From an uncultured Bordetella sp. (lineage in GTDB: Bacteria > Pseudomonadota > Gammaproteobacteria > Burkholderiales > SG8-41): a stretch of DNA of 64,000 nucleotides. Below the pieces are notes generated by a model that saw only the letters and a program-made list of their open reading frames with translations, made no database searches and was not told the DNA's origin. The DNA lies in contig CAZHFZ010000003.1 in NCBI GenBank assembly GCA_964531455.1, positions 26,372 to 90,371 on the forward strand. The letters are read 5' to 3'. The number at the start of each line of letters is the position of its first letter. Position 1 is the stretch's first letter. Made by a program: the position numbers and the translations under genes. Of this stretch, positions 1-64,000 are shown piece after piece.

Positions 1-389
1 CCAGCCTGCCCGTGGTCTACGCCGACCGCGACCGCATTTTTCAGGTGGTCCTGAACCTGTTGTCGAATGCCGCCAATTTCTGTGACAAACCCGAAAGCCG
101 GGTAAGTGTCGCAGTGGTTGCGGAAGAGACCGCGTTACGCATCGAGATCATCGACAACGGCATTGGCATCAGCATGACAGACCAGGATGTCATTTTTGAA
201 AAATTCCGCCAGGTCAGCGATGCAGTGGCGGGCAAGCCCAAAGGCAGCGGCCTCGGATTGGCGATATCGCGAGAGATCGTCCAGCACTACAAAGGACGGC
301 TTTGGGTCGTGAGCACCCCTGGAATCGGCTCCACCTTTGCATTCACCCTGCCGCTGCCCCGCAACAAACTGTCTTTTCTGGGGGCCTGA
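1..389 (+). CDS. Sensor histidine kinase, C-terminal HATPase_c portion (5' end outside window)
   Basis: Frame open from window edge. GHKL ATPase motifs LLSNAANF, IDNGIGIS, GSGLGLAISREIV, GSTFAFTLP. Stop at 387-389. Confidence 0.85.
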   Translation, partial: SLPVVYADRDRIFQVVLNLLSNAANFCDKPESRVSVAVVAEETALRIEIIDNGIGISMTDQDVIFEKFRQVSDAVAGKPKGSGLGLAISREIVQHYKGRLWVVSTPGIGSTFAFTLPLPRNKLSFLGA

Positions 390-394
390 AATCA

Positions 395-787
395 ATGCCC
401 CGCCAAGCTCTCATCGTCGAAGATGAAGAAAACATCCTGCTTTCGCTCGAATTCCTGCTGACTCAGGAAGGTTACGTGGTAACTACTGCCGGGGATGGCG
501 CTGCCGCACTGCAAGCCGTAAACAAACAGACGCCTGACCTGGTGCTACTGGATGTGATGCTGCCGCTGATAGACGGCTTTGAAGTTTGCCGGCAGATGCG
601 CGCAAACCCTGCACTGCGCAATACACGCATCATCATGGTGACCGCGCGGGGCCGTGAAACCGAAATCAAGCGCGGCATGGCGCTGGGGGCCGACGCTTAC
701 CTCACCAAGCCATTTTCGACCCGGGAGTTGATGGACATAATCCGCATGCTGCTGGCCGAACCGCTTGGAAAAAATCCGGCTGCCTGA
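395..787 (+). CDS. Single-domain response regulator (REC only, CheY-like)
   Basis: ATG at 395, 5 nt after the kinase stop. ALIVEDEEN...DLVLLDVMLP...TKPF receiver motifs. No output domain (130 aa). Confidence 0.85.
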   Translation: MPRQALIVEDEENILLSLEFLLTQEGYVVTTAGDGAAALQAVNKQTPDLVLLDVMLPLIDGFEVCRQMRANPALRNTRIIMVTARGRETEIKRGMALGADAYLTKPFSTRELMDIIRMLLAEPLGKNPAA

Positions 788-794
788 GCCGGAT
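768..794 (-). terminator. Rho-independent terminator for the minus-strand OmpR-type regulator, embedded in the 3' end of the plus-strand REC gene
   Basis: Stem ATCCGGC(774-780)/GCCGGAT(788-794) with 7-nt loop. On the minus strand it is followed by a T6 run (plus-strand A-run 769-774). Lies 8 nt after the stop of 802..1476. Confidence 0.5.
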
Positions 795-801
795 CAGCGA
801 A

Positions 802-1476
802 TCATTGCTGTTCGGCGTAGTCGAGGATGTACCCCCGGCCATATAGGGTTCGCACAATCAGTCCCGTGTCGCCGATTTTCTTGCGCAGCCGGTGCACATA
901 GACTTCGATCGCGTTGTGGCTGACTTCCTGATCATAAGTATAGATCTGCTCCACCAGTTGCTCCTTGCTCACCGGCCGGCCGAAGCGCCGGACCAGCACC
1001 TCAAGCACACTCAATTCATGCAAGGACAGTGGCAAGGCATGACCACGAATGGAGGCCGTGCGTGTCGCAGGATCAAAACTCAGTTCACGATAGGTCAGCA
1101 CCGGCACTGCGGAGCCATGGCCTCGCCGCAGCAAAGCCCGCACCCGGGCCTGCAACTCATTGAGGCTGAAGGGTTTGACCAGATAATCGTCCGCGCCAAG
1201 GTCCAGTCCTGCGACTTTCTCCTCCGGCTGCTCCCGGCCCGAAAGTATCAGCACGGGCAGTGTCGAATTGCGCCGCCGCAAGCGGCGCAGAACTTCAAGC
1301 CCGTCAATTTTCGGCAGTCCGAGATCGAGGATCAAAAGTCCGAACTCAGCGCCTTTGAGTGCCTCGTCCGCATCAACCCCATTGGCAACCCAGTCAACAG
1401 CGAATCCTGACTGTGTCAGCGCAAAACGCAGCGCTTCGGCCAGCGCCGCGTCGTCCTCGCTGATCAGAATACGCAT
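802..1476 (-). CDS. OmpR/PhoB-family response regulator (QseB/TctD-like), no cognate kinase adjacent
   Basis: MRILISEDD..LILDLGLPKIDG..GADDYLVKPF receiver plus winged-helix C-terminus (AIEVYVHRLRKKIG...GRGYIL). 224 aa. Confidence 0.9.
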   Translation of the reverse strand: MRILISEDDAALAEALRFALTQSGFAVDWVANGVDADEALKGAEFGLLILDLGLPKIDGLEVLRRLRRRNSTLPVLILSGREQPEEKVAGLDLGADDYLVKPFSLNELQARVRALLRRGHGSAVPVLTYRELSFDPATRTASIRGHALPLSLHELSVLEVLVRRFGRPVSKEQLVEQIYTYDQEVSHNAIEVYVHRLRKKIGDTGLIVRTLYGRGYILDYAEQQ

Positions 1477-1694
1477 GCAAACTCCTCCAAAAGATAATTC
1501 ATAACTATTTGTTTAAAAACACTATTTTTATATAAACCGCTTCTGGAACCTACATCACAAAAGCAAGGCATTGTAGGGCCATGGTTCAGGATTTTGTAAG
1601 CATTTTTAACTAGGATGCCTGAGGGGAAAAAAGAACCAGCGGGGCTTTATGTACCTGCAACTACCCCACGGAATATCAACCAAAGGAGGGAAGC

Positions 1695-1961
1695 ATGGAA
1701 TTATCCCAAAAGCACCACGACTACTGGCGCAAGAATCTGGTCGTCACGGCCATTCTGCTTGGTATCTGGTTTATTGCAACGTTCGTCGTCGGCTGGAACG
1801 CGCGCGCGCTGAACGAAATCACGTTCCTTGGCTTCCCGCTAGGCTTCTACATGTCGGCACAAGGCTCGCTGATCATCTATGTGGTGATCATCGGCGTCTA
1901 TGCCTTGTACATGAAGAAACTCGACAAGGAATATGACGTGGCGGAAGGAGAACTCGAATGA
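1695..1961 (+). CDS. DUF4212 small membrane protein (symporter-associated subunit)
   Basis: 88 aa with two TM helices. GFPLGFYMSAQGSLIIYVVII motif typical of DUF4212. ATGA overlap with the downstream symporter. Confidence 0.8.
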   Translation: MELSQKHHDYWRKNLVVTAILLGIWFIATFVVGWNARALNEITFLGFPLGFYMSAQGSLIIYVVIIGVYALYMKKLDKEYDVAEGELE

Positions 1962-4012
1962 GCACCGGCACCTTCTCCCAATTGGCATTTAACCGCCAAC
2001 TGAAAAAAACCTACAGCTGGTATGTCGGCGGTTTCCTGATATTCCTTGTGGCGCTGGCAATCGCCGAACAAATGGGTCTGTCCAAGGCCTGGATCGGATA
2101 TGTCTTCCTGTTCGCGACCATCGGCCTTTACGCCGGCATCGGCATCATGAGCCGCACTGCAGAGGTGTCCGAGTACTATGTGGCGGGACGCCGTGTGCCG
2201 GCGCTGTTCAACGGCATGGCCACCGGCGCGGACTGGATGAGCGCAGCCTCCTTCATCGGCATGGCCGGCACGCTGTTTCTGTCCGGCTATGACGGGCTTG
2301 CCTTTGTCATGGGCTGGACAGGCGGTTACTGCCTGGTGGCGCTGTTCCTCGCACCCTATCTGCGCAAGTTCGGCCAGTTCACGATCCCCGATTTCCTCGG
2401 CGCCCGCTACGGCGGCAACATCGTGCGCACCATCGGCATCATCGCCGCGATCATCTGCTCCTTCGTCTACGTGGTGGCGCAGATCTACGGCGTGGGCCTG
2501 ATCACCAGCCGCTTCACCGGACTGGAATTCGGCATCGGCGTGTTCGTCGGCCTCGGCGGTATCCTGGTGTGCTCGATGCTGGGCGGCATGAAGGCGGTGA
2601 CCTGGACCCAGGTCGCACAGTACATCATCCTGATCATCGCCTACCTCACCCCGGTGGTCTGGCTCGGCATCAAGCACACCGGCATCCCGGTGCCGCAGGT
2701 CGCCTACGGCCCGGTGCTGCAGAAAGTCGGCGAGCTGGAGAAGAAGATCAACGCCGATCCGAAGGAACAGGAAGTACGCAAGATCTTCAAGGACCGCGCC
2801 GATACCGCCAACGCCAACCTCAAGGATCCGGCCAAGTCCTACGCCGACGGCAAGGCAAAGCTCGAGCAGAACGTGGCCAGCCTGAAAGCCGCCAATGCCC
2901 CGGCCGACCAACTCGCCGACGCAGAGAAGGCGCTCGCCGCCTATCCCAAGGACGAAGCGGCAGCCAAGGCGCAGTGGAACAAGGACAAGGGCCTCACGGC
3001 GCGCGCGAATCCGGTGCGACCTCACGCCGATCCTTTCCCCGGAAAAGACGAGAAGGCACGTGACATCGCCAGGCTGAATTTCCTCGGCATCGTGTTTTGC
3101 ATGATGTTCGGCACCGCCGCACTGCCGCACATCCTGATGCGCTACTACACGACGCCAAGTGTTCAGGAAGCCCGCGTATCGGTGTTCTGGTCTCTATTCT
3201 TCATTTTCCTGCTTTACTTTACGGCGCCCTGCCTCGCGGTACTCGCCAAGTTCGACATGTTCACCAACCTGGTCGGCAGCAGTTTCGCTTCATTGCCGGT
3301 GTGGGCGGCGGCATGGGCCAAAGTTGATCCAACTTTGCTCAACATCACAGACATCAACAAGGACGGCATCGTCCAGTGGGCAGAGGTGGTCATTGGCGGT
3401 GACCTGATCGTGCTGGCCACTCCGGAAATTGCCGGCTTGCCCTACGTCGTTTCGGGCCTGGTGGCTGCCGGCGGCCTGGCTGCTGCGCTGTCCACCGCAG
3501 ACGGTCTGCTGTTGACGATTGCCAACGCGCTGTCACACGACCTGTATTACAAAATGATCGATCCCGCAGCCTCTACCGGGAAACGCGTGACGATCTCCAA
3601 GGTTCTTCTGATTGTCGTGGCCATCAGCGCAGCGTGGGTGACTTCGCTCAAACCGGGTGACATCCTGTTCCTTGTCGGTGCGGCATTCTCGCTGGCAGCC
3701 TCGGCGTTTTTCCCGCCACTGGTATTGGGTGTATTCTGGAAACGGGCCAACAAGTGGGGCGCCATCATCGGCATGACGGCCGGTCTTTCGGTTTGCCTCT
3801 ACTACATGTTGCGAACCTACCCGTTCTTCACCAACATGGGCGTGCCGAAGATGGACCTCTGGTTCAACCTGAACCCGATCTCGGCCGGCGTCTTCGGCCT
3901 GCCGGTCGGCATCCTGACCATTGTTGTGGTCAGCCTTCTGACCAAGGCACCGGACAAGGAAACCCAGGAACTGGTGGAGCATGTCCGTTATCCGAATCTG
4001 AAAGCCGCATAA
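1958..4012 (+). CDS. Sodium:solute symporter family transporter (ActP/VC_2705-like cation/acetate-type permease) with large hydrophilic insertion
   Basis: 684 aa, polytopic. SSF motifs (YYVAGRRVP, GMATGADWMSAASFIG, ALPHILMRYYT). 4-nt overlap with the DUF4212 gene. Confidence 0.9.
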   Translation: MSTGTFSQLAFNRQLKKTYSWYVGGFLIFLVALAIAEQMGLSKAWIGYVFLFATIGLYAGIGIMSRTAEVSEYYVAGRRVPALFNGMATGADWMSAASFIGMAGTLFLSGYDGLAFVMGWTGGYCLVALFLAPYLRKFGQFTIPDFLGARYGGNIVRTIGIIAAIICSFVYVVAQIYGVGLITSRFTGLEFGIGVFVGLGGILVCSMLGGMKAVTWTQVAQYIILIIAYLTPVVWLGIKHTGIPVPQVAYGPVLQKVGELEKKINADPKEQEVRKIFKDRADTANANLKDPAKSYADGKAKLEQNVASLKAANAPADQLADAEKALAAYPKDEAAAKAQWNKDKGLTARANPVRPHADPFPGKDEKARDIARLNFLGIVFCMMFGTAALPHILMRYYTTPSVQEARVSVFWSLFFIFLLYFTAPCLAVLAKFDMFTNLVGSSFASLPVWAAAWAKVDPTLLNITDINKDGIVQWAEVVIGGDLIVLATPEIAGLPYVVSGLVAAGGLAAALSTADGLLLTIANALSHDLYYKMIDPAASTGKRVTISKVLLIVVAISAAWVTSLKPGDILFLVGAAFSLAASAFFPPLVLGVFWKRANKWGAIIGMTAGLSVCLYYMLRTYPFFTNMGVPKMDLWFNLNPISAGVFGLPVGILTIVVVSLLTKAPDKETQELVEHVRYPNLKAA

Positions 4013-4036
4013 ACAGCTTCGGTCTCAGCACTGCGA

Positions 4037-4066
4037 CAAGGCCCGCTTCGGCGGGCCTTGTTTTTT
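4037..4066 (+). terminator. Rho-independent terminator after symporter gene
   Basis: Perfect 10-bp stem CAAGGCCCGC/GCGGGCCTTG, TTCG loop, followed by T6 (4061-4066). Confidence 0.8.
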
Positions 4067-4115
4067 GCTAAGGCGCTCTGGAATACACCCTCCTCATGAT
4101 AGAATTCGCGCCCTC

Positions 4116-4207
4116 GGAGAGGTGGATGAGTGGTTTAAGTCGCACGCCTGGAAAGCGTGTTTACGGTGAAAGCCGTAACGAGGGTTCGAATCCCTCCCTC
4201 TCCGCCA
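4116..4207 (+). tRNA. tRNA-Ser (anticodon GGA), class II with long variable arm, CCA encoded
   Basis: Acceptor GGAGAGG/CCTCTCC. Anticodon stem CACGC/GCGTG with loop CTGGAAA. Variable arm TTTACGGTGAAAGCCGTAAC. T-arm GAGGGTTCGAATCCCTC. Terminal GCCA. Confidence 0.93.
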
Positions 4208-4371
4208 GAATCTTGACCGCCAACTCGCTCAGGCCGCGTTGAGGTCCCGCGAACGTTCAAGACCTCTCGATCAAAACTCTTGGGCGAAATCCTAAATACG
4301 CACGTTTAGGACTATCAACACGGCATTCGAGGTTGAGAGCGACTCGCAGTAGGCTGCGGCCACAGCCACAC

Positions 4372-5070
4372 TCAGACGAGTTGGGCCAGTTGCCCGGGTT
4401 CCAGATGACACCATTGGCCCATGGGCAGGCCCAGCGAATCCAGTGTGAGCTTACCGATCGCGCTGCGGCGCAATGAGACGCAGTGATTGCCCGCCGCGGC
4501 CAGCATGCGCTTCACCTGGTGGTATTTGCCCTGATCTATGCTGAGTTCCAGCAGATGCGTGTCCAGCATGCGCACCTGCGCGGCGATGGGCTTGTCCTCG
4601 TCAATGAGCTTCACGCCTTCCTGCAACTGCGCGACCAGTTGCGGCGTCACCGCCTCGAACACGGTGGCCTCATAGGTTTTGCATACATGCCGCTTCGGCG
4701 AGGACTGGGCGTGTATGAAGCCGCCGTCATCGGACAGCAGCAGCAGGCCGGTGGTGTCATGATCGAGGCGCCCTACGGGCTGGGTATTGCGGTTGACGTA
4801 TTCCTGCGGCAACAGGCTGAGGATGCCCGGATGGTGGCTGGGCTTGCGCGAACACTCGTAACCGGGAGGCTTGTGCAAACCGATGTAGAGATGCTGACGA
4901 AAAGTCCATTCTTTACCGCCAACGCTGAAGACCAGGCCTTCGCAGGGCAGGTCTTCGTCGGAATCAGTGATTAACCGTCCCGCCACGCTGACCTGCCCAT
5001 CCCGGATGAGCTGGCGGCACTGCTTGCGGCTGCCGAAGCCCTGGCTTTGAAGAATTTTTTCCAGAGTCAT
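4372..5070 (-). CDS. rsuA: 16S rRNA pseudouridine synthase (RsuA family)
   Basis: 232 aa. N-terminal S4 domain. Catalytic VGRLDHDTTGLLLLSDDG and GKYHQVKRMLAAAGN motifs align along the length with E. coli RsuA. Confidence 0.78.
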   Translation of the reverse strand: MTLEKILQSQGFGSRKQCRQLIRDGQVSVAGRLITDSDEDLPCEGLVFSVGGKEWTFRQHLYIGLHKPPGYECSRKPSHHPGILSLLPQEYVNRNTQPVGRLDHDTTGLLLLSDDGGFIHAQSSPKRHVCKTYEATVFEAVTPQLVAQLQEGVKLIDEDKPIAAQVRMLDTHLLELSIDQGKYHQVKRMLAAAGNHCVSLRRSAIGKLTLDSLGLPMGQWCHLEPGQLAQLV

Positions 5071-5948
5071 GGCAAAGGCACCGATCCCGATAGGCTGCTG
5101 CTGCGGTCCATGCCGGTGAAAAAGCGTTCCTGCAGGGACGTCAGTCCCAGTTGACCGAGCAGCGCATCAATTTTTTCAGCGGCCCGCCGGCGCGGCACAT
5201 CCTTGTTGAGGCTGGCGATGATGAGCTCGTTCTTCATGGAATGCTCCCAGCCCACCAGTTCGGTGACAGTCACCTGATAGCCGTGCGATTCCAGTTGCAG
5301 GCAGCGCAGCACATTGGTGACGTGGCTGCCGAATTCACGGGTGTGGAGTGGATGGCGCCAGATTGCCGCCAGCGGCTCGCCTGACTGGAAAGGAGTCTTA
5401 TTCTTGCGCAGCACGGCTGCGACTTCAGCCTGACAACAGGGCGCCAGCACGATGAAGCGTGCCTTTGCCGAAAGCGCGAACCGGATGGCGTCGTCGGTGG
5501 CGGTGTCGCAGGCATGCAGGGCTGTGACGATGTCCACCCCGGCAGAAAGGCCGGAGCTGGCCATGCTCGAAATGGCCTGATCGACCTGCAGGTTAAGGAA
5601 GGACATGGCATCGAAGCCGAGTTGCGAAGCGAGCTCCCGGGACTTGATTACCAGATCATCGCGGGATTCGATGCCCACGACCTGCGAGCCGGGCGCGAGT
5701 GATTTGAAAAACAGGTCATAAAGAATGAAGCCGAGATAAGACTTTCCCGCGCCGCAATCCACGAGTCTGATATTGCCTTGCTCCTGCTTGATCTGCTGCA
5801 GCAACGGCTCGATGAATTGATACAGGTGATAAACCTGCTTCAGTTTTCGCCGGCTGTCCTGGTTGAGCCGGCCGTCGCGCGTCAGGATATGCAGTGCCTT
5901 CAGCAGTTCAATGGACTGGCCGGGGCGGATTTCTGGTTTGTCTTGCAT
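5067..5948 (-). CDS. Class I SAM-dependent methyltransferase, translationally coupled to rsuA
   Basis: VDCGAGKSYLG SAM-binding motif I. 293 aa. ATGA stop/start overlap with rsuA (5067-5070). Confidence 0.75.
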   Translation of the reverse strand: MQDKPEIRPGQSIELLKALHILTRDGRLNQDSRRKLKQVYHLYQFIEPLLQQIKQEQGNIRLVDCGAGKSYLGFILYDLFFKSLAPGSQVVGIESRDDLVIKSRELASQLGFDAMSFLNLQVDQAISSMASSGLSAGVDIVTALHACDTATDDAIRFALSAKARFIVLAPCCQAEVAAVLRKNKTPFQSGEPLAAIWRHPLHTREFGSHVTNVLRCLQLESHGYQVTVTELVGWEHSMKNELIIASLNKDVPRRRAAEKIDALLGQLGLTSLQERFFTGMDRSSSLSGSVPLP

Positions 5949-6459
5949 GGTCTACTATTTTAGGAAATGCCTAACCAACGACTCAAGCACGTCGTGAAAA
6001 ATACGCTATTGATCTTGATCTGTATTCCGGGGCAATAAGGAAACAGTTTTTGAGCGAAGTCCTCAAAATCCTCATTTTTGCCACTGCCTTGCTTGACCAT
6101 CGCACCCAAGACGCAGGTGGCGAAGAGAGCCCGCCCCATGAACATCTCCATGACTTGCGCCTGCTCGGCAACAACGACCCGAGCTTTAAATTTTGTATTC
6201 TGCGATTGCGGAGTGATAAAGATACCAGATCATCCCCCTGCCATCAGAAGGAAAATCAGGAAGACCAGTGCACCACTGATCGCGGCTGAAAAGTTCTAAA
6301 GGCTCAAGATTGTCAACCCAACAATTCTGATCCAAGGACTTTCAACCAATGACTTTTACAGTCAAATTACTCAGAAAAACAAATTGGGACAGCCAGAATA
6401 AAAATTAACCTGTTGTTTTAATTACGATGTTATCGAAAAACTTTGGCGTAAAAGATGAC

Positions 6460-6900
6460 CTAAACGAGTCTGTTTTTCTCCTGCAAGCCGTCAATGTCCG
6501 CACGCTCGCCCCGAACGCGGAAGAATGCGCCCTACGCATCGGCACGTTCCTCCAGCACGGCACAATTGGCAAACAATTCGCCGCGCAAGTGCTGCGCCGA
6601 CCAAGGCAGGAACAGCCCGGCCTTGACCAGACAACGACTGAAAAAGCACGGATAGACTAGCGAAGCCTGGCAAGCGCATCCATGGCGAAAGCACTTATCA
6701 CAATGCAATTGGGGAATGGCGCGCGCAACGGTTTTGCGCGCTCAACCTGCACTTTGGCGTCGCCGACCCGGTCGATCTTGTTGAATACACGCAGGCGCAG
6801 CACCTTGCCTGCGTCTATTTCCTCAATGATCTTCTCGGTGACTGCGATCTGGTATTCGAAGCCGGGGTCGCTGGCATCAATCACGTGCAGCAGCAATGAA
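6460..6900 (-). pseudogene. Decayed 3' fragment of an HflX-type GTPase gene
   Basis: Minus-strand translation LLLHVIDASDPGFEYQIAVTEKIIEEIDAGKV...ARLR*SIRAF(frameshift)..LVKAGLFLPWSAQHLRGELFANCAVLEERADA*GAFFRVRGERADIDGLQE is colinear with the C-terminal third of the full hflX at 8829-9290. It carries two in-frame TAG stops and a 1-nt deletion. No N-terminal or G-domain start. Confidence 0.85.
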
Positions 6901-6903
6901 TGC

Positions 6904-7410
6904 TTACGATCCACCCACCCACAGCAGCGCCATGCCGGCACCCACGCCGGCCGGAATGCCGACCCTCTTCAGTGCGCCTGCCGGAGCGCCGGTAATCACC
7001 TCGACCGGTACCGTGCAGTGCTCGAGCAAGCGGTTGGTGAGTGAGTTCTCGACGGCTCGCACGAGCGCGCTCTTGCGCGTAGTGCCGATAACGATGCGGT
7101 TGCACAGCAGGCGGCGCGCTGCGTTGGCTATGCAGTGCGCCTTGTCGCCGACCTCCGTGTAAACGCGGTATGGAACGCAAGCAGCGTCGAGTAATTGCCG
7201 TGCCTCCGCAAGCGCTTCGTGGGCACGTTCACGGTGGAAGTCGGCACGCACTCCTCGGCTGATGTGACGCGCCACGTAAGCCGAGAACGGGGGCTGCACA
7301 TTCAGCAGATGAACCATCAGCCTGTCATCGCGGCGGAACATATCGATGACATGCCGAACAGCAAGCAGTGCGTTGTGGGTTCCGTCGCAAGGTACAAGTA
7401 GCGTGGCCAT
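6904..7410 (-). CDS. Universal stress protein (UspA family) with hydrophobic C-terminal tail
   Basis: Start ATG 7410 preceded by GGAGAT. MATLLVPCDGTHNALLAVRH...RIVIGTTRKS...VPVEVI Usp fold motifs. C-terminal GIPAGVGAGMALLWVGG. Confidence 0.8.
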   Translation of the reverse strand: MATLLVPCDGTHNALLAVRHVIDMFRRDDRLMVHLLNVQPPFSAYVARHISRGVRADFHRERAHEALAEARQLLDAACVPYRVYTEVGDKAHCIANAARRLLCNRIVIGTTRKSALVRAVENSLTNRLLEHCTVPVEVITGAPAGALKRVGIPAGVGAGMALLWVGGS

Positions 7411-7805
7411 CTGGATATCTCCCGAAAAAAGTGGGTAGTCGTCCGTCATTCGTTGCCTCTGCAAAAACCAAACAGCGCCAGCATGCTGAAGGACAGGTAG
7501 TGCATATTGCGCTGCAACCAACGGGGCGGATCAAAACAACTATGCCTTGGCGGGCGACTACGCGAATCCGGCCGCATCAATACGAGATTCAGCCCGCGCC
7601 GCACAAGCGCTGCCAACGCCTGAGTCACTATGGAACCATGACTGTGGAAATCGACAATCACCTTGGGCACACGAATCGCCGTCAATGGCGATGTATAGGA
7701 TATAGAGCTGGCTAATCCCATGAAAAGCAGATTATTTTGTTGTCATCATCCCAAAAAAACGGATAATTGATCCAGCGCAGTGCGAAATTCTCTTCAACAG
7801 CACCC

Positions 7806-8738
7806 ATGAACTACAAACACCTCCACTACTTCCTGCAGGTGGCCAAACTCGGCGGTGTGCTGCGCGCCAGCGAACAGCTGCGCCTGTCGCCGCAGACCAT
7901 CAGCGGGCAAATCCAGTTGCTGGAGGAGGCGCTCGGCACGCCTCTGTTCGAGAAGAGCGGGCGCGGCCTGGCGCTGACCGATGCCGGGCGCATGGTGCTC
8001 GGCTACGCCGAGGACATCTTCTCGATTGGTGCCGAACTCGAAGAGGCCGTGCGTGACCATCCCGGCAGGCGCAAGCTGCTGGAGTTCCGCGTCGGGGTGG
8101 CCGATGCCGTGCCGAAGACCATCGCCTGCCGGTTGATCGAGCCGGCCGCGCAGTTGTCGACACCGGTTCGCATCATCTGCCGCGAGTGGAAATTGGATAC
8201 GCTGCTCGGTGAACTGGCCATGCATCGACTGGACCTCGTAATTGCCGATGCGCCGATCCCTTCCGCCGTAAGCGTTCGCGCTTTCAACCACAGGCTGGGC
8301 GGCTGCGGCGTAAGCTTCTTCGCGGCCCCGTCGCTGTTTGAGTCGTACAAGGGTAACTTCCCGGCATGCCTGGACCGCGCGCCGCTGGTGTTGCCGGCCG
8401 TGGAGTCGGCGGTCGGCCAGCGCCTGCGGGCCTGGCTGCAGGCACGGTCACTGCACCCCCGGATCGTTTGCGAGTGCGACGACAGTGCCCTGGCCAAGGA
8501 GTTCGGACGACGGGGATTGGGCATCTTCATCGGACCCACCGTGCTCGAACGGGACATTGAGAAAAAGTACGGCGTACGTGCGCTCGGCGCGACGCCCGAG
8601 GTCATGGAAGAGTTTTTCGCGATCTCGGTTGAGCGCCGCATCACGCATCCATGCGTAACAGCGATCACCGAGGCGGCACGCAACGATCTGTTCGCACCAC
8701 CTCCTGCCCGAAAACGCGCCAGGCGGGCCACCGCTTGA
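7806..8738 (+). CDS. LysR-family transcriptional regulator, NhaR-like
   Basis: MNYKHLHYFLQVAKLGGVLRASEQLRLSPQTISGQIQLLEE HTH closely resembles the NhaR N-terminus. LysR substrate-binding domain follows. Divergent from usp. Confidence 0.85.
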   Translation: MNYKHLHYFLQVAKLGGVLRASEQLRLSPQTISGQIQLLEEALGTPLFEKSGRGLALTDAGRMVLGYAEDIFSIGAELEEAVRDHPGRRKLLEFRVGVADAVPKTIACRLIEPAAQLSTPVRIICREWKLDTLLGELAMHRLDLVIADAPIPSAVSVRAFNHRLGGCGVSFFAAPSLFESYKGNFPACLDRAPLVLPAVESAVGQRLRAWLQARSLHPRIVCECDDSALAKEFGRRGLGIFIGPTVLERDIEKKYGVRALGATPEVMEEFFAISVERRITHPCVTAITEAARNDLFAPPPARKRARRATA

Positions 8739-8828
8739 GCGAAATTGCGCCGGTCCATGCAGCGAAGATCAGACCCAAAAAATCAACGTTGCATATTGAG
8801 GTAACGGCCTCTTCAGGCGGAGATTGAT

Positions 8829-10295
8829 TTACCGCTCCCCCTGCCGATTCCCTTGCGCCTGTTCAATGCGCTCGCGCAAACCATCAATGTCTTTGCGTTC
8901 ACCTCGAACGCGAAAGAATGCCCCTTCTGTCTCAGCGCGCTCCTCAAGCACCTCGCAATTGGAGAACACTTCGCCGCGTAATTGCTGTGCCGACCAAGGC
9001 AGGAACAATTCGGCCTTGACCAGGCGCTTGGCGAAAAACGCACGAATTGTTTTGTGCAATTTGGCAACATCGTCCTTATCAACCGCACTCATAACGATGC
9101 ACTTCGGAAACTGGGCGCGCAATGCCTTGGCGCGCTCTTTCTGAACCCTGGCATCCCCCACCTGATCAATCTTGTTGAACACCAGCAAGCGCGGCACCTT
9201 CCCTGCCTCAATCTCCTCAATTACCTTTTCGGTCACAGCGAGCTGGCGTTCAAATCCGGGATCACTGGCATCAATCACATGAAGCAATAACGACGCTTCC
9301 GCCGCTTCTTCAAGGGTCGATTTGAATGATGCAACCAGATCATGAGGCAGGTTCTTGATGAAGCCCACCGTATCGCTGACCAGCACCCGGGGTATTCCAT
9401 CCGGCACCAGCGCACGTACGGTTGTATCGAGCGTTGCAAACAGCTTGTTGGCAACAAGCACCTCGCTGCCCGTCAGCGCACGCATCAGCGTGGATTTACC
9501 CGCGTTGGTATAACCGATGAGCGCCACACGCGCCAACCCCTGGCTCTCCTGTCGCCGTGCGCGTTGCACCTGACGCTCAAGATCGAGCGCGATGATTTCC
9601 TGTTTCAACTCGGCAATACGGTCGCGAATTTTCGCGCGATCCGCCTCACCTGCGCCTTCACCGGCACCGCGGCCGCCCACACCACTGCGTTGCCGGCCCT
9701 GCGGGCCGGCCAGTTTAGCTGCTTCACGCAAACGCGGAGCGAGATATCGCAGGCGCGCAATCTCAACCTGCGCACGAGCCGCATTGGAACGTGCATGGCG
9801 GTGGAATATTTCGAGAATGACCATGGTGCGATCAAGCACATCACAGCCGATCTCGTTTTCCAGATTACGGGCCTGCGATGGCGATATTTCATGATCAACC
9901 AGAACAAAAGCTGCGCGACGGGAGTCCTTGGCAGCCAAAGCTTTGGCCTCTTCACGCGCGGCGACAGCACCATGGCGCGCCTTTCGCTTTTCCACCAGTT
10001 CGCTTGAATTCTGCTCAACGCCATCTGCATCGGATGACGTTCCATCCGCTGCACTGGCGGCCGGCTCGCCCTGCACAAAGCGGCGCATTTCCTCACGCTT
10101 GCCGACCCCCAGATAAGCGGTCGAATCAAAACTGGTGCGCTTCTGCGTAAAAGTACCGACCACTTCAAATCCCAGTGTCTTCGCCAACTCGCGCAGTTCG
10201 CTCAGCGAAGACTCAAATTCGAGATCGCTTACCCCTGCAAGTTGCACAGCAGCAACGACAGCACGTTTTGGAGCCGCTTTGACTGCTTTTGACAT
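8829..10295 (-). CDS. hflX: Divergent HflX-family ribosome-associated GTPase (alternative TTG start at 10313)
   Basis: HflX N-domain (VLVDHEISPSQARNLE). G-domain GYTNAGKST, DTVGF, NKID. C-terminal domain present. About 45-aa low-complexity insertion. Not next to hfq. Confidence 0.85.
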   Translation of the reverse strand: MSKAVKAAPKRAVVAAVQLAGVSDLEFESSLSELRELAKTLGFEVVGTFTQKRTSFDSTAYLGVGKREEMRRFVQGEPAASAADGTSSDADGVEQNSSELVEKRKARHGAVAAREEAKALAAKDSRRAAFVLVDHEISPSQARNLENEIGCDVLDRTMVILEIFHRHARSNAARAQVEIARLRYLAPRLREAAKLAGPQGRQRSGVGGRGAGEGAGEADRAKIRDRIAELKQEIIALDLERQVQRARRQESQGLARVALIGYTNAGKSTLMRALTGSEVLVANKLFATLDTTVRALVPDGIPRVLVSDTVGFIKNLPHDLVASFKSTLEEAAEASLLLHVIDASDPGFERQLAVTEKVIEEIEAGKVPRLLVFNKIDQVGDARVQKERAKALRAQFPKCIVMSAVDKDDVAKLHKTIRAFFAKRLVKAELFLPWSAQQLRGEVFSNCEVLEERAETEGAFFRVRGERKDIDGLRERIEQAQGNRQGER

Positions 10296-10418
10296 TCGCA
10301 AACGCTTTTTCAATAGTTAAGTTCAAATGGTAATGCCAATCCGGCGACGCCACACTTGATCTAAGTCCCGTTTAGTTGATGTTGGACACCATCTGCGTTA
10401 ACCGGCCATTCCAGTATC

Positions 10419-11291
10419 ATGGTTCGCTTGGCAAACAGGAGAATCCAGATCGTAATCATCGATTCGCAGGTACACGCCTACGCTGCAAATACGCCCCAAC
10501 GACCGTGGCATAAAGTGCCGAACTGGCCCGATCACGTGACCGGCGACGAGATGGTTGCCGCAATGGACAAGGTCGGTGTTGACGGCTCGATTTTTGTCTC
10601 TTCTTTTACGATGTATCAGTACGACGCCAGTTACGCCATGGAAGTGCAGCAGGCTCATCCTGGCCGCTTCGCTTTGATCAAACCGGTTGATCCCTGCAAT
10701 CCTGCCGTAAACGAAGTCATTGCCGACTGGAAAAAGACGCCAGGCGCGGTCGGCATCCGCCTCATGATGACCAAAGATGCCGGACTTGATCCAGGAAATC
10801 CGGGGATTGAACGTATTCTGCGCGAAGCCGCCAGACAGGACATTCCGGTCAATTTTCATTGCCGGGGTAATTTGGATATCGCCATGGCGCTGATAGACCA
10901 TCACCATGGTACACGATTCATCATCGACCATCTTGGCCTGACGCAACCCCACACGCCGCCTCCTCTACCGCATCCCTGGAGTGACCTCCCCAAGGTGCTT
11001 GAGCTGGCCAAGCGCCCAAACGCGGCAATCAAAATCAGCGGCGCCTGCACCTTGTCTCGTGAACCTTACCCCTTCCCGGATATCTGGGACCCGCTTGCAC
11101 GCGTCTTCGACGCCTGGGGTTTTGACCGCTGCCTGTGGGGCACCGACTGGACGCGCGCCTTCGTGATCGTCAACTATGAGCAGGCTGTCGAGCCTTTCCG
11201 CACGACCAACCGCCTTGGTGAAGGCGAACGGGCCATGCTGATGGGAGGCGCTTGCGCGAAAGCCTATGGATGGTCACCGAAAAGAAGCTGA
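10419..11291 (+). CDS. Amidohydrolase-2 family metal-dependent hydrolase (lactonase/decarboxylase-type TIM barrel)
   Basis: IIDSQVH, IIDHLG and WGTDWT motifs characteristic of PF04909-type amidohydrolases. 290 aa. Confidence 0.8.
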   Translation: MVRLANRRIQIVIIDSQVHAYAANTPQRPWHKVPNWPDHVTGDEMVAAMDKVGVDGSIFVSSFTMYQYDASYAMEVQQAHPGRFALIKPVDPCNPAVNEVIADWKKTPGAVGIRLMMTKDAGLDPGNPGIERILREAARQDIPVNFHCRGNLDIAMALIDHHHGTRFIIDHLGLTQPHTPPPLPHPWSDLPKVLELAKRPNAAIKISGACTLSREPYPFPDIWDPLARVFDAWGFDRCLWGTDWTRAFVIVNYEQAVEPFRTTNRLGEGERAMLMGGACAKAYGWSPKRS

Positions 11292-11622
11292 AAAGTCCTG
11301 ACTGTGGTGATGAGTCACTCCCGACAGGAACACAGGAAATGAAATCCACATGGATTCACAGGAATGGCCGGCAATCCAGAATTGCCGATCATAAATTGCC
11401 AACTTCATTCTCTTAACATCCAGATCACATTAACCCCGGCACCATTTTTCCCTCATGTCGGTATCCGGAATAGCGGTATAGAGAATGGCGTAGCTGTCAG
11501 CGACAGTGGAACTCGACCATCATCATATGAACAGGATCGAGATGGCGTCGGAAACCTTTTCGCAACAGAAAGCAGCACCATTCAATACGTGATTGGAAGC
11601 GGCAGTTAAGCAACCCCCACAT

Positions 11623-12615
11623 CTAATCCAGCTTAAGGCCTGATTCCTTGAAAAACTTCCTTAAACGCGTCACTTCATCCGTAATGTAGGCAGCAAACTG
11701 CTGAGGACTATTGGGCTGTGCCGCATCGAGGCCCTGCCGCAGGAGTTTTTCACGCACATCCTGTGCAGCAGTTGCTTTCAGCACTTCCGCATTCAGCCGA
11801 TTGACAATCGACTTGGATGTTGCTGATCCCGCCGCTACGCCGAACCATTGCACAACCTCAAAACCCGGAAGACCTGATTCCGCAATTGTAGGGATATCCG
11901 GTGCAGCGTCCGAGCGCCTGGCGCTAGTAACTCCAAGCCCGCGCAACTTCCCGGCCCTGATATTGGGCAATGAAGTCGATACCGAACCAAACAAGAGTTG
12001 CACATGTCCGCCAAGCAACGCCACAGAAGCAGGTCCGCCGCCACTGAACGGAACATGCAGGAGCTTGATTCCGGCAGCATGAGCAAAAAGTTCGCCGATG
12101 ATGTGGGATGTTGTTCCTGTTCCCGGAGATGCAAACGTGAATTTTCCCGGTGAGGTCTTGGCGAGCTGTATTAATTCACCAATATTCCTTGCCGGCACCG
12201 TTATATTGGCCGTCAAAAGATTGGGAACCATCACTGCCAGGGCAATCGGCGAGAAATCATGCTGGGGGTCATACGGCAATTTGGCGCCAAGGCTCGGGGC
12301 AAACGTAAAATTGCTCGAAGACGCCAACAAGATGGTGTATCCATCAGGGGTCGCCTTTGCTGCCAGTTCGACACCGATGTTTCCACCAGCCCCGGTACGA
12401 TTATCGATAATGACCTGACGCCCGAAAGATGCTGTCATTTTCTCGGCGAGCAGCCGGGACACCATGTCTGCGGCCCCTCCGGGTGGAAACGGACAAATCA
12501 GGCGAACCGGCTTTTCGGGATACGGCGAGGCATTTGCAAAAGCAGCAAAAGCAGCAAAAGCAGCTGATGCCAGAAATGCGGCTTTAAGAGGCCACTTTTT
12601 TACGCCACAAGGCAT
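11623..12615 (-). CDS. Bug/TctC-family tripartite tricarboxylate transporter periplasmic binding protein
   Basis: Signal peptide then YPEKPVRLICPFPPGGAADMVSR. About 325 aa, typical Bug architecture. Confidence 0.9.
   Translation of the reverse strand: MPCGVKKWPLKAAFLASAAFAAFAAFANASPYPEKPVRLICPFPPGGAADMVSRLLAEKMTASFGRQVIIDNRTGAGGNIGVELAAKATPDGYTILLASSSNFTFAPSLGAKLPYDPQHDFSPIALAVMVPNLLTANITVPARNIGELIQLAKTSPGKFTFASPGTGTTSHIIGELFAHAAGIKLLHVPFSGGGPASVALLGGHVQLLFGSVSTSLPNIRAGKLRGLGVTSARRSDAAPDIPTIAESGLPGFEVVQWFGVAAGSATSKSIVNRLNAEVLKATAAQDVREKLLRQGLDAAQPNSPQQFAAYITDEVTRLRKFFKESGLKLD
12536..12562. repeat. Perfect 9-bp x3 tandem repeat (GCAAAAGCA) inside the signal-peptide coding region
   Basis: Read directly: gcaaaagca gcaaaagca gcaaaagca. 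Encodes (AAF)3 in the h-region of the Bug protein 11623..12615. Confidence 0.9.
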
Positions 12616-12649
12616 TCAGTTCTCCTTAAATTTTCTGAATCAGATAACC

Positions 12650-12667
12650 TGACGATCAACATCGTCA
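12650..12667. promoter_or_regulatory. 7-4-7 perfect inverted repeat TGACGAT-CAAC-ATCGTCA in divergent Bug/Bug intergenic region (candidate operator)
   Basis: Seen in sequence. Lies within the 111-bp spacer between starts at 12615 (-) and 12727 (+). Confidence 0.35.
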
Positions 12668-12726
12668 ATAAACCCATGGAAGTACAACGGGTTTCACAGC
12701 GGTACCAATAACAAGGAGGGTTGGGG

Positions 12727-13710
12727 ATGAGACTTTTATTGTCGAAAAAACACCTTTTTGCCTTGAGCGCCATTTTAAACCTCTTCACAGGAGTCAGTCC
12801 TTGTGCAGCGGAAGGTCTTCCTGCAAAACCCGTCCGATTTATCGTGCCGTTTGCGGCAGGTGGTGGAACAGATATTGCCGCCCGGGTTTACGCCGCTACT
12901 TTAACCAGGCAAACGGGACAAAATTTCGTAGTCGATAATCGTCCTGGAGCATCCGGAGCCGTCGGCGTCGATATCACGGCAAAAGCACACCCAGATGGGC
13001 AAACCATCTGCATCATCTCCGCATCCAATACCGTCAATTCAGCCGTAAATCAGCAGCTTCCCTACAACTTAGCGAAAGACTTGCAAGGCATCACCCAAGT
13101 GACTTCAGCATTCTTTATTCTTGTCGTCCATCAATCTTCACCGATTAAATCGACCAAAGAACTGATCGCTTACGCAAAAGCGCAGCCCGAAAAATTAAAC
13201 TACGGCTCATCGGGCACCGGGGGAATCACGCATCTTGCCGGAGCGCTTTTTTCGCAACTCGCAAGAATCTCCATGGTTCATATTCCCTATCGGGGCGAAT
13301 CTGCCGCGATCACGGATCTTCTGGGCGGACAAACGCAACTACAGTTCGCGTCACCACTGAATGCCAGCCCGCACTTGAGTAGCGGAAAATTGCGCGCGCT
13401 GGGCATCTCATCCGGTAAACGCAATGCGGCCATGGCTGATATTCCCACCCTGGCCGAGTCAGGGGTTCCCGGCTACGACGTCAGCCAGTGGTACGGCGTC
13501 ATTACTTCTGCGAAGGTGCCTGTGGCTCCGGTTAACCGCCTGTCAGAAGCTTTCGCAGCCGCGGCAAAGGAGCAGGAAATCGTGCAGCGCCTGCGAACCG
13601 ATGGTGTTGATGCCGTCAGCAGCAAACCAGCGGTATTTCACGCTCACGTCACGGCTGAAATCGGAAAATGGGCAAAGCTCGTAAAGGAAACGGGGCTGCG
13701 GCTGCAATAA
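12727..13710 (+). CDS. Bug/TctC-family periplasmic binding protein
   Basis: ATG 12727 preceded by AGGAGG. Signal peptide. PAKPVRFIVPFAAGGGTDIAAR motif. Confidence 0.9.
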   Translation: MRLLLSKKHLFALSAILNLFTGVSPCAAEGLPAKPVRFIVPFAAGGGTDIAARVYAATLTRQTGQNFVVDNRPGASGAVGVDITAKAHPDGQTICIISASNTVNSAVNQQLPYNLAKDLQGITQVTSAFFILVVHQSSPIKSTKELIAYAKAQPEKLNYGSSGTGGITHLAGALFSQLARISMVHIPYRGESAAITDLLGGQTQLQFASPLNASPHLSSGKLRALGISSGKRNAAMADIPTLAESGVPGYDVSQWYGVITSAKVPVAPVNRLSEAFAAAAKEQEIVQRLRTDGVDAVSSKPAVFHAHVTAEIGKWAKLVKETGLRLQ

Positions 13711-13812
13711 CCATGGTAGGTCGTAATCTTTTCTCTATATGGCCTCTACCCTTTAATGCAGGTCTAAAAGACCACTAGAGCTTAAGTCGCTGCTGAAACA
13801 TTGCACCTTGTC

Positions 13813-13833
13813 GGGCGGAAGCTCCTTCCGCCC
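13813..13833. terminator. GC-rich hairpin between convergent genes (possible bidirectional terminator, no U-tract)
   Basis: Stem GGGCGGAAG/CTTCCGCCC (9 bp), 3-nt loop. Between the Bug stop (13710) and the PilZ gene stop (14014). Confidence 0.35.
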
Positions 13834-14013
13834 TCGTAACAGTCACAACATCAAATTACCGATTGCCTTGCGCAATCATTTTGCGTCGCCGTGTATGTTC
13901 TGAAGCGGATTTGGCGAAATTCCTGAGCATGATGTCCGCACTTTGCATCAGACAAATCCTGCGCGTGCCAATGCCCGAATCGCCAGCCCCTGTAAAGCGG
14001 CAGAAACAGGAAT

Positions 14014-15195
14014 CTACCCTCCGCTCTTCGCGAGCAGCAGTTCAAACTGTCGCTCCTCACCAAGGATGAATCCCGCAAATTCTTCCAAAGCCTCGGGCGT
14101 AATCGCCTTGGGTTCAATTTCATGCTCAAGAACACCAAAGTGCTCAACATTGATCGTGCGCAGATGGATGCGTCCGGATTCAAAATCCGCCTGCAGCAGA
14201 ACACTCGCCCTGACTTCGCACAAAAACATGAAGGTACTGCGCTCAACAAAGCCGCGGGCATTCAACGAATCCTTGGTCGTGTACTCTATCCTGTTCTCAG
14301 CCAGCAACTGCTTGAGTCGCTCATTTCTGGGGCTGTCGACAGTCGTCTGGATCTGCTTGTCGCCGGACAGGCGATAACTCAAAGTAACCCGATCAAACAA
14401 CTGCTTGCCGGGGGCCAATTGGCGCTTCTGGAAATCCACGCTGCCCGCCGACCACTTCAGTCCCGCGAAGTCCGGCACTCCAGTAAGCGGATAACCCTTG
14501 TCAAACGCTGGTTTGACCACGTTAAGCTGCTGCATCAATTCCTTCAGATATCCGAATGCGCGCTCCAGCGCCTCGCTGATACGATTGTTGACCTCATCAC
14601 TGTTGTCCTTTTTTTCCTCCAGCAACCTGGATTGCGCCAATTCCTTGAGGCGGGCCAATCGGCTGTTGGTGGTAATCGACGCAGACGCCTCCATGACCTC
14701 TTCATGGTGGACGGCTTGACTGGTTTCCATCTCCCTTATGAGATCCGCCAGAATGGCGAGTTCATCACCCGGTTGACTTACAAAGCTCAACCCCAGGTGG
14801 AATCCGGAGCCGGATGGCGACTTGCGTGAGGAAACAACGCGGGCGTGTGCCTTGATCACTTTTGGCCGTTCCTGGTCCTGCTTTAATGGCTGACCAAGCA
14901 ATACCGTCAGCAACGCCCCCATCTCGCCATCCTTTTCACTGATGATGGCGGCTCCCCCCAAAGACAAATCGATCGTTTGCGTATGCTGGATGATCGGCTT
15001 TCCATCAGGCGCAAGAAGCACAATGGCCACCTTCCAGTTTGCCGGATGACGCTTGAAACTTCTCCGATTATTTTTATTGTCCATGGCTTTTTTTGTTTCA
15101 AAGAATTCATGAAAGTAACAAATCCCGATGAATTCGGATAGCGCAAATATCAAGACTGTTGCCACTGGAAACCAGCGATACAGCAGGCGGGCCAA
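14014..15195 (-). CDS. Membrane-anchored PilZ-domain protein with coiled-coil and an unassigned ~230-aa C-terminal domain
   Basis: N-terminal TM helix (WFPVATVLIFALSEFIGICYF). Canonical PilZ motifs RRSFKR ... DLSLGGAAI. TTG start 12 nt after the stop of the upstream Hsp70-like gene. I recognise no motif in the C-terminal half. Confidence 0.8.
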   Translation of the reverse strand: MARLLYRWFPVATVLIFALSEFIGICYFHEFFETKKAMDNKNNRRSFKRHPANWKVAIVLLAPDGKPIIQHTQTIDLSLGGAAIISEKDGEMGALLTVLLGQPLKQDQERPKVIKAHARVVSSRKSPSGSGFHLGLSFVSQPGDELAILADLIREMETSQAVHHEEVMEASASITTNSRLARLKELAQSRLLEEKKDNSDEVNNRISEALERAFGYLKELMQQLNVVKPAFDKGYPLTGVPDFAGLKWSAGSVDFQKRQLAPGKQLFDRVTLSYRLSGDKQIQTTVDSPRNERLKQLLAENRIEYTTKDSLNARGFVERSTFMFLCEVRASVLLQADFESGRIHLRTINVEHFGVLEHEIEPKAITPEALEEFAGFILGEERQFELLLAKSGG

Positions 15196-15207
15196 TCAGT
15201 CATGTTT

Positions 15208-16650
15208 CTAGCTGAAAGTCCTGCCCGCACACAATCCCAGCCCTTTGCCGACACTACCAAGCATGTCGCCGGCTTTTAATGGAATCCCCGGGCCAACAAG
15301 GTCTGCAACCGCCGACCTGATCATTGGTGAAAACGCCATGCCCCCGGTCAGAAACACCACATCAGGTTTGCACCCTGCTGCGGCCAGGGCTTCAGCAGCC
15401 AAAGCGCCCACCTTGCTGACCAACCGGTCCGTCGCATCCAGAAATGATGCTCTCTTGACGACGACCTCAAGACCGTCCTCGATAAAACCCAGCGGCACAG
15501 CACACGACTCCTTTTGTGAGAGGGTTATCTTGGTTTGCTCCGCACCATGGACGATCCGGTATTGAAGCTGCTGCTGACAGACCTTGAGCAGCCTCATCCA
15601 TTTTTCAGGGAGTTCGGCTTGGGTTATCAATTCGCGGATTTCATGCTCAGCCCTGGCGAAACGGATCTGCGAGGGCAGGTTACGGATCGAAATGGCGTCA
15701 TGAACCAGTGAATGGGGCAAAGGCCGCCCGCTTTTGGCACAAGTGCTTTTTCCGAATGCAGGCATCAGCGAATGCCACGCCAGCGCCTCGTCAAAGTCGG
15801 TACCACCAATGCGGTCGCCTGAAACGCCCAGAATGTCCGCCAGCCTGTTGCGCTGATGCGCACGAGCGGGGCTCACGCGCATCATCACACAATCCGTAGT
15901 ACCGCCGCCGACGTCGATCACCAACAGCTTCTGTTCGTTGGCAATCGACATTTCATATTCGTAAGCAGCGGATACCGGCTCCAGCTCGAAACTGACATCC
16001 ATGAAGCCGGCACGTTCGGCGGCTCTTGCCATGACCTGCAGGGCCTGTGAATTACCTTGCTCGCCCATGGTACCGTGGTAACGCACCGGGCGCCCCAGGA
16101 CTGCCTGATTGATTTCACAAGACGCAACGGCTTCAGCACGCCTTTTGATGTGCCCGAGCATCGCGGTAACGATGTCTTCAAAGCGTGAAAGGTGATTCTC
16201 GTGAATATCGCTCCCGAGGAAGGATTTGGGAGAACGCACCAGAACGCCTCCCAGCGGATCACTGAAATAAGCACGGAGCGCTGCGTTACCGTAAATAATC
16301 GCCTGACCATTATCCAGCATGGAAAAGAATGACTGATCCCAGTAGGCTTTTTCCGCCTCGTTCAGTGATTCCCGCCGCATCGCATCCTGGATAACGCGCT
16401 CCAGTTCCAGGTCATCCAGGGCTGCAACTCCGCTTGCCTTGTTTCTGATCTGCTCTGCACGAGCGATGCGAAAGCGCTTTTCAAACTCCCCATTCTCGAT
16501 TTGCCCGAGGGCGATTTCACGCCGGGCAGTAAAAACAATTGACGGCATCGTGAGTTCATCGCCATCCAGCGGAACCGGGGAAATCCGGCCTTGATCGGCC
16601 ACATATGCCGTGCAATTCGACGTGCCGAAATCAATACCTATAGAAGCCAC
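15208..16650 (-). CDS. yegD: YegD-type Hsp70-family (actin-fold) ATPase lacking a substrate-binding domain
   Basis: IGIDFGTSNC (phosphate-1), VRSPKSFLG, LVIDVGGGTTDC (phosphate-2), IGGTDFDEALA, FLTGGMAFSPMIR (adenosine). Colinear with E. coli YegD as recalled. 480 aa. Confidence 0.85.
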   Translation of the reverse strand: MASIGIDFGTSNCTAYVADQGRISPVPLDGDELTMPSIVFTARREIALGQIENGEFEKRFRIARAEQIRNKASGVAALDDLELERVIQDAMRRESLNEAEKAYWDQSFFSMLDNGQAIIYGNAALRAYFSDPLGGVLVRSPKSFLGSDIHENHLSRFEDIVTAMLGHIKRRAEAVASCEINQAVLGRPVRYHGTMGEQGNSQALQVMARAAERAGFMDVSFELEPVSAAYEYEMSIANEQKLLVIDVGGGTTDCVMMRVSPARAHQRNRLADILGVSGDRIGGTDFDEALAWHSLMPAFGKSTCAKSGRPLPHSLVHDAISIRNLPSQIRFARAEHEIRELITQAELPEKWMRLLKVCQQQLQYRIVHGAEQTKITLSQKESCAVPLGFIEDGLEVVVKRASFLDATDRLVSKVGALAAEALAAAGCKPDVVFLTGGMAFSPMIRSAVADLVGPGIPLKAGDMLGSVGKGLGLCAGRTFS

Positions 16651-16882
16651 TTTTACCCGTTCCTGTCATTCATCAAAAATTAAATTCAAACGATCGAAGG
16701 CAGCACACAGGGACACGATTTATTCCGCAACGGCCTTGTGCCGCTTTGAAGGGATGACCGGATTGCGCATGATTACGGAAGCAATTGCCCGATAGGTCAT
16801 GCACTGCCCGGAAAAGACTGGTTAATAGCCAATACAGTGAACCGTTAACCAGCTAACGGTTTCACCCCACCGCCGTTGCCAG

Positions 16883-17806
16883 TCACTGTCGCGCCACACG
16901 GAAGCCACGTGCATATACCCGGACAACCACCGGACTTCCTACGCGATAGGCCGAGCGCAGTATCGCGGGTGCATCATCCCAACCGCCACCGCGCACAGCA
17001 CGAAAATCGCAGTTACCGGTCATCCACGCACTTCCGTCCGAGGGAGCGCCACGATAGTCGGGGTTCCAGCAATCCGCCGTCCATTCCGCAACGTTGCCCA
17101 GCATGTCATGCAAGCCGAATTGATTGGCGCGATAACTACCGACCGGAGCGGTATGTGCGTGTCCGTCAGCACAGGCTGCTGCAGGCCAATTGCCTGCCTC
17201 GTTGACGGTCGATACCGTGTTTTGATCGGCGCCGTTGGCATGCTGACATGATTGCCGGCTGTCCTGCCCCCAGAACCGTGACTCCGCTGATCCACCCCGT
17301 GCCGCATACTCCCATTCAGCCTCCGTCAGCAGCCGGTATTGTTTTCCGGTCTTGACGGTGAGCCAGGATACGTAAGCTTGCGCATCATTCCAGCTGACGC
17401 AAGTTGCCGGATGACTGTCGTCCTGTATGTAGGCAGGATCGCGCCAGCTTTTCGCCGCATCCACAACGTAATCGCCATCACGCCAGACAAAACATCCGCT
17501 GTCATTGCGTTTTGTTGCTTCTGCAAACGCCCGGTACTGCTCCCGGGTAACTTCGAATTTACCAACGAAAAAAGGCCGGATTTTCACTCGTCGCTGAGGA
17601 TCGCTGCGATGCCGGAACTCTTGCGGCAGCATTTCACGGTCTTCTTCACCAGATGCCGCACCCATGACAAATTCACCGCCGGGAACCATGATCATTTCCG
17701 GGCACTCCGGACAATCCCTGATCGCTCCACCGGGACCGGCCTGTGCATGCGCATATCCACTGAAAATCACAAGGACCATGATTAACGGGCGTACCAGTCG
17801 CATCAT
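16883..17806 (-). CDS. Secreted formylglycine-generating-enzyme (SUMF1/FGE-sulfatase) family protein
   Basis: Signal peptide MMRLVRPLIMVLVIFSGYAHAQA. FVGKFEVTREQY, RLLTEAEWEYAARGG, GLHDMLGNVAEW, RGGGW...GFRVAR motifs. The ORF can extend to a TTG at 17836. Confidence 0.85.
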   Translation of the reverse strand: MMRLVRPLIMVLVIFSGYAHAQAGPGGAIRDCPECPEMIMVPGGEFVMGAASGEEDREMLPQEFRHRSDPQRRVKIRPFFVGKFEVTREQYRAFAEATKRNDSGCFVWRDGDYVVDAAKSWRDPAYIQDDSHPATCVSWNDAQAYVSWLTVKTGKQYRLLTEAEWEYAARGGSAESRFWGQDSRQSCQHANGADQNTVSTVNEAGNWPAAACADGHAHTAPVGSYRANQFGLHDMLGNVAEWTADCWNPDYRGAPSDGSAWMTGNCDFRAVRGGGWDDAPAILRSAYRVGSPVVVRVYARGFRVARQ

Positions 17807-17981
17807 CACTCCATCCGCTCCCACCAAACCCATCAAATTCTCAAGTTAAACCGACACGGCCGAGGTCGAATCCGTGCAGCCACCGGAATTCACGCTGTTC
17901 GCCAGATCAATACACATGTTGGTGATGGCCGACAAGAGACGGAGGCAAGGAGAACTGAAAAAAGCCCGCATCAAGCGGCCG

Positions 17982-18749
17982 CTAGTCCTTGAATCGCTCC
18001 AGTTTCGCTTTCCAGGTGTCAGACAGCAGGCAAGGAAGCCAGGCTTCATTCTCGGCCTGAATGCCCCCCGAAAGCATGGTTTCCTGCGAAGCATTCATGG
18101 CGATTTTTGCCTGAATTACCGCCATCCGGGGATTTTTCGAAATTGACTGCGCGAGCGTCAATGTTGATGACATCAAGTCAGCCCGGGAAACCACCTTGAG
18201 AACGATGCCCAGGCGTTCGGCTTCGGCCGCATCGACGTGCTTCCCGGTAAGGATCATCTCTTTCGCCTTCTGCAGGCCAATCGCACGCGGCAGGCGCTGC
18301 GTGCCGCCAGCGCCAGGCAAAAATCCAAGCGTGACCTCGGGTAGTCCGAATTTCGCATTGTCGGATGCAATGCGTAGGTCACATTGCAGCGCCACCTCAA
18401 GCCCCCCACCCAGACAATAACCGTTGATTGCAGCGATGGTCGGCTTGGCAATGTTGGCAATTGCATTGACCCATTTTCCGCGAAAAAAACGTCGTTCGTC
18501 ATACATTTCCTGCGTGCTTCTCTGGCCACGCTCCTTCAGATCCGCGCCGGCGCAAAACGCTTTGTCACCAGCGCCGGTGAAGACGATAACGCTCACCTCC
18601 GGATCCTCATCAAGATCATGAGCCAGGTGCATGATTTCTTCCCGCAACTGGATATTCAGCGCATTCATCACATGCGGCCGATTAAAGGTAACGACGGCGA
18701 CCCCGTCAACAATCTCTACTGTTTTTACATCCGTGGTTCTGGCTTTCAC
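17982..18749 (-). CDS. Enoyl-CoA hydratase/isomerase (crotonase) family protein
   Basis: VVTFNRPHVMNALN, FCAGADLKE, NGYCLGGGLEVALQCDLRIA motifs. GTG 18749 with AGGGGA RBS avoids a 46-nt overlap with the amidase (longest ORF reaches 18812). Confidence 0.85.
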   Translation of the reverse strand: MKARTTDVKTVEIVDGVAVVTFNRPHVMNALNIQLREEIMHLAHDLDEDPEVSVIVFTGAGDKAFCAGADLKERGQRSTQEMYDERRFFRGKWVNAIANIAKPTIAAINGYCLGGGLEVALQCDLRIASDNAKFGLPEVTLGFLPGAGGTQRLPRAIGLQKAKEMILTGKHVDAAEAERLGIVLKVVSRADLMSSTLTLAQSISKNPRMAVIQAKIAMNASQETMLSGGIQAENEAWLPCLLSDTWKAKLERFKD

Positions 18750-18766
18750 AAAATTCCCCTGAAAAA

Positions 18767-20128
18767 TCAAATGTCCGTGAATTCCCGCATGACCCAATGG
18801 GCTGTTGAACAAAGATCACCATCCCGGTCGCCCAAGCCCAGTAATTGCAATCCGAAAGGCAAGCCTTGTGACTCCAGCAGAGGCAAGGAAAACGAAGGGA
18901 AGCCAAGCCATGATCCGTACACGACAAAAGTGCGGCTTCCGCTGTATTCGAAACCGGTGATTGCAGGCCCCGACGATGCCAGTGTCACATAACAATCAGC
19001 ACCAAGATCAGACAGTAGTTGCCGGCAATGTTGCTGAATGGCGCGACGCTTTTCGAGCAGGCTCCGGTAATCCGCCGCCGTCATCTCCCCTGCACGCTTT
19101 ATCAACCCGTGTATCCGTTTGCCGATCAGGTCACCAAAACGCGTCAGGTATTCCTCGAACGGCCACTTCATTTCATAAGCAACTATGTCTAGTGCGCCGT
19201 CGACATCCCGCTCCAATGCATCCTCGAATGCGGCGATGCGCGGATCATCAGCCTTGCCGACAACTTCGACACCGGCCTTCTGCAGCGCACGGACCGCTGA
19301 TTCGAATGCTTCGGTGGTCTCTTGATCGATCTCGTTCCATCCCCTTGTATACAGCCTGACCAGCTTGCGTGGCTTGGCCGCAGCGGGTGGCATATCAGAG
19401 GCGCCCTGTAGAAAGCCGTAACCCGGACTGCCCATTCTCAACGAGATCTGGGACGCGATGCGCCATGTATCGCCCAGCGTGGCGCCGATGATGCCCAGGT
19501 GATCGCTGGTCGCCGACAAGGGATGTATGCCAGCCATCGGCAACGCGCCGAGCGTCGGCTTGAAACCCACCGCGCCGCAGTATGAAGCCGGACGCAGCGT
19601 GGAACCCTGGGTTTGCGTGCCCAGCGCCACTGGAAGCATGCCGGCCCCCACAGCGGCGGCTGATCCACTCGACGAACCACCAGGCGTCCGCGTCACGTCA
19701 AACGGATTGGTTGTCGGTCCCGAAAAACCCACCGCGAACTCGGTTGTCACCGTTTTGCCGAAAATGATCGCTCCGCCTTCGCGCAGTGCATGGACGCAGG
19801 CCGCGTCCTGCTGCGACTGCCAGCCCTTGAATGCCGGACTGCCCATCTGCGTCGGCAAGTCACGGGTGGACATGATGTCCTTGATGCCCACCGGGCACCC
19901 GTCCACCGATGACAGGGGTTGACCAGCCTGATAACGGCGCGTTGAAGCGTCAGCGGCCTTGCGGGCCGCATCAAAATCCAGGGTGACAAAGGCCTGAAGC
20001 TGCGCCTCGCGTTTTTCGACTTGGGCAATACATTGCTCCAGAAAATCGCGCGGCGTCTGACGTCCGTTCCTGAAATCCGCAATGACTTCTGAAAAAGAAA
20101 CGATATGCGGATTACGCCATGCCTTCAT
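18767..20128 (-). CDS. Amidase-signature family amidase (GatA-like)
   Basis: GGSSSGSAAAVGAGMLPVALGTQTQGSTLRPASYCG amidase signature. 453 aa. Confidence 0.88.
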   Translation of the reverse strand: MKAWRNPHIVSFSEVIADFRNGRQTPRDFLEQCIAQVEKREAQLQAFVTLDFDAARKAADASTRRYQAGQPLSSVDGCPVGIKDIMSTRDLPTQMGSPAFKGWQSQQDAACVHALREGGAIIFGKTVTTEFAVGFSGPTTNPFDVTRTPGGSSSGSAAAVGAGMLPVALGTQTQGSTLRPASYCGAVGFKPTLGALPMAGIHPLSATSDHLGIIGATLGDTWRIASQISLRMGSPGYGFLQGASDMPPAAAKPRKLVRLYTRGWNEIDQETTEAFESAVRALQKAGVEVVGKADDPRIAAFEDALERDVDGALDIVAYEMKWPFEEYLTRFGDLIGKRIHGLIKRAGEMTAADYRSLLEKRRAIQQHCRQLLSDLGADCYVTLASSGPAITGFEYSGSRTFVVYGSWLGFPSFSLPLLESQGLPFGLQLLGLGDRDGDLCSTAHWVMREFTDI

Positions 20129-20289
20129 CTTTTTAGTTCCCCGGTCAAAACAGCTGGTGTGCGGAAAGTGCTTTGTTATACTTAAATCGGCATCCGTAGT
20201 TTGGACCCATTACCGCAATCCCAGTACTGCATGTGCAGCATCCGAAATCAATCGCTCGATTTTACCCGAGCTCAAGAGGAACATCCGGC

Positions 20290-21255
20290 ATGAGAACAAT
20301 CGGCAGGCTCTTCATCATTCCCTTACTCGCGTTTGCCAGCGCTGCATCATTCGCGCAGACCTACCCGACCAAAGCCGTGCGCCTGATTGTCCCGTTCCCG
20401 CCCGGTGGCAGCACCGACCTGGTTGCGCGCGTCATCGGACAGAAAATGGCCGATTCCTGGGGAAAACAGGTAGTGATTGACAACCGTCCCGGTGCCAACG
20501 GCATGATCGGTTCAGACATTGTCGCCAAAGCCAATCCGGACGGTTACAGCATCGTGCTCGGCACCATCGGCCCGATGGCCATCAATGCGAGCCTCTACAA
20601 GATGCCTTATGACATCATCAAGGACCTCGCGCCGATCAGCTACACGGCGAACATTGCAAATGTGCTGGTGGTAAACCCGACACTTGCCGCGAAAGATGTC
20701 CGCGAAATGATCGCCCTCGCCAGAACCCGCCCCGGACAACTGACCTTTGGCTCCAGCGGCACCGGTGGCGCCCCGCACATGGCCGTCGAGCTGTTCAAGT
20801 TGCTGGCCAAAGTCAACATTGTTCATGTGCCCTACAAGGGCGGTGGCCCCGCCATGGCCGATCTGGTCAGCGGCCAGATCTCCGGCAGCTTCGCAAGCAT
20901 GCCTTCGGCAATTGGCTTCATAAAATCCGGAAAGTTGCGCGCGCTTGGGGTCAGCGGCAGCAAACGTTCGCCGGCCTTGCCAGAGGTGCCTACCGTGTCC
21001 GAAGCCGGTGTCAGCGGATTTTCCGTACTCGACTGGCAAGGCCTGTTCACCACGGCGAAAACACCGCCGGAAATCGTCAACAAACTCAATTCTGAAACCG
21101 TACGCATCCTGGCATTGCCGGATGTGGTTGACCGACTCACTGCGGCCGGCGTTGATATTCAGACAACCACGCCCAAGGCCTGGGGCGATTTCGTTGCTGC
21201 TGAAATTTCCAAATGGGGAAAAGTGGTCAAGGAAGCTGGCGTCAAGGTTGAATGA
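20290..21255 (+). CDS. Bug/TctC-family periplasmic binding protein
   Basis: ATG 20290 after AGAGGA. Signal peptide. YPTKAVRLIVPFPPGGSTDLVAR. Confidence 0.9.
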   Translation: MRTIGRLFIIPLLAFASAASFAQTYPTKAVRLIVPFPPGGSTDLVARVIGQKMADSWGKQVVIDNRPGANGMIGSDIVAKANPDGYSIVLGTIGPMAINASLYKMPYDIIKDLAPISYTANIANVLVVNPTLAAKDVREMIALARTRPGQLTFGSSGTGGAPHMAVELFKLLAKVNIVHVPYKGGGPAMADLVSGQISGSFASMPSAIGFIKSGKLRALGVSGSKRSPALPEVPTVSEAGVSGFSVLDWQGLFTTAKTPPEIVNKLNSETVRILALPDVVDRLTAAGVDIQTTTPKAWGDFVAAEISKWGKVVKEAGVKVE

Positions 21256-21382
21256 GGCCTCGTGGCAAGACCAGTTTTTCAAAATAAATACTTGATTTTA
21301 TTGATGTATTTTTTTATTGCGCAGCTACGCATTTAGCAATGGCAGCCAAAACAATAAAAACCGAATAATCAGGAGGATTGCA

Positions 21383-22378
21383 ATGATTGAAGGACAGCAA
21401 CACTTCAAAACATACCTTGCCCGCGCACTGCTGGCTGCAACGGTGCTGATGGCAACTACAGGCAGTGCTCACGCCGCGGAGACATTTCCAAACCGGCCCG
21501 TACGTTTCATTGTCACCTTCCCGCCAGGCGGCGGGCTTGACTTAATGTCTCGCATCGTCGGCAGAACCCTCACTGACACCTGGGGACAACAGGTCATCAT
21601 CGATAACCGCATCGGCGCAGGCGGTACCATAGGCACAGCACTGGCGGCCAAGGCTGCGCCGAATGGCTACACCCTGCTTTTTGTATCGTCATCACACGCC
21701 ATCAATCCGGCGGTCTACCGCAAACTGCCTTACGACACCGAAAAAGAGTTCGTCCCGATCACCTTGACGACGCTCGCGCCGCACCTGCTGGTAGTGCATC
21801 CGTCTTTTCCGGCCAATACACTGAAGGAACTCATTGCACTGGCCAAGGCCAAGCCGGGCACGATTGCCTATGTCTCCGGCGGAGTCGGTTCGTCAACGCA
21901 TCTGGCAGGGGAATTGCTGAAGTCGATGGCTGGCATTGATCTGCTGCACGTGCCGACCAAAGGCACCGGTCCGGCCGTTACGGAAATACTGTCCGGCCGA
22001 ATCCCCATTACGATTGCCACAGTTCCATCGGTTCTGAATCACGTCAAAGCCGGAAAACTGCGCGCGCTGGGCCTGACTTCGACACGGCGCTCTGCCAGCG
22101 CCCCGGAGTATCTGCCGATCGCCGATCAGGGCGTCACCGGCTACGAGGCTGCAAGCTGGCATGGCGCCCTCGCACCACGCGGGTTGCCGGAGAATCTGCT
22201 CAAGCAATTGAACCGCGACATCAACGCCGCGCTGCTCCAGGATGCCAACAAGGATCGCCTGCTGCGCGAAGGGCTCGAAGTTGTGGGCAGTACGCCGCAG
22301 CAGTTCGCGACGCAGATCAGCACCGAGATCAAACGCTGGAAAAAAGTCGTTGAAACTGCGGGAATTCCAGTCGAGTAA
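21383..22378 (+). CDS. Bug/TctC-family periplasmic binding protein
   Basis: ATG 21383 after AGGAGG. Signal peptide ...SAHA. FPNRPVRFIVTFPPGGGLDLMSR. Confidence 0.9.
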   Translation: MIEGQQHFKTYLARALLAATVLMATTGSAHAAETFPNRPVRFIVTFPPGGGLDLMSRIVGRTLTDTWGQQVIIDNRIGAGGTIGTALAAKAAPNGYTLLFVSSSHAINPAVYRKLPYDTEKEFVPITLTTLAPHLLVVHPSFPANTLKELIALAKAKPGTIAYVSGGVGSSTHLAGELLKSMAGIDLLHVPTKGTGPAVTEILSGRIPITIATVPSVLNHVKAGKLRALGLTSTRRSASAPEYLPIADQGVTGYEAASWHGALAPRGLPENLLKQLNRDINAALLQDANKDRLLREGLEVVGSTPQQFATQISTEIKRWKKVVETAGIPVE

Positions 22379-22527
22379 TCCTGCCAAGTTTTTCTGCCGG
22401 GCCAGTCAGGCAGTACAGCCGCGATGGAGCCAGCGCAGGCGGCTTTTGATGGGATGCCGGGTGCTGGCACCAATATTGCTAAATCACGGGGGAACTATCC
22501 CGTGAATTAACTACTGGTATCCCATCG

Positions 22528-23502
22528 ATGAAACCATCTGCTCGCGCTTCCTGCATCCCCTTGCTGGCCGCAGCCATGCTGTGTGCGGTGCCAGCTCATG
22601 CCCAGACCTACCCCGCAAAACAGGTACGCATGATCGTACCGTTTCCACCTGGAGGCATTTCAGACACTCTGGCCCGTGTAACCGCTCAGCAATTGAGTGA
22701 GTCGCTATCCCAGCAGTTCGTCGTGGACAACCGGCCTGGCGCCGGTACCACACTCGCAGCGGACATCGTTTCAAAAGCACCGCCTGACGGGTATACGCTC
22801 TACTTTACCGACGTGACAACCCACGCGATCAACGCCTCGCTGTATTCAAAATTACCGTTTGATCCGGTGAAAGACTTCACTGCCATCTCCCTGGTCGCGC
22901 AAACCCCGTTGGTGCTGGTTGTTCACCCGTCGATGCCGGTGAAGTCGGTAGGCGATCTGATTGCACTGGCCAAATCGAAGCCCGATGCCATCGTCTATGC
23001 GTCATCCGGCAACGGCACCATCATTCATCTTGCAATGGAAGCCATACGCGCCCAGGCTGGCATCAAAATGGTGCACGCGCCCTATAAAGGGAGTGCGCCT
23101 GCGGCAGCCTCCGTCCTTAGCGGCGAGACTGCGGCCTCCTACACTACAACGCCCGCAGCGCTGCCCTATACAAAAACCGGCCGTTTGCGGGCGATTGGTG
23201 TCAGCAGCGCCAAACGCTCACCCATCCTGCCCGATGTGCCGGCGATTGGCGAAACCTTGAAGGGATACGACATTATTCTTTACAGCGGCCTGTTCGCACC
23301 GGCCGGCCTTGCACAGGGCATCACCACCAGACTCAACACCGAGGTTGGAAACATGCTCAAACTGCCGAAGGTGCAGGAACAGTGGGCCCGTTACGGCGCA
23401 GCGCCGGTAAGCATGACGCCCGCACAAGTCACTGAACACGTGAGGTCCGAGATCAGCAAATTCGCGGTCGTGGTGAAAGCCTCCGGCGCGCGTATCGATT
23501 GA
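22528..23502 (+). CDS. Bug/TctC-family periplasmic binding protein
   Basis: Signal peptide ...PAHA. YPAKQVRMIVPFPPGGISDTLAR. Confidence 0.9.
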   Translation: MKPSARASCIPLLAAAMLCAVPAHAQTYPAKQVRMIVPFPPGGISDTLARVTAQQLSESLSQQFVVDNRPGAGTTLAADIVSKAPPDGYTLYFTDVTTHAINASLYSKLPFDPVKDFTAISLVAQTPLVLVVHPSMPVKSVGDLIALAKSKPDAIVYASSGNGTIIHLAMEAIRAQAGIKMVHAPYKGSAPAAASVLSGETAASYTTTPAALPYTKTGRLRAIGVSSAKRSPILPDVPAIGETLKGYDIILYSGLFAPAGLAQGITTRLNTEVGNMLKLPKVQEQWARYGAAPVSMTPAQVTEHVRSEISKFAVVVKASGARID

Positions 23503-23506
23503 TTGC

Positions 23507-23528
23507 AGGCGGCACATTCGTGCCGCCT
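23507..23528. terminator. Hairpin between convergent genes (possible bidirectional terminator)
   Basis: Stem AGGCGGCAC/GTGCCGCCT (9 bp), ATTC loop. Sits between stops at 23502 (+) and 23534 (-). Confidence 0.45.
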
Positions 23529-23533
23529 CTACT

Positions 23534-25168
23534 TCATACCGTTTCCGGCACCATCTCGATCGCGCCGCAAGGGCATTCCGCTGCACAGACGCCACAGCCC
23601 TTGCAGTAGTCGTAGTTGAACTGGAAACGCTTGCCGGCACCGAGCTTGATCACGGCATTGTCAGGACAGACGCCGTAACAGTTGTCGCATTCGAAACAGT
23701 TTCCGCAACTCAGGCAGCGCCGTGCTTCGAACAAGGCATTGTCCTCCGTCAAGCCGCCCTGCACTTCGTCGAAGCTGCTGGTCCTGCGGGCAATTTCCAG
23801 TTGCGGCCGCACCGTCTTCGGTGCGTCGCTGTAATACCAGGTATTGATGCGCTCAAAACTTGCCGGCGCGTGTTTCGAGGCAAGCACCGGCACCACACCG
23901 CGCAGCCACGCGTCGATATGCCGCGCCGCTTTTTTGCCATGTCCCACTGCAACGGTCACATTGCGTTCCGCCGGCACCATGTCGCCGCCCGCAAAAAGCC
24001 CGGCATGTCCGGTCATCAACGTTGCCGGATCAACCTGCACCACGCCATCCTTGATTTCCAGCCCGGGCACGCCTTCAAGCAGCGACAGATCGACATCCTG
24101 TCCCAAAGCCAGAACCAGCGAGTCAGCCTCCAGCGTTTCGAGCTCACCGGTGGGTTGCGGATTGCCCTTTTCATCAAGAACCATTTTTTCGATGGTCAAT
24201 GCACCTTCATTCGCCTGACGGATGGTCGACAGCCATTTCACCATCACGCCCTCCTGCAGCGCTTCCTCCACCTCAAAATCATGTGCGGGCATGCGTTCAC
24301 GGGTGCGGCGGTAAACAATGATGGCCTCAGTCGCACCCAGGCGTTTTGCCGTTCGCGCGACGTCAATAGCCGTATTTCCTCCGCCGTAAACCACTACCCG
24401 GCGGCCAAGCATCGGCTTGTCTTCGCCCTCCATTGACCGCAACACCGCAACGGCGTCAAGGATGCGCGAAGAATCCTTGGCCGGTATATACGCCCGTTTG
24501 GCGATATGCGCACCGACTGCAAGAAAAGTCGCGTCAAATACGCCTTCACGCATGGCATCAAGGATATTGGCGACACGGGCATTCAATTCAACTTTCACGC
24601 CCATCGCCATCACACGCTTCATTTCAGCTTCCAGCACATCCCGCGGCAGCCGGTATTTCGGGATCCCGAAACGCATCATGCCGCCGAGCAGCGGGCCGGC
24701 CTCTTTCACTGTGACTCGATGCCCTAACCGGCGCAGATGGTAAGCCGCTGACATGCCCGACGGCCCCGCCCCCACCACCAGCACATGTTTTCCGGATTCT
24801 TTTTCGGGTGGCTTGAACTGCCAGCCGCGCTTCAGGGCCTCATCGCCGAGAAAACGTTCCACCGAATTGATTCCGACGGCCGCATCAATCTTGCCGCGAT
24901 TGCAGGCACCCTCGCAGCTGTGATAACAGACGCGCCCCATGATTGCCGGAAACGGATTGTCACGGGTCAGGTGATGCCAGGCGGCCTCGTAGTCACCACT
25001 TTCCGCCTGGAACAGCCAGCCCTGAATGTCCTCACCGGCTGGGCACTGCGCATTGCACGGTGGCAGCCGATCCACATACACCGGGCGTTCGGTGCGCCAG
25101 GTTCCGGTCTTGTTGGCCAGTGACGATCCAGGATCCAGGGTAATCGCAAACGGTTTCTGCATGGTCAT
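23534..25168 (-). CDS. GltD-like NAD(P)H flavoprotein fused to a 2x[4Fe-4S] ferredoxin (delta-subunit-like) of a 2-oxoacid oxidoreductase
   Basis: N-terminal Cys cluster. VLVVGAGPSGMSAAYHL and VVYGGGNTAIDVAR dinucleotide folds as in the glutamate synthase small chain. C-terminal CLSCGNCFECDNC...CKGCGVCAAECPCG. ATGA overlap with the beta subunit. Confidence 0.8.
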   Translation of the reverse strand: MTMQKPFAITLDPGSSLANKTGTWRTERPVYVDRLPPCNAQCPAGEDIQGWLFQAESGDYEAAWHHLTRDNPFPAIMGRVCYHSCEGACNRGKIDAAVGINSVERFLGDEALKRGWQFKPPEKESGKHVLVVGAGPSGMSAAYHLRRLGHRVTVKEAGPLLGGMMRFGIPKYRLPRDVLEAEMKRVMAMGVKVELNARVANILDAMREGVFDATFLAVGAHIAKRAYIPAKDSSRILDAVAVLRSMEGEDKPMLGRRVVVYGGGNTAIDVARTAKRLGATEAIIVYRRTRERMPAHDFEVEEALQEGVMVKWLSTIRQANEGALTIEKMVLDEKGNPQPTGELETLEADSLVLALGQDVDLSLLEGVPGLEIKDGVVQVDPATLMTGHAGLFAGGDMVPAERNVTVAVGHGKKAARHIDAWLRGVVPVLASKHAPASFERINTWYYSDAPKTVRPQLEIARRTSSFDEVQGGLTEDNALFEARRCLSCGNCFECDNCYGVCPDNAVIKLGAGKRFQFNYDYCKGCGVCAAECPCGAIEMVPETV

Positions 25169-26160
25169 TGCGCGTCCTCCAGCAATCCGAAACGCCTGAT
25201 ATTGCGATCAGCCTTCGCCTGTATTAATTCCAGTACATGCGGATTTGCTTTGGCAGCAAAAACATGGGCAAAGCGTTTTTGCGGCCGCAAGTATTCTTCA
25301 ACCGGCACACGGTGACGGATTTTGGTGACTGCGGTAACTTCGCCGCGCTCGGCCTCGAACACCGGGAACAGCCCGGTTTCCCGGGCCAGACGCGCCAGTT
25401 TGATCGTGTCCTGGCTCGCCGCACCCCAACCCAGAGGACAGGGCACCAGAATGTGCAGGTAACGCGCACCGTGCATGGTCATTGCCCGCTCGACCTTGGC
25501 TTCGAGATCGCGCAAATCCGCAACAGTGGCTGTGGCAACGTAGGGAATTTCATGCGCCATGGCAATCAGCGGCACGTTTTTTCCCTGACCGAACAGCGCA
25601 CCCGGGTCCGTGCCGACCGCCATGGTCGTTGCAGTACGCGCGGCCGGCGGTGTCGCCGAACTGCGCTGGACACCCGTGTTCATATAGGCCTCGTTGTCGT
25701 AACAAATGTAAAGCACGTCATCGTTACGCTCGAACATGCCCGACAGACAGCCGAATCCGATGTCTGTCGTACCACCATCACCGCCCTGCGCAATCACCCT
25801 GACGTCGTGACGTCCCTTGACCTTCATCGCGGCTGCAATTCCGGTACCCACTGCGGCGGCGTTGCCAAACAGCGAATGAATCCACGGCAGCTGCCATGAG
25901 GTTTCGGGATATGGTGTTGAAAACACCTCCAGACAACCCGTCGCATTGGCGGCGATCAACTGGCCTTTGGTCGCGCGCATCGCCGCGTCAACGGCATATC
26001 GGGCACCCAGCGCCTCCCCGCATCCTTGGCAGGCACGGTGCCCGGAGTTCAGCGAATTGCTGCGTTCCAGCGAGGACTGAACGCTGCGTTGCTCCGGCGA
26101 CAACAGGCGATTGCCGACAGTAAAAGTGCCGGTCTGGTAAAACTTGATGGGGGCAGTCAT
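25165..26160 (-). CDS. 2-oxoacid:ferredoxin oxidoreductase beta subunit (TPP-binding)
   Basis: CQGCGE, GGDGGTTDIGF (TPP/Mg motif). Start ATG 26160 lies 1 nt after the alpha stop (longest ORF reaches 26196). Confidence 0.85.
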   Translation of the reverse strand: MTAPIKFYQTGTFTVGNRLLSPEQRSVQSSLERSNSLNSGHRACQGCGEALGARYAVDAAMRATKGQLIAANATGCLEVFSTPYPETSWQLPWIHSLFGNAAAVGTGIAAAMKVKGRHDVRVIAQGGDGGTTDIGFGCLSGMFERNDDVLYICYDNEAYMNTGVQRSSATPPAARTATTMAVGTDPGALFGQGKNVPLIAMAHEIPYVATATVADLRDLEAKVERAMTMHGARYLHILVPCPLGWGAASQDTIKLARLARETGLFPVFEAERGEVTAVTKIRHRVPVEEYLRPQKRFAHVFAAKANPHVLELIQAKADRNIRRFGLLEDAQ

Positions 26161-26161
26161 G

Positions 26162-27415
26162 TCAGTGCACCTTGGAAGCGACGGTACCGACATCACGCAG
26201 CAGATTCTCGGCGATCGGTCCGCTGCGCCGCGTTGCGGCCTCCCGCTCCAGTTGCCGGTTGACGATGCGCCAATCGAGATCCATGAAAGTCAGCGGCTGC
26301 AGTTTGTCGGCGATGGCATCGCGCAAGGTCCGGACCAACGAAGCTTTGGTAATGGCGCGACCGCCGAGTCCTGCAACGACGGTGTAACCATGCAAATGCA
26401 GACCTGACAGTGCCAGCCGCACATCTGTGGATACCACTCCGCCCAGACCAACGGAAAAACTTTTCTCCAGAACAACTACGCGCTTGGCCCCCTGCAATAC
26501 GCCACGAACCGCAGCCAGTGGAAACGGCCGGAAGGAATGGATACCCATCACACCGACTTTCTGCCCGTCGTTGCGCAACTCATCCACGGTATCCTTCAGC
26601 GTACCCAGCACTGATCCCAGTGCGACCACGATGGTCTCAGCATCCTCACAGCGGTAGCCGCGCACCAGCCCCCCCGAATTACGACCAAAACGCTGGGCAA
26701 ATTCAGCAGCAATCTCCGGTATGCGCTCCAGCGCCATCGTCTGTTTGGCATGCGCCAGATAACGCACTTCCATGAAGGCTTCGGGACCCACCATGGCACC
26801 GATGGAAACCGGATCTGCGGGATCCAGCACTTGACGCGGCTCATATACCGGCAAAAATGCATCCACTTCAGCCTGTGCCGGCATGTCAACACGTTCGTAG
26901 GCATGGGTCAGGATGAAACCATCCATGCAGACCATCACCGGCATCGACAACTCCTCACCGAGTTTGAACGCCTGAATATGCAAATCAAGCGCCTCCTGAT
27001 TGCTCTCGGCAAACAGCTGAATCCAGCCGCAGTCGCGCTGACTCATTGAGTCGCTGTGGTCGTTCCAGATATTGATCGGCGCGCCGATGGCCCGATTGGC
27101 CACGGTCATCACGATGGGCAAACCGAGGCCCGATGCGTTGTAGATGGCCTCGGCCATGAACAGCAAACCCTGACTCGCCGTTGCGGTGTAGCTGCGCGCA
27201 CCGGCAGCCGAAGCGCCGATCGCCACGCTCATCGCGGAAAATTCGCTTTCGACATTGATGAACTCGCAGGGATTGAGTTCACCGCTTTTCACCAGTTCAC
27301 CGAGCCCTTCGACAATATGAGTCTGAGGGGAAATCGGATAAGCGCAGATCACTTCGGGCCGGCATAACGCAACAGCCTCGGCCACGGCGCGCGAGCCTTC
27401 AATCTGCTTTTGCAT
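26162..27415 (-). CDS. 2-oxoacid:ferredoxin oxidoreductase alpha subunit
   Basis: GSRAVAEAVALCRPEVICAYPISPQTHIVE N-terminus typical of PorA/KorA. 417 aa. Confidence 0.85.
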   Translation of the reverse strand: MQKQIEGSRAVAEAVALCRPEVICAYPISPQTHIVEGLGELVKSGELNPCEFINVESEFSAMSVAIGASAAGARSYTATASQGLLFMAEAIYNASGLGLPIVMTVANRAIGAPINIWNDHSDSMSQRDCGWIQLFAESNQEALDLHIQAFKLGEELSMPVMVCMDGFILTHAYERVDMPAQAEVDAFLPVYEPRQVLDPADPVSIGAMVGPEAFMEVRYLAHAKQTMALERIPEIAAEFAQRFGRNSGGLVRGYRCEDAETIVVALGSVLGTLKDTVDELRNDGQKVGVMGIHSFRPFPLAAVRGVLQGAKRVVVLEKSFSVGLGGVVSTDVRLALSGLHLHGYTVVAGLGGRAITKASLVRTLRDAIADKLQPLTFMDLDWRIVNRQLEREAATRRSGPIAENLLRDVGTVASKVH

Positions 27416-27989
27416 GGCTCAGCTCCATTAATTCGTTCTTGATGTATTCATAAGCCTCGGCGGCGGCGGCAACATTGCCGTCAGCCACTTTTCCGCTGAA
27501 CTTGTCGCGTATGGCATGTGAAACGGCATCGAGCGTGATCAATCCCGACAATGCAGCGAACCCGCCCAACAGAACGGCATTGGCCATCGGGCGTCCCAGG
27601 TGCTTCATCGCAATCTCAGTCGCAGGCACATTGGTCAGGCGCTCATGGCGGAAACGCTGCGTAATGTCGCCGACACCCAGTTCATCAAAACTGCGCGTAC
27701 TGTTGATCAGCACATAACCGTCGGGGTTCAATCCCTGGAAAACATCGACCTGATGTAGCAGCGTGGGGTCCTGGATGATCAGCACATCCGGCGCGAGAAT
27801 GGGTTCACGCAACCGGATCTCGCGGTCATCGATACGGCAAAAGGCAACCACAGGCGCACCTGTGCGCTCCGAACCGAAACTGGGAAACGCCATGGCATGG
27901 CGACCCTGCTCGAATGCGGCAATCGACAGCATCTCTGCCGCCGTCACCACCCCCTGCCCTCCACGACCGTGAAATCGCACTTGCAGCAT
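27399..27989 (-). CDS. 2-oxoacid:ferredoxin oxidoreductase gamma subunit
   Basis: RFHGRGGQGVVTAAEML..FPSFGSERTGAPV gamma-subunit signature. RBS GGAGGAG upstream. 17-nt overlap with alpha. Confidence 0.85.
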   Translation of the reverse strand: MLQVRFHGRGGQGVVTAAEMLSIAAFEQGRHAMAFPSFGSERTGAPVVAFCRIDDREIRLREPILAPDVLIIQDPTLLHQVDVFQGLNPDGYVLINSTRSFDELGVGDITQRFRHERLTNVPATEIAMKHLGRPMANAVLLGGFAALSGLITLDAVSHAIRDKFSGKVADGNVAAAAEAYEYIKNELMELSHAKAD

Positions 27990-28048
27990 CTGCCGTCACT
28001 CCTCCTGTGAACCGCAGACCATTCTTTTCGCTACCGGCAATCCACGCT

Positions 28049-28062
28049 TTGATCTGAATCAA
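28049..28062. promoter_or_regulatory. Perfect FNR/CRP-family box TTGATCTGAATCAA upstream of the oxidoreductase operon
   Basis: Read directly. Centre is about 66 nt upstream of the gamma-subunit ATG (27989), compatible with a class II (-41.5) site and a short leader. Confidence 0.6.
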
Positions 28063-28133
28063 TTCCGACCGTATTGCACCAAGCAGGAATTGCGTCTGTT
28101 GACGCCAGCCGGAAGCGGCTGGTGGATATCCGC

Positions 28134-28559
28134 TTATTTGACCAGGGTGACCGGCACTTTCGCCAGATGGATCACTTTTGTGGCAATCGAGCCCAGAACC
28201 AAAGCGCCCAGCATGCCCATGCCACGGGTGCCCATGATGATTGATGAACATTTGAGGCGGCGCGCAGTTGCGGCGATCTTCTCAGCCGTATCTCCGACCA
28301 CCATATGCACTTTGAATTTGGCCTTGGCCGCCTCCAAGGCGGTCACTCCACGCTTGAGAATGGCATCGGCACGCTTGTTCATGATCTGCCGGCGCTGGTG
28401 CTCTGAAATGTAGGCACCCACCATGCCATAGTCATCAAATGCCGGAACCACATGAAGCAGATGAATGGTCGTTTGACCCTGTTCCGCCTCCTGAATCGCG
28501 AACTTCACGGCACGCAGGGAATTCGACGATCCGTCTACCGGCACCAGTATATTTTTCAA
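28134..28559 (-). CDS. Universal stress protein (UspA family)
   Basis: KNILVPVDGSSNS...IIMGTRGMG...VPVTLVK. TTG 28559 preceded by GGAGGA. Longest ORF starts at ATG 28604, but the N-terminal extension has no Usp homology. Confidence 0.8.
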   Translation of the reverse strand: MKNILVPVDGSSNSLRAVKFAIQEAEQGQTTIHLLHVVPAFDDYGMVGAYISEHQRRQIMNKRADAILKRGVTALEAAKAKFKVHMVVGDTAEKIAATARRLKCSSIIMGTRGMGMLGALVLGSIATKVIHLAKVPVTLVK

Positions 28560-28634
28560 TGTTCCTCCAGAATTTACGAAATATGAGTATCGGGCGTTGA
28601 CCATCGAATCTAGACGCTGCCAGCAAAACCGGCT

Positions 28635-28648
28635 TTGACAGTAATCAA
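28635..28648. promoter_or_regulatory. Near-consensus FNR-type box TTGACAGTAATCAA in usp/antiporter divergent region
   Basis: Read directly. One mismatch to TTGAT-N4-ATCAA. Centre is about 82 nt from usp TTG 28559 and about 53 nt from GTG 28695. Confidence 0.45.
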
Positions 28649-28694
28649 TAATTACACCGTATCATAACGAAACGAAAACATATCGGGAGACCAC

Positions 28695-29621
28695 GTGCAG
28701 GACTACCTGCTGCTGGCCTTGGGTGTGGCCTGCGCCGCGTTTGGCGGCGACCTGTTCGTACGGGGTGCTATCAGCCTTGCGCATGCTGCCCGCGTATCGG
28801 ATTTGATCATCGGCACCACCGTCGCAGCCTTTGCAACCTCCAGCCCTGAATTTGCCGTCGCTGTCACCTCAGCCATCCAGCAGACGCCGCAAATATCGTT
28901 CGGAGACGCCCTCGGCAGCAATGTCGTCAACATGGCGCTGGTTTTAGGTCTGGCACTTCTAGCCTCCCCCATCACTGCCCCGCGCAAAAGCATCCGGCGT
29001 GATTTTCCGGTTGCACTAGCCATACCGGTACTTACAGCGTTCGCATGCTCTGACGGCGTGCTTTCATGGATTGAGGCGATGCTGCTGATGATCTTTTTCA
29101 TGATCTGGCTGGCCAGCGTCATTGTTTCCGCAAGCAGGAAGGGGGATTCCGCAGCGCCGGCATCAACAGTGAAATTGCTGAGTGGACATCATGCCGCAGC
29201 CGTTGGCGGCATCGGACTTCTACTGCTGATCCTGGCCGGTGAAATGATCGTCAACGGGGCGCAGGGCATTGCAAGGGAGTTCGGCATCACCGACTTCGTC
29301 ATTGGCGCAACGATTGTAGCCGTCGGCACGTCGGTACCTGAGCTCGCAACCGCACTCATCGCCAAATGGCGGGGGCATGATGACCTAGGCCTCGGCACCC
29401 TGCTCGGCAGCAATATATTCAACGGACTATGGATTGTGCCGGTAGCCGCCCTGATCCACCCGATCCAAATTGACCTGGTGCAGGCCGGAACCGCCTTGGT
29501 TTTCGGCATGGCAGCCCTGCTGGTCGCATTTCCGCCCCGGAGCGGCATCATTGGCCGCAAGCACGGCGCAGTCCTGTTGGCTGTTTATGGCGCGTACATC
29601 ACGACCGTGTTGCTGACCTGA
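28695..29621 (+). CDS. CaCA-family sodium/calcium exchanger membrane protein (YrbG-like)
   Basis: Two alpha-repeat regions (GTTVAAFATSSPEFAV and GATIVAVGTSVPELAT). About 10 TM. GTG start. Confidence 0.85.
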   Translation: MQDYLLLALGVACAAFGGDLFVRGAISLAHAARVSDLIIGTTVAAFATSSPEFAVAVTSAIQQTPQISFGDALGSNVVNMALVLGLALLASPITAPRKSIRRDFPVALAIPVLTAFACSDGVLSWIEAMLLMIFFMIWLASVIVSASRKGDSAAPASTVKLLSGHHAAAVGGIGLLLLILAGEMIVNGAQGIAREFGITDFVIGATIVAVGTSVPELATALIAKWRGHDDLGLGTLLGSNIFNGLWIVPVAALIHPIQIDLVQAGTALVFGMAALLVAFPPRSGIIGRKHGAVLLAVYGAYITTVLLT

Positions 29622-29639
29622 CCATCTTGCTCGCGCCCT

Positions 29640-30143
29640 TTACAGGGTCGCGATGATAAATTCGGGAATGGCCTTCAGTCTGAGGTAACGGGAGACCACG
29701 GCAGCAGGAAGACGGGCGACATTGGCAATGACTTGCCGGCAATTGCGTTCTCCGCAGTTACATTTCATGGTCCAGATATCATCGGCGCCGAGCTGGGTCG
29801 AATAATCGTGGGTGACTTCCCGGCCAACCGCAATTCTCTTGAGCGCGCGCAACTGCAATCCGCTTGCCGTCCGCACGAGGCGTGAATTCGGATTGCATGA
29901 GTGATTGGAAAAAGCGCCAATCTCGCCCTCAGGATCGAGATAGAGTTCAGTGTCATAACGGTAACAATTTGCACCGCGCTGTGGATCCGTTTTCCAATAC
30001 CCCCAGACGGTTTTCGGCGTAACAATGCGGCCACGAACGCGACAGATCAGATCATCCGGCTGAAAAGCGCGCAAGGCGACAAGGCCGAGTCCGTTGCGTA
30101 CCGGACGCACGACCAGCGATTTCCCATATTTCAATTGAACCAC
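29640..30143 (-). CDS. SET-domain protein (putative protein-lysine methyltransferase)
   Basis: NHSCNPNS pseudoknot motif, REVTHDY, post-SET Cys cluster CNCGERNC. 167 aa. GTG start (TTG 9 nt downstream is possible). Confidence 0.8.
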   Translation of the reverse strand: MVQLKYGKSLVVRPVRNGLGLVALRAFQPDDLICRVRGRIVTPKTVWGYWKTDPQRGANCYRYDTELYLDPEGEIGAFSNHSCNPNSRLVRTASGLQLRALKRIAVGREVTHDYSTQLGADDIWTMKCNCGERNCRQVIANVARLPAAVVSRYLRLKAIPEFIIATL

Positions 30144-30369
30144 TCCAGAAGTCAGCAGCCGCGAAGCAGGCTCGGCCGTCAGGGCGCTGATGTTGCCTGC
30201 CTTGGCGGCTCAGGTCCAGTTCGCGATCCCGGATTCGAATGAACTCGCAGAACAACAGCTCATTTTCATCGATAACAAAAAACAGGCCGGAGGTTGCGCT
30301 CCGGCCAGATAGGGTTGGAACTGATTTAACCAACACAAAAGGTGATAGAAAACTGTCACCCGGCGATCA

Positions 30370-31344
30370 TCAATCCACCTGGATTTTGGCGTCCTTGACC
30401 ACTTTAGTCCATTTCGCAATTTCATTAATGATGTATTTTTTGAATTCTTCAGGCGGAATACCGCCGATTTCAGAACCCTCAGACAGCAGTCGCCCCTGCA
30501 GATCCGGCTCATTAAGAGCCTTCACGATTTCCTTGTGCAGCCGGTCTATGATCGGCTTGGGCGTCTTGGCTGGCGCAACCACGCCCTGCCAGGATGTTGC
30601 TTCGTAGCCTGGAACTGCATCGGCTATCGGCGCAGCCTCTTTCCATGAAGCGAGGCGACGCTTGCTTGTTACACCAAGAATCCGCAATTTGCCTGCCTTC
30701 GCCTGGGTGATCGTGATCGCCGGCTGCAGGAAAGTCATTTGCACCTGTCCAGCCAGCAGTTCAGTCACCGACTGACCTGACCCCTTGTACGGCACATGAA
30801 CCATGTCGATTCCCGCCATGGTACGGAACAACTCCATGGCCAGATGCGACCCGCCGCCAGCCCCCGAAGAAGCGAAGTTGAGCTGCCCCGGCCGGCTCTT
30901 GGCCAGCGCGACAAACTCTTTGACCGAATTGGCCGGCACCGTCGGATGTACGACCATGAAGTAAGGATTTGATGCCGTCAGGGTGATCGGCGAAAAATCG
31001 CGGATCGGGTCATACGGCAGTTTTGCCTTGGTTGCGACATTCGTGGCCAGCGTGCTGATGGTCCCGAAGAAAATCGTGTAGCCATCGGGCGGCGCTTCCT
31101 TGGCCATTGTCGCCGCAATCAGTCCGGCTCCACCGGCGCGATTGTCAATGATGATTTGCTTGCCCAGTGTCACGCTGAGTTTTTGTCCAAGCGCCCGGGC
31201 CATGATGTCTGTTGGCCCGCCAGCAACAAAAGGAACGATAGCGCGTATGGGCTTGGTGGGATATTCCTGCGAGTGTGCAAGGCCGGAAATCAATGCGCTT
31301 GCGGTCAAAGCAGCGAGTGCCCCAAAACTTGAAATGGATGTCAT
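30370..31344 (-). CDS. Bug/TctC-family periplasmic binding protein
   Basis: ATG 31344 (MTSISSFGALAALTASA... signal peptide). YPTKPIRAIVPFVAGGPTDIMAR. The 231-nt upstream ORF extension is not protein-like. Confidence 0.9.
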   Translation of the reverse strand: MTSISSFGALAALTASALISGLAHSQEYPTKPIRAIVPFVAGGPTDIMARALGQKLSVTLGKQIIIDNRAGGAGLIAATMAKEAPPDGYTIFFGTISTLATNVATKAKLPYDPIRDFSPITLTASNPYFMVVHPTVPANSVKEFVALAKSRPGQLNFASSGAGGGSHLAMELFRTMAGIDMVHVPYKGSGQSVTELLAGQVQMTFLQPAITITQAKAGKLRILGVTSKRRLASWKEAAPIADAVPGYEATSWQGVVAPAKTPKPIIDRLHKEIVKALNEPDLQGRLLSEGSEIGGIPPEEFKKYIINEIAKWTKVVKDAKIQVD

Positions 31345-32214
31345 CAAATTACCTGTAAACGGCTTGATAAATATTAAAAAAAAGAATTGCTGAAAAAATA
31401 TAACTGCAATTGATTGTAACTGAAAACCCCGGGAATACCGCCGCACATCAATGGTGCAACAAGCTCTAATGTGGTGCGATAAATTCAGATCATCTTCACC
31501 CCGTGCACCCGTCGTCAGCGTGCAATTCGGCGCCCGCAGATCGCTTAACAACAAGAGCCGCAGCCATCGTTGCAAGCCATGGACTCGCGATATTCCGCGC
31601 TCGCAGTCCTTTCTGAGACATTCAAAACATCACTTCAGTTCAAACGCATGAAAGACGAAATGGTGTTGAGCAGGGTTTGAAACCGGAACAATGGAAGCAT
31701 CAACAAAATGCTGAAGATCCTCATGCGGTTGGTAATACCGAAGTCGCATCACCCACATTTACCGGCGCTGAAACAGCGTGGAATAATCGCGGTAAATTTC
31801 GCGGCCTGCAGCACGAGTTTTGCGCCCATGCAGTTTCAGTAATTACCTGTAAATCGTGTCCAACTGCTCAACCCGCTGAAATGACGGTCCCAGACGCTGA
31901 ATTCACTTTCCGGACCGCTCTATTGCGGGCGACGCCATAAGCAAAACGGTTATCGCCGCAGCGGCGGCCGATCTGCCGTCAGCCCCAAACCGTTTGGGCG
32001 CTGAAAGCCCGACACCGAAACCGGCAAGCAGTTCGCCGCGCCGTAACAATCACAACTTGACGATACTCAATCCACTGCGCACCGGGGCCGCGCTGAATGA
32101 TTTGCCTTAACGCAGATGAATGCAGGGCGAATTTGCAGTCACCACAGATCTAATAAATATAATTTAAAACAATGACTTACAATGCATCTACTATGATTTC
32201 CACAAATCACCAAC

Positions 32215-34110
32215 TCAGTCCTTAAGTGCACCGCGGATCTGCTCCAGCGCGGCCGGATCCTCAATTGTCGTCAGATCGCCCGGGTCCCGGCCTTCGGCCA
32301 ATGCCTGCAAGGAACGCCGGAGCAATTTGCCCGAGCGTGTTTTCGGCAACGAATTCACAAACAGCACGCGTCGCGGCCTTGCGATTGCACCAAGTTGATG
32401 ATCAACGGCATTCATAATCTCCTTTTCCTGCCGGTCGCGTTCGGCTGCGGTATTCAGCCTGGATGCGTCTTTTACTACAGCGAATGCGAGGGGCATCTGC
32501 CCCTTCAATGCATCAGCCACCCCAACAACGGCTACTTCAGCAATATTGGAATGGGATTGCACGGCCTCTTCGATCTCGCGGGTTCCGATGCGATGACCGG
32601 CAACGTTGATCACGTCGTCCGTACGGCCCAGGATAAAGGTGTAGCCGTCTTTGTCACGAACCCCCCAATCGAAGGTTGAATAGAGCAGCAGCTTCGGGAA
32701 AGTCCTGAAGTAGGTATTGACGAACCGATCATCGTCACCCCACACGGTAGTCATGCAACCAGGTGGCAGCGGCGGTGCAATGGTCAACACCCCCTTCTCT
32801 CCCGCTGCAGTTTCGGTCGCATCGCTTTCACGCAACAGTTTCAGGTCATAACCGTAAACCGGAAAACCCGGGCTGCCATATTTGACATCGGCTTTTTCAA
32901 TACCCGGCGCCAGCGAGAGGATCGGCCAGCCGGTTTCGGTCTGCCAGTAATGATCGATCACCGGTTTGCCGATGGCGTCGTGTAACCAGCGATGCGTGGG
33001 CTCATCCAGCGGTTCTCCGGCGAGAAACAGATGACGCAGCGAGGACAGGTCGTATTTCTTGAGGTATGCCGGATCCTGTTTCTTCAACACCCGCGCCGCC
33101 GTCGGCGATGAAAACATCACTGTGACCTTCTGCTCCTGCACGATTTTCCACCAGATCCCTGCATCAGGACGGATCGGCAAACCTTCATACAGAATGGTGG
33201 TCATGCCATGAATCAGCGGACCATAAACAATGTAGGAATGTCCGACAACCCAGCCCACATCGGAGGTGGTGAACATGGTCTCACCGGGTTTGCCGCAATA
33301 GATGTGCTGCATCGAACTCGCCAGCGCGACAGCATAACCACCGGTATCGCGCTGCACGCCCTTGGGCTTGCCCGTGGTGCCTGAGGTATAGAGAATATAA
33401 GACGGATCGCTGGATTCCAGCCAGGTTACCGGCACCCGGGTATCGCCATGCAGTTTGATCTGCTCGGCGTAATCAACATCGCGCCCCTGCACCATCCTGA
33501 AATCCCTGTCGATGCCGCGATTGACCACCAGCACCTTTTGCGGGGGATATTTGGCCAAGTCTATGGCCTCATCCACCAGAGGCTTATAGTGGATGGCCTT
33601 GCCGCCGCGCAAACCGGCGTCGGATGTAATAATCAGTTTCGGCCTGGCATCATCAATGCGCGAGGCGCAACTCGCTGCGGCAAATCCGCCAAACACCACG
33701 GAATGCACTGCACCCAGGCGTGCGCAGGCAAGCATCGCAAACGCTGCCTCGGGGATCATCGGCATGTAAATCAGCACGCGGTCGCCTCGTCCCACACCCT
33801 GCGCTGCGATTACAGCAGCACAGGCGTTTACCGCTGCATGCAGTTCACGGTAGGTATAACTGCGCTCAGCCCCGGTTTCGCTGGAGATGTAGATCAGTGC
33901 AGGCTGGTCGCCACGGACGTCAAGATGCCGGTCAACCGCGTTGTAACAGAGATTGGTTAAACCGCCGACGAACCACTTGGCAAATGGCGGCTTGCTGAAA
34001 TCAAGCACCTGGTCAAATGGACGGTGCCAGTGAATGCGCTGCGCCTCTTCCGCCCAGAACGCTTCACGATGTTCGATGGAACGACGATGAAAATCGGCGT
34101 AAGCGCCCAT
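32215..34110 (-). CDS. prpE: Propionate--CoA ligase (propionyl-CoA synthetase)
   Basis: 631 aa, colinear with enteric PrpE: FWAEEAQRIHW, YTSGTTGKPKGV, LPKTRSGKLLRR, GRDPGDLTTIEDPAALEQIR. Confidence 0.85.
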   Translation of the reverse strand: MGAYADFHRRSIEHREAFWAEEAQRIHWHRPFDQVLDFSKPPFAKWFVGGLTNLCYNAVDRHLDVRGDQPALIYISSETGAERSYTYRELHAAVNACAAVIAAQGVGRGDRVLIYMPMIPEAAFAMLACARLGAVHSVVFGGFAAASCASRIDDARPKLIITSDAGLRGGKAIHYKPLVDEAIDLAKYPPQKVLVVNRGIDRDFRMVQGRDVDYAEQIKLHGDTRVPVTWLESSDPSYILYTSGTTGKPKGVQRDTGGYAVALASSMQHIYCGKPGETMFTTSDVGWVVGHSYIVYGPLIHGMTTILYEGLPIRPDAGIWWKIVQEQKVTVMFSSPTAARVLKKQDPAYLKKYDLSSLRHLFLAGEPLDEPTHRWLHDAIGKPVIDHYWQTETGWPILSLAPGIEKADVKYGSPGFPVYGYDLKLLRESDATETAAGEKGVLTIAPPLPPGCMTTVWGDDDRFVNTYFRTFPKLLLYSTFDWGVRDKDGYTFILGRTDDVINVAGHRIGTREIEEAVQSHSNIAEVAVVGVADALKGQMPLAFAVVKDASRLNTAAERDRQEKEIMNAVDHQLGAIARPRRVLFVNSLPKTRSGKLLRRSLQALAEGRDPGDLTTIEDPAALEQIRGALKD

Positions 34111-34207
34111 ATCCCCTCCAGTGATTGGCTGGGGCGGCGCAGTTTATTTGGATGCGCTACGTTGAAATGGTTACGTCGCCCGCAGTGGCCATTATCCGCC
34201 CAGGGTC

Positions 34208-35197
34208 TTACAAAATCCTGACCACTGCTCGGCCGCGGATTTCACCTTTGATCATGCGCTCGAAATACCCCGGCAAATCAGCCAGGCCAATCGTATGGGC
34301 TATGGATTCAAGATGTCGCGGCTTGAGATCAGTGGCCAGCCGCTCCCAGACTTTTTTGCGTAGCGTCATCGGTGTCGCCACCGAATCAACGCCGATCAGC
34401 CGTACGCCGCGCAGGATGAACGGCAGCACATTGGTTTTGAGATCGATGCCGCCGGCATTGCCGAAGCTGCCGATGACGCCGTGAGGCTGCATGGTACGCG
34501 TCAGCCATCCGAGCTGATCACCGCCGACGGAATCAAAGGCGGCAGCCCAAAGCGGCTTTTCCAGCGGACGCGTGCCGAAATCCACAGTAGCGCGATCGAG
34601 AATTTCCGCAGCGCCCAGTTCGCGCAAATAATCATGCTCCGCGGTCTTGCCGGTAATCGCCGTCACCGCATAACCCTTTGCGGCCAGCATGTCGATGGCA
34701 AGACTGGCCACGCCGCCAGTGGCTCCGTTGACCAGGACCTTGCCGCCCGCCGGCGTCATGCCGTTCAACTCGAGCAACTCCACCGCCAGGCCTGCCGTGT
34801 AACCGGCTGTGCCCAGGGCCATGGCTTCAAACAGGGACAGCCCCTTGGGCAAGGGCACGACCCAGACAGCAGGAACGCGGCAAAGCCCGGAATATCCGCC
34901 GTCATGGGCCACACCCATGTCGTAGCTGGTGCAGAGAATTTCATCGCCGGGCTTGAACCGCGCATCACTGGAACTGAGTACCGTGCCGGCTGCGTCAATG
35001 CCGCCGATCAGCGGAAAGTTGCGGATGATTTTTCCGCCGGCCCCAGTCGCGGCCAATGCGTCCTTGAAGTTGACGCTGGAATACGCCGTCTGGAACACCA
35101 CCTCGCCACGGCCGATATCCGCCGTCGGCACTTCGACGACATCACCTTCTATCTTGTTGTTTTCATTGAATATTCTGTAGGCCTTGCAGTGTTCCAT
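34208..35197 (-). CDS. acuI: YhdH/AcuI-type acrylyl-CoA reductase (MDR superfamily)
   Basis: SSVNFKDALAATGAGGKIIRNFPLIGGIDAAG, NGATGGVAS, PFILRGVRLIGVDS. Colinear with E. coli YhdH. Confidence 0.75.
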   Translation of the reverse strand: MEHCKAYRIFNENNKIEGDVVEVPTADIGRGEVVFQTAYSSVNFKDALAATGAGGKIIRNFPLIGGIDAAGTVLSSSDARFKPGDEILCTSYDMGVAHDGGYSGLCRVPAVWVVPLPKGLSLFEAMALGTAGYTAGLAVELLELNGMTPAGGKVLVNGATGGVASLAIDMLAAKGYAVTAITGKTAEHDYLRELGAAEILDRATVDFGTRPLEKPLWAAAFDSVGGDQLGWLTRTMQPHGVIGSFGNAGGIDLKTNVLPFILRGVRLIGVDSVATPMTLRKKVWERLATDLKPRHLESIAHTIGLADLPGYFERMIKGEIRGRAVVRIL

Positions 35198-35204
35198 GGC
35201 GCCC

Positions 35205-36305
35205 TCACGGTAAATGGGGTTGAGCGAGGTACTGATGCGTCTGCATTTCAGTCAGGCGACTGGCGAGCCGCTCTTTTAATGACGCATTCAAATGCGCCTG
35301 GAAACCGTCGTTGTCGGACGCCGCAGCAACCAGATCATCCACCGGAACCGAAGCACTCAACATCAGTTTCACCCGGCGATCATAGAACTCATCGACCAGC
35401 CACACAAACCGGCGCAGCATGTCGCTGTCATCCGGAGTGAAGCAAGGTACCGCGGAGATCAGCACGGTGTGATAACGGCGCGACAGTTCGATGTAATCGG
35501 GTTTGCCGCGCGGTCCCGCGCAAAGCTCCTCGAAGTCAAACCAGGCGATCCCAGACGCCTGCCGGCGTACCCGGATCAGGCGGTCTTCGATATCGAGGGG
35601 CGCGTTGTCTTCATCGCCGCTGGAAATATGGCTGAAGGCTTCATCAAGGTGCCGGTCGGCGTCCGCGCCGATATGGTATGTCCCCGCCTTTTCCAGTTCG
35701 CGCAGGCGGTAATCGGTACCGGCATCGACATTGACCACGGTCATGCGTTCGAGGATCAGATCAATCGCCGGCAGGAACTGCACACGCTGCAAGCCGTGCT
35801 GATACAGCTCGGTCGGCGCAAAATTGGAGGTGGTCAGCAGCACCACGCCCTCGCTCATCAATCCTTCCAGCAGGCGACGCATCAACATCGCATCGGTGAT
35901 GTCGGTGACATGGAACTCATCGAGGCAGAGGATCTGCGCTTCGGCTGCAATGTCGCGCGCAATCAGCAACATCGGGTCAGCCTGCCCTTGATGGCGGCTC
36001 AGACCCTTGTGGATTTCCTGCATGAAGCGGTGAAAATGCACGCGCTTCTTGGTGACGTCGGGTACAAAAGCAAAAAAGCTGTCCATCAGGAAGCTTTTGC
36101 CGCGACCGACGCCGCCCCAGAGATAAACGCCGCGGATCACATGGCTGCGATTGAGAAAACTCAGCAGGCCGCGGCGCTGCTGGCGGTGATCGAGGTCCTG
36201 ATGCACCCGCTGCAGTTCGCGTGCGGCGACTTGCTGGGCATCGTCAGGCGCGAAACCGTGCTCACCGGCACGGTCCCGCAGGAACTGGACAAAATCGGCG
36301 GACAA
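35205..36305 (-). CDS. zapE: AFG1-like ATPase ZapE
   Basis: GVYLWGGVGRGKSFLMD Walker A, LCLDEFHVTDI Walker B. 366 aa. Typical position downstream of lpd. Confidence 0.85.
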   Translation of the reverse strand: MSADFVQFLRDRAGEHGFAPDDAQQVAARELQRVHQDLDHRQQRRGLLSFLNRSHVIRGVYLWGGVGRGKSFLMDSFFAFVPDVTKKRVHFHRFMQEIHKGLSRHQGQADPMLLIARDIAAEAQILCLDEFHVTDITDAMLMRRLLEGLMSEGVVLLTTSNFAPTELYQHGLQRVQFLPAIDLILERMTVVNVDAGTDYRLRELEKAGTYHIGADADRHLDEAFSHISSGDEDNAPLDIEDRLIRVRRQASGIAWFDFEELCAGPRGKPDYIELSRRYHTVLISAVPCFTPDDSDMLRRFVWLVDEFYDRRVKLMLSASVPVDDLVAAASDNDGFQAHLNASLKERLASRLTEMQTHQYLAQPHLP

Positions 36306-36324
36306 AGGCGAACCGGAACCAGGA

Positions 36325-37749
36325 TTACAGGTTCAGCGTCCTGTTGTCGACAGCCAGCGCGGCTTCCTTCATCGCTTCGGACAGCGAAGGATGGGCATGG
36401 CAGATCATCGCAATGTCTTCAGACGCCGCACCGAATTCCATCGCCACCACAGCCTCGGCGATCAGCTCGGAAGCCATCGGTCCGATGATGTGCACGCCGA
36501 GGATGCGGTCAGTGCGCTCATCCGCCAGGAATTTGACGAAACCGGTGGTATCCCCCAGCGCGCGCGCACGGCCATTGGCCATGAACGGGAAGGAACCGGA
36601 GCGGTATTTCACGCCTTCCTGTTTCAGTTGCTGTTCGGTTTTGCCGACCCAGGCGATTTCCGGCGAGGTATAAATGACCCAGGGCACGGTATTGAAATCG
36701 ACATGGCCGTGTTTGCCGGCAATGCGCTCGGCCACGGCAACACCCTCTTCCTCCGCCTTGTGCGCGAGCATCGGACCGCGCACCACGTCGCCGACAGCCC
36801 AGACATTGCCCAGATTGGTTTTGCAGTCGCCGTCGACAGCAATAAAGCCGCGTTCATCAAGCTTCAGGCCGACGGCATTGCCGTTGAGGCCCTGTGTGTT
36901 GGGCACGCGGCCGATCGACACAATCAGCTTGTCTACCACCAGCGTCTGGACTGCGCCCGCGTTGTCGGTGTATTCCACAGTAACGTTTTTCTTCGCGCTG
37001 ATTTTTCCGACCTTGACGCCGGTGTGAATGGCCAGCCCCTGTTTGGTGAAGACCTTCTGTGCTTCCTTGGCAACCTGCTCATCGACCGCGCCAAGGAAAG
37101 CCGGCAGAGCTTCGAGCACCGTGACTTCAGCACCGAGGCGGCGCCACACGCTGCCCATTTCCAGACCGATCACGCCGGCGCCGATCACGCCCAGCTTTTT
37201 CGGGGTTTCCGCAATCGCCAGTGCGCCGGCGTTATCGAGAATCAGCTTGTTGTCGAAAGGCACATCGGGCAGCGCACGCGGGTTGGAACCCGTCGCGATG
37301 ATCACGTGTTTTGCAGTCAGCACGTCGGCGGTTTTTCCCGACACCTGGATCTGCCAGGCGCCGGCAGCACCGCCGGCAAAAGCACCCTTGCCATGGAAAA
37401 ACGTGACCTTGTTTTTCTTGAACAGGTAGAGGATGCCTTCGTTATTCTGTTTGACGACCTTGTCCTTGCGCTTGAGCATCTGGCCGACGTCCATGGACAG
37501 TCCTTTGACCTGAATGCCGTGGTCGGCAAACGTATGGCTGGCGTGATCAAAGTTTTCGGAGGACTGCAGCAGCGCCTTCGACGGAATGCAGCCGACATTG
37601 GTGCAGGTGCCGCCCGGTGCCGGCTTTCCGTCCGGGGTGCTCCACTCGTCGATGCAGGCCACCTGCATGCCGAGCTGCGCAGCACGGATCGCTGCAATGT
37701 ATCCGCCGGGACCGGCACCGATGACTACGACGTCAAAATTTTTTGCCAT
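36325..37749 (-). CDS. lpdA: Dihydrolipoyl dehydrogenase (E3)
   Basis: [24 protein letters not shown] redox disulfide, HAHPSLSE C-terminal motif. 474 aa. Confidence 0.95.
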
Positions 37750-37774
37750 TTAATACCTCAAAAACAGATTTTTT

Positions 37775-37899
37775 ACCGCCAAGGCGCCAAGAGCGCCAAG
37801 AGAGTCAAAGCCTAATTTCTGTCGTTCAGCTTGGGTTTTCTTGGCGCTCTTGGCGTCTTGGCGGTGAGAAGCTTTTCGCCCTAGCGTCTTGGCGGTGAA
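37775..37899. repeat. REP-like extragenic palindromic element built from CGCCAAG/CTTGGCG heptamers
   Basis: Left arm ACCGCCAAGGCGCCAAGAGCGCCAAGAGA (37775-37803). Near-perfect inverted right arm TCTTGGCGCTCTTGGCGTCTTGGCGGT (37839-37865). Third partial copy GCGTCTTGGCGGTGA (37885-37899). Confidence 0.85.
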
Positions 37900-37904
37900 A
37901 GGGG

Positions 37905-39131
37905 TTAGATATCCAGCAGCAGCCGCGCCGGATCTTCCAGCGCATCCTTCATCGCCACCAGCGCCAGCACTGCTTCGCGGCCGTCAATGATGCGGTGGTC
38001 ATAGGACAGCGCAAGGTAATTCATCGGCCGGATCACGACCTGGCCGTTTTCCGCCACTGGACGATCCTTGGTGGCGTGCACGCCGAGGATCGCGCTCTGC
38101 GGCGGATTGATGATCGGCGTTGACAGCATCGAACCGAAGGTGCCGCCATTGGAAATCGAGAACGTGCCTCCGGTGAGTTCTTCAATGGTCAGCTTGCCGT
38201 CCTGGGCACGCTTTCCGAATTCGGCGATCTGCTTTTCGATGTCGGCGAGACTCATCTGATCGCAATTGCGCAGGATCGGCACCACCAGACCGCGCGGGCT
38301 GCCCACGGCGATACCGATGTCGAAATAACCGTGATAGACGATATCGTTACCGTCGATCGAGGCGTTCACTACCGGATATTTCTTCAGCGCATGCACTGCA
38401 GCTTTGACGAAGAACGACATGAAGCCCAGCTTGACGCCGTGCTCCTTCTCGAACTTGTCCTTGTACTTGGCGCGCATGTCCATCACCGGCTGCATGTTGA
38501 CCTCGTTGAACGTGGTCAGAATGGCTGCGGTGGATTGCGACTGCACCAGGCGCTCTGCAATACGGGCGCGCAAGCGAGACATCGGTACGCGCTGCTCGGG
38601 ACGTTCACCAAGGTCACCCATATCAACTGCAGGAATTGCCCTTGCCTGAGCCGGTGCGGGTGTTGCTGCCGGAGCTTTGCTGCCGCCCTGAACCGCCTGG
38701 ATGACGTCACCCTTGGTGACGCGACCGCCGCGCCCGGTGCCGCTGAGGGCGCCGGTATCAATATTCTTTTCGGCGGCCATTTTTTGTGCGGAAGGCATCG
38801 CCGGCGAGCCCGCAGCCACTTTCGCCGGCGCAGCAGCCGGAGCAGCTGTTGCAGCAACTGGCGCTGCCTCGCCCTTGCCGCCATCCGGTTGCGCATCGGT
38901 ATCGATGGTGGCAATGATTTCATTGCTGGTCACCGTGCCGCCGTCGGCCTTGACGATCTTCACCAGCACGCCGGCCTGTGGCGCCGGTGTTTCGAGAACG
39001 ACCTTGTCAGTCTCGATATCCACCAGGTTTTCGTCGCGTTTGACGTATTCACCGGTCTTCTTGTGCCACGACACAAGGGTCGCCTCTGCGACGGACTCCG
39101 AGAGCTGGGGCACTTTCACATCAACGAGCAT
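37905..39131 (-). CDS. sucB: Dihydrolipoyllysine-residue succinyltransferase (E2 of 2-oxoglutarate dehydrogenase)
   Basis: Lipoyl domain (IETDKVVLE), Ala/Pro linker, catalytic [14 protein letters not shown]. 408 aa. Confidence 0.95.
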
Positions 39132-39165
39132 TATTACTCCATAAACCTATGATTTAATTGATTAA

Positions 39166-42045
39166 TTAGTGCTCTTCGCCTTCGGCCAGCGGGCGCGGTG
39201 CCACGCCCTGCCGTTCACGACCGCCGTGCATGGTCAACGCCTGGTCGACCAGTTCTTTCTGTTGTTTTTCATGCAGAGACTTGTAACCTGCCGCGGGAGA
39301 TGCCGAAGAGTCGCGACCCGCGTAATACAACTTCTGATGCGGTAACAAGTGACGCATCAGGTAATGCTGGATGTGCCGCCATGAACCCTGATTGCGCGGT
39401 TCTTCCTGGCACCAGACAATTTCCTTGGCGTTTTTGTAGCGCACGATCTGCGCACGGAATTCTTCGTGTGCAAACGGATAGATCTGTGCGATCCGCACCA
39501 GCGGCAGGTTGGGAATGGCACGCGTGCGGCGTTCATTGCGCAGGTCGTAATAAACCTTGCCGCTGCAGAAAATCACCCGCTCTACCTTGTCAGGGTCGAT
39601 TTCGCGCGAATCCCAGTCCTCGTTGACGGGATTGAATTTGTCGTTGGCGAACTCTTCCAGCGGCGATACCGACTCCTTGTGACGCAACAGGCTTTTCGGC
39701 GAGAAGATGATCAGCGGCTTGCGATGCGGCCGCACCATCTGCCGGCGCAGCAGGTAATACATCTGCACCGGCGTAGCCGGCACACACACCTGCATGTTGT
39801 AGTCCGCGCACAGTTGCAGGAAACGCTCGATCCGGCCTGATGAATGCTCGGGACCAGCGCCTTCGTATCCGTGCGGCAGCATCATCGTCAGACCGCACAT
39901 GCGGCCCCACTTCACTTCGCCGGAAGCGATGAACTGGTCGATAACCACTTGGGCGCCGTTGACGAAGTCGCCATACTGCGCCTCCCAGATCACCAGTTCT
40001 TTCGGACCGGAGGTCGAATAACCGTATTCAAAACCGAGAACAGCTTCTTCAGACAACACCGAATCGATGACCACAAAGTCACCCTGATTCGGCGAGAGAT
40101 GCTGCAGTGGCAGGTGGGTGCCCTGATCACCGCGTTCGCGGTTCTGATCGTGGAGTACGGCATGGCGATGGAAAAACGTGCCGCGACCCGAGTCTTGTCC
40201 CGAAAGGCGTATCGAATAACCCTCGGTTAACAGCGAGGCGTAAGCCAGCGTCTCCGCCATGCCCCAGTCCAGCGGCAACTTGCCGTCAGCCATCAGCCGG
40301 CGATCCTGCATGATTTTCTCAACGCGCGGATGCAGCTTGAAATTGGCCGGCACCTCACACACTTTGCGCGCAAGTTCCTGCAGCCGGTCCAGCGGCATGC
40401 GGGTGTCGTCGTTCTGATTCCACTTGGTGCCTTTATACAGACTCCAATCGGTTTCAAACGGCGGCTTGTAGTTCGAGAGAATGGTTTTGTTGGTGTGATA
40501 ACCGTGATCCAGTGCATCGCGGAATTCAGCCACCATCTTGTCGGCATCAGCCTCGGCAATCACGCCTTCCTTCATCAGGCGATCGGCGTAAACCTTGCGC
40601 GGCGTCGGATGCGAATGGATACGGCGGTACATCAACGGCTGCGTAACCATCGGCTCGTCCTGCTCGTTATGGCCAAGACGGCGATAACAGATCAGGTCCA
40701 GCACCACATCCTTGCGGAACTTCTTGCGATATTCGAGTGCGATATCAGTGGCGAAACACACAGCCTCCGGATCATCGCCATTGACGTGGAATATCGGCAC
40801 TTCAAGCATCTTGGCCACGTCCGAGCAATACAGTGTCGAACGCGAATCACGCGGATCAGACGTGGTAAACCCGATCTGGTTGTTGATGATGATATGCACG
40901 GTGCCGCCGGTGCCGTAACCGCGAGTTTCGGCAAGGTTGAGCACTTCCTGGATCACACCCTGCCCTGCAAACGCGGCGTCGCCGTGGATCAGCACTGGCA
41001 GCACCTGTTCGCCGGTATGGTCTTTACGGCGATGCTGACGCGCACGCACCGATCCTTCAACCACCGGATTAACGATTTCCAGATGCGAGGGATTAAAGGC
41101 GACCGTGACGTGCATCGGACCGCCAGGCGTCATCACATTCGATGAAAATCCGTCGTGATATTTGACGTCGCCCGCAAGCACATCCGCCTGCTGCTTGCCT
41201 TCGAATGACGAGAACAGATCCTTGGGCATCTTGCCCAGGGTATTGACCAGCACATTCAGGCGGCCACGATGGGCCATGCCGATCACCAGTTCTTGCACCC
41301 CGACACTTCCGGCTTTCTGCAACAGATGGTCAAGCATCGGGATCAGTCCGTCGCCGCCTTCCAGGGAAAAACGGGTCTGCCCGACATATTTGGCATTAAG
41401 GTATTTTTCCAGCGTCTCAGCTGCGGTCAGCCGGTCAAGCAGATGCCGCTTGAATGCAGCGTCGTAGGTCGGACGACCACGAGTCGGCTCCAGCTTCTCC
41501 GACATCCAGCGTTTCTGCGGGATGTCCGAGATATACATGTATTCGACACCGATGGTGCCGCAATAGGTTTCACGCAGCGCCTGAAGGATCTCGCGCAACG
41601 TTGCCTTGGCCGGCCCGTGAAGTGTACCGGTGTCGAACACCGTATCCATGTCCTGGTCGGTCAGGCCGTAAAACGACGGATCCAGTTCGGCGATTGCCGG
41701 CTGCTCCATACGTTTCAGCGGATCAACGTTGGCAATGCGGTTACCCTGGAAACGATAGGCCGAGATCAGCTGCATCACCGAGAACTGCTTCTGCAGATTG
41801 CGCTGGGTCGCCTCGGTGCTGCCACCGCCGGAGCGCCGGCTGCGTGACATTTCAACGAAACGCTGCTGGATCTCGGAGTGATCAACATCGGCCGGACCGT
41901 CATCGAGCTTCTGCAGCTCGTCGAAATAGCCGCGCCAGCGCGGCTCTACCGACTGCGGATCCTTCAGATATTGCTCGTAGAGTCCTTCGACAAACGGCGC
42001 ATTGGCACCAAACAGCAGCGAGCTTGCTCGCGATTCTTTGATCAT
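39166..42045 (-). CDS. sucA: 2-oxoglutarate dehydrogenase E1 component
   Basis: 959 aa. N-terminal ANAPFVEGLYEQYL, GMAHRGRLNVL, HGDAAFAGQGV, LPHGYEGAGPEHSS. Confidence 0.95.
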   Translation of the reverse strand: MIKESRASSLLFGANAPFVEGLYEQYLKDPQSVEPRWRGYFDELQKLDDGPADVDHSEIQQRFVEMSRSRRSGGGSTEATQRNLQKQFSVMQLISAYRFQGNRIANVDPLKRMEQPAIAELDPSFYGLTDQDMDTVFDTGTLHGPAKATLREILQALRETYCGTIGVEYMYISDIPQKRWMSEKLEPTRGRPTYDAAFKRHLLDRLTAAETLEKYLNAKYVGQTRFSLEGGDGLIPMLDHLLQKAGSVGVQELVIGMAHRGRLNVLVNTLGKMPKDLFSSFEGKQQADVLAGDVKYHDGFSSNVMTPGGPMHVTVAFNPSHLEIVNPVVEGSVRARQHRRKDHTGEQVLPVLIHGDAAFAGQGVIQEVLNLAETRGYGTGGTVHIIINNQIGFTTSDPRDSRSTLYCSDVAKMLEVPIFHVNGDDPEAVCFATDIALEYRKKFRKDVVLDLICYRRLGHNEQDEPMVTQPLMYRRIHSHPTPRKVYADRLMKEGVIAEADADKMVAEFRDALDHGYHTNKTILSNYKPPFETDWSLYKGTKWNQNDDTRMPLDRLQELARKVCEVPANFKLHPRVEKIMQDRRLMADGKLPLDWGMAETLAYASLLTEGYSIRLSGQDSGRGTFFHRHAVLHDQNRERGDQGTHLPLQHLSPNQGDFVVIDSVLSEEAVLGFEYGYSTSGPKELVIWEAQYGDFVNGAQVVIDQFIASGEVKWGRMCGLTMMLPHGYEGAGPEHSSGRIERFLQLCADYNMQVCVPATPVQMYYLLRRQMVRPHRKPLIIFSPKSLLRHKESVSPLEEFANDKFNPVNEDWDSREIDPDKVERVIFCSGKVYYDLRNERRTRAIPNLPLVRIAQIYPFAHEEFRAQIVRYKNAKEIVWCQEEPRNQGSWRHIQHYLMRHLLPHQKLYYAGRDSSASPAAGYKSLHEKQQKELVDQALTMHGGRERQGVAPRPLAEGEEH

Positions 42046-42099
42046 CTCTTTACCTGATCGTTGTCCAGCCTGTGCCCCGCACGAAGCGGGGCGTCAGGC

Positions 42100-43398
42100 T
42101 TATTTGCGTTTGCCCATCGGCACAAAATCGCGGGTCGTGGCACCCGTGAACAACTGACGCGGCCGGCTGAGTTTCTGTTCAGGGTCAGAAATAAGTTCTT
42201 TCCACTGCGCAATCCAGCCCACGGTGCGCGCCAACGCAAAGATCGCGGTGTACATGCTGACCGGAATGCCCAGCGCCTTGTAGACGATGCCCGAATAGAA
42301 GTCGACGTTCGGATACAGCTTGCGCTTGATGAAGTAGTCGTCGCTCAGCGCAATCCGCTCCAGTTCCATCGCCAGCTTGATCAGCTTGTTGTCCTTCATG
42401 TCGAGTTCTTCCAGAACTTCATGACAGGTTTTCTGGATCAGCTTGGCGCGCGGGTCGTAGTTCTTGTAAACGCGGTGACCGAAGCCCATCAACATGGCCT
42501 GGCCGTCTTTTTCCTTCACGCGCTTGATAAAGGCCGGGATGTTCTTGATATCGCCGATTTCGTCGAGCATCTTCAGCACGGCCTCGTTGGCGCCACCATG
42601 CGCGGGCCCCCACAGGCTGGCAATACCGGCCGAAATACAGGCAAACGGATTGGCACCGGTGGAGCCGGCCAGACGAACCGTCGAAGTCGAAGCATTCTGC
42701 TCATGGTCAGCGTGCAGGATCAGGATGCGGTCAATCGCGCGGGAAATCACCGGGTTCGGCACGTATTCCTCGCAGGGGGTGCCGAACATCATGTGCAGGA
42801 AATTGTCGGTATAGCTCAGCTTGTTTTTCGGATACATGAACGGCTGACCCATGTTGTACTTGTAGGTCATCGCCGTAATCGTCGGCAATTTGGCGATCAG
42901 GCGGAAAGCCGAAATGTCACGGCTGCGCTGGTCGTAAATGTTGATGGAGTCGTGGTAGAACGCCGACAACGCGCCGACCACACCGCACATCACCGCCATC
43001 GGGTGAGCATCGCGGCGGAAACCGCTGTAAAAACGTGACAGCTGTTCGTGCACCATCGAGTGATGGGTGACGATGTCGTCAAATTCCAGCTTCTGTTCTT
43101 TGTTCGGCAGTTCGCCATTGAGGATCAGGTAAGCAACTTCAAGGAAGTCACATTTTTCGGCGAGTTGCTCAATCGGGTAACCGCGATACAGCAGGATCCC
43201 CTCGTCGCCGTCGATATACGTGATATTGGAACGACAGCTCGCCGTCGACATGAAACCGGGGTCATAGGTGAACTTGCCGGTTTTGCCGTACAGGCTGCGA
43301 ACGTCGATGACCTCAGGCCCGACGGTACCGCCCAGAATCGGGAAATCAATCGACGGGCTGCCATCGCTGAAAGAGAGGGTCGCGAGCTTTTCTTTCAT
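42100..43398 (-). CDS. gltA: Citrate synthase (type II, hexameric-type)
   Basis: 432 aa. [28 protein letters not shown]. Confidence 0.95.
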
Positions 43399-43468
43399 AA
43401 ATATCTCCGTATTATCAGTTACTTAAGTTATAAATCTTATGTAGTGCATCAACTTGCAAGTCACGCCG

Positions 43469-43699
43469 TCACTTTCGTTGCAGACGTCGGATCAGGGCAT
43501 CGTAGCGCTTTGGCGCCTCCTCCTGCCCCATCACCCACGCCAGCAAGACAGTATCGACTTCTCCCAGCAATTCCTTAAACAAATTGAGCTCTTCCGGATT
43601 CAGACTTTCGAAGTCCTCAGCCAAAAAGCGCTGCAAGATGAGGTCCATCTCCAGCAATCCGCGGCGGCATTGCCAGCGGATACGGTCCATGTCCCCCAT
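43469..43699 (-). CDS. sdhE: FAD assembly factor SdhE (DUF339/YgfY)
   Basis: RIRWQCRRGLLEMDL motif (RGxxE). ATG 43699 preceded by GAGGAA. Positioned between sdhB and gltA. Confidence 0.8.
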   Translation of the reverse strand: MGDMDRIRWQCRRGLLEMDLILQRFLAEDFESLNPEELNLFKELLGEVDTVLLAWVMGQEEAPKRYDALIRRLQRK

Positions 43700-43822
43700 A
43701 TCCGCTAATTCCTCAGACCGTCGCCTCCGACCGCTCAAGCATGACATTCATGCCGGGGCGTCGGCGACCGACGGTATTCGCCTGACTGTCGATCCCCCTG
43801 CGGGGGCCCCTCGCCAGGTGGC

Positions 43823-44518
43823 TCATACCGTACGCTTGACCAGCAGATCCTTGATCTTGCCGATGGCCTTGGTCGGGTTCAAACCTTTCGGGCACACATC
43901 AACGCAGTTCATGATCGAATGGCAGCGGAACAGCCGGTACGGGTCTTCCAGATTATCCAGGCGCTCGTTGGTCGCCTGATCCCGGGTGTCAGCAATAAAG
44001 CGGTAAGCCTGCAGCAGGCCGGCAGGTCCGACGAATTTGTCCGGGTTCCACCAGAACGACGGGCATGAAGTCGAGCAGCAGGCGCACAGGATGCACTCAT
44101 ACAGGCCGTTGAGTTCCTCGCGGTCTTCAGGCGACTGCAAACGCTCTGTTTCAGGACGCGGCGTTTCGTTGACGACATAAGGCGTCACCGAGTGGTACTG
44201 CTTGAAGAACTGAGACATATCGACGATCAGATCGCGAATCACCGGCAGACCGGGCAACGGGCGGATCACCACCGGTTCCTTCAGGTCAGCGATCTTGGTG
44301 ATGCAAGCCAGACCATTCTTGCCGTTGATGTTCATCGCATCCGAACCGCAGACGCCCTCGCGGCAGGAGCGCCGAAACGAAAACGTGTCGTCGGTCGATT
44401 TAAGGCGCATCAGCGCGTCCAGCAGCATGCGATCAGTCGGTTCCAGCTGGATGTCATAGTCCTTCATGTACGGCTTTTCATCGACATCCGGGTTGTAGCG
44501 GTAGATAGAGAGGCGCAT
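43823..44518 (-). CDS. sdhB: Succinate dehydrogenase iron-sulfur subunit
   Basis: CREGVCGSDAMNINGKNGLAC, CILCACCSTSCP, CHSIMNCVDVCPKGL clusters. Confidence 0.95.
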   Translation of the reverse strand: MRLSIYRYNPDVDEKPYMKDYDIQLEPTDRMLLDALMRLKSTDDTFSFRRSCREGVCGSDAMNINGKNGLACITKIADLKEPVVIRPLPGLPVIRDLIVDMSQFFKQYHSVTPYVVNETPRPETERLQSPEDREELNGLYECILCACCSTSCPSFWWNPDKFVGPAGLLQAYRFIADTRDQATNERLDNLEDPYRLFRCHSIMNCVDVCPKGLNPTKAIGKIKDLLVKRTV

Positions 44519-44534
44519 CTGTCTTCCTTGATTC

Positions 44535-46295
44535 TTAATAAACCCGAGCCTTGGGCTCGAACGATTCCACGGTCAGCGGCTTGAGGTTGACCGGACGGTA
44601 CTCAAGACGGTTGTTTTCCTTGTACCAAAAGGTGTGTTTCATCCACTTGGCATCATCACGATCCGGAAAATCGCTGCGGTCATGAGCGCCGCGTGACTCC
44701 TGGCGGGCATGTGCGGAAACCATCGTCGACATCGCAACTTCCACCAGATTCTCCAGCTCCAGCGCTTCGACACGTGCAGTGTTGAAAACCTTGCTCTTGT
44801 CCTTGACATACAGGCTCTCGGCGCGTTTCCCGACCTCTTGCATTTTGCGCACACCTTCAGCCAGGCTGTCGGGGAAGCGGAACACGCCGCAGTGCAGTTG
44901 CATGGTGCGGCGCATTTCCGCCCCCACCTCAGCAACGTCCTCACCGGACTTGGCCGAATCCAGCCGCGCCAGTCTTGCGAGTGAACGGTCAGCCGCGTCT
45001 TTCGGCAGGTCCTGGTGGACCAGCGCATCACTCGCCAGATCCTTGACCACCTGCTCGCCCGAAGCCTTGCCGAACACCAGCAGATCCAGCAACGAGTTGG
45101 TGCCGAGACGGTTGGCGCCATGCACCGACACGCAGGCACATTCGCCCGCAGCGTAAAGACCTTTGACGATGGCACCGCCATTGTGGCCGGCGAGCACCTG
45201 GCCATTCATGTTGGTCGGTATACCGCCCATCATGTAATGACAGGTCGGCACCACCGGAATCGGGTCTTTTGCCGGATCAACGTTGGCGAACTTGATCGCG
45301 ATTTCGCGAATACCGGGCAACCGCTTGTCGATCACGTCAGCGCCCAGATGGTCGAGTTTCAGCAGAATATGATCAGCATCCTTGCCGGCGCCACGGCCTT
45401 CCTTGATCTCGGTTGCCATCGCGCGAGACACCACGTCACGGCTGGCCAGATCCTTCACGGTCGGCGCATAGCGCTCCATGAAACGCTCACCATTTTTGTT
45501 CAGCAGAAAACCGCCCTCGCCGCGCACGCCTTCGGTAATCAGCACGCCGGCGCCGGCAACACCGGTCGGGTGGAACTGCCAGAACTCCATGTCTTCCAGC
45601 GAAATACCAGCGCGAGCCGCCATGCCAAGACCGTCACCGGTATTGATGAAGGCATTGGTGCTGGCAGCGTAAATCCGGCCGGCACCGCCTGTGGCGAGCA
45701 GCGTAGCCTTGGCGTGCAGAACGGAGATCTCACCGGTTTCCATTTCCATTGCCACCACGCCCAGCACATCGCCAGCCTGGTTGCGGATCAGGTCAAGTGC
45801 CATCCACTCAACAAAGAATTGGGTATTGGCGCGCACGTTGCGCTGATAAAGCGTATGCAGCATCGCGTGACCGGTGCGGTCCGCCGCGGCGCAGGCACGT
45901 TTCACCGCTCGCTCGCCATAGTTGCTGGTGTGTCCGCCGAACGGACGCTGATAGATTTTGCCGTTGTCGAGACGGTCGAACGGCATACCGTAGTGTTCCA
46001 GCTCGATCACCGCTTCATTGGCCTTGCGGCACATGAATTCAATCGCGTCCTGGTCGCCGAGATAGTCGGAGCCCTTGACGGTGTCATACATATGCCAGTG
46101 CCAATTGTCCGGCTCTTCGTTGCCCAGAGAAGCGGAAACGCCACCCTGCGCCGCCACCGTATGCGAACGCGTCGGAAATACTTTGGAAAGAACGGCGACC
46201 CGCAGATTGGCTTCTGACAACTGCAGGGCGGCGCGCAGGCCGGAACCGCCGGCACCGACGACAACCGCGTCAAACTGTCTTGTTGTAATGCCCAT
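44535..46295 (-). CDS. sdhA: Succinate dehydrogenase flavoprotein subunit
   Basis: VVVGAGGSGLRAAL, RSHTVAAQGG (FAD-His), HPTG, GANRLGTNSL. 586 aa. Confidence 0.95.
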   Translation of the reverse strand: MGITTRQFDAVVVGAGGSGLRAALQLSEANLRVAVLSKVFPTRSHTVAAQGGVSASLGNEEPDNWHWHMYDTVKGSDYLGDQDAIEFMCRKANEAVIELEHYGMPFDRLDNGKIYQRPFGGHTSNYGERAVKRACAAADRTGHAMLHTLYQRNVRANTQFFVEWMALDLIRNQAGDVLGVVAMEMETGEISVLHAKATLLATGGAGRIYAASTNAFINTGDGLGMAARAGISLEDMEFWQFHPTGVAGAGVLITEGVRGEGGFLLNKNGERFMERYAPTVKDLASRDVVSRAMATEIKEGRGAGKDADHILLKLDHLGADVIDKRLPGIREIAIKFANVDPAKDPIPVVPTCHYMMGGIPTNMNGQVLAGHNGGAIVKGLYAAGECACVSVHGANRLGTNSLLDLLVFGKASGEQVVKDLASDALVHQDLPKDAADRSLARLARLDSAKSGEDVAEVGAEMRRTMQLHCGVFRFPDSLAEGVRKMQEVGKRAESLYVKDKSKVFNTARVEALELENLVEVAMSTMVSAHARQESRGAHDRSDFPDRDDAKWMKHTFWYKENNRLEYRPVNLKPLTVESFEPKARVY

Positions 46296-46298
46296 TGC

Positions 46299-46646
46299 TT
46301 ATTTGCCCCACAGAATCTGCACTGTCCAAGCGCCGTAGGCGATCAGTGCCAAAATGACCACGACATACAGCGTCAGCCGCAAGCCGGTAGCCTTGATGTA
46401 ATCCATGAATATGTTCCGGACGCCAATCCATGCGTGATACAGCAGAGCGACCAGAAAAAGCAGCGCCGCATAACGCATCAACGACATATTCCACAACGCC
46501 TGCCAATGCCAGAAGTCGAATTTAGGCAGCGTAACCAGTGCCATCAGAAGTAAAAGGGTGAACACCAGCATGATTACCGCTGTAATGCGCTGAGCCAGCC
46601 AGTCGCGCAACCCGTAATGAGCGCCTACCACTTCGCGATTCACCAT
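46299..46646 (-). CDS. sdhD: Succinate dehydrogenase membrane anchor subunit
   Basis: 115 aa, 3 TM. 7-nt overlap with sdhC, 3 nt from sdhA. Confidence 0.88.
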   Translation of the reverse strand: MVNREVVGAHYGLRDWLAQRITAVIMLVFTLLLLMALVTLPKFDFWHWQALWNMSLMRYAALLFLVALLYHAWIGVRNIFMDYIKATGLRLTLYVVVILALIAYGAWTVQILWGK

Positions 46647-47026
46647 AGCCGTACCCCTACCGCCAAGGTCAAAACAATGGCACCGATCAGGACGACAATG
46701 CTGCTTGCACGTGCAGTTTCCAGTTCCGCACCAATGTGCAGGTCAAGAAACAAGTGCCGCACACCCGCCAGCAGGTGGTGAAGGTAGCCCCACAGCAGCG
46801 CCAGCAGGAAAAGCTTCATCAGCGGATTGGAAACCACTGAATGAAAAGCGGCGAAAGATTCCGGAGACTGAAGGCTGGACTGAAAAAGCCAGAGGAGCAG
46901 CGGCAACATCAGGAATAGCACCGCTCCGCTGACGCGATGCATGATGGATACGATACCCGGCACCGGCAACCTGATGGTAACCAGATTGAGATGCTTGGGC
47001 CTGGTTTTGGCCACTGTTGAAGACAC
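46640..47026 (-). CDS. sdhC: Succinate dehydrogenase cytochrome b556 subunit
   Basis: 128 aa, 3 TM. SIMHRVSG heme-ligand region. GTG start preceded by AAGGAGAG. Confidence 0.88.
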   Translation of the reverse strand: MSSTVAKTRPKHLNLVTIRLPVPGIVSIMHRVSGAVLFLMLPLLLWLFQSSLQSPESFAAFHSVVSNPLMKLFLLALLWGYLHHLLAGVRHLFLDLHIGAELETARASSIVVLIGAIVLTLAVGVRLW

Positions 47027-47337
47027 TCGCTACTCTCCTTGATTTACAAATTAGCGTTCAACGTAACGGAGTACCGGCGGTAGCCGACTACACTTTCCAT
47101 GGCACCGTTTGATGCTCACCGGAACAACCGCGATGCTGCAATGCAAGCAACAACATCAGTTGAGAGTTTTTGGCACAACCGAAATTGTGTCAGAACTGCG
47201 TTTAAGCGCATGAAATACTACCAGCTTTTCTCATGCGTAGAAACGCGGATATCGGTCTTCAACCGTAAAAACGGTTCATGTGACGTTCATTGGTTGACGT
47301 GCACGTAAAGCATACATCGACACCTTGCTGCACAGGT

Positions 47338-47359
47338 CATCATGCGCTGCCGCATGATG
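47338..47359. promoter_or_regulatory. 9-4-9 perfect inverted repeat CATCATGCG-CTGC-CGCATGATG in sdhC/mdh divergent control region
   Basis: Read directly. Flanked by a direct repeat ACGTAAAG (about 47303 and 47363) and a 10-bp palindrome ACGTGCACGT (47298-47307). Confidence 0.35.
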
Positions 47360-47633
47360 CAAACGTAAAGGAATGAAAGACTGCTTTATGCAAGGTCGGG
47401 AGGGCGGGTTGAGTTCCTCGTCAATTAAGGAATACCAGAAATGACGAACCGAAATTCCTCCTCAATAATCCTCACAATATTCATTTGTCCATGCATCGGG
47501 CTATCGTGTTGACCGTAATTCCCCCCGTTCGTTATCATCAACGGAGTCCACAAAGGCAAGCGCCGCAATCCGGATTACCCTCTGCGCGGCAGCCGCCAAA
47601 TCTCAAAAACCCAGGAAATTCAGGAGCTTCCAG

Positions 47634-48623
47634 ATGAAACAACCCATGCGCGTAGCCGTTACGGGCGCCGCCGGCCAGATTGGCTACAGCCTGCTGTTCC
47701 GCATCGCCAGCGGCGAAATGCTCGGCAAGGACCAGCCGGTTATCCTTCAATTGCTGGAAATTCCCGATGAGCGCGCGCAAAAGGCGTTGAAGGGCGTGAT
47801 GATGGAACTCGACGACTGCGCCTTCCCCCTGCTGCAAGGCATGGTCGCAGCCTCCGATCCGATGGTCGCTTTTGCGGATGTCGATGTGGCATTGCTGGTC
47901 GGTGCCCGGCCGCGCGGCCCCGGCATGGAGCGCAAAGACCTGCTCGAAGCCAACGGCAAGATTTTTGCGCCGCAAGGACGCGCTCTGTCTGAAGTAGCAA
48001 AGCGCGACGTCAAAGTGCTGGTAGTCGGCAACCCCGCCAACACCAACTGCCTGATCGCGATGAACAATGCGCCCAAGCTCAAGCCGACCAATTTCTCGGC
48101 GATGATGCGTCTCGATCACAACCGCGCATTGACGCAGGTTGCCCAAAAAATCGGCAAGCCGATTACCGACATCAAAAAACTGGCCGTTTGGGGCAACCAC
48201 TCTGCGACGCAATATCCGGATCTGTTCCACGCCACGGCTGGCGGCAAGAAAATCTGGCCGATGATCAAGGATCAGGCCTGGCTGGAAAGTGATTTCATCC
48301 CGACCATCCAGAAGCGCGGCGCCGCAATCATCGATGCACGCGGCCTGTCCTCAGCGGCCAGCGCGGCCAATGCAGCAATCGATCACATCCGCGACTGGGT
48401 CAAGGGCACCAAGGCCGGCACATGGGTCAGCATGGGCATTCCCTCTGACGGCAGCTATGGCATTCCGAAAGGCATCATTTACGGCTTCCCGGTGACCTGC
48501 AAGGACGGCAAATACACCATCGTCCAGGGCCTGAAACAAAGCAAGTTCAGCCAGGAACGTATGCAAATGACATTGAAAGAACTGCAGGAAGAGCGCGACG
48601 CAATCAAGAGCCTGCTCGGCTGA
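47634..48623 (+). CDS. mdh: Malate dehydrogenase (LDH-like MDH, 329 aa type)
   Basis: [55 protein letters not shown]. Confidence 0.95.
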
Positions 48624-48640
48624 TCCGGCATGCTCCAAAC

Positions 48641-48680
48641 AAAGCGGACCCTGCACTTCTGCAGCGTCCGCTTTTTTGTT
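48641..48680 (+). terminator. Rho-independent terminator after mdh
   Basis: Stem AAAGCGGAC.../...GTCCGCTTT with inner CTGCA/TGCAG helix, followed by a T-run (48672-48677). Confidence 0.75.
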
Positions 48681-48699
48681 GTCCAGTGAGGAGATAAAC

Positions 48700-49854
48700 A
48701 TGAGTTCCGACACCCCCGCCGCCGCAAAACCCAAAAAATCCGTGGCCCTGTCCGGCGTTCCCGCAGGCAGCACTGCGCTGTGCACGGTGGGCCGCAGCGG
48801 CAACGACCTTAACTACCGCGGATACGACATCCTCGATATCGCCGATACCTGCGAATTCGAGGAAATCGCCTTTCTGCTGGTTCACGGCAAGCTACCGAAC
48901 AGTGCCGAACTGCGCGGTTACAAAACCAAACTGCAGTCGCTGCGCGGCCTGCCTGCGGTGGTGCGCAACGTTCTCGAAGAACTGCCGCCATCGGCACACC
49001 CGATGGATGTCATGCGTACCGGCTGTTCCGCGCTGGGCGCCGCGATGCCCGAGCGCGAAGACCACAATCATCCGGGCGCCCGTGATATCGCCGACCGGCT
49101 GATGGCCTCCTTCGGCTCGATGCTGCTCTATTGGTATCACTACAGCCAGAACGGCAAGCGCATTGATGTGGAAACCGATGATGATTCAATCGGCGGACAC
49201 TTCCTTCACCTGCTGCACGGCAAGCCCGCTCCCGCGTCCTGGGTGCGCGCAATGCACACCTCGCTCAACCTGTACGCTGAACACGAATACAACGCGTCAA
49301 CTTTTACCTGCCGGGTCATCGCCGGCACCGGCTCCGACATCTACTCTTCAGTCACCGGCGGAATTGGTGCTCTGCGTGGTCCCAAACACGGCGGCGCCAA
49401 TGAAGTGGGTTTCGAGGTGATGAACCGTTACGAGACGCCGGATGATGCCGAAAAAGACATCATGGCGCGCATTGCCAACAAGGAGGTCGTCATCGGTTTC
49501 GGTCACCCGGTCTACACCATTGCCGATCCGCGCAACAAGATCATCAAGGAAGTCGCGCGCAAACTGTCCAATGAAGCCGGCGACCTGAAAATGTTCAACG
49601 TTGCTGAACGCATCGAATCAGTGATGATGCGCGAGAAAAAAATGTTCGCGAATCTCGACTGGTACTCGGCGGTGTCCTATCACCGCATGGGTGTGCCGAC
49701 GCCGATGTTCACGCCGCTGTTCATCATTTCACGTACCAGCGGCTGGTCGGCCCACGTCATTGAACAGCGCATCGACAACAAGATCATCCGCCCGACCGCC
49801 GTTTACACCGGTCCCGAAGGCCGCAGCTTCGTCGCGATCAAAGACCGCAAATAA
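48700..49854 (+). CDS. prpC: 2-methylcitrate synthase
   Basis: ATG 48700 after [41 protein letters not shown] and [14 protein letters not shown] are near-identical in pattern to enteric PrpC. Confidence 0.92.
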
Positions 49855-49875
49855 CAACATTCATCAAGGCTCAAC

Positions 49876-51318
49876 ATGTCCGCACATATCTCCAACGTCC
49901 GTCCCAAACCCGATGCCGTCATCACCGACATCGCCGATTACGCCGCCAAAAGCAAAATCTCCAGCGCCGAGGCCTACAACACCGCACGTCTTTGTCTGAT
50001 GGACACGCTGGGCTGCGGCTTTGAGGCCCTGTCCTACCCGGCCTGCACCAAATTGATGGGCCCGGTGGTGCCCGGCGCAACGATGGCCAACGGCGCCAAA
50101 GTGCCCGGCACCTCCTTCCAGCTCGATCCGGTGATGGCCGCGTTCAATATCGGCTGCATGATCCGCTGGCTGGATTTCAACGACACCTGGCTGGCCGCGG
50201 AATGGGGTCACCCTTCGGACAATCTCGGCGGCATTCTCGCCATGGCGGACTACCTGTCTCGTCAGGCCGTTGCCGCCGGAAAAAAACCGCTGACCATGCG
50301 TGATGTCCTCACCGGCATGATCAAGGCCCACGAAATCCAGGGCGTCATCGCGCTGGAGAACAGCTTCAACCGCGTCGGCCTGGATCACGTGCTGCTGGTC
50401 AAGGTTGCTTCGACTGCAGTCGTATCCAGCCTGATGGGCCTGAGCCGCGAGGAAACCATCAACGCCGTCTCGAATGCCTGGATCGACGGCCAGTCGCTGC
50501 GCACCTATCGTCATGCGCCGAACACCGGTTCACGCAAGTCCTGGGCCGCCGGTGACGCGACCAGCCGCGCAGTGCGTCTGGCCTTGATGGCTGCCAAGGG
50601 CGAGATGGGTTATCCCTCCGGTCTTTCCGCCAAAGGCTGGGGTTTCTACGACGTACTCTTCAAAGGCCAGCCCTTCAAGTTCACCCGCAAATACAGTTCG
50701 TACGTGATGGAAAACGTGCTGTTCAAGATCTCCTTTCCTGCCGAGTTTCATGCCCAGACCGCCGTTGAATGCGCGATCCAGTTGCATCCGCAAGTCAAAA
50801 ATCGTCTGGCCGACATCAAGAAAGTGGTTATCACCACCCACGAATCGGCGATCCGCATCATCGACAAGAAGGGCCCGCTGAACAACCCGGCCGACCGTGA
50901 CCACTGCATCCAGTACATGGCGGCCATCGGCCTGATCAAGGGCAATCTGACGGCCGCCGACTACGAGGACGACGTCGCCCATGATCCGCGCGTCGACCAG
51001 CTGCGCGACAAGATGGAATGCGTCGAGAACAAGCAATGGAGCAAGGACTACCTCGATCCGCAGAAACGTTCGATTGCCAACGCCATCCAGGTATTCTTCA
51101 AGGACGGCAGCAAAACCAGTAATGTCGTTGTGGAATACCCCGTAGGGCATCGCCGCCGCCGCAAGGAAGGCATTCCGCTGCTCGAAGCCAAGTTCCGCAC
51201 TAATCTGGCCCGCAAGTTCCCGGAAAAACAGCGCACTGCGATCTACGCCCTGTGTAATGACCAAAAGAAGCTTGAAGCGACGCCCGTCAACGAGTTTGTT
51301 GATCTCATGGTCATCTGA
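49876..51318 (+). CDS. prpD: 2-methylcitrate dehydratase
   Basis: 480 aa, colinear with E. coli PrpD ([43 protein letters not shown]). Confidence 0.93.
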
Positions 51319-52043
51319 GGGATTACCCAATTAATTAAGTACTTGTTTTTATTTACTTTTATTGTCGTCTCATGCCGACCCTGGCTTGGGCAGCATTCCG
51401 CTGCCCAGGCCTCGCTGGCGGGATGGCCGCCCAAAGCCCGATAACGGCAACCTGGGATGCCCAAACCAACACTTTGAAACCCATACCGGGGATATCAAAG
51501 CGGAACCGGGTGACGCAACAGCGGCTGACCCAATAACACCGTCCTTCTGGCATATGGGCAGGGATACGGGCCGGGCTTCTGTTCATCACGCAGGACAACT
51601 TGGACCAGGTCGACGCCCATTACCTTTTTCAAGCCATTTATTCAGCTTTATTGTGGATAAACCGAAGCAACTGAAGGACCCTGGCGGTTGCGGCATCACT
51701 GAAAAAGCGCAGTCAATTCACAGCCAAACCCACGTTACACCCACCTTCACATTCCACGATATGACGGGCACCGAAATTGTGCGTATAAAAGGTACCGGAC
51801 GGAATACGCGAGAATTCAAGCCGCTGGGCGAATTTGTCACGAGTGGCCCCTGCAAGCCTTTCCCTTTCGCAAAACGCAAACAGGCAGATCTGATCATTAA
51901 GGGTGGATGATTCCGCATGGCGAACCTCGCCAAACCCTGCGTTTTGGATTTATTCCGCCCCTGCAACACCTTATAATCCCGGGTTTGTCTGTACCCCTTC
52001 TCCGCATCACTTTTTGTATCTCTAATATTCAAGGAGCATCCGC

Positions 52044-54734
52044 GTGGCCAACAACGCTTTTAATTCACTTCGCGAATTCAAACTCAAATCGGGCAAGACC
52101 GGAAAATACTATTCACTGGCTGCACTTGAAGAAGCCGGTCTGGGCAAGGTCTCGCGTCTGCCGGTGAGCCTGCGCGTAGTGCTGGAGTCGGTGCTGCGCA
52201 ACTGTGACGGCAAAAGCATCTCCGAAGACCGCGTGCGTGAACTCGCTGGATGGCAGCCGACCGCACCGCGCACCCAGGAAATCCCTTTCGTCCTCGCCCG
52301 CATCATGCTGCAGGACATGGCCGGTTTCCCCGCGCTGAACGACTTCGCAGCAATGCGCGCTGAAGCCAAGCGCCAGAATTTTGAACCGACCAAGATCGAA
52401 CCGCTCGTGCCTGTGGATCTGGTGGTTGACCACTCCGTTGTTGTCGACGTCAGCAATTCGAAAGACGCGCTGCGCAAGAACATGGAAATCGAGTTCGAGC
52501 GTAACGGCGAGCGTTACACCTTCCTCAAGTGGGCCAAACAGGCCTTCTCCGGTATTCGCGTCGTGCCCCCCGGTAACGGCATCTGCCACCAGGTCAATCT
52601 TGAATACCTGTCGCGCGGCGTCTGGGAAAAGAATGGCGTCTACTACCCTGATTCCACGGTCGGCACCGACTCGCACACCACGATGGTCAACGGCATCGGC
52701 ATTCTGGCTTGGGGCGTGGGCGGCATTGAAGCCGAAGCCGGCATGCTTGGCCAGCCGTACTACTTCCTGACGCCGGACGTCGTCGGCGTGCACATGACCG
52801 GCAAACTGCGCGAAGGCGTCACCGCAACCGACCTCGTGCTGACCGTCACCGAACTGCTGCGCAAAACCAAGGTTGTCGGCAAATTCGTTGAATACTTCGG
52901 TGAAGGTGCGTCATCGCTGTCGGCAACCGATCGAGCCACTGTGGCCAACATGTCACCGGACTACGGCGCAACCTGCGGCTTCTTCGCGATCGATGACACT
53001 GCGCTCGCCTACTACCGCATGACCGGCCGTGAAGAACATTGCGACGCCATCGAGTCTTACCTCAAGGCGCAGGGCATGTACGGCATCCCCAAAAAAGGCG
53101 ACATCGATTACTCGCAAGTCGTCGAACTCGACCTGTCGACCGTACGTCCCAGCGTCTCCGGCCCGAAACAGCCGGAAGACCGCATTAACCTCGAAGGTAT
53201 CAAGGCGCGCTTCACCGAACTGTTCTCGAAGCCGGTTGCAGAAAGCGGCTACAACAAGCCCGCAGCGGATATGGCCAAGCGTTTCCCGGTTGCCAATTCG
53301 GCCATCGGTGACGTCGGCCACGGTGACATCGGCATTGCCGCGATCACTTCCTGCACCAACACTTCCAACCCGTGGGTGCTGCTGGCTGCCGGCCTGCTCG
53401 CGAAAAAGGCTGTTGAAAAGGGCATGAAGATCCACCCGCGCGTAAAAACTTCGCTGGCCCCCGGCTCCAAGGTCGTGACCGCCTATCTGAAGGACTCCGG
53501 CCTGCTGCCTTACCTGGAGCAACTGGGTTTTTACGTGGTTGCCTACGGCTGCACCACCTGTATGGGTCTGGCCGGTCCGCTGGACAAAGACCTCGAAGAT
53601 TCGATCGTCAAAAATGACGTGATCTCCGCAGCCGTCCTCTCCGGCAATCGCAACTTTGAAGCCCGCGTTCACCAGAGCCTTAAAGCCAACTTCCTGATGA
53701 GTCCGCCGCTGGTCGTCGCTTTTGCACTGGCCGGCACGGTCCTGAAAAACGTCGAAACCGATCCGCTCGGCAACGACAAGGACGGCAAGCCGGTATTCCT
53801 GAAAGACCTGTGGCCTACCGGGGCCGAAGTGGACGCAGTCATGAAGTTCGCGACCAACCCCGAAAACTTCAAGCGCGAATACAGCAACCTCGATGGCGCC
53901 AAAGACCTGTGGGACGCGATTCCGGAAGCCAAGGGCGCGCTGTTCAACTGGGACAACAAGTCAACCTATCTGCTCGAGCCGCCGCTGTTCGAAGGCTTCA
54001 AGAAAGAACTGCCAAAAATCAGCGACGTCAAAGGCGGCCGTGCCCTCGGCATCTTCGGCAACAAGCTGACCACCGATCACATCAGCCCGGTCGCCCCGAT
54101 CCGCAAGGGCACTCTGGCCGGTGACTGGCTGGTCGCTGCCGGCAGCACCGACCTGTCGAGTTTCGGTTCGCGCCGCACCAACCACGAAGTCATGGTGCGT
54201 GGCGCATTCGCCAACCCGCGGATCAAGAACCTGATGGTGCCCGGCTCTGAGGGCGGCGTGACGCATTTCCAGCCGGGCGGGGACAAAATGCAGATTTTTG
54301 ATGCCTCGATGCGCTACCAGAAGGACAAGACCCCCCTGTTCGTGTTCGGCGGCGAAGAATACGGCACCGGCTCCTCGCGCGACTGGGCAGCCAAAGGCAC
54401 CCAGATGCTCGGCATCAAGGTCATCGTCGCCCGCGGTTACGAGCGGATTCACCGCTCCAACCTCGTTGGCATGGGTGTTCTGCCCTGCCAGTTCAAGGGC
54501 AGCGACAGCGTGCAGTCACTGGGCATCACCGGTGAAGAAACCTATGACCTGATCGGCGTCGAAGGCGGCAACGTCAAGCCGATGCAGGACGTAACCCTGG
54601 TGATCCATCGCAAGGACGGCAGCACGCAGAACGTTACCGTCACGCTGCGCGTTGATTCGCCGATCGAGGTTGAATACCTCAAGCACGGCGGCATCCTTCC
54701 GTTCGTGTTGCGCGAACTGATGGCAGCAGCTTAA
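52044..54734 (+). CDS. acnA: Aconitate hydratase A, copy 1
   Basis: 896 aa. GTG start after [36 protein letters not shown] Fe-S ligand motifs, swivel domain [10 protein letters not shown]. Confidence 0.93.
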
Positions 54735-54745
54735 ATCAAGAAATA

Positions 54746-54776
54746 ACTCAAACGGCGCACCATGCGCCGTTTGAGT
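54746..54776 (+). terminator. Strong 13-bp hairpin in the acnA1-acnA2 spacer (terminator/processing/stability element; weak U-tract)
   Basis: ACTCAAACGGCGC-ACCAT-GCGCCGTTTGAGT read directly, 12 nt after the acnA1 stop. Followed by GTTCGTCCC. Confidence 0.5.
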
Positions 54777-54802
54777 GTTCGTCCCACATTAGGAAAATCA
54801 AA

Positions 54803-57502
54803 ATGGCAAACGATACGTTCAAGACCCTGAAGGAATTCACGCCTTCCCCCGGCAAGACCGGCAAATACCACAGCCTCGCCGCGCTGGAAGCTGCAGGCCT
54901 GGGCAAAATCTCCCGCCTGCCGCGCTCGATCCGCGTGGTACTGGAAGCGCTGGTGCGTCACTGTGACGGCAAGCGCGTCAGCGAAGAACACGTCAAGGCA
55001 CTTGCCGCCTGGCAGGCCAAAGGCGCGCGCACCACGGAGATCCCGTTTGTGGTCGTGCGTATCGTGCTGCAGGATCTGATCGGCTTTGGCGCACTCAATG
55101 ACCTGTCGGCGATGCGCGCCGCTGCACAACGCCTCGGCATGGCGCCGGGCAAAGTAGAGCCGCTGGTGCCAGTCGACGTCGTTGTCGACCACTCGGTGGA
55201 AATCGACGTTTACAACAGGCCTGACGCAGTGCAGGTCAATCAGGAAATCGAATTCAAGCGCAATGCCGAGCGTTATCGCTTCGTCAAATGGGCGCAGGGC
55301 GCATTCGACACCGTGCGCGTGGTTCCGCCGGGCAACGGCATCATCCACCAGATCAATATGGAACACCTGTCGCGCGGCGTCTGGGAAAAAGACGGCGTCT
55401 GGTTCCCCGACACCGTGTTCGGCACTGACTCGCACACCACGATGGTCAACGGTATCGGCATCGTGGCCTGGGGTGTCGGCGGCATTGAAGCCGAAGCCGG
55501 CATGCTCGGCCAGCCCAATGCCTTCCTGACCCCCGACGTGGTCGGCTGCCACCTCACCGGCAAACTGCGCGAAGGTGTCACCGCGACCGACCTGGCGCTG
55601 ACCGTCACCGAACTGATGCGCAAAGCCAAGGTTGTCGGCAAGTTTGTTGAATTCTTCGGTGAAGGCGCCACTGCACTGACCGCAGCAGACCGCTGCACGG
55701 TCGCCAACATGGCACCGGAATACGGCGCCACCATGGGCTATTTCCCGGTCGATGAAAAAACCGTCGATTATTTCCGCACGACCGGCCGTGAACCGGAACT
55801 GGTTTCTGCCATTGAAGCCTACTTCAAGGCACAAGGCATGTTCGGCATGCCCAAATCCGGCGAAATCGATTACACCGAAGTCATCAACCTCGACCTCGAC
55901 ACCATTGTCCCCAGTCTGTCGGGCCCGAAACGTCCGCAGGACCGCGTCAATCTGCCCGATCTCGGCCGCGGCTTCGACACGCTGTTCTCGGCGCCGACCG
56001 ACAAGAATGGTTATGCCCGCCCTGCTGCAGACCTGAACCGCCGCGTACCCTCGGGTCACCCGGAGTTCGACGTTGGTCATGGTGACGTGTTGATCGCCTC
56101 GATCACCTCCTGCACCAATACCTCCAACCCCGCCCTGCTGCTCGCCGCCGGCCTGCTGGCCAAACGCGCCGTGGAAAAGGGTCTGACCGTCAATCCGCGC
56201 GTCAAGACCTCGCTGGCCCCCGGCTCCAAGGTCGTCACGGCTTACCTGCGTGACGCCGGCCTGCTGCCGTCGCTGGAAAAACTGGGCTTCAGCGTCGTTG
56301 CCTATGGCTGCACCACCTGCATGGGCGCCGCCGGCCCCCTGGATGCCAAGATCGAAGAAGCCGTGGTCTCGCAGGACCTCGTGACCTGCGCAGTACTCTC
56401 GGGCAACCGCAACTTCGAAGCCCGCGTCCACGCCAACCTGCGTGCCAACTACCTCGCCAGCCCGGCGCTGGTCGTTGCTTACGCAATTGCCGGCACCGTG
56501 CGCACCGACCTGACCAAGGATCCGGTGGGCAAGGACAAAGACGGCAAACCGGTTTACCTGAAGGACCTGTGGCCAACCGATGCTGAAGTTGCAGCGCTGC
56601 TCAAATTTGCCGCCAATGCCGAACATTTCCGCCGCGAATACGGCGATCTGTCGGGCAACAAAAAACTGTGGGACGCCATCCCCACCATCAAGGGCGCCGT
56701 GTACGAATGGGATGCAAAATCCACATTCATCAAGGAGCCGCCGTTTTTTGAAGGCGTCACCAAAAATCTCGACAAGGTCGAAGACATCAAGGGTGCACGC
56801 GCCCTCGCCATCCTCGGCGACTCGATCACGACGGATCACATCAGCCCGTCGACAAAGATCAAACCCGGCACCCCTGCGGGCAAGTGGCTGGAACCGTTCA
56901 AGGATCATCCGCCTTCGGAATGGGGCCATTTCGGCGTACGCCGCTGCAACCATGAACTGATGGTCCGCGGCACCTTCGCCAATGTACGCCTGCGCAATGC
57001 AGTCGCGCCCGGCACCGAAGGCCCGATTACCAAAGTGCAGCCGACCGGCGAACAGATGACCATTTTCGAAGCATCGGAAATCTACCGCGCCCAGAAAACC
57101 CCGCTGGTGATTTTCGGCGGTGATGACTATGGCATGGGTTCCTCACGCGACTGGGCCGCCAAAGGCGTGCAACTGCTCGGCGTGCGTGCAGTCATCGTCA
57201 AGAGCTTTGAGCGCATCCACCGCGCCAACCTGATCGGCATGGGCGTACTGCCCCTGCAGTTCAAGCCGGGCGACAGCGTGCAATCGCTGAAAATCGACGG
57301 TACCGAAACCTTCACCATCGAAGGCATGAACGGCGGCAACGTCAAACCCCTGCAGGACGTAACCATGGTCATCACCCGTGCCGACGGCAGCACCCAGCGC
57401 GTCCCGCTGACACTGCGCATCGACACCGGCATAGAAGTCGATTACCTGAAACACGGCGGCATCCTGCCGTACGTATTGCGCGAATTGCTGGCTGCGGCCT
57501 GA
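54803..57502 (+). CDS. acnA: Aconitate hydratase A, copy 2 (tandem paralogue)
   Basis: 899 aa. Same motif set as copy 1. By-eye alignment of the first ~400 aa gives roughly two-thirds identity to copy 1. Confidence 0.93.
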   Translation: MANDTFKTLKEFTPSPGKTGKYHSLAALEAAGLGKISRLPRSIRVVLEALVRHCDGKRVSEEHVKALAAWQAKGARTTEIPFVVVRIVLQDLIGFGALNDLSAMRAAAQRLGMAPGKVEPLVPVDVVVDHSVEIDVYNRPDAVQVNQEIEFKRNAERYRFVKWAQGAFDTVRVVPPGNGIIHQINMEHLSRGVWEKDGVWFPDTVFGTDSHTTMVNGIGIVAWGVGGIEAEAGMLGQPNAFLTPDVVGCHLTGKLREGVTATDLALTVTELMRKAKVVGKFVEFFGEGATALTAADRCTVANMAPEYGATMGYFPVDEKTVDYFRTTGREPELVSAIEAYFKAQGMFGMPKSGEIDYTEVINLDLDTIVPSLSGPKRPQDRVNLPDLGRGFDTLFSAPTDKNGYARPAADLNRRVPSGHPEFDVGHGDVLIASITSCTNTSNPALLLAAGLLAKRAVEKGLTVNPRVKTSLAPGSKVVTAYLRDAGLLPSLEKLGFSVVAYGCTTCMGAAGPLDAKIEEAVVSQDLVTCAVLSGNRNFEARVHANLRANYLASPALVVAYAIAGTVRTDLTKDPVGKDKDGKPVYLKDLWPTDAEVAALLKFAANAEHFRREYGDLSGNKKLWDAIPTIKGAVYEWDAKSTFIKEPPFFEGVTKNLDKVEDIKGARALAILGDSITTDHISPSTKIKPGTPAGKWLEPFKDHPPSEWGHFGVRRCNHELMVRGTFANVRLRNAVAPGTEGPITKVQPTGEQMTIFEASEIYRAQKTPLVIFGGDDYGMGSSRDWAAKGVQLLGVRAVIVKSFERIHRANLIGMGVLPLQFKPGDSVQSLKIDGTETFTIEGMNGGNVKPLQDVTMVITRADGSTQRVPLTLRIDTGIEVDYLKHGGILPYVLRELLAAA

Positions 57503-57523
57503 CGCAGCAACGCCGTCTTCATT

Positions 57524-59551
57524 GTGACGGACGACGGCGCTCAATCCCGCCTGCTGGAAGCGGCTTTCAACCGCTTCCAGCAAGGCGCTTCATCACCGCT
57601 TCAACTTTATCGCGAACTCTTCGACACAGTCCGCCCGGATTCAGCGGATGATGCGTTACAAGCTTCACAACGTTACCGTGCGCTGCTCGATTTCCTCGGA
57701 GCCCGTCCCGTATTTTGCGTAATCGCACGTTCGGCATTGCTCCAGCTTTTTGGATCATCAAAACAGCGGAGCTTTTTCGCTGAAAGCGGATTGCTGCCGG
57801 GCACCGGCTTTTTCACCGAGCTGTGGCGCAAAATCACCGTCCGTTTGCTGCCTGAGGTCAAGAACCCCGACAGCCTGCGCGATGCAGTCACGCTGGTTTT
57901 CCATAACCGCAATGATTACCGCTGGCTGGAACAGGTACCCGAGGAACATGCCCTACAGTTCTGGCATCTGCTGGACATGGGTGAAGTGCGTAATGACCCG
58001 GCAATGCTGCAGATGCTCGGCGAGATTCTGGATGCCCTGCAAAGCGTGTCTTACCGGATCGCTGCCACCGGCCTCGACGCCGAACTCGCCCATGCCTGGC
58101 CACCGATAGAAAAAGGTGAATCGCCATTCATCGCGCAGAACGTGGAACTGCAAGTGCTGATCCAGGCTTACCTCGGCAGCATCCTCGATCCGCAAGCCCA
58201 ATCCGTTGACGAAAAGCACCTGCTGGTCCTGATCGATCAGTGCCGTGAAACCGTCAAGAAAGTCCAGAACGCCGCGCTGACGGCCGGTACCAGCCTGCGT
58301 CTCAATTTCATGCTGGTGCGTCTGACCCAGCACCTCGACCGCCTCGACACCCTGATTCAATTGGTCGCAGCCCGCTACCATGATCAACCGGACGAATCGT
58401 TGATGCGTTCATGGGCAGTGTTGGTCCGCTCTGCGATCTGCGGAGAAATCAGTCGTGGCAGCGTGCGCCGCCACTTCTCGGACCTGTTCGGCCTGCTTGC
58501 ATTGCGTGTCACCAAAAACGCGAGTCGTACCGGCGAGCATTACATCACCACTGACCGTCAGGGCTACTTCGGCATGTGGGTGTCGGCGATGGGCGCCGGC
58601 TTTATCGTCGGATTCATGGCACTGATCAAGATTCTCGCGGCCAAACTGCACCTGCCGCCATTGATCGAGGGGCTGGCCTACAGTCTCAACTACGCGCTCG
58701 GCTTCATGCTGGTGCACATGCTGCACTTCACCATCGCAACCAAACAGCCGGCCATGACTGCGGCTGCAATTGCCGAAACGGTCAGAGAGACCGGCGGACG
58801 GTTACGGGAGGTTGAACGTCTCGGCCAGTTGGTCATTGACGTGATGCGCAGCCAGTTTGCTGCGATTTGCGGCAATGTGCTGGTCGCCTTCCCCGTCGCC
58901 CTTGTCATCGGCGTACTGACGTCGAAGTCAGGCTTCAATCCGGTGACTCCGGAAAAAGCCGCAGTGCTGCTCCACGATCTCAGCCCCCTGCGCAGCCTGG
59001 CCCTGTTGCATGCCGCCATCGCCGGTGTCTGGCTGTTTTTCTCGGGCCTGATATCCGGTTACTTCGATAACAAGGCAGCCTATGATCGCATCGGACTGCG
59101 TGTTGCAGGACTGGCCTGGCTGCGACGGCTAGTTGGTGACCAACGAGCCAATGCACTGGGGCTCTATATTGACCGCAATCTGGGCGGGCTCGCCGGCAAT
59201 TTTTTCTTTGGCTTCATGCTGGGCATGACCGGCACCTTCGGTCACCTTCTGGGACTGCCGCTGGACATTCGCCACATCACCTTCTCCACGGCAAATCTGG
59301 CCTATGGCGCCGTCGGCCTCGAGTTCGCCATGAGCGCAGGCTTGTGGCTGCACTGCATAATGGGTGTCGTTCTGATCGGAATCATCAACCTGACGGTCAG
59401 CTTTGCCCTTGCGCTGTGGACGGCTTTAAGGGCGCACAGTGTCCGCATTGCGCATGCCGGCGCATTGTTGCGATATGTCAGCAGCCAATTCATCTCATCA
59501 CCCATGCAGTTTTTCTATCCACCGAAAAAACCGGTCGACAGTGGGCTTTGA
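57524..59551 (+). CDS. Large polytopic membrane protein. Probably the family historically annotated 'site-specific recombinase' (Gcr/SpecificRecomb-type); function unknown
   Basis: 675 aa. About 340-aa soluble N-terminal half, then at least 7 hydrophobic helices (e.g. GAGFIVGFMALIKILAA, VLVAFPVALVIGVL, GVVLIGIINLTVSFALALW). GTG start 21 nt after the acnA2 stop. Family assignment is from memory only. Confidence 0.6.
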   Translation: MTDDGAQSRLLEAAFNRFQQGASSPLQLYRELFDTVRPDSADDALQASQRYRALLDFLGARPVFCVIARSALLQLFGSSKQRSFFAESGLLPGTGFFTELWRKITVRLLPEVKNPDSLRDAVTLVFHNRNDYRWLEQVPEEHALQFWHLLDMGEVRNDPAMLQMLGEILDALQSVSYRIAATGLDAELAHAWPPIEKGESPFIAQNVELQVLIQAYLGSILDPQAQSVDEKHLLVLIDQCRETVKKVQNAALTAGTSLRLNFMLVRLTQHLDRLDTLIQLVAARYHDQPDESLMRSWAVLVRSAICGEISRGSVRRHFSDLFGLLALRVTKNASRTGEHYITTDRQGYFGMWVSAMGAGFIVGFMALIKILAAKLHLPPLIEGLAYSLNYALGFMLVHMLHFTIATKQPAMTAAAIAETVRETGGRLREVERLGQLVIDVMRSQFAAICGNVLVAFPVALVIGVLTSKSGFNPVTPEKAAVLLHDLSPLRSLALLHAAIAGVWLFFSGLISGYFDNKAAYDRIGLRVAGLAWLRRLVGDQRANALGLYIDRNLGGLAGNFFFGFMLGMTGTFGHLLGLPLDIRHITFSTANLAYGAVGLEFAMSAGLWLHCIMGVVLIGIINLTVSFALALWTALRAHSVRIAHAGALLRYVSSQFISSPMQFFYPPKKPVDSGL

Positions 59552-59679
59552 ATTCGCTTCACTGACCTACAATGAGCGGGAGTTTTATCCGCAGGTACGT
59601 AAGAATGGCGACAATCAGCACCCGCACCAACACTCGCGTAGTCGTCAATTTATCCAATCTAATCAATAGATTAAAAATC

Positions 59680-60885
59680 ATGCATCCTGACATGCCTGCT
59701 TTCCGCAACACACTCCTGATCAGCGTTCTGCTGAGCGTCGGCCTCTCAGGCTGCGGTGGCGACAAACCAGCCCCACAGGTCATACCGCCTTCGGAAGTCA
59801 AATTCATCGTCGCCGAAACCACAACGGTGCCGGTCATGCGTGAATACGTCGGCAACGTCGTTGCCTACCGCTCGGTGCAGGTACGTGCGCGCGTGGAAGG
59901 CGTGCTCACCAAACGCCACTACACGGAAGGCACCAACGTCAAAGAAGGCCAACTGCTCTACTCGATCGATCCGGACAATTACGAAGCCGCGCAGCGCGAT
60001 GCACAGGCCGCATTGGCGCAGGCCGAAGCCAATCTCGCCAACGCCAAAGCCCGCGAAGGTCGCTATGCCCCGCTCGCCAAGGAAGATGCCATCAGCAAGC
60101 AGGATTACGACGACGCGGTGACGCAACTGCGTCAGGCGGAATCGTCAGTGCAGTCGGCCCGCGCCCAACTGGATCGCGCGAAACTGAATCTGGGGTATAC
60201 GCAAATCCGCGCCGCAGAAACCGGACGCATCGGTTTCTCCCAGATACCGGAAGGCGCACTGGTCGGCAAAGGTGAACCGACACTGCTCGCCACCATCGAA
60301 AAGCTGGATCCAATCTACGTCACATTCACCATGCCGGACCGCGATGCGCTGGTACTGCAGCGCGCCTTCCGCAGCGGTGCCATCAAGGAACAGGGCGGCG
60401 AAAACGTTCGCATGATCCTGCCCGACGGCAGTGAATTCAGCCAGGCCGGCCGCATTGATGTCGCCGATGCGCAGATCAACCGCGAAACCGGAACCATCAC
60501 GCTGCGTGCGGTGTTGCCAAACCGCGGATATCCCAATTTGCTGCCCGGCATGTTTGTACACGTGCGCATGACCGCCGGACAGCGCCCCGGTACCATCGTG
60601 GTGCCGCAACGTGCGGTCATGAAAACGCCGGCCGGACATGCCGTTTTTGTGGTCACCGAAGACAACAAGGCAGAGCGCCGGGATCTGGTGGTCGGTGAGT
60701 GGATCAATAATGGCTGGATCATCGAAAAAGGCCTCGCCGCCGGCGACAAGGTAATTGTCGATGGCATCCAGAAAGTGCAGCCGGGCGGCCCCGTAAAGCC
60801 CACGCCGTTTGGCGCTCAGAAAAAGGGAGAGCCACCGGCAAAACCGGCCGCCAAACCCGCCACCAAACCTGCCACCGAAAAATAA
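59680..60885 (+). CDS. RND efflux periplasmic adaptor (membrane fusion protein, AcrA/MexA-like lipoprotein)
   Basis: Lipobox LSGC after ATG 59680. Coiled-coil hairpin (AQAALAQAEANLANAK...), beta-barrel and MP domains. C-terminal KPA repeats. Confidence 0.88.
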   Translation: MHPDMPAFRNTLLISVLLSVGLSGCGGDKPAPQVIPPSEVKFIVAETTTVPVMREYVGNVVAYRSVQVRARVEGVLTKRHYTEGTNVKEGQLLYSIDPDNYEAAQRDAQAALAQAEANLANAKAREGRYAPLAKEDAISKQDYDDAVTQLRQAESSVQSARAQLDRAKLNLGYTQIRAAETGRIGFSQIPEGALVGKGEPTLLATIEKLDPIYVTFTMPDRDALVLQRAFRSGAIKEQGGENVRMILPDGSEFSQAGRIDVADAQINRETGTITLRAVLPNRGYPNLLPGMFVHVRMTAGQRPGTIVVPQRAVMKTPAGHAVFVVTEDNKAERRDLVVGEWINNGWIIEKGLAAGDKVIVDGIQKVQPGGPVKPTPFGAQKKGEPPAKPAAKPATKPATEK

Positions 60886-60894
60886 AGCGCAATC

Positions 60895-63800
60895 ATGCGA
60901 TTTTTCGTAGACCGTCCGGTCCTAGCAACCGTCATTGCGCTGATCCTTACGCTGGTCGGCGCCCTCGCTTCACGCCAGCTTGCCATCGAGCAGTATCCCA
61001 ATGTCGCGCCGCCGCAAGTCAAGGTAACTGCGGTCTATCCCGGTGCAAGCCCGGAAATTCTCGAAAGCACCGTTGCCGCGCCGCTGGAGCGCGAAATGAA
61101 CGGGGTGAACGGTCTGCTCTATATGTATTCGACCAGTTCCTCGAGCGGACTGATGGACCTCTATGTCGTATTCGAGGCCGGAACCGATACCGCCATCGCA
61201 ACAGTCGAGGTCAACAACCGTGTCAAACGCGTCGAAGCGTTAATGCCGCAGCCGGTGCTGCAGAACGGCATCCGCGTCGATCAGACGAATCCGCAGATGC
61301 TGCAGATCGTCACCATGTATTCCGAGGATCCGCGCTTTGACCGTGAATACCTCGCCAACATGGCCAACGCCAGCATCATTCCGGAACTCAAACGTCTGGG
61401 TGGCGTCGGAGAAGCCACGCTGTTCGGCTACCCCTACGCGATGCGCGTCTGGCTCGACCCCGACCAGTTGGCCAAATACCGGCTCACCGTCACCGATGTC
61501 TCCAATGCCATCCGTGAACAGAACCAGAACTACCCCGTTGGCGAAATCGGCAACTCACCGACGCCTCGCGGCCAGGTGCTGACCTTCCCGGTGCAGACCA
61601 CCGGCACCTACACCCAGCCGGAACAATTCGCCAACATCATCGTACGCGCAGCTGCCGATGGCTCCGTGGTCCGTGTGCGCGATGTGGCGCGTGTTGAACT
61701 CGGTGCCGAGGACTACCAGATCAGCCTGAACATGAATGGCAAGCCGGGCACCGGCATCGGTGTCTACCTGCGGGCCGGCGCCAACGCACTGGAAGTTGCC
61801 AAATCAGTGCGCGCCAAGATGACTGAACTGGCCCCGACCATCCCGCAAGGGATCGTCTGGGACGTACCCTACGACACCACGGTGTTCGTCAACGCCTCCA
61901 TCGAACTCGTGTTGCACACCTTTATTGAAGCCTTCATCCTGGTGTTGCTGGTCGTTTACCTGTTCCTGGGCAGCATCCGCGCCACGATCATTCCGATGAT
62001 CGCCATCCCGGTCTCACTGGTCGGCACCCTCGCCGGCATGCTGCTGATGGGTTTCTCGATCAACATGCTGACGCTGTTCGCCATGGTTCTGGCCATCGGC
62101 ATCGTCGTCGATGATGCGATTGTGGTCGTTGAATCCGTCGAAAAAATCATGCATGACGACAAACTGCCGCCGGCCGAAGCCGCGCGCAAAGCCATGGACG
62201 GCATTGGCGGCGCCATCATCGGTGTGACCGCCGTAATCTGTGCCGTATTCGTACCGATCGCCTTCCTCGGCGGGGTTACCGGAACCCTGTACAAGCAGTT
62301 TGCTGTGACCATCACCGTGTCGACGCTGCTCTCAGCCATCACCGCGCTGACCCTGACGCCGGCCCTGTGCGCGCTGATCCTCAAGCCCGGTGTGCACAAA
62401 CCGAAGCCCATCCTTGCTTTCGACCGCTTTTTCGAGAAAGTCACCTCGCGTTATGTCGGCATCGTCGGCGTGGTGATCAAGCGCGGTGTGCGCTCGATGC
62501 TGATCTATGCCGTGATCCTCGCCGGCGTCATTTTTCTGTTCAAGATGATCCCTGGCGGTTTCGTCCCGGAAGAAGACAAGGGCACCATGTTCGTCGCCAT
62601 CGACCTCCCTGCCGGTGCCTCGCCGGAACGGGTCGCCGAGGTCATGAAGCGCAGTGAAGCCATCGTGCGCACCGAACCCAGCGTCAAGGACATCATCAGC
62701 ATCCCCGGTTTCTCGATTTTCTATCGCTACGCCAATCAGGGTTTCCTCTACGTCACGCTGAAACCCTGGGAAGAACGCGCCGATCCGCAACAGCATGTCC
62801 GACGCATCATCCAGCGCTTGAACGCCAAGTTCTACCTCGGCATTCCGGAAGCACGCGTCTTTGCGATCAACGAACCCCCGATCTCCGGCATGGGCAATAT
62901 CGCCGGCTTTGACTACCGGCTGCTCGCGCTCGATGGCGACCGCGAAAAACTCGACAAGACCGCACGTGAAGTGGTGGCTGCCGCCGCCAAGGACGAACGG
63001 CTTGGGGGCGCACGCAACGTGGCATCACCCAATGTACAGACCCTGTTTGTCGATGTGGATCGCAACAAGGCCAAGGCGCTGGGCGTGCCGTTGTCTGATG
63101 TTTATTCCACGATCGGCACCCTGCTCGGCTCCAGCTTCGTCAATCAGTTCAGCGCCTTCGGCACCAACCTCAAGGTCAAAATGCAGGCGGATGAAAAATT
63201 CCGTTCTGATCCTGCCTATCTGCAGCGTTTTTATGTGCGTAACTCCAGTGGCAATATCGTCCCGATCGCGACTCTGGCCTCGGTCGAATACCGCTCGGCG
63301 CCGATCGCACTGACCCGCTACAACGGCTATCCCGCCGTGCAACTGAGCGGCAATTCGGCACCGGGACGCAGTTCCGGCGAAGCACTGGCGGCGATGGAGG
63401 AAATTTCCGCCGCCACCCTGCCTCAAGGCATCGGTTTCCAGTGGTCGGGCCAATCGCTGCAGGAGAAAATCTCCGGCGGTCAGGCCGGGTTCATCTTCCT
63501 GCTGTCCTTTATCTTCGTTTTCCTGTTCCTTGCTGCGCTCTATGAGAGCTGGACGCTGCCAATCTCGGTGTTCATGATCGTGCCCATCGGCATTCTCGGC
63601 GCGCTGGTCGCCCTGCTCTTGCGCCATTCACCCAACGACGTGTTTTTCCAGGTCAGTCTGATCACGCTGGTCGGCCTCGCCGGCAAAAACGGCATCCTGA
63701 TCGTTGAATTCGCCAAACAGCGCTACGAGGAAGGCCTGTCTGTCATCGATGCGGCACTTGAAGCCGCACGATTGCGTCTGCGACCGATCGTGATGACCTC

Positions 63801-64000
63801 GCTGGCCTTCATCCTCGGCGTACTGCCGCTGGTGCAAGCCTCCGGCGCGGGCGCAGCCACCCAGCATTCAGTGGGCACCGGCATTCTCGGCGGCATGCTC
63901 GCCGCCACGCTGATCGGCGTGTTCTTCACACCGCTGTTCTACTTCATCGCCATGACCTATCTGGGCGGTGATAAACGCAAAAAATCGACGGATGGCGAAG
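60895..64000 (+). CDS. RND efflux inner-membrane transporter (AcrB/MexB-like), 3' end beyond window; not in supplied ORF track because no stop is reached
   Basis: ATG 60895, 9 nt after the adaptor stop. MRFFVDRPVLATVIALILTLVG N-terminus. The frame (position mod 3 = 1) has no listed competing + ORF and stays open to 64000. Later segments read ...AIGIVVDDAIVVVE..., ...LVGLAGKNGILIVEFA.... Confidence 0.88.
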   Translation, partial: MRFFVDRPVLATVIALILTLVGALASRQLAIEQYPNVAPPQVKVTAVYPGASPEILESTVAAPLEREMNGVNGLLYMYSTSSSSGLMDLYVVFEAGTDTAIATVEVNNRVKRVEALMPQPVLQNGIRVDQTNPQMLQIVTMYSEDPRFDREYLANMANASIIPELKRLGGVGEATLFGYPYAMRVWLDPDQLAKYRLTVTDVSNAIREQNQNYPVGEIGNSPTPRGQVLTFPVQTTGTYTQPEQFANIIVRAAADGSVVRVRDVARVELGAEDYQISLNMNGKPGTGIGVYLRAGANALEVAKSVRAKMTELAPTIPQGIVWDVPYDTTVFVNASIELVLHTFIEAFILVLLVVYLFLGSIRATIIPMIAIPVSLVGTLAGMLLMGFSINMLTLFAMVLAIGIVVDDAIVVVESVEKIMHDDKLPPAEAARKAMDGIGGAIIGVTAVICAVFVPIAFLGGVTGTLYKQFAVTITVSTLLSAITALTLTPALCALILKPGVHKPKPILAFDRFFEKVTSRYVGIVGVVIKRGVRSMLIYAVILAGVIFLFKMIPGGFVPEEDKGTMFVAIDLPAGASPERVAEVMKRSEAIVRTEPSVKDIISIPGFSIFYRYANQGFLYVTLKPWEERADPQQHVRRIIQRLNAKFYLGIPEARVFAINEPPISGMGNIAGFDYRLLALDGDREKLDKTAREVVAAAAKDERLGGARNVASPNVQTLFVDVDRNKAKALGVPLSDVYSTIGTLLGSSFVNQFSAFGTNLKVKMQADEKFRSDPAYLQRFYVRNSSGNIVPIATLASVEYRSAPIALTRYNGYPAVQLSGNSAPGRSSGEALAAMEEISAATLPQGIGFQWSGQSLQEKISGGQAGFIFLLSFIFVFLFLAALYESWTLPISVFMIVPIGILGALVALLLRHSPNDVFFQVSLITLVGLAGKNGILIVEFAKQRYEEGLSVIDAALEAARLRLRPIVMTSLAFILGVLPLVQASGAGAATQHSVGTGILGGMLAATLIGVFFTPLFYFIAMTYLGGDKRKKSTDGE

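Follow-up and report, generated by a model that had tools for sequence, protein, structure and literature searches.

The four translationally coupled minus-strand genes at 23534-27989 of the window (the whole 64-kb stretch of DNA analysed) encode a PorC-like gamma, a PorA-like alpha and a PorB-like beta subunit together with a fourth protein of 544 aa, in which the ferredoxin subunit PorD is split by a flavoprotein module. Judged from the sequence, the four products probably form one Por-type TPP/Fe-S complex that is induced anaerobically and acts as a pyruvate:NADP+ oxidoreductase by way of this fourth subunit. We refer to the latter as delta*, the name used here for a PorD carrying a GltD/NfnB/DsrL-like flavoprotein insert.

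The gamma gene (27399..27989, 196 aa) is followed on the minus strand by alpha (26162..27415, 417 aa), beta (25165..26160, 331 aa from its ATG) and the fourth gene (23534..25168). At its longest, the beta reading frame starts with a GTG at 26196. As read off the DNA, a 17-nt overlap joins gamma and alpha (ATGCAAAAGCAGATTGA), the alpha stop is spaced by 1 nt from the beta ATG (TGA-C-ATG), and beta and the fourth gene share an ATGA overlap, which indicates their translational coupling. A ribosome-binding site of the GGAG/AAGG type precedes every one of the four starts. The tight packing of the first genes described in the initial annotation is seen at each junction, and its assignment of a Por-type set plus a 544-aa protein agrees with Pfam, where all four subunits match with high scores far above chance level: POR for gamma (147 bits), POR_N and PFOR_II for alpha (232 and 91 bits), TPP_enzyme_C for beta (65 bits), and Fer4_20 (36-115), Pyr_redox_2 (128-411) and a Fer4 dicluster (490-539) for the fourth protein. 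The distance of about 10 kb to sucAB-lpd given there is fair, with 8.3 kb between the operon start and sucA-sucB-lpd (42045-36325). At the other end, 7 nt past the fourth-gene stop codon, a GC-rich hairpin on the minus strand (GGCGGCAC-GAAT-GTGCCGCC, 23508..23527) sits between the operon and a convergent TctC gene. It is likely a terminator and was unlisted by the terminator scan because it has no T-run.

In the fourth protein, residues 1-37 (25058..25168, minus strand; PFAITLDPGSSLANKTGTWRTERPVYV) correspond to the PorD N-terminal arm, residues 38-483 (23720..25057, minus strand) to an inserted GltD/NfnB/DsrL-like module matching Fer4_20 and Pyr_redox_2 as well as the PDB chains 9bov_A, 8oh5_C and 5jca_L, and residues 484-544 with the stop codon (23534..23719, minus strand) to an RCLSCG motif and a PorD-type 2x[4Fe-4S] domain. 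When residues 1-37 and 480-544 were combined, the composite aligned with residues 3-83 of the 85 of PorD 9bt4_G (E 3e-21), so that N-arm and dicluster fold (~490-544) flank a FAD/NAD(P)H module of about 450 residues. Between 50 and 57 of 58 diverse relatives retain the arm's TGxWRxxxP motif, and the C-terminal domain matches NCBIfam PorD_Arch with 80.7 bits and TIGR02179 with 73.5 bits, above the cut-off of 60. A delta-type ferredoxin with two [4Fe-4S] clusters at this end had been proposed before, as had a GltD-like Fe-S region with two dinucleotide-binding folds; both are found. Neither dinucleotide motif is missing: the FAD site reads GAGPSG (133-138), the NAD(P)H sites GGGNTAID (262-269) and VYRRTRERMPA, and a linker completes the module. 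The proposed fusion of delta-ferredoxin and GltD-like protein stands as a joining of the two but not as a simple end-to-end one, the module being inserted inside PorD.

Fifteen Cys and Glu104 are invariant in the 58 relatives (36-59% identity): C38, C42, C81, C85, C89 and E104 in the inserted module, and ten C-terminal Cys, namely C485 and C488 of RCLSCG, C491, C494, C497 and C501, and C522, C525, C528 and C532. This set fits, and would suffice for, four [4Fe-4S] clusters. The inserted module itself holds the ligands of one complete cluster and two of the four for a second; by conservation and analogy, this distal cluster would be ligated by C38/C89/C485/C488, taking two Cys from RCLSCG (484-489) and not from the N-terminus. 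The AF2 model of the fourth protein is one compact body of high confidence (pLDDT 93.2, pTM 0.90), and the top Foldseek matches are the large subunits of StnC/NfnABC (query TM-score, TMq, 0.79-0.80; 9bov_A 0.80). Over residues 4-542 the protein also matches NCBIfam NF009410/PRK12771 ('NAD(P)-binding protein') with 771 bits (cut-off 516), a membership that leaves the function unfixed because the model also captures DsrL. In the alignment, VYRRTRERMPA falls on the YRRT motif of StnC and 9bov_A, which bind NADPH. This YRR signature points to NADP(H) as the nucleotide; it is missing from about 30% of the family members, so that different members may use different nucleotides.

Electrons could also leave elsewhere. 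Free ferredoxin or flavodoxin may be the main acceptor, the insert then serving as a mere side valve, in a regulatory or protective role (such as holding the clusters reduced), or as a built-in ferredoxin:NADP reductase that other ferredoxin users share. The PorD clusters are the usual ferredoxin-docking site, and the Accumulibacter orthologue CAP2UW1_2510-2512 has been read in the literature as a ferredoxin/H2-linked PFOR (PMC5148189). We regard this as unlikely, since all cofactor ligands and nucleotide motifs of the insert are retained and strongly conserved, the related modules of DsrL and StnC genuinely let electrons in from, or out to, NAD(P)H, and no NiFe hydrogenase was found in the genome; the compact model of a single protein would likewise give little reason for a bypass.

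Still less probable, in our estimation, is a bifurcating or confurcating enzyme, in which an NfnB-like FAD would couple NADP(H), the low-potential TPP site and a further high-potential partner, allowing either NADPH-driven pyruvate synthesis (CO2 fixation) or Nfn-like formation of extra NADPH from the low-potential electrons of pyruvate. One ligand of the flavin-adjacent cluster is an invariant Glu, which is also the case in NfnB and GltS, compared to Lys in the non-bifurcating StnC, Arg173 aligns with NfnB Arg201, and the plain reaction loses about 180 mV. However, Glu104 and Arg173 both occur in non-bifurcating relatives too, the non-bifurcating glutamate synthase being also Glu-ligated (PMC8097209). 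The top fold matches belong to the non-bifurcating StnC class, the cofactor chain is linear, and the operon and its conserved flanking genes include neither an NfnA partner (PyrK-like FAD/[2Fe-2S]) nor another partner. If it were true nevertheless, facultatively aerobic Betaproteobacteria would possess an OFOR with built-in electron bifurcation.

That the fourth protein belongs to the complex is suggested by its genomic distribution. All four genes occur together in 65 of 80 related loci, and the others are contigs ending early, except L037 with a 1.7-kb gap and L009, an orphan copy of the fourth gene around which por genes are lacking for 6 kb. The orphan counts against the preferred reading. 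One relative of 43% identity occupies the canonical porD slot in the order gamma-delta*-alpha-beta, and in another delta* forms a single protein with gamma, with a fused alpha-beta gene coming next. Neither a stand-alone PorD nor a second OFOR was found in the genome. Together with the coupled operon, these observations support one complex. We hold it to be highly improbable that the fourth gene is functionally unrelated, for example a DsrL-like or glutamate-synthase-like reductase merely downstream of an OFOR. Its NF009410 match shared with DsrL, its 31% identity to a DsrL encoded among dsr genes and the orphan copy would be in accordance with such an arrangement, whereas PorD-specific sequence at both protein ends, the ATGA overlap with beta, the porD-slot and gamma-fused distant relatives, the missing second PorD and the absence of dsr genes from the 64-kb window speak against it.

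For the catalytic subunits, the archaeal four-subunit PFOR 9bt4 clearly outranks all other solved relatives (alpha vs 9bt4_B, E 1e-116; beta vs 9bt4_C, E 4e-86). Beta carries the TPP motif GDG...N and four Cys for one [4Fe-4S] cluster, and its CxxC, TGC and PCP cysteines align with 9bt4_C. Alpha contains a YPISP motif, and the substrate-pocket residues examined are those of the archaeal enzyme save one Thr-to-Ser change: the APINIWNDH stretch is identical in 9bt4_B, Arg108 corresponds to D. africanus Arg114, and Ser29 replaces Thr31, an exchange which counts against the preferred reading. Among NCBIfam models, alpha ranks PorA (PorA_Arch, 466 bits) above VorA (310), PadG (279) and oxalate (258), and beta ranks PorB (331) above VorB (278). 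Of the related loci, 9 have a downstream gene for pyruvate phosphate dikinase and another 9 one for malic enzyme. The substrate is most likely pyruvate, as far as motifs and models can tell, so the earlier view that specificity is unreadable from the sequence does not wholly hold: HMM ranking, alpha pocket and pyruvate-enzyme neighbours elsewhere favour it. Uncertainty persists because the equivalog cut-offs of PorA, PorB and PorC were all missed (466 vs 550, 331 vs 405 and 216 vs 225 bits); for gamma, the subfamily model TIGR02175 (PorC_KorC) was matched with 199 bits, above its cut-off of 81.

An NAD(P)-linked complex for another 2-oxoacid, be it 2-ketoisovalerate or other branched-chain compounds, aryl-2-oxoacids such as phenylglyoxylate, or 2-oxoglutarate, is the alternative we weigh most seriously among those considered, though we hold it to be rather unlikely. 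Besides the missed Por cut-offs, the Vor scores are not negligible, lying only moderately below those of the Por models. Further, the known NAD(P)-linked bacterial OFORs use 2-oxoglutarate and phenylglyoxylate, and the orthologue-like cluster Rfer_2184-87 of R. ferrireducens is annotated as phenylglyoxylate:acceptor oxidoreductase (PMC2755013). In contrast, the PadE, PadG and PadI models stay far under their cut-offs (156/300, 279/700 and 189/700), and a Kor/Oor-type 2-oxoglutarate oxidoreductase was rejected with 33-122 bits compared to cut-offs of 364-579. The alpha pocket agrees with that of 9bt4, pyruvate enzymes adjoin the operon in other genomes, and no aromatic-degradation genes lie beside it in the window.

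About 60 nt 5' of the gamma start codon, a perfect TTGAT-N4-ATCAA palindrome (TTGATTCAGATCAA, 28049..28062) represents an FNR/CRP-family box and the sole perfect FNR-type match in the window. Within 250 nt 5' of gamma, a perfect box occurs in 6 of 63 related loci and one with at most one mismatch in 15 of 63, compared to 0.1% and 1% of random 250-nt pieces, an enrichment upstream of orthologous loci; the boxes lie mostly at -70 to -78 or -95 to -107. Among these 63 loci, the box is absent from the Accumulibacter-type ones, which again counts against the preferred reading. Directly upstream of the operon and on the same strand lies a universal stress protein (usp) gene (28134..28604, minus strand; Pfam Usp, 116 bits) with its own near-perfect FNR-type box TTGATTACTGTCAA at 28635-28648; this gene is possibly co-regulated. 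An FNR-type regulator is predicted to switch the operon on under oxygen limitation, a state in which pyruvate dehydrogenase is inhibited by NADH. The genome carries narG, two aceE copies and phaC, and the label 'anaerobe-type' used initially suits a facultative organism that respires nitrate and in which FNR-type control of the operon is predicted.

For the preferred pyruvate:NADP+ oxidoreductase the following course can be proposed. Delta* would dock on alpha/beta through the PorD N-terminal arm like the subunit of an ordinary PFOR. At the alpha/beta active site TPP would decarboxylate pyruvate, acetyl-CoA would leave, and the beta [4Fe-4S] cluster would carry the two electrons away singly. 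They would cross the two PorD-type clusters (C491/494/497/532 and C501/522/525/528) and then the two GltD-type clusters, the distal one and the flavin-adjacent one (C42/C81/C85/Glu104), until FAD gathers them and hands a hydride to NADP+. With the flavin/NADPH module built into the ferredoxin subunit, electrons would reach NADP+ directly and not free ferredoxin. The predicted net reaction, pyruvate + CoA + NADP+ -> acetyl-CoA + CO2 + NADPH, is strongly exergonic and would thus be effectively irreversible.

It is generally assumed that PFORs supply ferredoxin pools, hydrogenases or nitrogenase. If NADP+ is reduced directly, a widespread group would be mis-read in metabolic models. Roughly 10% of the sampled genomes in the order carry the design, with carriers in Comamonadaceae, Rubrivivax, Dechloromonas, Propionivibrio, Sideroxydans and Candidatus Accumulibacter; it is common among Betaproteobacteria. 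For Accumulibacter, the three catalytic genes were described as strongly expressed, acquired by lateral transfer and linked to ferredoxin/H2, with the fourth gene unmentioned (PMC5148189). An NADPH-producing enzyme would bear directly on a long-standing debate about where phosphorus-removing sludge obtains the reducing power for its anaerobic polyhydroxyalkanoate synthesis. As a clear case of a redox module inserted within a ferredoxin subunit, delta* could also help to engineer NADPH supply from pyruvate.

Among known systems, PorABCD (9bt4) shares the alpha/beta/gamma domains, the TPP motif, the beta-cluster cysteines, the pocket and the PorD N-arm with 2x[4Fe-4S]. Its gene order is usually porC-porD-porA-porB (PMC13768988), compared to gamma-alpha-beta-delta* here. 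It has a stand-alone delta of ~85 aa, which in our case is split by the ~450-residue FAD/NAD(P)H/2x[4Fe-4S] insert, and its acceptor is ferredoxin instead of the predicted NADP+. Of its models, the equivalogs were missed and the broader TIGR02175 and TIGR02179 matched.

DsrL serves the Dsr sulfur system as an NAD(P)H:acceptor oxidoreductase, with sulfite reductase and not an OFOR as partner. The DsrL compared (L087) matches NF009410/PRK12771, is 31% identical over residues 29-539 and has the same layout of GltD-like core, linker, RCxSCGxCFECDNC...CP and C-terminal dicluster. In contrast to the 544-aa protein, DsrL comprises about 650-660 aa, and the one compared has no PorD N-arm, YRR motif or PorD HMM match. 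Its gene lies among dsrMK-JOP-N-AB, whereas por, usp and TctC genes are the neighbours here; por neighbours, length and N-arm led us to reject a DsrL identity.

The StnC/NfnABC large subunits (8oh5_C, 9bov_A, 9n5u_A) are the top sequence and fold matches (residues 33-495, E 1e-92, TMq 0.80) and share the NADPH/FAD site with its YRRT motif. In the GltD-like domain of StnC, electrons from NADPH run linearly along Fe-S clusters without bifurcation (PMC10482914). Unlike the fourth protein, these are transhydrogenase subunits of ~950-1,180 aa with NuoG- or formate-dehydrogenase-like domains, and their flavin-proximal cluster has Lys or Cys in place of Glu104.

Another relevant system is the 2-oxoglutarate:NADP+ oxidoreductase from Azoarcus evansii, reportedly described by Ebenau-Jehle et al. 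in 2003. This analogy, drawn already in the initial annotation, is borne out by a GltD-like tree that includes the GltD-like subunit of this enzyme (PMC10134865). It shares with the predicted complex the reduction of NADP+ by an OFOR via a GltD-like flavoprotein, in the same class of bacteria; by its description, the A. evansii enzyme is set apart by Kor-type catalytic subunits, 2-oxoglutarate as substrate and a separate flavoprotein subunit. PadEFGHI (phenylglyoxylate:NAD+ oxidoreductase) is likewise a Por-like, pyridine-nucleotide-linked OFOR of denitrifying Betaproteobacteria, with five separate subunits and equivalog cut-offs far above the scores obtained here. The pyruvate:NADP+ oxidoreductase of Euglena and Cryptosporidium is a eukaryotic single-chain PFOR with a cytochrome-P450-reductase-type FMN/FAD module unrelated to GltD. 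Its NADP+-reducing flavoprotein is covalently joined to PFOR and the predicted net reaction is alike, so that the operon described here, if correctly read, would be its compact bacterial counterpart.

The four minus-strand reading frames of the operon (23534-27989) described in the initial annotation were recovered at the same positions by ORF calling. Reading of the sequence at the junctions likewise confirmed a 17-nt overlap of gamma and alpha, a beta ATG at 26160 and an ATGA common to the end of beta and the start of the fourth gene. Since the ATG at 26160 follows the alpha stop after a single base, beta probably comprises 331 aa, and the longer ORF with a GTG start is probably not in use. 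Each of the four starts carries a Shine-Dalgarno-like motif, and a GC-rich hairpin (23508-23527) is located 3' of the last stop, facing a convergent TctC gene. The domain assignments also agreed with those expected, with POR in gamma, POR_N and PFOR_II in alpha, TPP_enzyme_C in beta and Fer4_20, Pyr_redox_2 and a 4Fe-4S dicluster in the 544-aa fourth protein (Pfam). The same window contains sucA-sucB-lpd (42045-36325).

Over its full length the fourth protein matches the NCBIfam model NF009410/PRK12771 'NAD(P)-binding protein' (771 bits, cut-off 516), and its last ~55 residues pass the cut-off of the PorD_KorD subfamily (73.5 vs. 60). For comparison with the small delta ferredoxin subunit PorD, residues 1-37 were joined to residues 480-544, and this composite was searched against solved structures. 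It aligned with residues 3-83 of 85 of 9bt4_G, the delta subunit of an archaeal four-subunit pyruvate oxidoreductase (PFOR), with E 3e-21 and with PFAITLDPGSSLANKTGTWRTERPVYV paired with PIGGTCEPGSTLANKTGGWRNFRPVYI. Since the alignment extends across nearly the whole of 9bt4_G, the flavoprotein module is inserted within PorD, as ~450 residues between the N-terminal arm and the ferredoxin fold. This insertion replaces the description as a simple N-terminal fusion, and the protein is more than a flavoprotein with a ferredoxin appended at its end. For residues 33-495, the matches are the GltD-like domain in large subunits of the StnABC/NfnABC transhydrogenases (9bov_A, E 1e-92; 8oh5_C, E 8e-84) and NfnB (5jca_L, E 1e-67), together with glutamate synthase beta and dihydropyrimidine dehydrogenase (DPD). 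The AlphaFold2 model, obtained with a 60-sequence alignment, is confident as a single body (pLDDT 93.2, pTM 0.90). With Foldseek it retrieved StnC/NfnABC subunits at the top (query TM-score, TMq, 0.79-0.80), followed by NfnB, GltD and DPD (0.65-0.68).

The cofactor ligands were compared in 58 representatives with 36-59% identity, chosen among the hits obtained when 1.84 billion cluster representatives were searched. C38, C42, C81, C85, C89, E104, C485, C488, C491, C494, C497, C501, C522, C525, C528 and C532 are invariant, and C534 is the sole varying cysteine. These sixteen ligands would be enough for four [4Fe-4S] clusters. Two PorD-type motifs account for eight of the invariant cysteines, and C42/C81/C85/E104 form the counterpart of the flavin-proximal cluster of GltD. 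As the non-cysteine ligand of this proximal cluster, NfnB and GltS use Glu, DPD uses Gln and StnC uses Lys170 (PMC10482914, PMC8097209). The first CxxC of canonical GltD is missing from the N-terminal domain. An invariant RCLSCG at 484-489 directly precedes the PorD motif, a feature also found in StnC and DsrL, and we infer C38/C89/C485/C488 as ligands of the distal cluster. Both the GAGPSG (FAD) and the GGGNTAID (NAD(P)H) motif are invariant. VYRRTRERMPA lines up with YRRT of StnC, the structure of which contains bound NADPH (PMC10482914); YRR is present in ~40 of the 58 relatives. From the YRR motif, NADP(H) is probably the nucleotide.

Among 80 related genome loci, all four genes occur together in 65, and most of the others are contigs ending early. 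One exception is a 1.7-kb gap (L037). The other is a Methylibium MAG contig with a fourth-gene copy of 85% identity (L009, 6001-7647), which is adjoined by porin and ABC-transporter genes and has no por genes within 6 kb; this copy may be an orphan, or the contig may be mis-joined. Outside the four genes, no neighbour is generally conserved across the 80 loci. Deeper relatives are more telling with regard to complex formation. In one of them (L081, 5475-9961; order gamma-delta*-alpha-beta) the homologue of the fourth gene, delta*, is 43% identical and lies between gamma and alpha, i.e. in the porD slot of the canonical order porC-porD-porA-porB (PMC13768988). Another (L083, 2554-6958) consists of two genes only, encoding a 755-aa gamma-delta* fusion and then a 707-aa alpha-beta fusion. 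A 50%-identical relative has the same gene arrangement as the operon, and two relatives without the TGxWR arm, both on short contigs, have no adjoining genes for a 2-oxoacid oxidoreductase (OFOR). In the 96.6%-complete source genome, the C-terminus of the fourth protein is the only PorD-type match above cut-off and the operon the only strong OFOR. The feature is real, and the interpretation of the initial annotation is supported. The four proteins very probably constitute one NAD(P)-linked OFOR. The two-gene system of L083 adjoins LarA-like (Lar_N) and Ldh_2 genes, a setting that suggests a lactate/pyruvate context.

The nearest solved relative of both catalytic subunits is the four-subunit PFOR 9bt4 (alpha, E 1e-116; beta, 4e-86), with oxalate oxidoreductase second and single-chain PFORs farther off. 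Placement among the Por, Vor, Kor and Pad families is a ranking of HMM scores, every one of which is below its equivalog cut-off. For alpha this ranking is PorA (466 bits), VorA (310), PadG (279) and oxalate (258), and for beta PorB (331), VorB (278), oxalate (221) and PadI (189). By NCBIfam scores an Azoarcus-like, Kor-type 2-oxoglutarate enzyme was rejected for the catalytic subunits. The R. ferrireducens cluster was named phenylglyoxylate:acceptor oxidoreductase (PMC2755013; Rfer_2184-87); for the operon this identity was rejected, with the Pad equivalog models far under their cut-offs. In the alignment, alpha Arg108 pairs with Arg114, which binds pyruvate in the D. africanus enzyme, and Ser29 pairs with Thr31. 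The pocket stretch APINIWNDH shows no difference from 9bt4_B, and the cluster cysteines and the GDG...N TPP motif of beta align with 9bt4_C. Across the 80 loci, the operon is followed by pyruvate phosphate dikinase in nine of Accumulibacter type and by malic enzyme in nine others. Because of the PFOR-like scores, the pocket residues and these pyruvate-enzyme neighbours, pyruvate appears to be the most likely substrate, but not a certain one.

A perfect TTGAT-N4-ATCAA box, predicted to be of FNR type, is located at 28049-28062, ~60 nt 5' of the gamma start codon, and is the single perfect copy in the 64-kb window. Within 250 nt upstream of gamma, orthologous loci contain a perfect box in 6 of 63 cases and, when one mismatch is allowed, a box in 15 of 63, compared to 0.1% and 1% of random pieces. 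In most of them the distance is fixed; Accumulibacter-type loci have no box upstream of gamma. Directly upstream of the operon lies a universal stress protein gene (28134-28604, minus strand), itself preceded by a near-perfect predicted FNR-type box with one mismatch (TTGATTACTGTCAA, 28635-28648), and it likely shares the predicted low-oxygen response of the operon. The source genome has narG, two genes for aceE (pyruvate dehydrogenase E1) and PHA synthases, and NiFe hydrogenase is absent from it. One of the two aceE matches (G000:C11:10774-13422) contains an in-frame TAG, which may reflect a pseudogene or a fault in the assembly; a class I PHA synthase gene (14426-16018) is located 1 kb away. 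Together, the box and this gene content fit a facultative nitrate respirer that induces the enzyme when oxygen-limited. Under such limitation the enzyme would be switched on, NADH would restrain pyruvate dehydrogenase, and ferredoxin electrons would find no hydrogenase to accept them. The proposed electron chain would be linear, from TPP via five [4Fe-4S] clusters and FAD to NADP+. An FNR-controlled pyruvate:NADP+ oxidoreductase is the most likely function, a statement for which, as a whole, our confidence is moderate.

The operon is flanked by four Bug/TctC-family periplasmic binding-protein genes (Pfam TctC, 205-232 bits), three on the plus strand (20233-21255, 21317-22378, 22528-23502) and one on the minus strand (30370-31575); neither TctA nor TctB was seen among the ORFs scanned. 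A 167-aa minus-strand ORF (29640-30143) contains a SET (lysine methyltransferase) domain (Pfam, 46.7 bits), which is unusual in bacteria. Propionate-CoA ligase PrpE (32215-34110, minus strand, 1116 bits) and an adjoining YhdH/AcuI-like gene of the acrylyl-CoA reductase family (34208-35197, minus strand) form a small propionate/acrylate module with the operon on one side and sucAB-lpd on the other.

Homologues of the fourth protein with 86-98% identity are plentiful in metagenomes, where they are named '2-oxoacid:acceptor oxidoreductase delta subunit' or 'glutamate synthase beta-like'. Orthologues with at least 77% identity were found in at least 80 species genomes, including Comamonadaceae, Rubrivivax, Caldimonas, Ramlibacter, Dechloromonas, Propionivibrio, Sideroxydans, Casimicrobiaceae and Candidatus Accumulibacter; within the source genus, 8 of 25 genomes are carriers. 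In the order, 100 of 401 genomes exceed the NF009410 cut-off, a count that mixes subfamilies because DsrL (~660 aa) passes too, and ~42 of 401, estimated by eye, have a match of ~1.6-kb span above 743 bits. One such DsrL is the 666-aa protein of L087 (G108:C1:1844000-1858000; gene 5880-7880, minus strand; 732 bits) within a dsrMK-L-JOP-N-AB cluster. This DsrL is 31% identical to the fourth protein and shares the C-terminal RCxSCGxCFECDNC, but lacks the PorD arm and YRR and gives no PorD HMM match; the name 'NAD(P)-binding protein' of NF009410 therefore covers two functionally distinct subfamilies. A ~632-aa paralogue (e.g. G002:C4:3042-4844), under the cut-off with ~375-385 bits, occurs in most genomes of the genus and is absent from the source genome.

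In Accumulibacter UW-1, the three catalytic genes (CAP2UW1_2510-2512) were described as a PFOR that is highly expressed, was acquired laterally and supplies ferredoxin and hydrogen (PMC5148189); the fourth gene there (L041, 6001-7623) is not mentioned in that study. A GltD-type module in a PFOR is mentioned neither in a November 2026 review of PFOR diversity (PMC13768988) nor in one of Fe-S flavoenzymes from 2021 (PMC8097209), and the literature searched contained no description of, or biochemical work on, a PorD-inserted module. The Azoarcus precedent of the initial annotation is real: the 2-oxoglutarate:NADP+ oxidoreductase of A. evansii has a GltD-like subunit (PMC10134865). Unlike the operon product, that enzyme is Kor-type, with a separate flavoprotein. 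NAD(P)-linked OFORs and modules of GltD/DsrL type are known already, and the operon product is a widespread variation on both.
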